NCBI GenBank assembly: GCA_035534015.1
Contig: DATLSP010000161.1
Coordinates: forward strand, 1 to 34,517
Source of the DNA: Nitrolancea sp.
GTDB lineage: Bacteria > Chloroflexota > Chloroflexia > Thermomicrobiales > Thermomicrobiaceae
DNA length: 34,517 bases
Reading direction: 5' to 3'
Part shown: positions 1 to 34,517 of the stretch, in pieces
Layout: each line of letters opens with the position of its first letter
Position numbering within the stretch: position 1 is the first letter of the stretch
Translations under genes and position numbers: made by a program
The notes under the pieces: generated by a model
What the model saw: the letters and a program-made list of their open reading frames with translations, nothing else
Database searches by the model: none
What the model was told of the DNA's origin: nothing

Positions 1-977
1 ATCTCGCAATCGGTTTATTGCTCCTCTGGGCGATGATGGTATTCGTCAAGCGCCTCGACTGGTTGCGACGTTACAAGTACTCCTGGGGGTTCTTTGGTCT
101 TGGGTTGATGGCCGTCACCATGGTCTTCGGAGAGAACGTGAACGGGGCTCGGCTCTGGCTTAACCTCGGTGTGGCTACCGTGCAGCCGAGTGAACTCGTC
201 AAGGTACTGCTCGTTGTTTTCCTGGCCGCGTACCTCGATGATTATGGCGACCTCATCGCCGGTTCTTACCGCGTCGGCCCCTTTCGTCTGCCGCCAATTC
301 CATATCTGCTGCCGATGGTCTTCATGTGGGCGGCGGCGCTTGCCATCGTGGTTTTGCAGAACGACCTCGGCACGGCATTACTGTTCTTTGGGATCTTCCT
401 CGTGATGCTCTACGTCGCGACCGGGCGACTGCTGTATGTCGGCATCGGACTCAGTTCCTTCGCGGTCGGAGTTTACGTCGCGTATCAATTGTTTGCCCGG
501 ATCGCGGTCCGTGTGCAGAACTGGATCAATCCGTGGGCTGATCCGTTGAACAAAGGTTTTCAACAGATTCAGGCCGAATACAGCATGGCAGCGGGCCATA
601 TATTTGGGACTGGGCTCGGTTATGGTCACCCGCAATATATCCCCGCCGTCGAGACCGACTACATCTTTGCCGCGCTGGCCGAGGAGTTAGGGTTGCTGGG
701 AACGATTGCCATCATCGCGCTCTACGTAGTGCTGGTGGCCCGCGGTTCGCTGATCGCATTGCGGGCGGAACGCGGCTTCCCCCAGTTACTGGCAGTCGGA
801 CTGACCACAATTCTCGCACTGCAAACATTGATAATCCTCGCCGGGACGCTGCGAGTTCTTCCGTTGACCGGCATCACCTTGCCGTTCATCAGCGCCGGTG
901 GAAGCTCGCTCCTCACCAACTTCCTCATCGTCGGACTGTTACTCCGTATCAGTGAAAATAGGTCGATTAAGACATGA
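1..977 (+). CDS. SEDS-family peptidoglycan polymerase (FtsW/RodA/SpoVE), 5' end outside window
   Basis: The frame is open from the window edge (first full codon at nt 3); the tracked ORF merely begins at an internal TTG at 18. It is a polytopic membrane protein with SEDS hallmarks 'VQPSELVKVLLVVFLAAYL', 'GTGLGYGHPQYIPAVETDYIFAALAEELGLLG' and 'LPLTGITLPFISAGGSSLL'. Stop TGA 975-977 overlaps the next ATG (ATGA). Confidence 0.9.
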   Translation, partial: LAIGLLLLWAMMVFVKRLDWLRRYKYSWGFFGLGLMAVTMVFGENVNGARLWLNLGVATVQPSELVKVLLVVFLAAYLDDYGDLIAGSYRVGPFRLPPIPYLLPMVFMWAAALAIVVLQNDLGTALLFFGIFLVMLYVATGRLLYVGIGLSSFAVGVYVAYQLFARIAVRVQNWINPWADPLNKGFQQIQAEYSMAAGHIFGTGLGYGHPQYIPAVETDYIFAALAEELGLLGTIAIIALYVVLVARGSLIALRAERGFPQLLAVGLTTILALQTLIILAGTLRVLPLTGITLPFISAGGSSLLTNFLIVGLLLRISENRSIKT

Positions 978-2641
978 GTCGATTTATGCGCGCTTCAGCC
1001 TTCATCGCCGCGACCATGATTGTCACGTACGGCATGCTGACGACGCGTGATCAAGCGTCGGCAGTCTGGTTGATCATCCTGCTGATCGCAGCGGCGTTGC
1101 TCACCCTCGCACTCTGGCCGCATCTACCGAAGGATGTCCCCTCCGTTCAGCGTACGATTACGCGTGGCACCGTGCTTTTTATGGTCGGGTTCCTGGTCCT
1201 TGGCGTCCAATTAGCACGAATCCAGGTCGTCGACAGTGCATCGATCAGCGGAGCATCGGCGTCTGCCGCGGGAAGCGTGGTGGTGCAAGATCCCCGCCTA
1301 CGGCTCCAGGCGGCTGAGATCGGGCGCGGCAGCATTTTGACGATTGACGGCAAAGTAGTGGCCCAGACGACCAAGAATCCGGACGGCAGTTATACGCGCA
1401 CTTACCCTGATCCCGCGACTGGATATCTGGCGGGCTATTATTCGCCGCTCTTGTACGGCAGTAGCAACCTCGAGGCGGTTTACGATAGCGAGTTAATGGG
1501 CCGCACTGGTGGTAACCCGATTACTCAGTGGCTCGACGGAATCTTGCATCGTGATCGCCATGGATACAATCTGACACTGTCGGTGAACGACGAATTGCAG
1601 AAGCAAGCCAATCAATTGCTGGGAAATCAACGTGGTGCCGTCGTGATGATGAATGCCAAAACGGGTGCAATTGTGGCGATGGCGAGCACGCCAAATTTTG
1701 ACCCTAACAAGCTGTACGTAAACGACGGACCCCAGGTGAATCAAGAGTCAGCGACGGCGAAAGAGTATTGGGCGCAACTCAACGCGATGACCGACTCGCC
1801 GCTGCTGCTCCGTCCCACACAGGGTCTCTATATTCCCGGATCGATCTTCAAGACTGTGACTGCCTCAGCTGCGATCGAGTCGGGCGTGGCAGCCCCGGAT
1901 ACGGTCTACCGTGATGAGGGAGCGCTGACCGTCCAGTCGAGGGTCATTCCGGAGCAGAACCGCCCCGACCCGAACCGGATCAGCTACTCGTTGACCGATG
2001 CGTTTGGGTGGTCGCTCAACGTCGTCTTCGCTCAGGTCGGTTTACAGCTTGGACCGGGTCGTCTTGCGGACTATGCACAGCGCTTTGGCTTCGGTTCGGA
2101 GATCCCCTTTGACTTGCCGGTCGCGATCAGTCAACTTGACACCGATCCGAGTTTCCTATCTAGCCAGGCGGCGCTCGCGGTAACTGCCTTCGGACAGGGA
2201 CAGTTGCAGACCACCCCGCTGCAGATGGCCCTGGTCGCCGACGCGATAGCCAACGGCGGCAAAATGATGGAGCCATATATGGTGCAAGAGGTCACCGATC
2301 AAAACGGTAAGACGCTCTCGACGCATTCCCCGTCTGTATGGAAGACTCCGATCAATACCGACACCGCTTCCAAAATGCAGACGATGATGATCAATTCAGT
2401 TCAGCACGGCTACGCCTCAACCGCGCAGATTCCAGGCTACGTCGTCGGCGGCAAGACTGGAACGGCCGAAGTCGGAGGCAACAAACAACCGAACTCATGG
2501 TTTATCGGCTTTGCCGGCAAGACGGCTCCGGAGTACGTCGTAGCGGTTGTCGTGGAGAACGGTGGCGAAGGTGGAGCGGTCGCGCTGCCGATCGGCCGTC
2601 AGTTGCTCCAGACAGCGGTCAAACTTCCTCCGACGAAGTGA
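974..2641 (+). CDS. class B penicillin-binding protein (PBP2/FtsI-type transpeptidase)
   Basis: 555-aa ORF with an N-terminal TM anchor. Transpeptidase motifs are present: SxxK ('GSIFKTV'), SxN ('WSLNVV') and KTG ('GGKTGTAEV'). The ATGA overlap with the upstream SEDS gene gives the canonical SEDS-bPBP pair. Confidence 0.9.
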   Translation: MSRFMRASAFIAATMIVTYGMLTTRDQASAVWLIILLIAAALLTLALWPHLPKDVPSVQRTITRGTVLFMVGFLVLGVQLARIQVVDSASISGASASAAGSVVVQDPRLRLQAAEIGRGSILTIDGKVVAQTTKNPDGSYTRTYPDPATGYLAGYYSPLLYGSSNLEAVYDSELMGRTGGNPITQWLDGILHRDRHGYNLTLSVNDELQKQANQLLGNQRGAVVMMNAKTGAIVAMASTPNFDPNKLYVNDGPQVNQESATAKEYWAQLNAMTDSPLLLRPTQGLYIPGSIFKTVTASAAIESGVAAPDTVYRDEGALTVQSRVIPEQNRPDPNRISYSLTDAFGWSLNVVFAQVGLQLGPGRLADYAQRFGFGSEIPFDLPVAISQLDTDPSFLSSQAALAVTAFGQGQLQTTPLQMALVADAIANGGKMMEPYMVQEVTDQNGKTLSTHSPSVWKTPINTDTASKMQTMMINSVQHGYASTAQIPGYVVGGKTGTAEVGGNKQPNSWFIGFAGKTAPEYVVAVVVENGGEGGAVALPIGRQLLQTAVKLPPTK

Positions 2642-2791
2642 TCCAAATCGATCGTCGCAACGCCAAAATTGTCCTATCGCGCCGGACGCCGTTGTGGGCT
2701 CGCGAGCGTTTAAAACGCGCGTCAGCCTGGCGAGAACGAACTTTCACTGACAGGTTGTCAAGCGGGGTTTTCCTCCGAAAGACGCGGATTT

Positions 2792-2800
2792 TGGTATAAT
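2792..2800 (+). promoter_or_regulatory. putative extended -10 promoter element (TGgTATAAT)
   Basis: TGGTATAAT at 2792-2800 lies 32 nt upstream of the preferred GTG start (2832) of the zincin gene, in a 190-bp intergenic gap. I found no good -35 element. Confidence 0.3.
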
Positions 2801-2831
2801 TATGCATTGTGTGGCACGTTGGAGGAGCACG

Positions 2832-3203
2832 GTGAGCTCATCTGAGTCCACGTTCGAAACGCTCGTCGTACAGGCGCTTGACGACCTACCTGATGTCTTC
2901 CTGGCGGCGTTGGATAACGTCGAAGTGGTGATTGAGCAAGAACCGAGTGCCGAGCATCGCCAGCGGTTAGCTCCACCGGGTGCAACGCTCCTGGGGCTCT
3001 ACGAGGGGGTGCCGAGGACGCAGCGCACATCAGGTTACGGGCTCGTGGCACCGGACAAGATCACTATCTTCGAGGGTCCGATTCGTCGAGCATCAGCCGA
3101 TGATCAGTCGTTGCGGAAACTCGTACAACGGACTGTAATCCATGAGATCGCTCATCATTTCGGAATCTCGGACGATCGACTGCGTCAGCTCGGCGCTTAC
3201 TAG
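2832..3203 (+). CDS. minimal zincin-like metallopeptidase (Zincin_1/DUF1025-like)
   Basis: The ORF is open from 2802. The preferred start is GTG 2832, 5 nt after GGAGGA (2821-2826). A C-terminal HExxH site 'VIHEIAHHFGISDDRL' and the ~120-aa size fit the small zincin family. Confidence 0.75.
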   Translation: MSSSESTFETLVVQALDDLPDVFLAALDNVEVVIEQEPSAEHRQRLAPPGATLLGLYEGVPRTQRTSGYGLVAPDKITIFEGPIRRASADDQSLRKLVQRTVIHEIAHHFGISDDRLRQLGAY

Positions 3204-3230
3204 CGTCTCAGTCGTAAGGTGAACAGGCGT

Positions 3231-6135
<2,905 letters not shown>

Positions 6136-6136
<1 letters not shown>

Positions 6137-7188
6137 TGGTGAAACACGAAAGAGCCAATCACGTGGAGACGCCCGACGAGAGTGAACGGCCCGCGACTGT
6201 GCGCGGGCTTGCCGACCCCGCGATTTCGACTCGGCTACCGATCGCAGTCGATGCGATGGGTGGAGATCGTGCCCCACTTGAGATTGTCGCTGGTGCGGTA
6301 GATGCCGTGCGCAACCACGGACTCAGTATCGTATTGGTCGGACAGGCGACGGAGATCAATTCGCTGTTAACTCAGTGGGGCGATCTTTCTGACTCGATCC
6401 GCGTCGTTGACGCACCGGAAATCGTGACGATGGAAGAGCATGCAGTCGCGGCGATCCGGCGCAAGACAAAAGCGTCCATTACCGTAGCCTGCCTCGAGGT
6501 CGCTGAACGTCGGGCCTCGGCCGTTGTCTCGGCCGGTCATTCCGGCGCGGTCGTCGCGTCAGCGATCTTCACCTTTGGGCGGCTGCCGGGGGTCGAGCGT
6601 CCAGGAATCGCTATTCCATTCCCCACCGCGCTCGGCAAGCCGATCTACATCATGGACGGCGGCGCGGTCGTCGATCCGCGCCCGGCTCACCTCGTTAAGT
6701 TCGCTTACTTGATTCGCGATTACCTGCGCGATGTCGTACGAATTGACAAGCCGCGCATTGGTCTCCTCAGCAACGGTGAGGAAGCGGGTAAGGGTACGGC
6801 GTTGGTGCGCGAGGTCCATGAACTGCTGGCGCAGCTTGACGACATAGGTTTTATCGGAAACATCGAGGGCAACGCGATCGCCGACGGAACGGTCGACGCA
6901 ATCCTCTGCGATGGTTTCAGTGGCAACATCTTGCTGAAAGCCGCCGAAGGGACCGCCGTCCTGCTACAGAACGCGTTACGGCGTGAACTATCGTCACGCT
7001 GGTACACACGTTTACTCGCTGGGGCGTTGCGTCCCTCATTCCGACGAGCGATCCAGACGCTGGATTATCGCGAGTATGGTGGCGCGCCTTTGCTCGGTGT
7101 CAATTTTCCGGTCATCCTGGCCCATGGTCGCTCTGACCGACGCGCGATCACGAACGCTATCGTTTCGGCAGCACGCTCGACGCCATAA
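6136..7188 (+). CDS. plsX: phosphate acyltransferase PlsX
   Basis: Motifs 'IAVDAMGGDRAP', 'GNIEGN', 'CDGFSGNILLKAAEG' and 'GGAPLLGVNFPVILAHGRS' are present. ATG 6136 overlaps the gyrB stop (TAATG). About 34 aa precede the conserved N-terminus, so an internal start (e.g. GTG 6199) is possible. Confidence 0.88.
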
Positions 7189-7271
7189 GCGTTTCGTGAA
7201 ACTCCAGGATATTTGCCGTTGGACCGCACCGTGCGGCGCGGTTGCCGCCTCAGAGTATATTGCGAGGAAAG

Positions 7272-7320
7272 ACGGCCCGATGCGAGTCGCGGGTTAGGGG
7301 TAAGGGATCGATCGGGCCGT
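7272..7320. terminator. putative bidirectional terminator hairpin between convergent plsX and HU genes
   Basis: A 10-bp perfect stem, ACGGCCCGAT (7272-7281) / ATCGGGCCGT (7311-7320), encloses a 29-nt loop. It is followed by TGTGTCTGTG on the plus strand and by TCTTTCC on the minus strand. It lies 84 nt after the plsX stop and 32 nt after the HU stop. Confidence 0.4.
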
Positions 7321-7351
7321 TGTGTCTGTGCGATTCACGCTATCCGTTTCG

Positions 7352-7636
7352 CTATTCCTCTTCGCCGGAGACCGCCCTTTTCAGTTGTGTGCCAGGCTTA
7401 AAGCTCGGACTCTTGCGCGACGGAATCGTGATCCGCTCGCCGGTTTGAGGATTGCGACCTTCGCGTGAGCCACGCTCGCTTATGCGAAACGTCCCGAAGC
7501 CGGTCAGTGCGACCTCGTCACCAGACGCCAGAGCATCCTGAATCGCATTGAAGGTGGCGTTTACCACGGCGCTAACTTGCGTCTCTGGTTGTTTTATTTC
7601 CGCAGCGACTGCCTTTACAAGATCACTTTTTCTCAT
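7352..7636 (-). CDS. hup: HU-family DNA-binding protein
   Basis: 94 aa. The sequence 'MRKSDLVKAVAAE...VVNATFNAIQDALASGDEVALTGFGTFRISERGSREGRNPQTGERITIPSRKSPSFKPG' is a textbook HU/IHF fold sequence. Confidence 0.93.
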   Translation of the reverse strand: MRKSDLVKAVAAEIKQPETQVSAVVNATFNAIQDALASGDEVALTGFGTFRISERGSREGRNPQTGERITIPSRKSPSFKPGTQLKRAVSGEEE

Positions 7637-7692
7637 CTGGATTCCCTTCCACTTTTACTCAACACTTGGCCGCGACCCAAGGCATTTTCTAG

Positions 7693-7722
7693 ACTATATA
7701 GCATGAGTTGGGCCATGAGCAA
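7693..7722 (-). promoter_or_regulatory. putative sigma70-type promoter of the HU gene
   Basis: Read on the minus strand: TTGCTC (7722-7717), 16-18 nt spacer, TATATA/TATAGT (7700-7693). This lies about 55 nt upstream of the HU ATG, which is preceded by GGAAGGGA. Confidence 0.35.
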
Positions 7723-7769
7723 ACCACGGCCGCGTATGTACGCTCATTCTATCGCAATCCTGGACGCAA

Positions 7770-8570
7770 TTATTGCGTGCGACGCTGACGAGCGGCTTCG
7801 AAGAGCATGACCGCGCCGGCGACAGCCGCGTTAAGTGACTCGACGCCGCCCAGTAATGGGATTGAGACGTGCCCAGTGACATGCTGGAGCGCGCGTTCTG
7901 AGATCCCAGTCGCTTCGCTTCCGAGGACTAGCACTGATGGCAAATTCCAGTTGATAGCGTCGTAGGTGGGGTAATCGCCTGCTTCAGCGGCGAGCCGCTG
8001 CCCGCAGGTAAGCAGCAGCGGATCTGGCGAATCCCAGTTCAACGGGCGCAGCGGCAGGCGGAAATGCGCTCCCATCGCGGCGCGAATGACCTTGGGTGAG
8101 TACGGGTCAACCGTGTCACGCGAGACGAACAGAGCGTGAGCCCCGGCGGCAGCGGCCGAGCGCATCAACGTGCCGAGGTTCCCCGGGTCCTTAACGCCGT
8201 CGGCGACCACGAAGAGCGGGGCAATGTCTCCGACGACGATCGGAAGTTCAGGGAAGCGAAAGATCGCGATGAACCCCTGGGGTGTCTCGGTGTCGGCAAG
8301 TGTCTCAATTACCGAGCCAGGAACATCGTGTACGATCGTCGCGTGCGCCGCGAGATGTTTGATTGTCTGCACGAGTGGTTCGCTGAGGCGAGAAGGGTCG
8401 TAGAAAAGCCGCTCGGGCATGAAGCCGACCGAGACAGCGTCGTCGAGAAGCCGCGTTCCCTCCACCAAAAACGCCCGCTCCCGGTAGCGGGCTTTCCGCG
8501 TACCGAGCAAGCGGGCTTGCTTCACCTGTGGATTGTGCGGACTCGTCAGTGCGGGGCCAATAGGCGACAC
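7770..8570 (-). CDS. TrmH/SpoU-family RNA 2'-O-methyltransferase
   Basis: Motifs: 'TSPHNPQVKQARLL' (SpoU substrate-binding start), 'VLVLGSEATGIS' and 'IPLLGGVESLNAAVAGAVMLFE' (SPOUT motif 3). The tracked ORF extends to 8720 but would overlap rplT by 140 nt. The first plausible start downstream of the rplT stop is GTG 8570; it has no clear SD. Confidence 0.8.
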   Translation of the reverse strand: MSPIGPALTSPHNPQVKQARLLGTRKARYRERAFLVEGTRLLDDAVSVGFMPERLFYDPSRLSEPLVQTIKHLAAHATIVHDVPGSVIETLADTETPQGFIAIFRFPELPIVVGDIAPLFVVADGVKDPGNLGTLMRSAAAAGAHALFVSRDTVDPYSPKVIRAAMGAHFRLPLRPLNWDSPDPLLLTCGQRLAAEAGDYPTYDAINWNLPSVLVLGSEATGISERALQHVTGHVSIPLLGGVESLNAAVAGAVMLFEAARQRRTQ

Positions 8571-8580
8571 GCCGAGACGA

Positions 8581-8934
8581 CTAGAGTTGCGACTTCGCCA
8601 CGTCGGCGAGTTGGCTAAACGCGGCGCCGTCACGAACGGCGATATCCGCCAGAACCTTACGATCGATCTCGACCCCCGCCTTGGCGAGCCCGTTGATGAA
8701 CTTCCCGTAGGGAATACCATTCAAACGCGCAGCGGCGTTGATGCGAACGATCCAGAGGCGGCGCATATCGCGCTTACGCGTCCGACGATCACGGTACTGG
8801 TAAACCAGCGAGCGCATGACCGCTTCGTTCGCGCGCCGAAAAAGCCGTCGCCTGGTGCCACGGAATCCGGTCGCTTGGTGCAGCATCTTTACATGGCGGC
8901 GATGTGCCGCTACGCCACGTTTTACACGAGCCAT
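8581..8934 (-). CDS. rplT: 50S ribosomal protein L20
   Basis: 117 aa, '[18 protein letters not shown]...[23 protein letters not shown]'. Confidence 0.97.
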
Positions 8935-8957
8935 TTTCTACCAGTCTCCCTCATCGG

Positions 8958-9161
8958 TTACTTGGAACCGTACGGAAGCAGCCGTTTGAACTTCTTGCGA
9001 TCAGACGGTGCAATTTCAAACATCTTGTCCATCGCGCGCTGATTCCGCGGGGACTTCCGGCGCCGGAAGTGGCTTCTCATCCCCTTCATGCGCATGATCT
9101 TCCCGGTGCCGGTCACCTTGAATCTCCGCTTCGCGCTCTTTCGGGTCTTCATCTTTGGCAT
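8958..9161 (-). CDS. rpmI: 50S ribosomal protein L35
   Basis: 67 aa, 'MPKMKTRKSAKRRFKVTGTGKIMR'. Confidence 0.95.
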   Translation of the reverse strand: MPKMKTRKSAKRRFKVTGTGKIMRMKGMRSHFRRRKSPRNQRAMDKMFEIAPSDRKKFKRLLPYGSK

Positions 9162-9195
9162 TCGATTATCCCCTCGTCACACGGCCACGGTCGTT

Positions 9196-9756
9196 TTACG
9201 CTTCCGCAGATTCATCCTCGGGTTGATCGGCATCATGGGCCGGCTTGCTCGGGCTCATCGTCATAACCATCGTGCGGCCCTCAATATGTGGTGCCTGTTC
9301 GATGATACCGACTTCGCTAAGCTGAACTGCAAGCCGATCGAGCAGGTTCTTGCCGATGTCCTGGTGCGCGATTTCTCGCCCACGGAACAGGACACTCAGC
9401 TTAACCTTGTCACCATCCTCAAGGAAGCGACCAGCCTGCCGGCCCTTCGTATCGAGGTCGTGACCGTCGATTTTCGGACGGAGGCGAATCTCTTTCAATT
9501 CCACCGTCTTCTGGCGCTTGCGCGATTCGCGCTCCCGACGGCTCTCCTCATAACGGAACTTGCCGTAATCCATCAAGCGACAAACTGGAGGCACGGCGGT
9601 CGGTTGAACCTCGACGAGGTCAAGCCCCCGTTCACGAGCCATCTCCATGGCGTCACGCGTACGTACAATACCTACGTGATTGCCTTCTTCGTCAATGAGT
9701 CGAACTTCGGGGATCCGAATCCGTTCGTTGACACGTGCAGGTCTTGATGTGCTGAT
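9196..9756 (-). CDS. infC: translation initiation factor IF-3 (non-AUG start)
   Basis: The tracked ORF starts at ATG 9648, but the frame continues upstream and encodes the conserved IF-3 N-domain 'VNERIRIPEVRLIDEEGNHVGIVRTRDAMEMA'. There is no ATG/GTG/TTG in frame between the stop at 9823-9825 and 9648. An ATC at 9756-9754 sits 5 nt after GGGAGG (9767-9762). Confidence 0.85.
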   Translation of the reverse strand: MSTSRPARVNERIRIPEVRLIDEEGNHVGIVRTRDAMEMARERGLDLVEVQPTAVPPVCRLMDYGKFRYEESRRERESRKRQKTVELKEIRLRPKIDGHDLDTKGRQAGRFLEDGDKVKLSVLFRGREIAHQDIGKNLLDRLAVQLSEVGIIEQAPHIEGRTMVMTMSPSKPAHDADQPEDESAEA

Positions 9757-9781
9757 GGAAGCCTCCCGTGGAATATACAGA

Positions 9782-9814
9782 GCCGCACCAACGACGACCG
9801 CGCCTGGTGCGGCT
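9782..9814 (-). promoter_or_regulatory. leader stem-loop upstream of infC (possible attenuator)
   Basis: A 9-bp GC-rich stem, GCCGCACCA (9782-9790) / TGGTGCGGC (9806-9814), has a 15-nt loop. On the minus strand it is followed by TCTGTATATTCC and then the infC SD. Confidence 0.35.
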
Positions 9815-9834
9815 AAGAATCGCTATCGTCTGAA

Positions 9835-9864
9835 ATCGTAGCATAAATGCCGAGCCTCGGTCAA
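9835..9864 (-). promoter_or_regulatory. putative sigma70-type promoter of infC-rpmI-rplT
   Basis: Read on the minus strand: TTGACC (9864-9859), N18, TACGAT (9840-9835), about 80 nt upstream of the infC start. Confidence 0.35.
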
Positions 9865-9871
9865 TCTCGGC
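9849..9871 (-). terminator. weak hairpin downstream of the 762-aa membrane gene
   Basis: Read on the minus strand: GCCGAG-N11-CTCGGC followed by ATTTAT. It lies 39 nt after the stop at 9910 and overlaps the putative infC -35 element. Confidence 0.25.
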
Positions 9872-9909
9872 AGATAGTATTTTGGTTTTCCGAGAGCCGA
9901 TTTGGGCTA

Positions 9910-12198
9910 TTACGGATGTCGGTAGATTTTCACGTTGCCAGACTGAAATGCGAGCGGCCAGCCAATTTGGCCCAGCTCCTGCAGTCCGACGGCTGAGTAA
10001 GGAGCGCCACCGTCACATTGCGAACCATAGCCATTCTGCTCGATGGAGCCATCGATAATATACGTGATGTCGTACGACTTCAACAAGTTTTGTGCCTCAG
10101 GTGAAGTTGGGTTGTTATAGATCGTCGCGACGTCTGCTTTTCGTTGAGCGATTTCGCTCGATATGGACGGGTCACCAAGGCGCCACTGGTACTCGTGAAA
10201 CTGCCATCCGAGCGGCGTTGGCAGCCCGGTGGCCATTGAGAAGAGATTGTCCGGCATCACCCCATCCTCGCCGTAGGAGCATCCCGGAGATTCCAGAATA
10301 TGATCGGTCGACGCGGCGCGTGCGTTCAGCCAGTCGATTGCCGCAATCTCGTCAGGCGCGCCTTGACGAAGATAGGTAAGTCCGTCGATTCCGGAGAAGT
10401 GTGAGAATCCGTTCGTCCACCGGTAGGCTGAGATCGGCGGATAAAGCGCGGCTCCAAGGGTAATGAACAATATTGGTGCGACAGATGCGACCGCGATCAG
10501 TCGACTTGAATGATTGCGAATCCACACGATTCCAAGTGGGAGCCCTACCGCGCAACTAATCGCGAACAGAGCCCAGGACTGAAAATAGAGCTTGAAAACG
10601 GTGTTCATACGATTAGCAAACGCATCTTCGAGAAAAACCAGCTCGGTGATCGATAGGAGCAAGAACGCCACCCCAAAGAGGCTGACGAGATAGCGCGTCG
10701 CCGGGCAAACCTTTCCCACGACGATCACTGCGAAGATGACCGCGAGCGGCCCCATAAACCAGAAGAGGCCGGGGAATCGGGTAAAGACCGATGCGAGAAA
10801 CAACCCTGCCGCTACCGCAGCGACCGATCTCGGTTTGGTCCCACCCGCTCTGATGACTGGAAGCGCGATTGGTACGAGGAAGAGCAGGGCGATCAGGAGG
10901 AAGAGACCGTGGACGGTGAATATTTCCCGGGTCGAACTCCTGGGCCAGGTTACGATCCCAATCGTCTCGACTAGTTTGCCCAGGATCGGGAGCGTTTTGA
11001 TTGACTCAGGAATATCGTTTCCTTGAAGGCCAACTGCCGGAGTGTAGTTAAGTTCGAATGGGAGTACGGTCACGATCGCTGACGCAAAGAGAACGCCGAG
11101 CGGAAGCAATTTTTGCGACCAGCGCAGACCGATCGTCGCGATGAGGATGCCGACGACCGCGAAGAGCAGCGCAGGCGGCATATCCCACGAGTTTGTCGCA
11201 TAGAGTGCAGCGGCCAGGACACCCGCTATGGCTGCGCCAGAGAGCAGCGACCTCGTATTGTGTCCAGCCAAGACAATTGCCAACCCGACTGCAATGCTGG
11301 AGATAAACATAGGGTACGCGAGAACATGCGGGTGCAGGTCTCCAAGCACGAAGCTGAACGCGGGAAACTCGTTGATCGTCTGCGCTCCAGGTCCGTCGAC
11401 GATCACGCGCGATGCGTTCCAGCCGACACCTTCCCACCAGCCGGCGTGCAGCGTGCGCCATGGATGTTCGATGAACTTAAGCGGCGTATACAGATTGCCG
11501 ATGCCGACCAGGAAGATACCGGCGAGCACGCCAGTAAGCGTGAGCATTTTCCGCGAACGGTTACCCAGACTTCGCATCAGGTTGACCGCCGTACCGGCCG
11601 CGCCAACGGTCGCCGTGGCAAAGAGGGTGGCGAGCGCGAGGTTGAAGGCGTGGCTCGGCAAGATGTGGGCGATACGTGCCGGAAGCGACATCAAGAGGTA
11701 ACCGAGATAGTAGTAGTTTATCGTGTGACCGAGGAACCAGGGATCAGCCGGAGGCAGCGAGCGGGTGTGTTCGATGCTGGTGAGAAAGGTCAGTTCCATC
11801 GGTTTTTCGGTGTGCTGGATGGCGGGGTTGAACGACCGGAACACGACATATCCCACGAAAAGCGCGAAGGTCACGAATTCGTACACGATTAGTTGAACGA
11901 TGTTCTCGCGTAAATAACGCGCGAGTTCACCGCCGCGCAATTCGTAAATCCAGGCTATGAGTCCGATTACCGCCGGAATTGTGATGATCAGCAGAGTCGT
12001 GTAGGGGATTGCTCCCACCGCACTTAGCCACCAGGGTACGAGCGCCGCAAGCAGCAGTCCGAGCGGTCGGACGATAGCGAGGCCGCGGTCGGGTAGGGCG
12101 GAAAGCCCTCGATAGATCAGCGGATACATGAGCCAGGCGAAGGCGCTCAGGGTGACATACCAACGCACAGACTCAAACGCGACCTGAGAGATCGTCAC
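9910..12198 (-). CDS. YYY-motif polytopic membrane protein (DUF2298 / Chlor_Arch_YYY-like), single-module form
   Basis: 762 aa and very hydrophobic. Motifs: 'HTEKPMELTF', 'ADPWFLGHTINYYYLGYLL' (YYY codons 11707-11715), 'INEFPAFSFVLGDLHPH', 'NSWDMP' and 'RMNTVFKLYF', plus a soluble C-terminal domain. The GTG start overlaps the upstream stop (GTGA at 12195-12198). Confidence 0.85.
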   Translation of the reverse strand: MTISQVAFESVRWYVTLSAFAWLMYPLIYRGLSALPDRGLAIVRPLGLLLAALVPWWLSAVGAIPYTTLLIITIPAVIGLIAWIYELRGGELARYLRENIVQLIVYEFVTFALFVGYVVFRSFNPAIQHTEKPMELTFLTSIEHTRSLPPADPWFLGHTINYYYLGYLLMSLPARIAHILPSHAFNLALATLFATATVGAAGTAVNLMRSLGNRSRKMLTLTGVLAGIFLVGIGNLYTPLKFIEHPWRTLHAGWWEGVGWNASRVIVDGPGAQTINEFPAFSFVLGDLHPHVLAYPMFISSIAVGLAIVLAGHNTRSLLSGAAIAGVLAAALYATNSWDMPPALLFAVVGILIATIGLRWSQKLLPLGVLFASAIVTVLPFELNYTPAVGLQGNDIPESIKTLPILGKLVETIGIVTWPRSSTREIFTVHGLFLLIALLFLVPIALPVIRAGGTKPRSVAAVAAGLFLASVFTRFPGLFWFMGPLAVIFAVIVVGKVCPATRYLVSLFGVAFLLLSITELVFLEDAFANRMNTVFKLYFQSWALFAISCAVGLPLGIVWIRNHSSRLIAVASVAPILFITLGAALYPPISAYRWTNGFSHFSGIDGLTYLRQGAPDEIAAIDWLNARAASTDHILESPGCSYGEDGVMPDNLFSMATGLPTPLGWQFHEYQWRLGDPSISSEIAQRKADVATIYNNPTSPEAQNLLKSYDITYIIDGSIEQNGYGSQCDGGAPYSAVGLQELGQIGWPLAFQSGNVKIYRHP

Positions 12199-15100
12199 GG
12201 GTTGACCTTGGCAGAGAGTTTCGGCGCAAGTCTGGGGAACGGGATCACTTCGTACACCGTCGTGTCTCCTGACTTGAAGGCGATGCGCAGATCGGTCCCG
12301 ACCATTGCGTCAAGCGTTGCCAGACCGGCCACGCTGGCATAGGGTTGGTCGCCCGCGAAGATGCCCGCGAACCCGGGGTCGGGTTCCCATTCGCGTTCGA
12401 CGTCACCGACGATGATGAAGCGGATTCCGTATTGATCAATGAGTGCGCGCTTCGTCGCGACATCGGTTGAATTGTAGAGCGTGTGCAAATCGACGAGCCG
12501 TTGATCGATCCCGGGCCAGTAGCGCTGTTGCCGTTCGTGGCTGTCCCAGCCCAACACGGAAGGGAGTCCGGTGCCCGAGGAAATCCTGGCGCCGTTGCCC
12601 CGATACGGGCCAATGCTCGCCTCGGCGATGATGCCGTTATCGGTGTCGTGGGTCCGTAGCCACTTAATCGCGGCGAGATCGCCGGTGAAGTCGATCTTCT
12701 GGCCGGAGGAGTTGAGAATCCACGATCCATTCATCCATGCTAGACCGTTGAGCGTCAACGTGCTGGGACTGCCCGGCATATGGTTCGCGAGGCGGGCCGG
12801 GGTGCCGGCGATCGGATAGATAAGTCCGGCGGCGATGAGCAGTGTGCTCGTAAGCAGCGCCACTCGGGCTGCGACGATGCGCGGTTTCATCGAGTCGAAT
12901 TCCGGCAGCACCGGTGGACGCGTTGGCTGACCCGCGATGATCCCCAGTGGTTGACGATCCATGGTGGTGGCAACGGTGTAGATGAGCCAGACGAGCGCCA
13001 TCGATGCCGCGAGCGCGAAGAGTGTCCAACCCTCCAGGAAGAACTTGAAGACCGTGTTCATGCGTTCCCAGGGTGATCCGGAAAGATCGTCGACGACATA
13101 GACCAGATCGGTGCCGAGCGTCACGCCTGACGCACTGGCAATCATGAGACCAAACAGGGCGAGCGGCCGTCGATCGGAGAACTGGAGCCAGATGAGGACT
13201 CCAAGGACGAGCGGCACGAGCAACACGGCGGCGGTAGGCCGAATCGGCATGAGAAGCCCGATCAATGCAGCAGCGATCGGGCTCAAATAGACAAGTGATT
13301 GCAGCCGGGAGTCTTCGCCGACCACGACGAGCATCATCAACGGTAGCGCGGCTCCGACGAATCCGGCGACGAGCGCGACGATGAGGACGTGGACCGGGCT
13401 GAGGTCGCGCGTGATCACCGAACAGACGAAACTCGCCGCAACCGCGGCAGCTCCAGCCAGCATACACGCGAGCAGATCATTGCTGTGCGGATTGAAGCGA
13501 CCGATCGCGAGCACGAATCCGGCCAGCGCCAGTATGCCGAGGAAAATGCCGAACTGGACCATATATTGCTCCGGTGCGGTGCCGTTCGTGGTGCGAGCGA
13601 TACCGGACACAAGCGCGACGAAGCGACTGAAGAATGGCCAGAAAAGCGTCCAAGTCATGCCACCGATCGCCAGCCAGATCCCGGCGGCGAGGGCAAACGG
13701 CTTAACGCGATAAGGCCGCCGGGTAATGGCCGTCGTCGCGAGTGCCGCGCCGACGAGCAAGAGTCCAAGCGGCATATCCCACGAATTCGTCACCACCATC
13801 GTACCGAGCACCAGCGCGGTGAGGACTGCCCATACGGCGACGTCTTTGACACAATGTAATCCGGAACGGATGCGTTCGTAGACGAGTGCGATCAGCAAGA
13901 CGGTGATCGGTAGGTCGATCGCGTGAGGGTGCAGATCGGCCCAGATCTGGGTGAAATAGGGAAATTCGGTGATGGTGTAGGTGACGACGCTACGGCTGCG
14001 CCAGAAGTCGAAGGACTGGCCAGTGCTGCTGATGACCTGAATAAAGCCATCGAGATTGCCGATGATCGAGTGCAGGAGCACGCCGCAACCCCCGGCGATC
14101 ACGACCCATTTGAGTCGTGTTGTGCGCAACAGGTCCGACCCGATCGTCGAGCTAAGGCTGAAGACGCCGGCAATCAGCATCGCGCTGACGGTCGCCATCC
14201 CGAGTTGAAAGCCGATTTCAGGCGGTATGCCGGTGAGCTTCCAGAGATAGGCGACGAGGTAGAAGCCGTAATAGTAGTAATTCATCGCGCCACCGGCGAA
14301 CCATGGGTCGTACGGAGGGAAGACGGCACTACGGCCGATGGCATTCATAAACGCCATCTCCATCGGCTTTTCGCCACCGAAATAGGTCTGCCAGAGATCA
14401 GGATTGATCGCCCTCATCGTCAGAAAAAACGCAAAGGCGCCGAAGAAAAATGCCTCAGAGATGAGGATCATGCGCCAGCGTCCTCGAACGATCGGCCACG
14501 CCTGGCGAAAACTCCGGTGAAAGCCGAGCCAAATCGCGGCGACGACAAGCCCAATCGGTAGTAAAAGATTCGGCATGCGAAAGTGGACCAACTGCAGACT
14601 GACTGCGATCCACACCGCATAGCCGGTGACGATCAAACCGAGAGTGCGCGACAGACCCCATCCAAGATCGCTGAAGCGCGCGAAGATAGCGAACGTCAAC
14701 GGTAAGGCAGCGAGCCCGAGAAGGATCAGCACCACGATCCAGACCGCCGTCGCGACCAGGCTGTAGTGTGTGATGGCAGACGACCAGCCGAGGTCGTTGG
14801 CGACGTCGCGCTGATCGACCGGTTGACTCAAGAGTAACGATGGGGACGACGCGTTGCGGGTTGGATCCCACGGTTGGGCGATCGCCGCCGCGAAGCGCTG
14901 CCGGAGTTGATCCGTGGAGAGCGCGGCGACCTTCTTGAAGATGCGCACGTGCGGGTGGTCGTAGACCGAGAAACTCTCGTCGGCGGTGTGATCATTGAAT
15001 GTCATGCCAAACAGCGACGGCTCGACGTTGGATTCGTAGACTTCCTGGAACCCAAGCTGTCCCGATTCAAGTAAGCGGTAATACTCCGAATCGACCGGAT

Positions 15101-16646
15101 AGCGCCAGGGTGACTTCGGAATAGACAACGACAGACGGTCGCTCGACAGAATGACATAGTCGGCTTGCTGCAGCGCGTTCACAATGTAACCGAACTCCTG
15201 TTCGTTCGGTCGATCAGCGTAGAGGTCCATCGTGATCTGCTTATAGTACGGAGTGGGGTATGGGTGACCCGCCAGGGCAATGGGTAATGAATCGTCCCAA
15301 TACTCGGCGGTAAGCGTCGCTCCAGCCGGTATGTTCTGGTAGATCCAGGCCGACGCAGCGATCCGCGTGTTTGTTTTGCCGTAGATCGACTCGAAGGCGA
15401 TCGACCAGCCGAGTGTGCCCGCGACGATGAGCGTGATACCAACAATGGGCGCGACGAAGCGGAACGACCAGGCGCGTTTTTGAGGCAGCAGCTGCAATAC
15501 GAACGCTACCGTCAAAATGACGAGCGCCGGAACGATCGGCTCCATGTAGCGCATGAATTTCGCTTCCGCAGTGGCGATGAGCGCGAAATACGGGACGATC
15601 CAGCTGAGCAGCAGCAACTCGACGAACGAGCGGGAGCGCCAGCGCCAGAGCATGAAGACCACCGCGGCAAGTGCCGGTATCCCGAGGAACGGTCCGAGCC
15701 CCCAGTGGACGAGGTTTCCGAGTTCATACCGTACAGGAATGTCGCCAACAAACTGCCGCGTAAACGGAACGTCAAACTTGCCGCTTACAATGCTCCACTG
15801 CAGTCGCGTGTCGCTGATAAACGCGGCCTGCTGCAGTAGCGCATATGGATCGAAGAGCGCGAACGTGGCCAGCGTGGCGACGCCCGCCGTGGCCAGATGC
15901 TTGACAACCGGATCGAGCATTTCCGGAATACCGCGCGATTTGAACGAAAATATCATCGTCAGAATGATCGGCACGACAAGTTCAACAACGCTGATCTTCG
16001 TCGCGAGCGCCATCGCGAATACGATTCCAGCGAGTGCGCTCCAGCGGTAGCCGGGTCGTTCATGAAAGCGCAGACAGGTGAGCAGCAGGGCAACGGTGAA
16101 GAATGTCACCCAGGTATCGGCGGTGAAGAAATGCGCCAACTGCACCATCATTACCGTGGTGGCCAGTAGCGTTCCGGTCAGCAAGGCGGCTATCCGCCCG
16201 TAGGCGCGGCGCGCGAACACCATTGCCAGGGCGACGGTAGCGACATCGAGCAGTTCGGTCAGATTTCGTCCGATCTCGCCGACGTGGTCATAGTTGTTGT
16301 AATTCGTCTGTTTCAGGGTGCCGACAACCCAGGCGATAAAGTCGGTCAGATAGAGCGGCAGACTGCCGTAGGCGTACGCTTGCGGTTTGCCGTCCGGGCC
16401 GTCGGAACGTGGGTTGAGCGGGCTATGCGCGGGATCGAGCAGCGCCCCCAGGTTGTTGATGCTCGGCGCGTGTATGCGCTCGGTCAACACCATGACGATG
16501 TTGCGTTCATCCGGTTGAAGATACCAGCCGTTGTCCCAGTTATGGCCATAGAGGCGCAAAAAGAGTGCGAGTGCCAGAATCGAAATTACGCCAAGGTAAA
16601 AGAGGAAGCGGCGCGACCGGTCGGTCTTCATGATAGATGGGATCAT
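12195..16646 (-). CDS. giant YYY-motif membrane protein: N-terminal GT-C/PMT_2-like module plus DUF2298 / Chlor_Arch_YYY-like module
   Basis: The tracked ORF runs to 16811 but would overlap the divergent GTPase gene. Plausible starts are ATG 16646 ('MIPSIMKTDRSRRFLFYLGVISILALALFL') or ATG 16631. C-terminal half motifs: 'GGEKPMEMAF', 'YDPWFAGGAMNYYYYGFYL' (14268-14279), 'ITEFPYFTQIWADLHPH', 'NSWDMP' and 'RMNTVFKFF'. N-terminal half: 'LQPDERNIVMV' and 'AYAYGSLPLYL', then the soluble domain 'YWDDSLP...YDHPHVRIFKK'. Confidence 0.85.
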   Translation of the reverse strand: MIPSIMKTDRSRRFLFYLGVISILALALFLRLYGHNWDNGWYLQPDERNIVMVLTERIHAPSINNLGALLDPAHSPLNPRSDGPDGKPQAYAYGSLPLYLTDFIAWVVGTLKQTNYNNYDHVGEIGRNLTELLDVATVALAMVFARRAYGRIAALLTGTLLATTVMMVQLAHFFTADTWVTFFTVALLLTCLRFHERPGYRWSALAGIVFAMALATKISVVELVVPIILTMIFSFKSRGIPEMLDPVVKHLATAGVATLATFALFDPYALLQQAAFISDTRLQWSIVSGKFDVPFTRQFVGDIPVRYELGNLVHWGLGPFLGIPALAAVVFMLWRWRSRSFVELLLLSWIVPYFALIATAEAKFMRYMEPIVPALVILTVAFVLQLLPQKRAWSFRFVAPIVGITLIVAGTLGWSIAFESIYGKTNTRIAASAWIYQNIPAGATLTAEYWDDSLPIALAGHPYPTPYYKQITMDLYADRPNEQEFGYIVNALQQADYVILSSDRLSLSIPKSPWRYPVDSEYYRLLESGQLGFQEVYESNVEPSLFGMTFNDHTADESFSVYDHPHVRIFKKVAALSTDQLRQRFAAAIAQPWDPTRNASSPSLLLSQPVDQRDVANDLGWSSAITHYSLVATAVWIVVLILLGLAALPLTFAIFARFSDLGWGLSRTLGLIVTGYAVWIAVSLQLVHFRMPNLLLPIGLVVAAIWLGFHRSFRQAWPIVRGRWRMILISEAFFFGAFAFFLTMRAINPDLWQTYFGGEKPMEMAFMNAIGRSAVFPPYDPWFAGGAMNYYYYGFYLVAYLWKLTGIPPEIGFQLGMATVSAMLIAGVFSLSSTIGSDLLRTTRLKWVVIAGGCGVLLHSIIGNLDGFIQVISSTGQSFDFWRSRSVVTYTITEFPYFTQIWADLHPHAIDLPITVLLIALVYERIRSGLHCVKDVAVWAVLTALVLGTMVVTNSWDMPLGLLLVGAALATTAITRRPYRVKPFALAAGIWLAIGGMTWTLFWPFFSRFVALVSGIARTTNGTAPEQYMVQFGIFLGILALAGFVLAIGRFNPHSNDLLACMLAGAAAVAASFVCSVITRDLSPVHVLIVALVAGFVGAALPLMMLVVVGEDSRLQSLVYLSPIAAALIGLLMPIRPTAAVLLVPLVLGVLIWLQFSDRRPLALFGLMIASASGVTLGTDLVYVVDDLSGSPWERMNTVFKFFLEGWTLFALAASMALVWLIYTVATTMDRQPLGIIAGQPTRPPVLPEFDSMKPRIVAARVALLTSTLLIAAGLIYPIAGTPARLANHMPGSPSTLTLNGLAWMNGSWILNSSGQKIDFTGDLAAIKWLRTHDTDNGIIAEASIGPYRGNGARISSGTGLPSVLGWDSHERQQRYWPGIDQRLVDLHTLYNSTDVATKRALIDQYGIRFIIVGDVEREWEPDPGFAGIFAGDQPYASVAGLATLDAMVGTDLRIAFKSGDTTVYEVIPFPRLAPKLSAKVNP

Positions 16647-16679
16647 AGCAATGTTGTCATGGTTAGGACAATCAGCCTG

Positions 16680-16709
16680 TTGACCTTCGCAAGGTGTGGG
16701 CCATATACT
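16680..16709 (+). promoter_or_regulatory. putative sigma70-type promoter of the small-GTPase gene
   Basis: TTGACC (16680-16685), N18, TATACT (16704-16709), 65 nt upstream of ATG 16774. The leader contains the hairpin GCTGCG-CGAA-CGCAGC (16736-16751). Confidence 0.4.
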
Positions 16710-16773
16710 CCAAAGGACCAGACGTTGTCGCGAAGGCTGCGCGAACGCAGCGTCGAGAAGCGGGGCCTGCTCC

Positions 16774-17277
16774 ATGAAAACGCTCAAAGTAATCGTCGGT
16801 GGCGAGGGCAACGTCGGTAAGACGTCTCTGATTCGTCAGTATGCCAAAGGGAAGTTTAGCGAAGCCCGGAACATCACGCTGGGCATCGACATAACGACGC
16901 AGGAGTTTCAGATCGACGGGGAGGCGGTTCGTCTCGCGATCTGGGATATCGAAGGGCAGGCCGGCAATCGGCCGAACTTCTACATCGGCGCGCAGGCGGC
17001 GATGTTGGTATACGACGGAACCGAGCCGTCCTCTTTGGAGGCGTTGATCGAGTGGCACAGTCGCTGCAGCCGTTATGCGGGCGACGCCCCAATCCTGGTG
17101 ATCGGCAATAAGATCGATCTCGGTCTAGCATTCCCTCCGCTGTGGGGACGAGTGTTCGCCAAGAACATCGGGGCAAAGCACGGTTTTCTCTCCGCCAAGA
17201 CGGGTGAAAACGTCATTCAGGCGTTCAGTATTCTGGCGAACCAAGCGGTCAATCACGCTAGCGCCGCACGCCGGTAG
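16774..17277 (+). CDS. Ras-superfamily (Rab/Ras-like) small GTPase
   Basis: 167 aa from ATG 16774; the tracked ORF from 16696 overlaps the promoter region. G1 'GGEGNVGKT', switch I 'NITLGID', G3 'WDIEGQ', G4 'GNKIDL', G5 'LSAKTGENV'. Confidence 0.85.
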   Translation: MKTLKVIVGGEGNVGKTSLIRQYAKGKFSEARNITLGIDITTQEFQIDGEAVRLAIWDIEGQAGNRPNFYIGAQAAMLVYDGTEPSSLEALIEWHSRCSRYAGDAPILVIGNKIDLGLAFPPLWGRVFAKNIGAKHGFLSAKTGENVIQAFSILANQAVNHASAARR

Positions 17278-17282
17278 TCCGG

Positions 17283-18248
17283 GTGCCGTTACGCATCGTT
17301 TTTTTCGGTTCTCCTCAGTTTGCGGTGCCGGCGCTTCAGGCGTTGGCGTCGAGCGACCAATTCTCAGTTAACCTGATCGTTACTCAGCCTGACCGTCCGG
17401 CGGGTCGGGGTCGTGAAATCGTCGAGCCACCAGTCAAATTAGCCGCCGCCGCGCTTGAGATCCCCGTCTGGCAACCGACGACATTGAGGTCAGACGAAGC
17501 GCTCCAACGATTGAGCGCCATCGACGCCGATCTGTTTATTGTCGTTGCCTACGGCGAGTTCTTCCAACGGGCCACCCTGGCTCTTCCACGATATGGGTGC
17601 CTCAACGTTCACCCGTCCTTACTGCCACGCTATCGGGGTTCGTCACCGATCCAAGCCGCGATCCTTAATGGTGATTCCGAAACCGGGACGTCGATCATCA
17701 AAATGGTGCGCAAGCTCGACGCTGGACCGATCCTGGCGCAACAGCGCTATGCACTCACGAGCAGCGAAACGGGCGGTTCACTCGCGGTCGAGCTCGCGAG
17801 GATCTCGGCGCAGATGTTGCCGAGCGTCGCCGCCGATTGGTGTTTCCAGAGGATTCAAGCGTTGCCGCAAGATGAGGACGAAGCGAGCTATACCCGTGAG
17901 TTGACCAAGGCGGACGGCGGCCTCGACTGGCATGAGACTGCGACGACGGTCGAGCGAAAAGTGAGGGCGTACTCCCCCTGGCCGACCGCATGGACCCGAA
18001 TCGGCGGTAGACGCCTGGTCATCGCCGAGTGCGCGGCCGAAGGGCGCAACTGGGCAATGTTGCCGGGGTCGGTCGTCGTCGAGCAGCGTGCAGTATTCGT
18101 TGCCTGCGGCGCAGGGTCTATACGCCTGCTGACGGTCCAACCTGAAGGCAAACGTGCGATGACCGCGAGCGACTGGATTCGCGGCCTCAGAAGTGTCGAG
18201 AATCTCCGTTTCGACGAACTTAGCCGCGAGCCGGAGTCGGCCGGATAA
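17283..18248 (+). CDS. fmt: methionyl-tRNA formyltransferase
   Basis: Motifs 'IVFFGSPQFAVPAL', 'VTQPDRPAGRGR' and 'NVHPSLLPRYRGSSPIQAAILNGD'. The GTG start lies 5 nt after the GTPase stop. Confidence 0.92.
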   Translation: MPLRIVFFGSPQFAVPALQALASSDQFSVNLIVTQPDRPAGRGREIVEPPVKLAAAALEIPVWQPTTLRSDEALQRLSAIDADLFIVVAYGEFFQRATLALPRYGCLNVHPSLLPRYRGSSPIQAAILNGDSETGTSIIKMVRKLDAGPILAQQRYALTSSETGGSLAVELARISAQMLPSVAADWCFQRIQALPQDEDEASYTRELTKADGGLDWHETATTVERKVRAYSPWPTAWTRIGGRRLVIAECAAEGRNWAMLPGSVVVEQRAVFVACGAGSIRLLTVQPEGKRAMTASDWIRGLRSVENLRFDELSREPESAG

Positions 18249-18307
18249 CGGGCGAAAACCAGGATCGTTCTCCTTGCGGCCTCGGTATAAATTGACATAA
18301 ATGGAAT

Positions 18308-18691
18308 CTAACGCTTGGAGCGACTTTTCGCCGTGAACGTCTCGAACAGAACAGCGACGACGACGACGAAGGGTAACAACAGGGCGATCACCAGGATAAC
18401 GGTATCGAGAAGCATGTGCGGATGAACCCGGGTGATCTGGTCTCGTTGAAGCTTGGTGCGTAGCGAACTCCAACCGGTGCCGACCTTGCCGGCCCGCCAC
18501 GAGTACGCTCCGGTTACGACAATGACGAGGCAATTGGCGGTAATACCCAGGAAGATCAATCCCGGCGCCCAGCGCCCGAGTACGAGCATGATCAGCGTCA
18601 GCACCGCGCCTACGAACGCGATGATACTGAACTCGATCGTCGCGAAGCGTATGCCGTTGAGGTTGTTATGATCTCGAATCCGTTCGATCAT
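18308..18691 (-). CDS. hypothetical small membrane protein
   Basis: 127 aa with about 4 hydrophobic segments ('FATIEFSIIAFVGAVLTLIMLVL', 'GLIFLGITANCLVIVVTGAY', 'LLDTVILVIALLLPFVVVVAVLF') and a basic C-terminal tail. I recognise no family motif. Confidence 0.55.
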   Translation of the reverse strand: MIERIRDHNNLNGIRFATIEFSIIAFVGAVLTLIMLVLGRWAPGLIFLGITANCLVIVVTGAYSWRAGKVGTGWSSLRTKLQRDQITRVHPHMLLDTVILVIALLLPFVVVVAVLFETFTAKSRSKR

Positions 18692-19000
18692 CGTGCGTGC
18701 CGGTTAGCACCGACAGCCGGCAGCGAAGCGGCCGAATCGCGAAATCTGTATTGCGCATAAGTGCAGTTATCCGCAATCAAGAGGTTGCACTGCCCTGTCC
18801 GCGATCGGCGATGAAAAAAGCGTCCATGGTTTCCGATCGCATGATCCTCCGTACCAGCAATGATTCGACCAATGTCCAGCGATGTATCGGGTTGACTGGG
18901 CGCATATTCTCGTCGGACTCTGACTGCCTGTTGCGCGGGCTGCAACAGCGTGGTTATCGACGGTTGCGGGCTCCGCTAAGCCGATTCGGAAAACTCCGAA

Positions 19001-19264
19001 TTACAAGTCAGTGTTCGCTGCTTGCGCGATCTCGATCCTCGACGTCGCTTCCCTTCGCTCCGCGATGTTTGCCCGGGCAACCGCCAGCATACGTTCGCGG
19101 TTCCGTTGCGCGTCCTCTCGCAGTGCGCGGTGCTCGGTTTCTTCGGCATACCGCGGTCGTTGCCGACGCTCCCGGGTGAACCGCACCAGTGATCTTCTCA
19201 CACACGCCGGTGCTTGATCGATTTCGCTCCCAGCGCAATCCTCGATTTTCCGATTTCGAGACAT
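19001..19264 (-). CDS. candidate small highly charged protein (very uncertain)
   Basis: 87 aa from ATG 19264, with AAGGG about 8 nt upstream. 'RFTRERRQRPRYAEETEHRALREDAQRNRERMLAVARANIAERREATSRIEIAQ' looks helical and charged. GC3 is about 63% by my count, similar to neighbouring genes. The hairpin ATTCGGA-AAAC-TCCGAAT (18984-19001) abuts the stop. No family is recognised. Confidence 0.25.
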   Translation of the reverse strand: MSRNRKIEDCAGSEIDQAPACVRRSLVRFTRERRQRPRYAEETEHRALREDAQRNRERMLAVARANIAERREATSRIEIAQAANTDL

Positions 19265-19616
19265 TTTTCGCGCCCTTATCGAACGATCGTACCGCGCAAG
19301 CGGTCTCACGGCAAGCGACGATCGCTTTGACGAGCGGAATGCGCCGCCGGTTTTCTACGCTAGATGTGCAAACCCCGGCTGGATCTGATTGACGCTCTAT
19401 TCGGGTTCGACGAACTGGTTGCGCCGGACAGTGTTCCGCGCAGACTTGCCGGGCGGGAGTTCCATCCGTGGCACGCCGAAGCCGCTTCTTGATGAGTGCG
19501 CCAACCATCGCCAACGCGGACGCCGTCGATTGTGGCAGGCGTCTTTAGCTCAAGCGTTACGGCGTTGTATGGCGATTATCCAGCGGCGCCGCTCACTGCC
19601 ACATTCGCGCTATGCA

Positions 19617-20513
19617 CTATTCGATGAGCCGTCCCGTAATCACGATTCGTTGATCGTATGCGCCTTTGGCTTGATCGAAGGTCCCGTTGCACGTGATCAA
19701 GGTAATCGTTGGCGTTCCGGTGGAAGCAACGATCTGACTGGCGTCGGCCGTCGCCGAATACGATTCGATGGTCGCGACACGGTATCGAAATGACGTGCCG
19801 TTACCATCGTCGACATCGATTTCGTCACCTGGCTGCAATTGGTCGAGACGCCAAAAGACTGCGGGCCCCACTCCGGCATAATCGAGATGTCCCGCGAACA
19901 CGGCGTTACCCAACGTTCCAGGCTGAGCAGAAAAGTCATACCAGGCGACAACCGACGGCGAGTCCGGTGCCTGCATCACCCCGCCATCGACCGTCTTTAC
20001 TTCCACCGGCGCGTTGACACCAATTGCCGGGATCAGCAGTCGCCTGAGCATCGCCTGAGGCTCGCTCGCGGCGGTCGGAGTATTTTGGCCCGTCGATGTA
20101 GCCACGGTACTTGACGGCGCCGGTAGTTGGGTTGGAGTTTGGGCCGAAGCCACGGTTTGTGCCGGCTGCTCGGTTGGCGCTGGTTCCCCGGTTGGAATGG
20201 GATCCCTGGTTGGTGTGGGTGCGAAGACAACGGTGGGAACCGTTACGTTTGGAGCGACAGCCTGGGGTGTCGCGAGACGTGTAGTTGGAGAGTTGTCGAT
20301 TTGCGGTTGAATGGTTTCGAGTCTGGTCGACGCGCCGGTTGGAGAGGCGATTGCCAGAGAGGACGACGTTCGACCGTTCACTGTTTTATGTGACGGGATC
20401 GTGAAATTTTGAAATGCCAGGAGACAGAGAGCGAATCCAGCGAGTATCACAAACACTACCGAGCGACGGGCCAGCATCTTACGCCTCATCCTCGGTTCGG
20501 GCGGACGAACCAT
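19617..20513 (-). CDS. sortase, class F-like
   Basis: The catalytic domain runs 'LLIPAIGVNAPV...VAWYDFSAQPGTLGNAVFAGHLDY...TLITCNGTFDQAKGAYDQRIVITGRL', giving the His / TLxTC Cys / Arg triad. It has an N-terminal TM anchor and a Pro/Thr-rich linker. The start is uncertain: in-frame ATGs occur at 20651, 20585, 20513, 20489 and 20477. ATG 20477 has GAGG 6 nt upstream; 20513 begins the basic-TM segment. Confidence 0.8.
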   Translation of the reverse strand: MVRPPEPRMRRKMLARRSVVFVILAGFALCLLAFQNFTIPSHKTVNGRTSSSLAIASPTGASTRLETIQPQIDNSPTTRLATPQAVAPNVTVPTVVFAPTPTRDPIPTGEPAPTEQPAQTVASAQTPTQLPAPSSTVATSTGQNTPTAASEPQAMLRRLLIPAIGVNAPVEVKTVDGGVMQAPDSPSVVAWYDFSAQPGTLGNAVFAGHLDYAGVGPAVFWRLDQLQPGDEIDVDDGNGTSFRYRVATIESYSATADASQIVASTGTPTITLITCNGTFDQAKGAYDQRIVITGRLIE

Positions 20514-20585
20514 AATTGTCTCGAATACTACCGTGCGACCTGCCGGTACCCTACGCGTCGTCTTCGGTTCGATTAGACGAACCAT
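20442..20585 (-). repeat. 72-bp imperfect in-frame tandem duplication at the 5' end of the sortase gene
   Basis: Copies 20585-20514 and 20513-20442 (read on the minus strand) are identical at 52/72 positions with no gaps, by my manual count. Both begin ATGGTTCGTC and carry a GGTTCG-N6-CGAACC hairpin. The stems are identical and the loops differ (TCTAAT vs TCCGCC). Confidence 0.7.
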
Positions 20586-20684
20586 TGCTGTTCTCCAGTC
20601 GGATAGAGCTGCCCCCGCTACGGGAACAGCCCAATTCCGATCTTCGTCCATGCCGGGTCCTGGTTGGACTGCCGGCTGAAGTCG

Positions 20685-21893
20685 CTAGCGGCGGTATCGC
20701 TTCATCGCGACGAATCCGACGCCGGTGAACAGCAGCGCCAAAGCGGCCATGAGCGCGAAGCGGGATTCTGACGAGGCTCGGGAATTGTCATTCGCGACCA
20801 ATCCAACCGAACCGGTGTTCGGGAAGCTGATAGTCGTCGCCTGTGCAGTCGCGCCTGGCGTTGGCGTCCCCGCAGTGTCGTTCCCCGCCACAGTCGTTCC
20901 GCCATTATTCGTCGACGGCGTTGTTGTCGTTCCCCCACTCGTCGGTGTACTCGTCGCATTACCGGTAGGAGTGGCCTCTGTGCCGCCAGGTGCAACCGGT
21001 GTTCCACTGGAGCCGCCGGTCGGAGGCGTCCCGCCCGCTACTTCCGTCGGTGTTGCGGCCGGCGTCGTTCCCGGTGTCGTGACCGGAGTTGTGGCTGGCG
21101 TCGTTCCCGGTGTCGTGACCGGAGTTGTGGCTGGTGTTGTGACCGGCGTAGTGGTCGGAGTTTCTGGTGCCGCGATGCACCCCGCAATGGTGATGTTGTT
21201 GGTATCCATCGTGACGGCGCCGGTTTGCGCGAGAGCTCGGCCAATGACGCCCGCCCCGGTATTTAGGGTGATGCTCGCAAGCGCGAGAATGTTCCCGGAG
21301 AACGCGGTCGTCGTGCCGAGCGTAGCGGAACTACCGATCTTCCAATAGACGTTGCAGGCTGAACCGCCGTTGATCACGTTAACCGAAGAGTTACTCGCGG
21401 TAGTGAGCGTCGTCTCGATCTGGAAGACGAAGACGGCGCCAGCGTCGCCCTGAGCATCGAGCGTGAGGGCTCCCGTCAACTGGGCCGACGATGAAAAGCA
21501 GTAGACGCCCGGGAGGAGCGTCATCCCACCCAAGTCTTGACCTGTTAAATCATGATCACATGCCTGTGCGCCTAGCGCGTTGTACGCCGTGGTGACGTCA
21601 TTCTGTGCTTGAAGTGCAACCGCATCGGCGCTATGTATGACTCCACCGGTAACGATCCCTGGCGGAAATCCGGAGATTGCGGTCCCTGGGTCGACACCCA
21701 AGCTTCCATAGACAGTGGACGATCCAGTGTTGGTGACGGTGGAGCCGGCCAAAACCGCAAAGTTCTGCGCTGTACCGAGGGATGACGCAGTTGCCGCCTC
21801 CCCTCCCATCGGGAAGGCATTGGCAAAAAGCACCGCACCAATCGCGACGGTTACTAATGCCATCCGGTTGGTCCATCGACTGACTTTGAACAA
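20685..21893 (-). CDS. secreted DUF3494 (ice-binding-like beta-solenoid) surface protein with Thr/Pro linker and C-terminal sorting signal
   Basis: The TTG start at 21893 lies 7 nt after GGAG; an alternative is ATG 21863. Signal peptide: 'MALVTVAIGAVLFANAFPMGGEAATA'. The DUF3494 signature is 'LGTAQNFAVLAGSTVTNTGSSTVYGSLGVDPGTAISGFPPGIVTGG'. A TTP-rich repeat linker precedes the C-terminal 'FPNTG', a TM segment and 'KRYRR'. Confidence 0.85.
   Translation of the reverse strand: MFKVSRWTNRMALVTVAIGAVLFANAFPMGGEAATASSLGTAQNFAVLAGSTVTNTGSSTVYGSLGVDPGTAISGFPPGIVTGGVIHSADAVALQAQNDVTTAYNALGAQACDHDLTGQDLGGMTLLPGVYCFSSSAQLTGALTLDAQGDAGAVFVFQIETTLTTASNSSVNVINGGSACNVYWKIGSSATLGTTTAFSGNILALASITLNTGAGVIGRALAQTGAVTMDTNNITIAGCIAAPETPTTTPVTTPATTPVTTPGTTPATTPVTTPGTTPAATPTEVAGGTPPTGGSSGTPVAPGGTEATPTGNATSTPTSGGTTTTPSTNNGGTTVAGNDTAGTPTPGATAQATTISFPNTGSVGLVANDNSRASSESRFALMAALALLFTGVGFVAMKRYRR
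20688..20825 (-). other. candidate cell-wall sorting signal (FPNTG, 17-aa spacer, hydrophobic segment, KRYRR tail)
   Basis: The last 46 codons read 'FPNTGSVGLVANDNSRASSESRFALMAALALLFTGVGFVAMKRYRR'. The FPNTG codons are at 20811-20825. Confidence 0.6.
21061..21132. repeat. perfect 2 x 36-bp tandem repeat inside the DUF3494 gene
   Basis: GGCGTCGTTCCCGGTGTCGTGACCGGAGTTGTGGCT occurs at 21061-21096 and again at 21097-21132, with degenerate flanking copies. It encodes 'ATTPVTTPGTTP' twice. Confidence 0.95.
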
Positions 21894-22072
21894 TAGGAGC
21901 TCCGATCAAAGGACATATCTTCGCTGCAGCGACATCGTCAAGCGCCTCGATACCGCGCGAGCTCGATACAAAAGGGGATCAATTGAACACGTCAGAGTGG
22001 AAGCGCGATGTACCTCGAAAGTCCCTGCGGAGAACGACTTAATCGCACGACACTAGCTATAGTATGGACATT

Positions 22073-22093
22073 GTCATTGTATAGAACAATGAC
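22073..22093. promoter_or_regulatory. palindromic operator-like site in an AT-rich intergenic region
   Basis: GTCATTGT-ATAGA-ACAATGAC has perfect 8-bp arms and is preceded by the direct repeat CATTGT CATTGT. It lies between the divergent DUF3494 and spermidine-synthase-like genes. Confidence 0.3.
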
Positions 22094-22346
22094 CAATTAG
22101 TACCCCCATATGCGTGTGGATGAATCCGTAAATCGCATCTCAAACATTAGGCAATCAGTTGTTCATTGCAAATATTATGTTCGGTGGATTTCCAATGATT
22201 GAACAAAGGGACTCCTTGATTCAGCGGTAGCGGCGTCGGACATTCGGGTCCAATGGCTTGCTTGGACAGGTCACGATGGTTTCGTTGCCTCGCGCCGGGC
22301 CATTAGCGATATTCGCGAACTCCCCACTGAGCGTTGAGCGTACGGG

Positions 22347-22352
22347 TATAAT
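22347..22352 (+). promoter_or_regulatory. possible -10 box (TATAAT)
   Basis: A perfect TATAAT lies 53 nt upstream of GTG 22405. There is no convincing -35 element. Confidence 0.2.
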
Positions 22353-22404
22353 CGGACGGACGTATCAATGGACGGGAAAACCGTAGCTGACTCCGGGAGA
22401 AAGC

Positions 22405-24009
22405 GTGGCGGCGACCGCATCAACTGACTTGGAGATCGAGCAACCAGCACCGGTCGCCGCCTCTAGTCGACTCTTCCACTGGCTGGTGTTGATTATTGTC
22501 TTCATCGGCGGTACATCGAGTATCGCGATCGAGATCGCTGCTTCGCGATTGCTCGGCCCCTATTTCGGTACATCCACCTTCATATGGGCGAATCTAATCG
22601 GTCTTACGCTCCTCTATCTCTCGATCGGCTATTACTACGGTGGGCGTATCGCCGATCGCTGGCCCAACGCGACGCTACTGTTGATCTTTACCTCGATCGC
22701 CGGCTTCGGTACCGGATTGATCCCGATTCTGTCGCGGCCGATCCTTGAGAAATCGCTGACCGCGTTCTCCAACTACTCGGTTGGCGCGCTTTACGGCTCG
22801 CTCGTCGGCGTCATCTTGCTCTTCGCTGTTCCCGTGACCCTTCTGGGCTTCGTTTCGCCCTATGCGATTCGCCTCAGCTTGAATCGGGTTAACGCCGCCG
22901 GCAACACCGCAGGGTCGCTCTACGCGCTTTCCACGGTCGGCAGTATCATCGGCAGTTTTCTGCCGGTGCTCGTACTGATCCCATCGTTCGGTACCTACTG
23001 GACCTTTTATATGATCGCGCTGGCGCTGCTTGTGACCTCGGCGCTGGGTCTTGTTGTCCTCCACGCACGTTGGGCCGGGCTTGGGGCGATCGTGCTGATC
23101 GCCGTCGTGCTGGCGCTGGCGTTTTTTACCGGCGGTATGTCGATCCGACCGCCGGAGTTCGGTAAGCTCATCCATGAAGAGGAATCGGAGTACAACTATA
23201 TCCAGGTGCTGAAACAGGGCAACGCGACCATTTTGGCCCTCAACGATGGTCATGCGGTGCATTCGATCTACGAGCCCGGTCGCGAGATTTACGGCGGACC
23301 CTGGGATTACTTCACGATTGGACCGTACTTCAATCAAAATGAGAAGCCGGCGGACGTAAAGAACGTGGCGCTGATTGGGTTGGCTGCCGGTACCATGGCA
23401 CAGCAGTTGACAGCGGCGTATGGACCGATCCCAATCGACGGTGTGGAAATCGACCCGAACATCGTCAAGGTTGGCCGCGAGTACTTTAATATGAACGAGC
23501 CGAACCTCAACGTGATTGTTCAGGACGGCCGATACTTCTTGCGAACGACGAACAAGCAATACAGCGTCATCGGTATCGACGCGTACCAGCAACCGTATAT
23601 TCCGTTCCATCTCACAACGAAAGAGTTCTTTCAGGAGGTCGACAACCACCTGGCGCCAGGCGGCGTCGCGATCATCAATGCAGGTCGCACGGATACCGAC
23701 TATCGGCTGGTGGATGTTATTGCCAGCACGATGAAGACGGTTTTCCCCAACGTCTACATCCTCGACGTCGATCAATATGCGAACTCGATCGTCATCGGTA
23801 CGAAGGATCCGACGAACATCGCGAATTTCGCGGCGAACATTAACCAGCTTCAGCCTGGCTTGCTCAAACAAATCGGTCAGATCAGTCTGCAGAGCGGCAA
23901 TATTCGTGAGTGGACGAGCACCGATCCGCAGTGGGTCTTTACCGACGACAAGGCGCCGGTCGAGCGGATCATCGACCAGATCATTGTCGACGCCGCACGC
24001 GGGGAGTAA
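22405..24009 (+). CDS. membrane-fused spermidine-synthase-like (aminopropyl/methyltransferase-fold) protein
   Basis: The GTG start lies 6 nt after GGGAGA. The N-terminal ~230 aa are polytopic. The C-terminal soluble domain has a Rossmann 'VALIGLAAGTMAQQL', plus 'VEIDPNIV', 'DGRYFL' and 'VIGIDAY', matching the SpeE-like layout. Confidence 0.82.
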   Translation: MAATASTDLEIEQPAPVAASSRLFHWLVLIIVFIGGTSSIAIEIAASRLLGPYFGTSTFIWANLIGLTLLYLSIGYYYGGRIADRWPNATLLLIFTSIAGFGTGLIPILSRPILEKSLTAFSNYSVGALYGSLVGVILLFAVPVTLLGFVSPYAIRLSLNRVNAAGNTAGSLYALSTVGSIIGSFLPVLVLIPSFGTYWTFYMIALALLVTSALGLVVLHARWAGLGAIVLIAVVLALAFFTGGMSIRPPEFGKLIHEEESEYNYIQVLKQGNATILALNDGHAVHSIYEPGREIYGGPWDYFTIGPYFNQNEKPADVKNVALIGLAAGTMAQQLTAAYGPIPIDGVEIDPNIVKVGREYFNMNEPNLNVIVQDGRYFLRTTNKQYSVIGIDAYQQPYIPFHLTTKEFFQEVDNHLAPGGVAIINAGRTDTDYRLVDVIASTMKTVFPNVYILDVDQYANSIVIGTKDPTNIANFAANINQLQPGLLKQIGQISLQSGNIREWTSTDPQWVFTDDKAPVERIIDQIIVDAARGE

Positions 24010-24016
24010 CGACTGC

Positions 24017-24808
24017 ATGGATGCGACCCAAGGGAGCAGAACCCCGTTCCGATTCGACAGCCTGGCAGGTTTCCCGCTGATTCATGGCGTGACGACGCGC
24101 GATCTCGAGTTGCCCGGTGAAGGCGACATGAATATCGCGGGACGGCTACCCATCACTGAAGCGTTGACCAATCGGCATACCTGGTCGAGTGCAATTGGTG
24201 TCAACGCGGATGCGCTCGTGTGTGGCCGGCAGGTACACGGCATCAACGTACGAGTGGTCGATGAGCGACACCGAGGGCTCGGCGCACGGGATATAGAAGA
24301 AGCGTTGCCGCAGACTGACGCGCTGATCACGCAGTCGTCAAATCTGCCACTTATGGTCTACACTGCCGACTGTGTCCCCGTGATCGCGTACGATCCAGTG
24401 CGGCACGCGCTCGGCCTGGCGCACGCCGGTTGGCGCGGAACCGTCGGCAATATTGCGGGGCAGCTGGTCGCAGCCATGGCTGCGGAATTCGGTTCGGACC
24501 CGGTCGATTTGATCGTCAAGTTGGGGCCGTCGATCGGGCCCTGCTGCTACGAAGTCGGCGACGAGGTGATTTCGGCATGGAGCAAGAGCGGGCTCGATCC
24601 GCATTCCGACGCCATTCGTAGTGCCGACCCACGCTCGCATCTCGATCTCTGGCGCGCGAACAGCCTGGCGCTCGAAGCATCCGGGGTGCCGTCTGCTCAC
24701 ATCGAGCATTCGGGCCTCTGCACCCGCTGCCATGCTGATCGATTCTTCTCGCGCCGGGCCGGACAGGGTCACCGCGGTCTCTTCGCGACTATCGGACAGC
24801 TAAAATAG
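24017..24808 (+). CDS. pgeF: peptidoglycan editing factor PgeF (YfiH/YlmD, DUF152 family)
   Basis: The tracked ORF from 23777 overlaps the upstream gene; the in-frame ATG is at 24017 ('MDATQGSRTPFRF'). Motifs: 'VHGINV', 'TDALIT', 'YTADCVPV', 'HAGWRGT', 'GPCCYEVG' and 'CTRCHADRFFSRR'. Confidence 0.88.
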   Translation: MDATQGSRTPFRFDSLAGFPLIHGVTTRDLELPGEGDMNIAGRLPITEALTNRHTWSSAIGVNADALVCGRQVHGINVRVVDERHRGLGARDIEEALPQTDALITQSSNLPLMVYTADCVPVIAYDPVRHALGLAHAGWRGTVGNIAGQLVAAMAAEFGSDPVDLIVKLGPSIGPCCYEVGDEVISAWSKSGLDPHSDAIRSADPRSHLDLWRANSLALEASGVPSAHIEHSGLCTRCHADRFFSRRAGQGHRGLFATIGQLK

Positions 24809-24810
24809 AG

Positions 24811-25521
24811 ATGATCGCCGGGGGAAAGGCAGCGGAGCGGATGACGATTGAAGAGAACTATCGTCGAATCTTGAACGAAGTCCGCGCGGCCGAGGAGCGT
24901 AGCGGCCGAACGGCCGGATCAGTGCGCATCGTCGGGGTGACTAAGACGGTGGGGCGCGCTGCGGTCGAACGTAGCTATGCGGCCGGACTGCGCGATTTCG
25001 GCGAGAATCGAGTGCAGGACGCGAAAGAGAAATTCACCCCCCCGATCGCGCCCGACACCCAGCTGCATCTGATTGGCTATCTGCAGACGAACAAGGCGCG
25101 CGACGCGGCCGCACTGTTTGACACGATTCACTCCGTTGATCGGCCGGAACTGATCCAGGCGCTGGAACATCGCGCCGCGGCGATCAACAAGACGCTAAAG
25201 ATCTTGATCCAGGTGAATATCGCCGCCGAAGAGCAGAAACACGGCTGCGAACCAGCCGCCGCGGAGGCACTCGTGCAACAGACGGTCGACTGCCCGCACC
25301 TCGAAATTCGCGGGTTGATGACGATCGCACCGCTCGTGGCGGATCAGGAAGCCGCTCGCCCGGTATTTCGTGCGTTGCGCGATCTGCGCGATCGAATTGC
25401 GTCGGTCGATCCTCGGTTCAAGCTGCCGGAACTGTCGATGGGGATGACCAACGACTTCGTCTCCGCGATCGAAGAAGGTGCCACGATGGTCCGTATTGGT
25501 CGCGCGATTTTTTCTGAATAA
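24811..25521 (+). CDS. yggS: YggS/YlmE-family pyridoxal-phosphate homeostasis protein
   Basis: Motifs: 'VRIVGVTKT' (PLP lysine), 'FGENRVQ', '[10 protein letters not shown]', '[10 protein letters not shown]' and 'VRIGRAIF'. An alternative start at ATG 24841 ('[10 protein letters not shown]') fits family N-termini better. Confidence 0.88.
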
Positions 25522-25581
25522 GATCGTCTGGGATATGTAGCATGAGTTTTGTTCGCCTCGATACGCAGCCGCGCTAGATCT

Positions 25582-26382
25582 ATGCTAATTACATCCTTTG
25601 GCAGTGGCAGCAATGGGAATGCGTTCCTGGTCCAGAGCGGGACGACCTCGCTATTGATCGACGCTGGAGTGCCGATTCGTTTACTCCGCTCCGGTCTGAA
25701 ACAAGCGGGCGTCGACGACGGCCAATTGACCGCCGCGCTCATATCGCACGAACATATCGACCACGTACGATCACTCCCGCAACTACTCCGTTACCAAACC
25801 GCTCCAGTTCTGGCAACCGGAGGGACCATTCGCGCGCTAAGATCGACCGTCACCGACTGGTCGCGAATCACGCCCGCTGAGTGTTTCGTCGTTGGCGCTC
25901 TAACGGTCACGCCAATTGGCGTCTCGCATGACGCGGAAGAGCCCGTTGGCTTCTTGATTCAAGAGGGGGACGTTCGAGCGGCGATATTTACCGATCTCGG
26001 CGAAGCGAACACCGATGTCTGTGCCGCGCTAAGCGGCGCGGCGCTCATCGTCCTTGAATCGAACTACGACGAGCGGATGTTGCAGGCCGGTCCTTATCCC
26101 GCACATTTGAAACGCCGGATTCGCGGACCACTCGGGCACCTTGGCAACCACGCCTGTGCCGAACTGCTGGTAGGACACGTCGGCAAGCAGACCTCGGACG
26201 TCTGGCTGGCGCATCTTTCGGAAAAGAACAATCGCCCGGATATCGCGCGCACTGCGGCCGAATTACGGCTTACGGTTTGCGCAGTCTGCCCAAGGGTCAC
26301 AACGGTTCCGAGATTCGGCACCAGCATCTCCTGGGATTCCGACTTGATTCAGGAACGCCCGCGACAAGCGTCGCTTTTCTAG
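25582..26382 (+). CDS. MBL-fold metallo-hydrolase (YycJ-like)
   Basis: ATG 25582 gives '[26 protein letters not shown]'. The HxHxDH motif is 'SHEHIDH'. A TTG at 25549 is an alternative start. Confidence 0.8.
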
Positions 26383-26450
26383 TCAGATGACGACGTGAAG
26401 CACCATGTTCGTTTGTTGGACGTGTCGCGACCATCGTTAATGCGTTTCGC

Positions 26451-28271
26451 TCAATCGTCGTCGGAGATCGCCGGCAGTTCCTGCGATCGAAACTGCATGG
26501 TGTACAGGTTGAAGTAGGTTCCGCGCCGTTCAAGTAACTCTTCGTGGGTGCCGGTCTCCACGATGCGGCCATGGTCGAGCACGACGACCATCGAGACGGC
26601 CTTGATCGTCGACAGGCGGTGTGCGATCAAGAACGACGTTCGACCGCGCAGCAGCGTATTCAGCGCCTGCTGGATGATAATCTCGGTCTCGGTATCGACA
26701 CTCGACGTCGCTTCGTCCAGCACGATAATACGCGGATCACAGAGTAAGGCTCGCGCGAACGAGATAAGTTGCCGCTGACCGACTGAGAGCGTCGCCCCGC
26801 GCTCGTGAACTTCGGTGTCGTAGCCGTCGATCAACTTCTCGATGAACGGATGAGCACCGACCGCTTTCGACGCGGCGATAATCTCATCGAGCGAAGCGTC
26901 GGGTCGACCATAGGCAATGTTTTCGCGGACCGTCCCGGCAAAGAGAAACGTATCTTGCAGCACGATGCCGAACTGCGAGCGCAGCGACTGCTGGGTTACT
27001 TCGCGGATATCATAGCCATCAATCCGAATGCTCCCGCTCCACACGTCATAAAAGCGCGTCAACAGGTTGATCATCGACGACTTTCCTGCGCCAGTTTCGC
27101 CGACGAACGCGACGGATTGGCCAGGACGCACCTTCAAGTTCATACCGTGGAGCACCGGCGTATGCTCGTAACCGAAGACGACGTCGTCGAATTCGACTTC
27201 GCCCTGCACGCGCGGGAGTTGGATCGCCTTGGGAGCGTCGACGATGTCCGGCTGCACATCTTCAAGTGCAAAGACGCGCTCACCGGCGACCATGGCCGCC
27301 TGCATTGTGTTGTACTGCTGGCTTAGATCGCGAACCGGCTCGTAGAAGCGCGAAATATATGCGATGAAGGTGAAGAGTTCACCAATGGTAAATGCAGAGC
27401 CCCCGAGGATAATTCGACCGCCGACAAACAAAACCAGCCCGGTCGCTGACGCTTCTACGACTTGCACGAACGGAAACAGGATTGCCGAGTACTTCGCGGC
27501 CGTCACACTCGCATCCAGGTTATCGCCGTTGATGTTGTTGAAGACGCGAATGTTCTGCATCTCGCGCGCGAACGCTTGCGAGACGCGTACCCCGGCAATA
27601 CTCTCGGCCAGGTTGGCGTTCACGCGTGCGATCGTGATCCGCATACTGCGATACGCCGAGATCGCGTGTTTGCGCCACCAGACCATCATCAAGGCCATTA
27701 CTGGCGTCACCGCGAACGTCAACAGTGCCAGTTTCGGGTTCGTCAGAAGCATGACGATGATGATCCCGACGAGGATCGCGAGGTCCGCCAGAATGCTGAC
27801 CAGGCCATCTGAGAAAAGGTCGTTGATGACGCTCACATCGTTTTGCAGGCGCGACATGATCGAGCCGACGCCACGCTGATCGATGTAGCGAATACTCAGT
27901 CGCTGCAGATGGTGGAAGAGCTTCGAGCGCAGCTCAAGGACCACGTTTTGCCCGATCCACGACGCGAAATACGTCTGTCCGTAGTAGGCAAGAAAGCGGA
28001 TGAAAATTGAGACCGCGAGGATCGGGACCAAGAAATTCAACGCCGGCATACCGCTGCGCCCAAAGAACGAACGCGGCGAATCGGGATTCACCACATCGAT
28101 GCCGACCCCGAAGAGATAGGGCAGCGCAAGATCGGCCGTGGCGGTCGTCATCATCAGGATGACCGTTACCGTGAGTTGTTTGCGGTAAGGCAGCGCCTCC
28201 TTAGCGAGTCGCCGAGCGATGCGGCTGTCGTATGCCTTACCGAGAATATCGTCTGGATCGGCGTATTGCAT
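26451..28271 (-). CDS. ABC exporter, fused permease/ATPase (second subunit of a heterodimer)
   Basis: 606 aa with a 6-TM domain and an NBD. Walker A 'GETGAGKSS', deviant signature 'LSVGQRQ', Walker B 'IIVLDEATS', H-loop 'IAHRL'. Confidence 0.92.
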   Translation of the reverse strand: MQYADPDDILGKAYDSRIARRLAKEALPYRKQLTVTVILMMTTATADLALPYLFGVGIDVVNPDSPRSFFGRSGMPALNFLVPILAVSIFIRFLAYYGQTYFASWIGQNVVLELRSKLFHHLQRLSIRYIDQRGVGSIMSRLQNDVSVINDLFSDGLVSILADLAILVGIIIVMLLTNPKLALLTFAVTPVMALMMVWWRKHAISAYRSMRITIARVNANLAESIAGVRVSQAFAREMQNIRVFNNINGDNLDASVTAAKYSAILFPFVQVVEASATGLVLFVGGRIILGGSAFTIGELFTFIAYISRFYEPVRDLSQQYNTMQAAMVAGERVFALEDVQPDIVDAPKAIQLPRVQGEVEFDDVVFGYEHTPVLHGMNLKVRPGQSVAFVGETGAGKSSMINLLTRFYDVWSGSIRIDGYDIREVTQQSLRSQFGIVLQDTFLFAGTVRENIAYGRPDASLDEIIAASKAVGAHPFIEKLIDGYDTEVHERGATLSVGQRQLISFARALLCDPRIIVLDEATSSVDTETEIIIQQALNTLLRGRTSFLIAHRLSTIKAVSMVVVLDHGRIVETGTHEELLERRGTYFNLYTMQFRSQELPAISDDD

Positions 28272-28286
28272 CTACCCTCGTCAAAC

Positions 28287-30038
28287 CTAGTCGGCGACCG
28301 CCGCGAATTCTTCCTGATCTTTCAATTGCAGATCGTAAATTCTGGCGTAGGCACCGTGGCGTTTCAGCAACTCATTGTGCGTTCCGCGTTCTATGATCCG
28401 CCCCGCGTCCAAGACCAGGATCTCATCAGCACTCTTGAGCGACAACAGCCGATGGGCGATCACCAGTGTCGTGCGGCCGCGCATCGCCGACTGCAGCGCA
28501 AGCTGGATCTCGTATTCGGTTTCGGTATCGACGCTCGAGGTTGCGTCGTCGAGGATCAGGATCTTGGGATCGAGCACGAGCGCACGTGCAATCGCGACGC
28601 GCTGCTTCTGCCCGCCAGAGAGTGACACACCGCGCTCGCCGACAACCGTGTCGTAGCCATCTGGCAGCGATGCGATATGGTCGTGGATTCGGGCCGCCTT
28701 CGCCGCTGCGATGACCTGTTCGATGGTAGCGTCAGGGCGACCGTACGCGATGTTCTCACCGATCGACAACGAGAAGAGAAAGGTATCCTGGAGTACCATG
28801 CCGATCTGCTGCCGCAGCACGTTGAGATCCAACTGGCGAACGTCGATACCGTCGATCATTACTGAGCCCGATTTAACGTCGTAGAAACGTGGGATCAGTG
28901 CGGTGATCGTGCTTTTCCCCGAGCCGGTGCCGCCGATGAGCGCGACGCGCGAACCAGGCTCGGCGACGAATGAGATGTCGGCAAGCGCGTCTTCAGTTGT
29001 CTCGTCGTAGCGGAAGTTGACGTCACGAAATTCGACACGACCCTCGACCGAGCGCAGCTGGACCGGTTGCGCCGGGCTTTGGATCGTCGGTTTGGTATCC
29101 AGCACGCCAAAGATCCGTTCGCCGGAGGCGATGGCGCGCGCCGCGCTGTTGACGACCCAACCGAGCAAGCGAATTGGCTGGGACAGCATCGACAGATAGA
29201 GATAAAAGGCCGTGAGCCGGCCGAGAGTGAGGCTTCCCTGGATCACCTGACGTCCGCCGTACCAGAGGATCAATGTGATCCCCGCGCTGGAGAGAAGCGT
29301 CATTAGCGGGAAATAGAACGAGTACTGGCGGATCGTGACCATGTACGTCTCGTTGAGTTTCCAGAGTTCGCGATCGAACTTCTCGTTCTCGTCGTCCTCG
29401 CGCGCGAATGCGCGCACGACGCGAGCCCCGGCGAGATTCTCCTGCATGACGTTGGTCATCACACCGAACTGCTGCTGCACCGCGAGGAACTTCGGGCGGA
29501 TTGACTTGCCGAAATAGAGGGCGGTGAAAATAAGGATCGGCATCACGCTCATCGAAATCGCAGCGAGGCGCCAGTCGGTCGTCACCAAAATGGTGGTGAT
29601 CACGATCAACATGCCAAACGACTGCACGATCGAACGGAGCGACATCATCATGAAACGACGGATCGAGTTGACATCTTCCGTCGCACGCGACATCAACTGG
29701 CCCGATTGGGCGGTGTCGAAGAAGCTGAACGAGAGCAATTGCATATGCTGATAGAGCTTGTTGCGCACGTCGTATGAGACGCGCTCTGCCAGGTATTGAA
29801 AAATGTAGCTTCGTATATAGGTGAAGATGCCGAGTGTTGCCCCGACCACGACGATGGCTATCGACCCGATCGCGACGGCACGCGAATTGGGCCGGGTCAA
29901 GCCGCGATCGATGACGTATTCGACCAGGCGCGGCGTGAGTAACTGCATGCCGACGCTAATGGCCAGCGCCAGATACCCAATGGTCACACGCCATTTGTAG
30001 GGTCGCAAATATCCGAGAATTCGTATGAGTATTCGCAC
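28287..30038 (-). CDS. ABC exporter, fused permease/ATPase (first subunit of a heterodimer)
   Basis: 583 aa. Walker A 'GGTGSGKST', canonical signature 'LSGGQKQR', Walker B 'ILILDDATS' (Asp in place of the catalytic Glu), H-loop 'IAHRL'. GTG start at 30038. Confidence 0.92.
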   Translation of the reverse strand: MRILIRILGYLRPYKWRVTIGYLALAISVGMQLLTPRLVEYVIDRGLTRPNSRAVAIGSIAIVVVGATLGIFTYIRSYIFQYLAERVSYDVRNKLYQHMQLLSFSFFDTAQSGQLMSRATEDVNSIRRFMMMSLRSIVQSFGMLIVITTILVTTDWRLAAISMSVMPILIFTALYFGKSIRPKFLAVQQQFGVMTNVMQENLAGARVVRAFAREDDENEKFDRELWKLNETYMVTIRQYSFYFPLMTLLSSAGITLILWYGGRQVIQGSLTLGRLTAFYLYLSMLSQPIRLLGWVVNSAARAIASGERIFGVLDTKPTIQSPAQPVQLRSVEGRVEFRDVNFRYDETTEDALADISFVAEPGSRVALIGGTGSGKSTITALIPRFYDVKSGSVMIDGIDVRQLDLNVLRQQIGMVLQDTFLFSLSIGENIAYGRPDATIEQVIAAAKAARIHDHIASLPDGYDTVVGERGVSLSGGQKQRVAIARALVLDPKILILDDATSSVDTETEYEIQLALQSAMRGRTTLVIAHRLLSLKSADEILVLDAGRIIERGTHNELLKRHGAYARIYDLQLKDQEEFAAVAD

Positions 30039-30076
30039 GCGCTCTCCAATCGCCCCTATCCCAGTGCGATCCGCGA

Positions 30077-30085
30077 ACTATAGCA
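30077..30085 (-). promoter_or_regulatory. putative extended -10 element (TGcTATAGT) for the ABC operon
   Basis: Read on the minus strand: TGCTATAGT, 39 nt upstream of GTG 30038. Confidence 0.3.
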
Positions 30086-30187
30086 TGAAATCCCTCAATT
30101 GATTCACGAGTACTAAAGTAAGGCTTGTGCTGTCTCGTGTCCGAAGATTGCAGTACTGACAGAACCTGCCATTCCAGCAAACCCGAG

Positions 30188-30226
30188 TTGACCCGGACGT
30201 ACGCTCCGCGTAGAATAGGTACGTAC
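30188..30226 (+). promoter_or_regulatory. putative sigma70-type promoter of the HTH gene with palindromic ACGTAC elements
   Basis: TTGACC (30188-30193), N17, TAGAAT (30211-30216). ACGTACG (30197-30203) lies in the spacer, and the 8-bp palindrome GTACGTAC (30219-30226) lies at the expected transcription start. Confidence 0.45.
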
Positions 30227-30274
30227 AGTCGATGGGATAGGGATCGGCGTAACACTTCCGGAGAGGGTGAGGCC

Positions 30275-30805
30275 GTGGATGTCGACAAGTTGAATTATCA
30301 GGAAACGATCGATAACGCGTTGCGCTTGATTTATACGCAGCATCACCGTTTGATGTCGCGATTATTTCCTGACGCTGTCCAACCACTTTCAATTGAGCAA
30401 CTCCGCTCGGGCCCATTAGGCCGCGATCTTTCGCGCCTGGCAGCGCTTGCCCGTGGTGAGGTTCGCGAGGCCAAGGGTCGAGTCGTAGAAGCGATTGATT
30501 CAGTGCAGCAGATCCTGTTTTGGCCCCCGGGCGCGGAAGACTACACGGTGCCGCGAAGTTTCTGGGAAACCGATCTGGGACGCATGATCTCACTGGCGAA
30601 GTTCCGCGCATACGAGCCAGCCGATCTGGTCAGTATTGGCAATGCAGCACAGCAACTCGGTGTTACTCGCCCGACGATCTATCGCTGGATGGATGATCGT
30701 ACGCTCGGCTATGTCCGGGACGAGATGTCGGGTCGAACGTTCGTTGTGCGCCAAGACGTCGAGAATCTACGGCAAGAGGTCGCTGAATCGATGAACGAAG
30801 CATAA
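30275..30805 (+). CDS. DNA-binding protein with C-terminal HTH (excisionase/MerR-like HTH_17) and unknown N-terminal domain
   Basis: The preferred start is GTG 30275, after GGAGAGG (30260-30266). The part of the tracked ORF upstream of it contains the promoter and encodes a Cys/Arg-rich non-protein-like sequence. C-terminal HTH: 'VSIGNAAQQLGVTRPTIYRWMDDRTLGYV'. Confidence 0.7.
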   Translation: MDVDKLNYQETIDNALRLIYTQHHRLMSRLFPDAVQPLSIEQLRSGPLGRDLSRLAALARGEVREAKGRVVEAIDSVQQILFWPPGAEDYTVPRSFWETDLGRMISLAKFRAYEPADLVSIGNAAQQLGVTRPTIYRWMDDRTLGYVRDEMSGRTFVVRQDVENLRQEVAESMNEA

Positions 30806-30834
30806 CGCCTGGTTACTCCCGCGAACTTAAAATG

Positions 30835-30870
30835 ATCGACCGGCTCATTCGGGCCGGTCGATTTCGTTAT
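30835..30870. terminator. bidirectional intrinsic terminator
   Basis: A 10-bp perfect stem, ATCGACCGGC (30835-30844) / GCCGGTCGAT (30853-30862), has an 8-nt loop. It is followed by TTTCGTTAT on the plus strand and by CATTTTAAG on the minus strand. It lies between the convergent HTH and CBS genes. Confidence 0.6.
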
Positions 30871-30896
30871 GCGGACGTTATGCGGAATTGAAGCGA

Positions 30897-31391
30897 TCAG
30901 TCTTCCTCTGGGTGTGTACGTTCGTGAAGATCTTCGTCGGCGACCATGAGGCGCACGATATCGGCGCGAGCGACGATCCCGATCAGGTTACCCTCGAGAT
31001 CGGTCACCGGCAGCGCGTTGAGCCGCTTGTCGTACATCAGCGTCGCGACCTCAAGCACGGTCATCTCGGGAGTGACCGTGATCGCGGGAGACGTCATAAG
31101 ATCACGCGCGCTGATCGCGAGTATCTTCTTGAGTTGTTTCGCGTCGCCCGTGCCAGGGATATGGAAATACGCTTCCAGGAGCGAGATATACATTGGCGCG
31201 TCATATTCGGTCTCGCGTGTGATCAAATCGAAATCGGTGACCATACCGATGACCTTGCGTTCTTCCACGACCGGAAGACTGCTGATCTTATTCTCCCAGA
31301 GTAGTTTCGCGACCTCTTCAACCGGAGTCTCCGGACCGACGGTTTTCACATCTTTAGCCATGATCAGCGCGACACGTGAATCGATCGCCAC
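30897..31391 (-). CDS. CBS-domain pair protein
   Basis: 164 aa with two CBS repeats: 'IMAKDVKTVGPETPVEEVAKLLWENKISSLPVVEERKVIGMVTDFDLI' and 'ARDLMTSPAITVTPEMTVLEVATLMYDKRLNALPVTDLEGNLIGIVARADIV'. Confidence 0.85.
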   Translation of the reverse strand: MAIDSRVALIMAKDVKTVGPETPVEEVAKLLWENKISSLPVVEERKVIGMVTDFDLITRETEYDAPMYISLLEAYFHIPGTGDAKQLKKILAISARDLMTSPAITVTPEMTVLEVATLMYDKRLNALPVTDLEGNLIGIVARADIVRLMVADEDLHERTHPEED

Positions 31392-31398
31392 AGCTTAC

Positions 31399-32997
31399 CT
31401 ACCAATTTCTATCGTACAGCGCGCGAATTGACTGCGGAAGTGCCTCAATCACATCTCCCGCCACCAGGCTCAGCGTGCCGACACGCGATACGGCGAGATC
31501 GGCCGCCATCGAGCCGATGAAGACACCGGCCACCGCTGCATCCAAGGCGGAAAGACCCTGTGCCAGTAGTCCGGCAATGATGCCGGCCAGCACATCGCCG
31601 GTCCCCGCCGTCGCCAGGGCTGGTTGACAAGTTGGACCAAGCAACAGTGTCTTCCCTGGAGCCGCAACGACAGGGAATGCTTGCTTCAGTACAACGACCT
31701 GTTGAAACATTTCGGCAGCGGCACGAGCCGCATCCCATGGGTTCGCGATAATTTCTTCGGTCGATTTGCCGGTCAGACGGGCCAATTCGCCAGGGTGCGG
31801 GGTGAGGACCAACTCGGCGTCACGCACGGAATCTTGCCAGCGATCTTGTTTAGCCAACCAGTTCAATCCGTCGGCATCGACAACCGCGCGACCGGTAAAG
31901 CTCTCCGACGACGGCTGCGCCCTCAACGATCCGAAACCGATCGAACTCGATGTCGGTTGGAGTCCGAAGAGCCGTGACAGGAATTCCGGAACCGGATCAT
32001 CCTGTCCGAGACCAGGCCCAATCAGCATCGCGGCGAACTCCGGCAACCGATCCTTGACCAGTTTAGCCATGCGGTCACCAGCACCGCCAAACTCAGCGTC
32101 CGGTAGCGGCAGGAACGTCACCTCGCGTACCGCCGACGCGATCGGCGCGACGAGCGAACGTGGAACCGCCAGGCAAACCATACCAGCGCCGGCTCGCGCG
32201 GCAGCTTCCGCGGCCATGCGGGGAGCACCAAAATAGTTTGGGGCGCCGCCGATGACCATGAGCCACCCGACGTCATGCTTATGCGTATCCTGGTGTCGAC
32301 GTGGCAGGATCTGGCGCACCGATGCTTCGGTGATGAGATCCACGTCGTTTTTCGCCGATTTTGGGGCCTGCAGTCCGAGATCATGCAACTCGATGTCGCC
32401 GACGTAGCGCAGCGCAGGACTACGAAACAGCCCAATTTTAGGCAGGCCAACGGATATGGTGACATCTGCATGAAACGCACTTTCGGACGCCGCGCCGGTA
32501 TCAGCGTCGACCCCCGAAGGTACATCGACGGCCCAAAGCGGCGTCCCGCGCGCGATACGGTCCTCGCGAGCCCATTTGAACGCCTGTGCCACGTCGGCAG
32601 GAAGATCGATCTTACTGCCGATCCCAAAGACCGCGTCGACAATCAGATCGGCCTCAGAGATCGCTCGTTGCAGGTCGGTCATGTCGCTTATCCAACTGAG
32701 CGCAGCCTCAGCGGCTGCGGAAATTGGGGCATCGCCAATACCGTTCCGGTTGAATCCCCAGATCCGACAGTCCCAACCCTCGCTTGCCAGAATGGCGGCG
32801 GTTACAAGCCCGTCTCCACCATTATTGCCGGGACCGACGAGGAAGACCGCAGTGCCATGCTCAAATCCTGTGCTTTCCAATAGGCGTGCCGCAATTCCGG
32901 ATGCGGCGTGCTCCATCAAATCCGATACCGAACGTCCGGCCTTGATGGCACTTTGCTCGGCGGCACGAATCTCCTCAACGGTGCAAAGCTTGATCAC
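31399..32997 (-). CDS. nnr: bifunctional NAD(P)H-hydrate repair enzyme (epimerase / ADP-dependent dehydratase)
   Basis: The N-terminal YjeF_N motif is 'VGPGNNGGDGLV'. The C-terminal kinase-fold motifs are 'HKHDVGWLMVIGGAPNYFGAPRMAA' and 'TAGTGDVLAGIIAGLLAQG'. Confidence 0.92.
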   Translation of the reverse strand: MIKLCTVEEIRAAEQSAIKAGRSVSDLMEHAASGIAARLLESTGFEHGTAVFLVGPGNNGGDGLVTAAILASEGWDCRIWGFNRNGIGDAPISAAAEAALSWISDMTDLQRAISEADLIVDAVFGIGSKIDLPADVAQAFKWAREDRIARGTPLWAVDVPSGVDADTGAASESAFHADVTISVGLPKIGLFRSPALRYVGDIELHDLGLQAPKSAKNDVDLITEASVRQILPRRHQDTHKHDVGWLMVIGGAPNYFGAPRMAAEAAARAGAGMVCLAVPRSLVAPIASAVREVTFLPLPDAEFGGAGDRMAKLVKDRLPEFAAMLIGPGLGQDDPVPEFLSRLFGLQPTSSSIGFGSLRAQPSSESFTGRAVVDADGLNWLAKQDRWQDSVRDAELVLTPHPGELARLTGKSTEEIIANPWDAARAAAEMFQQVVVLKQAFPVVAAPGKTLLLGPTCQPALATAGTGDVLAGIIAGLLAQGLSALDAAVAGVFIGSMAADLAVSRVGTLSLVAGDVIEALPQSIRALYDRNW

Positions 32998-33002
32998 CGA
33001 AC

Positions 33003-33440
33003 TTACCCTTCATTTTTGGTCTGGAGTTTGGTGGCGACGACCATCGCGATGGCATCGGTACGGGAATGCGTGAGCGACACGCCGATATGGGTGAATCCCA
33101 ACAGGCTGGCACGACGCGCGGCGGTTTCGTGCAGTACGACGATTGGCTTCCCGCGACGATTCGAAACGATTTCAATGTCGCGCCAGCGAATCCCACGAAC
33201 TCCAGTTCCGAGCGCCTTCATCACAGCTTCTTTGGCGGCGAAGCGAGCCGCGAGCTCTGACGGCCGATTCCGGTAGCGCGCCGCTTCGCGTTCAGTATAA
33301 ACGCGACGCAAAAAGCGCTCTCCGAAACGATCAAGGGTCGCTTTTATGCGGTCGATCTCGATCGCATCGATGCCGACCTCAACCGGCCCGGCGGCCTCCG
33401 GGTCCCAGATTGGAGCATATTCATCGTCCGACTGAGGCAT
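33003..33440 (-). CDS. acpS: holo-[acyl-carrier-protein] synthase
   Basis: Motifs 'VGIDAIEIDRI', 'YTEREAARY...LAARFAAKEAVMKALG' and 'NRRGKPIVVL'. No GTG/ATG/TTG immediately precedes the conserved GID, so ATG 33440 is the likely start. That gives a ~20-aa N-terminal extension and a 20-nt overlap with ugd. Confidence 0.85.
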   Translation of the reverse strand: MPQSDDEYAPIWDPEAAGPVEVGIDAIEIDRIKATLDRFGERFLRRVYTEREAARYRNRPSELAARFAAKEAVMKALGTGVRGIRWRDIEIVSNRRGKPIVVLHETAARRASLLGFTHIGVSLTHSRTDAIAMVVATKLQTKNEG

Positions 33441-34517
33441 AGACGAATCCAAGTTCGCCAATCTCCTCCTGGTTGTAAATATTACGTCCATCCAGCAAAA
33501 CCGGTGTCCGCATGAGTTCTCGAACTCGCCGCAGATCAGCCTGTTTGAACTCATTCCATGGCGTCGTGATCAAAAGCGCGTCCGCACCTTCAACCGCGGC
33601 GTACGGATCGTCAGCATACTTGATCTCGGGCAGTTCGTAACGGGCGTTTTCAATCGCGGCGGGATCATACGCAGTCACTGCGGCGCCGCGCTGATGCAGG
33701 ATTCGGGCGATATCGAGGCCCGGCGACTCGCGAGTATCGTCCGTATCCTGTTTGAACGCAAGGCCCCACAACCCGACGCGCTTGCCGTGAAGTTCGCCGA
33801 TCAAATTCTGCAAGCGCCATACGAAACGGCGGCGCATGTCCCAGTTGATCTCGAGCACGGCGTGGAGCAGTTGTGGATGGCAACCGACCTCTTCCGCCAT
33901 AAATGCCAGCGCTTTGACATCCTTCGGGAAGCAGGATCCACCAAAACCGATACCGGCTTCGAGAAAGAGCGGACCAATACGCGGATCGTAGCCCATCCCT
34001 TGAGCGACCACGGTGACATCCGCGCCGACCTGTTCGCAAATCTGCGAGATTTCGTTGATAAAGCTGACGCGCGTTGCCAGAATTGCGTTCGAAGCATACT
34101 TAATCATCTCGGCGGTGCGCCGATCTGTCAGTACGATCGGCGATCCCTGGGTCCGATAGAGCTCAGCGACTCGTTCAGAGGCCGCCCGATCTTCCGCACC
34201 AAGCACGACGCGGCTCGGATGAAATACGTCGGCAACGGCGGAACCTTCGCGCAGAAATTCCGGATTACTCACGACGGCAAAGGTCGTTTCCGGCGACTTC
34301 GTCTCCTGAAGAATCGACGAAACGAGATCGCCCGACCCGATCGGCATGGTGCTTTTATTCACCACGATCGTGTGGCCCTGCATCGATCGCGCGATCATCT
34401 CAGAGGCCGAGCGCACCGCGCGCATATCGGCATCGCCATCGAACGACGACGGTGTGTTGACGCAGATGAATACAAACTCCGACTGCGGTACAGATTCTTC
34501 GTAACAGGTGGTGAAGT
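33421..34517 (-). CDS. ugd: UDP-glucose 6-dehydrogenase, 5' end outside window
   Basis: The frame stays open upstream of the tracked ATG (34425) to the window edge ('FTTCYEESVPQSEFVFICVNTPSSFDGDADM'). Motifs: 'NPEFLREGSAV', 'GFGGSCFPKDVKAL' and 'GLAFKQDTDDTRESP'. Confidence 0.88.
   Translation of the reverse strand, partial: FTTCYEESVPQSEFVFICVNTPSSFDGDADMRAVRSASEMIARSMQGHTIVVNKSTMPIGSGDLVSSILQETKSPETTFAVVSNPEFLREGSAVADVFHPSRVVLGAEDRAASERVAELYRTQGSPIVLTDRRTAEMIKYASNAILATRVSFINEISQICEQVGADVTVVAQGMGYDPRIGPLFLEAGIGFGGSCFPKDVKALAFMAEEVGCHPQLLHAVLEINWDMRRRFVWRLQNLIGELHGKRVGLWGLAFKQDTDDTRESPGLDIARILHQRGAAVTAYDPAAIENARYELPEIKYADDPYAAVEGADALLITTPWNEFKQADLRRVRELMRTPVLLDGRNIYNQEEIGELGFVYASVGR

Follow-up and report, generated by a model that had tools for sequence, protein, structure and literature searches.

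The window, i.e., the whole stretch of 34,517 nucleotides analysed here, devotes 19.5% of its length to two adjacent minus-strand genes (6.7 kb; the sequence-only reading had put the share at about 20%). Both genes, and the GTGA overlap that the same reading had described between them, are seen in the sequence:

12195..16631, minus strand: large gene, 1478 aa, a PMT_2-type GT-C module fused to a DUF2298 module (from the ORF, Pfam and TIGR03662).
9910..12198, minus strand: small gene, 762 aa, GTG start, one lone DUF2298/YYY module (16 membrane helices predicted; soluble domain at the C-terminus, aa 595-762).
12195..12198, minus strand: GTGA overlap, combining the TGA stop of the large gene and the GTG start of the small gene.

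The junction reads ...AAC CCG TGA in the frame of the large gene and GTG ACG ATC in the other, so that GTGA is shared. In the ORF listing, the maximal ORF of the large gene spans 12195..16811 on the minus strand. The ORF from the ATG at 16646, which yields the 1483 aa given earlier, does exist, but the ATG at 16631, yielding 1478 aa that begin with MKTDRS, is favoured by the public gene calls (P0121, 1478 aa) and by the N-termini of the homologues (consensus MxxxR; large-protein homologues have 1476-1481 aa). A 4-nt ATGA/GTGA overlap was found in 16 of the 33 related loci in which both gene boundaries could be placed, one of them a Dehalococcoidales MAG, and this conservation suggests that the two polypeptides are produced in matched amounts and act together. 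Long antisense or overlapping ORFs within both genes (e.g., 11113..11892, plus strand) were rejected as GC-rich frame artefacts.

The family assignment, anticipated as PF10060/TIGR03662, was confirmed above the curated cut-offs in both proteins. PF10060 (DUF2298) matched the large and small proteins with E-values of 7e-93 and 7e-95 (312.7 and 319.2 bits, threshold 27.8), and TIGR03662 (Chlor_Arch_YYY) matched them with 448.4 and 445.1 bits, respectively (curated cut-off 300.25). The YYYxG motif appears as NYYYLG in the small protein and NYYYYG in the C-terminal module (C-module) of the large one. TIGR03662 describes highly hydrophobic proteins of 700-900 aa, or multi-copy proteins with an extra N-terminal region, and here we find a 762-aa single-copy protein and a 1478-aa fusion; some multi-module members of the DUF2298/TIGR03662 family have TPR repeats, whereas the window's version lacks them. 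The two proteins matched each other by BLASTP (E 3e-26 and 2e-18), and hhalign aligned the C-module family with the small-protein family at 100% probability over ~715 columns (E 5e-119 in local to 8e-182 in global mode). These alignments show the small protein to be a genuine paralogue of the last 858 aa of the large one, in line with the paralogy claimed earlier (there over ~840 aa), and every motif string quoted in support of that claim was found in the translations. The C-module additionally carries YDPWF, ITEFP and NSWD in its translation, besides the motifs listed here:

12198..14771, minus strand: C-module (aa 621-1478), DUF2298/YYY module, paralogue of the small protein.
14358-14378, minus strand: GGEKPME motif in the translation of the C-module.
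14268-14282, minus strand: NYYYY motif in the translation of the C-module.
13923-13937, minus strand: DLHPH motif in the translation of the C-module.
13044-13064, minus strand: RMNTVFK motif in the translation of the C-module.

The sequence-only reading had counted three paralogous modules. The two DUF2298 modules are indeed paralogues, but the third, at the N-terminus of the large protein, turned out to be related to PMT_2 and Agl23:

14862..16631, minus strand: N-module (aa 1-590), GT-C_A membrane core with its own alpha/beta soluble domain (~aa 420-590).
16506..16514, minus strand: P40-D41-E42 of the N-module, DE motif in the first outer loop.
15291..15302, minus strand: Y444-W445-D446-D447 of the N-module, in the soluble domain ~27 residues past the last TM helix.
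14772..14861, minus strand: linker from the N-module soluble domain to the first C-module helix, of low confidence (pLDDT 59-72 at aa 590-620), sequence TRNASSPSLLLSQPVDQRDVANDLGWSSAI.

Pfam PMT_2, which had been thought possible for this region, scored 44.0 bits against a gathering score of 26.1. With hhalign, the N-module aligned to TIGR03663/Agl23-family neighbours at a probability of 97.7% (E 2e-12), with the DE motifs aligned, and it was as close to another PMT_2 cluster (97.7-98%). Its probability with DUF2298 was 13-65%, and the idea that it is a diverged DUF2298 copy was rejected on this comparison. A weak hhalign alignment places HPDE opposite TEKPME. By profile, the N-module (~590 aa) is of the PMT_2 type and has the archaeal Agl23 family as a relative. 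Its motifs are well kept among 100 homologues: D41 in 99 and E42 in 93, W445 and D446 in all 100, and D447 in 99.

The kinship with Agl23 raises the alternative that the modules move or hand over lipid-linked sugars, as a flippase, a scramblase or something flippase-associated, instead of transferring them, with DUF2298 serving as an accessory receptor. The NCBIfam name of TIGR03663 is 'flippase activity-associated protein Agl23', and purified Haloarcula hispanica Agl23, of which the N-module is a profile-level relative (97.7%), was reported to translocate M5GN2-PP-lipid in liposomes and to rescue a yeast rft1 deletion (PMC11182771). In addition, 14 loci have an LPG_synthase_TM 'flippase-like' gene alongside DUF2298. 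However, the N-module scores far below the TIGR03663 cut-off (31.7 vs 126.25 bits) and is equally near the other PMT_2 cluster, the structural relatives described below are all enzymes, and the activity of Agl23 could, in our view, be a side activity of a GT-C fold protein. We consider this alternative unlikely.

The sequence-only reading had also proposed a GT-C-like layout. Neither protein had a sequence or profile match to any PDB structure at E<=10, including with a 69-sequence profile. The AlphaFold (AF2) models of the small protein (pLDDT 93.3, pTM 0.94) and of the N-module (pLDDT 92.3, pTM 0.90) were compared with the PDB by Foldseek, and the significant matches of both were GT-C_A only. 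The seven best matches of the small protein all had a probability of 1.00: AglB (7e9s and 3waj), AftA (8if8, chains C and B), PglB (6gxc and 5ogl) and ArnT (5f15), with E-values of 1e-5 to 9e-4 for the first six and 2.8e-3 for the seventh; its best non-GT-C match had a probability of <=0.41. The N-module gave 31 matches at E<=1e-3, all GT-C_A with a probability of 1.00, headed by STT3 (1.7e-9) and including AglB, ALG12, ArnT and Pmt4. TM-scores to solved GT-C enzymes ranged from 0.28 to 0.59 for the two models, and from 0.28 to 0.55, with large rmsd, for the small protein, which reached its highest value with AftA 8if8 (0.45/0.55) and had EmbC and AftB among its matches. All three modules are thus predicted to share the fold of glycosyltransferases that use lipid-linked sugars and, because of this shared fold, probably glycosylate the cell surface.

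By predicted topology, the DUF2298 module opens with a helix that enters the membrane from outside, which suits a module that, in the fusion protein, comes behind the N-module and its outer soluble domain. In the DUF2298 modules, the acidic motif previously assigned to the first loop sits beyond four helices, in the first of the long outer loops. Invariant or nearly invariant acidic residues are predicted to occupy this loop in every module, as candidates for the catalytic acid: E131/D152 in the small protein, E754/D775 in the C-module and D41/E42 in the N-module. The signature of the small protein is as follows:

11800..11811, minus strand: T130-E131-K132-P133, invariant Glu-Lys where the first long outer loop begins.
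11707..11718, minus strand: N161-Y162-Y163-Y164, the YYY motif that gives the family its name.
11326..11340, minus strand: D287-L-H289-P-H291, end of the second long outer loop, candidate metal site.
10591..10611, minus strand: R530-M-N-T-V-F-K536, running from the last outer loop into the following helix, with residues that are candidates for binding phosphate.

Among 69 homologues of the small protein, E131, D287, H289, H291, R530, N532, T533 and K536 were each conserved in 69. When the alignment was extended beyond Chloroflexota by one Halarchaeum and one Pseudobutyrivibrio (Bacillota) homologue, the invariant residues were E131, K132, D152, W154, YYY, E277, D287, H289, H291, N336, R530, N532, T533 and K536. 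The invariant charged residues are all predicted to lie in long loops on the same side of the membrane as the soluble C-terminal domain. Such a cluster of acidic residues, His, Arg and Lys in outer loops beside a conserved soluble domain is typical of a catalytic site rather than a translocation path, which argues further against flipping. No module looks dead, since all three keep their motifs, and the possibility that one of them is an inactive copy was rejected.

The archaeal oligosaccharyltransferase AfAglB binds its metal through the motif Asp161-His162-His163 (PMC8342417). The DxHxH of the DUF2298 modules is positionally analogous to this motif, and E131, D287, H289 and H291 are candidate equivalents of the AglB metal site by loop position. 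This likeness bears on another alternative, in which the pair is a non-STT3 oligosaccharyltransferase that takes a finished glycan off a polyprenyl-diphosphate carrier and attaches it en bloc to surface proteins. The small protein has AglB and PglB among its best fold matches and STT3 chains top the list for the N-module, a conserved soluble domain comes after the last helix, and the invariant YWDD of the N-module is placed in a manner that presumably resembles the WWDYG motif of STT3/AglB. On the other hand, Pfam STT3 did not match at E<=0.1, WWD is absent from both proteins, the score of the N-module puts it in PMT_2, whose members take their sugar from monosaccharide-P-lipids, and AftA and ArnT match the small protein about as well as AglB does. 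En bloc transfer appears improbable.

We then turn to the distribution and neighbourhood of the family. The DUF2298 profile is matched by 8,712 clusters at 50% identity, and 80 genome loci with DUF2298 were all from Chloroflexota, except for one MAG labelled Rubrobacter. The family is also present in Dehalococcoidia MAGs, and outside Chloroflexota TIGR03662 matched a Halarchaeum plasmid gene (566 bits) and a Pseudobutyrivibrio gene (432 bits). A PMT_2-like partner is fused or adjacent to DUF2298 in 58 of the 80 loci, and in 34 of those 58, from Chloroflexota, a TIGR03663 gene lies directly downstream of the DUF2298 gene. The pairing of a one-module with a two-module protein is kept across Chloroflexota classes, while the divergent GTPase, whose conservation the sequence-only reading had likewise marked for a survey, is kept only in a subset of Thermomicrobiales loci. 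The neighbours in the window (rodA, a PBP, gyrB, plsX, SpoU methylase, infC, GTPase, fmt, sortase and others) offer no functional clue; those shared with other Thermomicrobiales are fmt, infC and the small GTPase, none of which serves sugar activation. The window showed no Rfam or tRNA features, and the neighbourhood of the Halarchaeum gene no Agl23-like or glycan genes. On Pseudobutyrivibrio pNP95, the DUF2298 gene sits among two GT2 genes, a DegT aminotransferase, an O-antigen-ligase family gene, a glucosyltransferase-domain gene and an NDP-sugar epimerase/dehydratase; this Firmicute homologue belongs to a surface-glycan cluster.

The company of an O-antigen-ligase family gene and NDP-sugar enzymes is also what would be expected if the modules elongated or decorated a membrane-anchored or wall-bound polysaccharide or lipoglycan, in the manner of EmbA/B/C, AftA/B and ArnT, and did not act on proteins. 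AftA as the highest TM-score, with EmbC and AftB among the matches, agrees with this possibility, and the Emb proteins, too, are large GT-C enzymes that end in soluble domains and have adjacent paralogous genes. However, the occurrence of the family in a haloarchaeon and in Dehalococcoidia MAGs counts against it, because these lineages generally have S-layer envelopes, not wall polysaccharides. Moreover, TPR repeats are found on some multi-module relatives, and NHL/beta-propeller domains are fused to relatives and partners; these fusions suggest protein binding, and the TPR repeats hint at a protein acceptor. A polysaccharide acceptor is, in our judgement, quite unlikely.

Taken together, we consider it reasonably probable that the gene pair encodes an outward-facing, polyprenyl-phosphate-sugar-dependent glycosyltransferase complex with one PMT_2/Agl23-related and two paralogous DUF2298 modules, in which we infer both the catalysis and the complex formation. 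A polyprenyl-phosphate-linked sugar, synthesised on the cytoplasmic side and then flipped to the outer face, would be bound by each module, and in the DUF2298 modules its phosphate would be held by the invariant Arg/Lys of RxNTxFK. DxHxH and the invariant Glu/Asp in the first long loop would together activate the acceptor, possibly through a divalent metal as in AglB. The soluble outer domains would present this acceptor, a component of the cell envelope that receives the sugar and is most likely a surface protein, with a membrane-anchored glycan as the alternative. The two polypeptides may work jointly, like the adjacent paralogues EmbA-EmbB and Pmt1-Pmt2. More speculatively, and with the odds rather against it, DUF2298 proteins at large might be outward-facing transferases that use hexose-phosphate-polyprenol from Agl23-type partners, a new family for surface-protein glycosylation in Chloroflexota and Archaea, of which this gene pair would be a version with three active sites. 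If so, the role of DUF2298 could include archaeal O-glycosylation, for which, to our knowledge, the enzyme is still to be identified.

The sequence-only reading is hence largely supported in family, paralogy and GT-C layout, and the glycosyltransferase activity is what we infer. DUF2298 is a large family without published function that ranges over Chloroflexota, haloarchaea and some Clostridia: the searchable literature gave incidental mentions only and no experimental function for DUF2298, PF10060, TIGR03662 or 'YYY domain', and nothing relevant on GT-C, DUF and Chloroflexi combined. The family now has a testable proposal, composed of a GT-C_A fold, an outer-face acid/His/Arg/Lys signature and systematic PMT_2/Agl23-type partners. 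If correct, it would add a new glycosyltransferase family, supply a candidate for the enzyme that glycosylates the envelope of Chloroflexota, a group with little-understood cell surfaces, and place the reported 'flippase' Agl23 in a two-component context open to re-examination.

Among known systems, AglB, PglB and STT3 (GT66) have the GT-C_A fold that is predicted for the pair and, as in the pair, a soluble domain past the last helix; their acidic residue in the first long outer loop has candidate counterparts here by predicted topology, and AglB shares with the DUF2298 modules a D-x-H type motif ahead of the next membrane helix. There is no sequence or profile similarity between GT66 and the pair, and WWDYG is absent here: the DUF2298 modules carry GWxxHExQ/Y/WR in its place and the N-module has YWDD. 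The DUF2298 modules also differ from GT66 in three extra N-terminal helices and in the EK, YYY and RxNTxFK signatures. PMT_2 enzymes (ArnT, GT83; protein O-mannosyltransferases, GT39) resemble the N-module only, which passes the Pfam threshold and has the loop-1 DE motif and structural matches to ArnT and Pmt4, although its soluble alpha/beta domain is large and it is joined in one protein to a DUF2298 module; its alignment with the DUF2298 modules is weak. Agl23/TIGR03663 of Haloarcula hispanica, annotated as hexose-P-dolichol flippase-associated, is, like its profile-level relative the N-module, a PMT_2-like membrane protein, but here the partner is fused upstream of the DUF2298 module, whereas TIGR03663 is encoded downstream in the 34 loci, and the activity reported for Agl23 is translocation of a lipid-linked glycan, not its transfer (PMC11182771). 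Finally, EmbA-EmbB and Pmt1-Pmt2 are paralogous GT-C proteins that work as pairs, as is proposed here; both are among the fold matches, and the EmbA and EmbB genes are adjacent. They have no sequence relationship to the present proteins, whose putative complex would combine a fusion protein with a single module and so have three modules.

The gene pair is encoded by two adjoining open reading frames in the ORF list:
9910-12198, minus strand: the small gene, encoding 762 aa from a GTG start
12195 (end) to a maximal extent of 16811, minus strand: the large-gene ORF, adjoining that of the small gene

A previous sequence-only reading placed the large-gene start at 16646, yielding 1483 aa, but the public gene calls start five codons downstream, at the ATG at 16631 (MKTDRS...; protein P0121, 1478 aa), in agreement with the homologue length of 1476-1481 aa and the N-terminal consensus MxxxR. 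The junction reads AAC CCG TGA / GTG ACG ATC in the window, indicating that the large-gene stop and the small-gene start overlap as GTGA, exactly as had been claimed, and all of the motif strings quoted in that reading were found in the two proteins. Among named relatives, proteins of Nitrolancea sp. MAGs are the nearest, with 73-74% identity, and the window thus comes from a Thermomicrobiales-type Chloroflexota genome.

Both proteins matched the family to which they had been assigned, with E-values of 7e-93 and 7e-95 for Pfam DUF2298 and scores of 448 and 445 bits, above a cut-off of 300, for NCBIfam TIGR03662 (Chlor_Arch_YYY). The PMT_2 match foreseen as possible for the N-terminal module was located at aa 130-237 of the large protein (44 bits; cut-off, 26 bits). 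BLASTP aligned the large and small proteins with 26% identity over 336 aa (E 3e-26) and their C-terminal regions with 28% identity (E 2e-18), and profile-profile comparison of the C-module and small-protein families gave a probability of 100% over ~715 columns. The alignment of the N-module with the DUF2298 profile was weak (probability 13-65%) and collinear (TM1 with helix 100-122, HPDE with TEKPME, and FAYGS with NYYY). In contrast, the N-module aligned at 97.7-98% probability with two PMT_2-like clusters that adjoin DUF2298 genes in other Chloroflexota, indicating that its GT-C family is another one. TIGR03663 is one of the two clusters; the N-module scored 31.7 bits on it against a curated cut-off of 126.25, and is thus a relative of that family but no member by the cut-off. 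The proposal of three paralogous modules holds for the C-module and the small protein, but not for the N-module; the pair comprises two true paralogues and one module of a different GT-C family.

No match was found when the PDB was searched by sequence and by profile, so the tie of the pair to GT-C enzymes is at the fold level only. The AlphaFold2 model of the small protein, based on a 69-sequence alignment, had a pLDDT of 93.3 and a pTM of 0.94, and its best seven matches in a PDB structure search were all GT-C_A enzymes:
AglB: 7e9s (E 1e-5) and 3waj
AftA: 8if8 chains C and B, best TM-score 0.45/0.55
PglB: 6gxc and 5ogl (E 2.8e-3 for 5ogl; the other six matches are all below 1e-3)
ArnT: 5f15

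EmbC, AftB and ALG3 came next, and transporters appeared only at a probability of 0.41 or less. For the N-module (aa 1-620; pLDDT 92.3), 31/31 matches with E<=1e-3 were GT-C_A (STT3, AglB, ALG12, ArnT, Pmt4, DPY19, ALG9, PglB, AftA, and Pmt1/2), with STT3 chains as the best, and Emb proteins matched at slightly weaker E-values. The GT-C-like layout suggested previously is consistent with these matches, and the predicted models allow the DUF2298 pair, from a catalogued but uncharacterised family, to be placed in the GT-C_A fold class.

The predicted layout of the small protein is as follows:
Three N-terminal helices, then helix 100-122, whose aligned counterpart in the PMT_2 module is TM1
A 58-residue loop after helix 100-122, with E131-K132, D152-x-W154 and N161-YYY
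A further pair of helices and a loop of 62 residues, with E277-F-P and D287-L-H-P-H291 at its end
Additional helices bearing N336-x-W-D
A short loop that holds E519, D525 and R530-x-N-T-x-F-K536
A soluble domain of alpha/beta type at aa 595-762, with GWxxHExQWR and two invariant cysteines

All of these motif residues are invariant among 69 homologues, and most remained so after the addition of one Halarchaeum protein, one Pseudobutyrivibrio protein and distant Chloroflexota members. The C-module and the N-module also retain their own invariant sets (D41-E42, H167/D172, K212, R361-Y362 and W445-D446-D447 in the latter), and no module appears degenerate. In AfAglB, the catalytic metal is bound by loop-1 Asp47 and by Asp161 and His163 of the Asp-His-His motif (PMC8342417), and the DxHxH of the small protein would, from its place in the loop order, be the topological counterpart of that motif. 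An invariant YWDD in the N-module (15291-15302, minus strand) lies ~27 residues past the last membrane helix, a position that would correspond to that of WWDYG in STT3, AglB and PglB; the resemblance may be fortuitous or may point to binding of a peptide acceptor.

We scanned one genome per species, and obtained 80 loci, 79 from Chloroflexota and one from a MAG labelled Rubrobacter. The conserved order in Thermomicrobiales is fmt <- (small GTPase) <- | large gene -> small gene -> infC. The large and small pair was detected in 35 loci, and among the 33 with both boundaries placeable, 16 had the exact 4-nt stop/start overlap, including a Dehalococcoidales MAG, and most of the others had 2-27 nt gaps. 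A TIGR03663 gene directly followed a single DUF2298 gene in 34 loci (Dehalococcoidia, Anaerolineae and others), often overlapping by 4 nt, and a PMT_2-like partner was fused or adjacent in 58/80 loci, with many of the others being short contigs. Also often present were an FAD oxidoreductase, in 16 loci, and, in 14, a 'flippase-like' protein of the LPG_synthase_TM type. Taken together, the architecture of the pair is unusual in its three modules and translational coupling, and the partnership with Agl23-like proteins is conserved.

In other Chloroflexota (loci L063 9830-15221 and L043 10001-18104, and the whole of L037 and L051), DUF2298, TIGR03663 (Agl23-like), FAD oxidoreductase (PRK07233) and LPG_synthase_TM flippase-like genes form a compact operon. 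Some Anaerolineae-type loci add a methyltransferase, a second PMT_2 protein, a large fusion protein and two unannotated proteins, and in some the TIGR03663 protein is fused to NHL/beta-propeller repeats. In the window, a Ras/Roc-family small GTPase gene (16774-17277, plus strand; Pfam Ras E 2e-30) diverges from the large gene, ~140 bp apart. Its conservation, raised previously for checking, held for only about 9 Thermomicrobiales loci, where it lies between fmt and the large gene, and not for the remainder; its proximity probably reflects synteny rather than a functional link.

DUF2298 is a large family, its profile matching 8,712 representative clusters. Giant relatives of 2,000-2,700 aa carry three to five DUF2298 stretches (proteins P0254, P0257, P0259, P0265, P0268, P0272 and P0273, with P0228, P0235 and P0238 as further giant relatives), indicating module multiplication far beyond the window's pair, and TPR repeats are borne by some multi-module relatives. 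A Halarchaeum megaplasmid encodes a full-length member (566 bits on TIGR03662). In Pseudobutyrivibrio xylanivorans, a rumen Firmicute, a DUF2298 gene lies within a plasmid-borne surface-glycan cluster (pNP95; L082 1-14648), together with two GT2, DegT aminotransferase, O-antigen-ligase family, glucosyltransferase-domain and NDP-sugar epimerase/dehydratase genes, which suggests horizontal spread of the family along with glycan genes.

The window also contains the following features:
18-2641, plus strand: a RodA/FtsW-family gene, then an overlapping class B penicillin-binding protein gene
9649-9774, minus strand: an IF3 frame upstream of the infC ORF (9196-9648), extending past its first ATG (..IPREASISTSRPARVNERIRIPEVRLIDEEG..)
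19617-21893, minus strand: a sortase gene directly downstream of that for an ice-binding-like domain protein (Pfam Ice_binding E 1e-64)
22405-24808, plus strand: a 534-aa spermine-synthase-like ORF overlapping the start of the next, Cu-oxidase_4 (YfiH-like) ORF by ~230 nt

The first indicates that the organism has peptidoglycan elongation machinery. Since the IF3 frame extends upstream and the Pfam IF3_N match reaches back no further than profile position 29, a non-canonical start codon is probable for infC, as is typical of autoregulated infC: either ATC 9756-9754 (5 nt after GGGAGG) or ATT 9774-9772. The ice-binding-like protein and the sortase look like a surface protein and the enzyme that anchors it, and for the last pair one or both start codons have probably been misplaced in the mechanical ORF list.

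The original observation is real and its interpretation largely right. We found no report of a function for DUF2298 in the searchable literature. The best-supported reading, which we hold to be reasonably probable, is a putative glycosyltransferase machine that faces outward, depends on lipid-phosphate-linked sugars and has three active modules. We favour a surface-protein acceptor, considering that TPR and beta-propeller domains are fused to relatives and that the family occurs in archaea and Dehalococcoidia; glycan acceptors are possible, given the Firmicute gene context and the likeness to AftA and Emb. Interest in the pair would rise sharply if transferase activity and the acceptor were shown.

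The main rival is that the proteins handle lipid-linked sugars without transferring them, like the published Agl23. TIGR03663 is currently named 'flippase activity-associated protein Agl23' in NCBIfam, and Haloarcula hispanica Agl23 is described as a putative hexose-P-dolichol flippase in N- and O-glycan synthesis, which translocated M5GN2-PP-lipid in liposomes when purified and rescued a yeast rft1 deletion (PMC11182771). We consider handling alone less likely for the present pair, however, because the conserved outer-loop residues form a catalytic-type signature.

Follow-up and report, generated by a model that had tools for sequence, protein, structure and literature searches.

Within a 34.5-kb window of Nitrolancea DNA (the whole stretch that was analysed, 34,517 nucleotides) we identified a Ras-like small GTPase whose gene heads a closely spaced operon with fmt, which encodes methionyl-tRNA formyltransferase. 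The GTPase belongs to a known family, the Rup proteins, and the new element is its position at the head of an fmt operon in most of the order. We consider it likely that this gene encodes a soluble Rup switch, predicted to be catalytically complete, which has been vertically inherited in the Thermomicrobiales, forms the first cistron of a rup-fmt operon and finds its targets elsewhere than in the adjacent YYY membrane proteins.

Table 1 Features of the rup-fmt operon and the divergent YYY genes, in window positions
Feature	Position	Strand	Evidence
Second YYY membrane protein (DUF2298 / Chlor_Arch_YYY)	9910..12198	-	TIGR03662 445 bits; overlaps first YYY stop by 4 nt
Large YYY membrane protein (PMT_2 + DUF2298 / Chlor_Arch_YYY)	12195..16646	-	Pfam PMT_2, DUF2298; TIGR03662 448 bits
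Back-to-back promoter-like site of the YYY genes, TTGTCC-N18-TATGAT with TG extension	16642..16671	-	Scan; putative function
Sigma-70-like promoter of the GTPase-fmt operon, TTGACC-N18-TATACT	16680..16709	+	10/12 consensus matches; predicted function
GTPase gene (rup-type, Rab/Ras-like small GTPase)	16774..17277	+	167 aa plus TAG stop; Pfam Ras, PDB matches, AF2/Foldseek
G1 / P-loop GGEGNVGKT, residues 9-17	16798..16824	+	G9, G10, E11, G12, N13, V14, G15, K16 and T17 invariant (24 homologues)
Switch I NITLGID, residues 33-39, with Thr35	16870..16890	+	T35 at least 90% conserved; G37-T42 invariant; aligns to T-[LI]G of Rab21/Rab23
G3 / start of switch II WDIEGQ, residues 57-62 (Asp58, Gly61, catalytic Gln62)	16942..16959	+	W57-Q62 invariant
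G4 GNKIDL (NKxD), residues 111-116	17104..17121	+	N112, K113, D115 and L116 invariant
G5 SAKTGENV (SAK), residues 140-147	17191..17214	+	S140 and A141 invariant; K142 at least 90% conserved
Putative coupling junction TAG-TCCGG-GTG	17275..17285	+	Stop at 17275, 5-nt gap, fmt GTG at 17283
fmt, methionyl-tRNA formyltransferase, 321 aa, second cistron	17283..18248	+	TIGR00460 equivalog; Formyl_trans_N and Formyl_trans_C (Pfam)

Identification of the GTPase

The open reading frame extends from the ATG at 16774 to the TAG at 17275-17277 to give a product of 167 amino acids, and its start codon is fixed by the homologues, all of which begin M[KR]TLKV. The product matches the Pfam Ras profile PF00071 over positions 1-160 of 162 (E=1.1e-30, 106.7 bits against a cut-off of 21.6) and also passes TIGR00231 small_GTP (65 bits, cut-off 42.5). 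The best 60 PDB sequence matches are all Rab/Ypt proteins, with E values of 8.5e-23 to 3.5e-18. The AF2 model (pLDDT 88.6, pTM 0.87) has the Ras-like alpha/beta fold and the top Foldseek matches are Rab7, Rab3A, Rab23 and Rab1, with TM scores of 0.80-0.88 and 27-34% identity in the fold alignments. The reading of this gene as a Rab/Ras-like small GTPase in the first-pass annotation is thus borne out, and its assignment to the Ras superfamily is far beyond chance.

All five G boxes of the Ras/Rab pattern were found at the positions previously proposed for them, with G1, the switch-I Thr, the DxxGQ of G3, the NKxD of G4 and the SAK of G5 intact. Conservation of individual residues was scored in an alignment of 24 homologues (Table 1). 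The protein most likely cycles between its GTP and GDP forms in the manner of eukaryotic Ras and Rab; Gly12, Thr35, Asp58, Gly61, Gln62, NKxD and SAK are all kept. Both switch surfaces are near-invariant, which implies that its regulators and effectors are conserved too, and none of these is encoded beside the GTPase. Switch II is three residues shorter than in Rabs, with a gap after GQ in the alignments to Rab21 and Rab23. The only cysteine is residue 98 and the C-terminus reads ...NHASAARR, so that the protein is without a C-terminal lipidation or prenylation motif, as had been noted earlier, and its sequence likewise shows neither a membrane anchor nor an amphipathic extension.

Other assignments were considered and set aside. 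The G3 Asp is retained (DIEGQ), as the first-pass annotation had remarked, and, as none of the scanned ORFs encodes a Roadblock protein either, an MglA-type protein was ruled out. The Roc profile of the Roc-COR (ROCO) proteins scores 82.6 bits, yet the GTPase ends after its G domain at 167 aa. A PADLOC scan for defence systems returned a negligible P-loop match only.

Assignment to the Rup family

Rup proteins (Ras superfamily GTPases of unknown function in prokaryotes) were surveyed by Wuichet & Søgaard-Andersen 2014 (PMC4316618) and are the prokaryotic proteins nearest to eukaryotic Ras, Rab, Rho and Ran (PMC4316618, PMC4915359). No member had been characterised experimentally as of the 2014 survey (PMC4316618), and we found no more recent work on this Rup clade in the literature searched. 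Table S2 of the survey lists Sthe_1175 of Sphaerobacter thermophilus (167 aa) as 'Rup Unc', with the entry 'Rup>' recording no conserved neighbours (PMC4316618). The S. thermophilus homologue of the GTPase is 79% identical, of equal length and lies in the same locus; it was equated with Sthe_1175 because species and length agree and the survey lists no other Rup for S. thermophilus, and on these grounds the GTPase is very probably an orthologue of Sthe_1175. At 167 aa it is within the Rup limit of ≤ 240 aa, it has the DxxGQ form of G3 and through Sthe_1175 it groups with the eukaryotic Ras superfamily rather than with MglA. Homologues in Nitrolancea, Sphaerobacter and Thermomicrobiaceae are already named 'Rab family GTPase' by NCBI. 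The suggestion that this kind of GTPase is novel was therefore overstated, Rup proteins being a catalogued family.

Organisation of the GTPase-fmt operon

The fmt product scores 286.7 bits against the TIGR00460 equivalog (cut-off 201.5). By analogy with the ArnA-ArnT pair, fmt was also weighed as a sugar formyltransferase for the PMT_2/ArnT-like YYY protein; this was rejected since TIGR00460 passes while ArnA reaches 161 against a cut-off of 777 and the remaining sugar-formyltransferase models score well below their own cut-offs. The TAG of the GTPase does lie 5 nt before the fmt GTG, as had been reported (TAG-TCCGG-GTG), and the distance between the two genes ranges from -20 to +17 nt in about 40-45 Thermomicrobiales loci, often as an ATGA, TTGA or GTGA overlap. 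Mean pairing energy of the Shine-Dalgarno (SD) region across 44 loci is -4.0 kcal/mol for fmt compared with -6.3 kcal/mol for the GTPase. The fmt SD is stronger where no GTPase precedes it: Thermomicrobium has -8.2 and N. hollandica -5.9 kcal/mol. A scan found no credible terminator between the two genes. One hairpin followed by a T-run at 17282-17297 was discarded as a terminator: it has five pairs and falls inside the start of fmt (the IVFFG codons), and two such structures were found compared with 2.2 expected in a shuffled control.

The tight spacing across loci, the weaker fmt SD and the absence of a credible terminator support the earlier proposal of cotranscription with coupled translation, and judging from these signals the two genes are almost certainly co-transcribed and translationally coupled. 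Ribosomes finishing the GTPase would reinitiate on fmt, whose own ribosome-binding site is weak, and in this way Fmt synthesis would be tied to translation of the GTPase.

In bacteria fmt is usually arranged with def. Here, too, fmt comes second in an operon of closely spaced genes, with a Ras-like GTPase and not peptide deformylase as its upstream partner. A search of all six frames of the window for def motifs (EGC[LW]S, HExDH and GxGxAAxQ) found none, and neither Pep_deformylase nor Roadblock/LC7 had a Pfam match among the 32 window ORFs scanned (most of those of at least 150 aa plus the 126-aa ORF, with intergenic ORFs of 60-133 aa left out of the set). Both absences from the window that the first-pass annotation had recorded, that of def and that of an MglB-like partner, are upheld at this scope. 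We found nothing relevant in the literature on a link between a Ras-like GTPase and fmt.

Predicted divergent promoters and the YYY genes

Transcription of rup-fmt would start from a sigma-70-type promoter that is conserved and lies back-to-back with a promoter of the YYY genes (GT-C-like/DUF2298). The TATACT hexamer of the GTPase promoter is present in 16 of 17 aligned loci, with no variation in five of its six columns, and most of the 17 also have a TTGAC-type -35, while the spacer sequence is variable. On the opposite strand the GGACAA and ATCATA blocks of the YYY promoter-like site are conserved in alignment A2. The ATG at 16646 falls inside the conserved minus-strand -10-like hexamer (16647-16642), which places the start of the large YYY protein more probably at the ATG at 16631. 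With this conserved ATG, probably the true start, the spacer becomes 142 bp and the YYY transcript would be almost leaderless. The divergent arrangement of the GTPase and the YYY genes, with TTGACC-N18-TATACT in the spacer that separates them, is accordingly retained from the first-pass annotation, whereas the length of 127 bp given there is more probably 142 bp. The second YYY gene is conserved downstream of the large one in related loci. Literature on DUF2298/Chlor_Arch_YYY function yielded nothing relevant, and no RNA element was detected when the full window was scanned with Rfam and for tRNAs. The conserved back-to-back layout could allow co-regulation with the YYY genes, an observation that weighs against our preferred reading.

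Conservation and loss across the Thermomicrobiales

Comparison of about 45 Thermomicrobiales loci showed that both linkages proposed from the single sequence, GTPase-fmt and GTPase-YYY, are conserved in related genomes. The divergent YYY|GTPase arrangement is found in about 38 loci, over which identity of the GTPase declines from 96% to 66%, and nfi lies downstream of fmt in many lineages. In the L039-L042 clade GTPase-fmt is kept and YYY is not adjacent; the gene order in L042 is FAH->GTPase->fmt->nfi without YYY (FAH, fumarylacetoacetate hydrolase). Minus-strand ORFs upstream in L041 and L042 were rejected as divergent partners as they are antisense shadows of the plus-strand FAA-hydrolase gene. 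In a neighbour-joining tree the FAH-GTPase-fmt clade is sister to the large YYY|GTPase-fmt clade, and the ancestral form of the operon was probably rup-fmt-nfi. That rup-fmt survived a rearrangement upstream of it may point to a genuine functional link with Fmt, a second observation to set against the preferred reading.

The GTPase has been lost repeatedly. Thermomicrobium sp. 4228-Ro keeps YYY|fmt-nfi, with both YYY genes divergent from fmt and the GTPase absent; tblastn of its locus (L052) found no remnant, and the 79-bp spacer is without a TTGACC/TATACT pair. The slot of the GTPase in Nitrolancea hollandica is occupied by an unrelated 434-aa gene for a putative membrane protein with a faint DUF2142 match. 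T. roseum has no Rup in Table S2 (PMC4316618), and this listing makes it the one genome with absence documented genome-wide, the absence in N. hollandica referring to this locus.

Identity of the GTPase is 62-96% across the order while its neighbours drift to 40-60%. It exceeds fmt by 16-33 identity points in all 46 of 46 loci and the YYY proteins in every locus tabulated. The GTPase is therefore the most conserved gene at the locus, but it is dispensable. As YYY|fmt persists without the GTPase and GTPase-fmt persists without YYY, the YYY adjacency belongs to the fmt locus. Both linkages are embedded in an order-wide syntenic backbone (YYY|fmt-nfi ...), which makes adjacency alone weak evidence of a functional link.

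Possible roles of the GTPase

We think it unlikely that the rup-fmt operon and the YYY genes behind it form a real circuit, in which a Rab-like switch links Fmt-dependent initiation or YYY envelope glycosylation to the guanine-nucleotide state of the cell. Such a circuit, if true, would provide the first assigned function for any Rup member; were the fmt/YYY linkage not functional, the GTPase would be an ordinary gene riding in the operon of an essential gene.

The first-pass annotation had put forward the GTPase as a switch for the YYY membrane machine. As a dedicated switch for the PMT_2/DUF2298, GT-C-like proteins it would control the glycosylation or assembly of the envelope, and the divergent promoter region that they share would allow its co-regulation with them. 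The many loci that keep the divergent arrangement (about 38, to 66% GTPase identity) and the conserved back-to-back hexamers are consistent with this, and the putative membrane protein in the N. hollandica slot would fit an envelope-related neighbourhood. However, the proposal gained no support from the loci in which the two are separated: Thermomicrobium retains both YYY genes divergent from fmt without the GTPase, T. roseum is listed without a Rup, and the L039-L042 clade has GTPase-fmt without adjacent YYY. A protein with no anchor, amphipathic extension or lipidation site also fits poorly with a membrane machine, and we consider this role unlikely.

A role for the GTPase with Fmt in translation initiation, for example in nucleotide-dependent modulation of initiator tRNA formylation or hand-over with coupling enforcing co-production, appears quite unlikely. 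The rup-fmt linkage is the oldest and tightest at the locus, being present in both major clades and having survived replacement of the upstream neighbour, and the overlapping or 3-6-nt junctions together with the weak fmt SD point to coupled synthesis. Fmt works without the GTPase, however, in all other bacteria as well as in Thermomicrobium and, at this locus, N. hollandica, and the nearest relatives of the GTPase outside the clade have no fmt link. The pair would persist even without a functional tie, because selection acts against cutting an essential gene off from the one promoter it has. In addition fmt evolves much faster than the GTPase (63% compared with 96% identity to locus L001) and there is thus no sign of co-constraint between the GTPase and Fmt. 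Returning to a soluble Rup switch as the preferred reading, we infer that it acts on targets encoded at other places in the genome and not on the adjacent YYY proteins.

Origin of the GTPase

The GTPase is probably a Rup-family GTP/GDP switch with vertical inheritance within the order Thermomicrobiales (Chloroflexota), its origin being judged from the identities and source names of its nearest relatives. Recent horizontal acquisition of a eukaryotic Rab is very improbable. Eukaryotic Rabs do give the best matches in the PDB, by sequence and by fold (27-34% identity when aligned by fold), but closer relatives are prokaryotic, namely a Chloroflexota cluster (47%), metagenomic prokaryotic small GTPases (40-44%) and an Asgard 'Rab family GTPase' cluster (43%). 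The gene tree groups the GTPases by conserved gene context across the order, the G+C of the region is ordinary (0.575-0.59 compared with 0.583 for the window), and the missing prenylation motif and shortened switch II also argue against such an import. It is scarcely credible, in agreement with the first-pass annotation, that the Ras-like protein is in fact one of the ribosome-associated housekeeping GTPases of the TRAFAC class (Era, Der, Obg or EngB). The weak MMR_HSR1 match (E=0.0022) is at 18.5 bits below its cut-off of 21.9 and compares with 106.7 bits for Ras, and no NCBIfam equivalog for any of the four matches. Moreover the 167 aa form one domain, to which neither KH nor any other accessory domain is joined, and the gene is missing from some Thermomicrobiales members.

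Comparison with known systems

Eukaryotic Rabs (Rab7, Rab21, Rab23 and Rab1) provide the best sequence (E about 1e-22) and fold matches and have in common with the GTPase the P-loop, switch-I Thr, DxxGQ, NKxD and SAK. Using RabF consensus motifs that we take to be those of Pereira-Leal & Seabra 2000, the GTPase matches F1 at 2/5, F2 at 3/5, F4 at 3/5 and F5 at 5/6 positions (LGIDI, RLAIW, FYIGA and LVYDGT), and the RabF3 region is missing owing to the three-residue deletion in switch II. It thus has neither the five RabF motifs nor the C-terminal Cys on a hypervariable tail that define a eukaryotic Rab, and it differs further in its bacterial operon context and in having prokaryotic proteins as its closest relatives.

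MglA of Myxococcus and Thermus is, like the GTPase, a prokaryotic single-domain Ras-like switch. In MglA Thr replaces the G3 Asp (TxxGQ) and the gene lies beside that of the Roadblock-fold GAP MglB (PMC3000849, PMC4316618), whereas the GTPase has DIEGQ and no Roadblock/MglB gene was found beside it among the scanned window ORFs or the called genes of L049-L054. Thermomicrobiales also hold a separate MglA-MglB locus (Sthe_1565, trd_0862; PMC4316618). REC-Ras fusions of Anaerolineae are among the next bacterial relatives in genomes, with 35-38% identity in the GTPase domain, but these are proteins of about 315 aa with an N-terminal response-regulator receiver domain and the fmt/YYY linkage is absent.

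Within the Rup family, Group 1 proteins are without the catalytic G3 Gln and occur in a 4-gene neighbourhood with coiled-coil, OmpA-domain and GGDEF/EAL proteins or a histidine kinase (PMC4316618). The GTPase does not belong to Group 1, as its Gln62 is present and invariant and its neighbours are YYY, fmt and nfi. Its likeness is to Sthe_1175 in the unclassified subgroup, a protein that also consists of a single domain of 167 aa with eukaryote-like G1-G5 boxes, including the G3 Asp and Gln, and has no MglB coupled to it. This clade offers a tractable entry point to Rup proteins, being extremely conserved, with a full Ras catalytic set, a simple operon, a cultivated host in Sphaerobacter thermophilus and natural 'knock-out' relatives for comparison in Thermomicrobium and, at this locus, N. 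hollandica. The record of Sthe_1175 lists no neighbours, whereas here a rup-fmt(-nfi) operon with divergent YYY genes is documented order-wide.

The predicted rup–fmt operon

The gene directly downstream of the GTPase gene (rup) is a true fmt, its product scoring 286.7 bits against TIGR00460 (cut-off 201.5). Sugar formyltransferase was rejected as an alternative, the corresponding models scoring far under their cut-offs. We compared 48 genomic loci with relatives, plus more obtained through exact-protein look-ups, and placed the window neighbours in them by tblastn. fmt directly follows the GTPase gene wherever the GTPase reaches ≥ 62 % identity and the locus extends far enough downstream. The distance from GTPase stop to fmt start ranges from −20 to +17 nt, most commonly 3–6 nt or a 4-nt overlap (ATGA, TTGA or GTGA), and the window junction, TAG-TCCGG-GTG, has the 5-nt spacing claimed in the first-pass annotation. 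The same annotation had denied fmt a Shine-Dalgarno (SD) site of its own; over 44 loci the predicted SD pairing of fmt is weaker than that of the GTPase (mean −4.0 vs −6.3 kcal/mol), and it is stronger where no GTPase precedes fmt (−8.2 in Thermomicrobium, −5.9 in N. hollandica). The sole terminator candidate between the two genes, a 5-pair stem in the fmt start codons, was not above the shuffled control. Tight junctions, the weaker fmt SD and the lack of a terminator above control make the co-transcription of GTPase and fmt proposed earlier, and the translational coupling then suggested as possible, well-supported predictions from sequence. In agreement with the reported absence of def and of a Roadblock/LC7 partner, we found no def motif in any frame of the window and no deformylase or Roadblock domain among the 32 window ORFs scanned, most of those ≥ 150 amino acids long together with one of 126.

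After fmt the window carries a small membrane ORF (127 amino acids), a gap, genes for a sortase and an Ice_binding-domain protein, and then a spermine-synthase-like gene. The 926-bp gap has an ordinary G+C content (0.59), with no Pfam match for its 160- and 168-amino acid ORFs and no Rfam or tRNA match.

Coordinates of features in the window and in related loci
Feature	Position	Strand	Remark
GTPase ORF (rup)	16774–17277	+	ATG 16774, TAG 17275–17277; 167 aa
G1 GGEGNVGKT	residues 9–17
Switch I NITLGID	Thr35
G3 WDIEGQ	residues 57–62
G4 GNKIDL	residues 111–116
G5 SAKTGENV	residues 140–147
fmt	17283–18248	+	GTG start; TIGR00460
fmt, L001	1786–2766
Promoter-like TTGACC-N18-TATACT	16680–16709	+	GTPase side
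Promoter-like TTGTCC-N18-TATGAT	16671–16642	-	YYY side
Two YYY proteins (TIGR03662/DUF2298)	9910–16646	-	genes overlap by 4 nt
Region after fmt	18308–21893
926-bp gap	18691–19617
Sortase	19617–20651	-
Ice_binding-domain protein	20685–21893	-
REC-Ras fusion, L045	5566–6510		Anaerolineae
REC-Ras fusion, L046	5590–6498		Anaerolineae
REC-Ras fusions, L047	78–1034; 2161–3120		Anaerolineae; apparently two copies ~1.1 kb apart
N. hollandica slot gene, L055	5593–6897		faint DUF2142, DUF6050 matches only
N. hollandica slot gene, L056	5593–6894		faint DUF2142, DUF6050 matches only
nfi, L049	8489–9163
nfi, L052	7950–8684

Predicted divergent promoters and YYY genes

The near-consensus promoter-like sequence of the first-pass annotation was located upstream of the GTPase, with a second promoter-like pair facing the YYY genes. 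In an alignment of 17 loci both hexamer pairs are kept amid variable intervening sequence, a pattern that fits genuine back-to-back promoters. The divergent YYY pair lies upstream of the GTPase in ~38 loci. Both linkages noted earlier, to YYY and to fmt, recur in related genomes, although not on an equal footing. The larger YYY protein carries PMT_2, a GT-C glycosyltransferase domain, at its N-terminus; no study of DUF2298 function turned up in our literature search. ATG 16646, previously taken as the large YYY start, falls within the conserved −10-like hexamer TATGAT (16647–16642), and the start conserved across loci is ATG 16631 (region 16629–16671, minus strand). The YYY mRNA would be near-leaderless, with a leader of only ~4 nt, if the minus-strand promoter is real.

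Loci without the GTPase or without YYY

In Thermomicrobium sp. [quoted passage not shown] In N. hollandica the slot holds an unrelated 433–434-amino acid gene, probably for a membrane protein, separated from fmt by 103 nt. One clade (L039–L042) is arranged FAA-hydrolase, GTPase, fmt, nfi and has no YYY genes on the upstream side; in a neighbour-joining tree rooted on Anaerolineae proteins it is sister to the entire YYY-linked clade. Many lineages of both clades have nfi downstream of fmt, but the window's own clade does not; the gene occupies this place in Sphaerobacter, Thermorudis, Thermomicrobium, N. hollandica, L035–L037, L040 and L042. The simplest history is an ancestral rup-fmt-nfi operon, divergent from the YYY genes in one large clade, with clean loss of the GTPase at least once, in Thermomicrobium, its loss from or replacement at the fmt locus in N. 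hollandica, and loss of downstream nfi in the window's lineage. One metagenome-assembled genome, STL-CHL24 (loci L042 and L044), has two paralogues, one within a FAA-hydrolase-GTPase-fmt-nfi operon and another, 59 % identical to the window GTPase, adjoining HpcH aldolase and FAD-linked oxidase genes with no fmt near.

These layouts make the YYY–fmt adjacency a property of the fmt locus, independent of the GTPase, and the rup–fmt adjacency is the older of the two. The proposed role of the GTPase as a switch for the neighbouring membrane machine is not favoured by this: control of the GT-C-like YYY proteins is unlikely, since Thermomicrobium keeps YYY, fmt and nfi without the GTPase, N. hollandica has an unrelated gene in its place and L039–L042 keep GTPase, fmt and nfi without YYY upstream, leaving adjacency as weak evidence of a direct tie. 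The greater age of the rup–fmt adjacency speaks for action with Fmt in translation initiation, but such an adjacency is also expected when an essential gene relies on the gene preceding it for transcription and for its supply of ribosomes; it is moderate evidence only, and we regard such a role as improbable. We favour a GTPase that would be produced constitutively from a sigma-70-type promoter, as leader cistron of the fmt operon, and would act on partners whose genes lie at other sites in the genome. Operon position would mainly set GTPase expression, and Fmt expression through coupling, and would not mark the GTPase target.

Conservation of the GTPase

In every comparison the GTPase ranks first in conservation among the genes of the locus, exceeding fmt by 16–33 points of identity (46 loci). 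Identity to the relative locus L001 is 96 % for the GTPase, 89 % for the spermine-synthase-like protein, 80 % for the large YYY protein and 63 % for Fmt. Invariant positions include nucleotide-binding residues, switch I and interswitch positions (F28, A31, R32, G37–T42), switch II positions (W57–Q62, G64, R66, F69, G72, Q74) and the family-specific W124–G125 after G4. Conserved regulators and effectors would be expected to impose such invariance on the switch surfaces; none is encoded nearby. fmt is unusually fast-evolving in the window lineage, judged against L001, with substitutions spread along the entire protein.

Family membership and origin

The nearest homologues (62–96 % identity), named 'Rab family GTPase' by NCBI where a name is given, are all from Thermomicrobiales (Nitrolancea, Sphaerobacter, Thermomicrobiaceae, Thermorudis, Thermalbibacter). 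Searched exhaustively with HMMER, 1.84 billion representatives yielded only 17 at E ≤ 1e-30, identity stepping from ≥ 54 % inside the clade to 47 % in the next cluster, from a Chloroflexota metagenome-assembled genome; among the relatives at 40–44 % are an Asgard archaeal 'Rab family GTPase' and unnamed 'small GTP-binding proteins' from metagenomes. These relatives make a recent eukaryotic import highly improbable. The next bacterial relatives found in genomes are Anaerolineae REC-Ras fusions of ~315 amino acids, with a response-regulator receiver and a Ras domain, an architecture that Pfam bears out in L045 and in the second of the L047 copies. A 2014 census of prokaryotic Ras-superfamily proteins lists Sthe_1175 of Sphaerobacter thermophilus (167 amino acids) as an unclassified Rup, its entry 'Rup>' recording no conserved neighbour, and Thermomicrobium roseum under MglA only (PMC4316618 Table S2). 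Our S. thermophilus homologue, P0010 (167 amino acids, 79 % identical to the window GTPase), is almost certainly Sthe_1175, given the species, the length and the single Rup listed for that genome. Its Thermomicrobiales homologues, the Sthe_1175 listing and prokaryotic next relatives therefore make the window GTPase a vertically inherited bacterial Rup.

All five G boxes lie where the first-pass annotation placed them, and its Rab/Ras assignment is borne out by Pfam (Ras PF00071, E = 1.1e-30, profile positions 1–160 of 162; Roc scored below Ras, Arf weakly) and by a PDB sequence search whose best 60 matches were all Rab or Ypt (E = 8.5e-23 to 3.5e-18). A housekeeping TRAFAC GTPase, already discounted for Era, Der, Obg and EngB, has a negligible likelihood, the MMR_HSR1 model falling under its cut-off and the generic small_GTP domain being the sole NCBIfam assignment. 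Alignments to Rab21 and Rab23 revealed a 3-residue switch II deletion directly after DxxGQ. The AlphaFold2 model (24 homologues as input; pLDDT 88.6, pTM 0.87) was of low confidence only at switch I residues 30–33, and its Foldseek matches were nearly all Rabs (TM 0.80–0.88, 27–34 % identity). As annotated, no C-terminal Cys lipidation motif is present, the sole Cys being residue 98. The protein most likely works as a soluble GTP/GDP switch of the Ras type, its Ras-like catalytic set being intact.

Relation to known Rups and Rabs

The Rup kind was known, and this GTPase's own orthologue group is catalogued and automatically annotated. New are a predicted rup-fmt(-nfi) operon, tightly coupled and order-wide, apparently conserved back-to-back promoters, exceptional GTPase conservation and natural GTPase losses. 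The 2014 census knew of no experimentally characterised Rup (PMC4316618); this GTPase is a useful lead for a first characterisation because S. thermophilus is cultivable. Rup G motifs are similar to eukaryotic ones (PMC4316618), and the window GTPase is Rab-like in sequence and fold, yet it is not a Rab, having neither the RabF3 region nor a prenylation tail. Whereas Group 1 Rups are without the catalytic Gln (PMC4316618), the window GTPase keeps it, which fits the 'unclassified' label.
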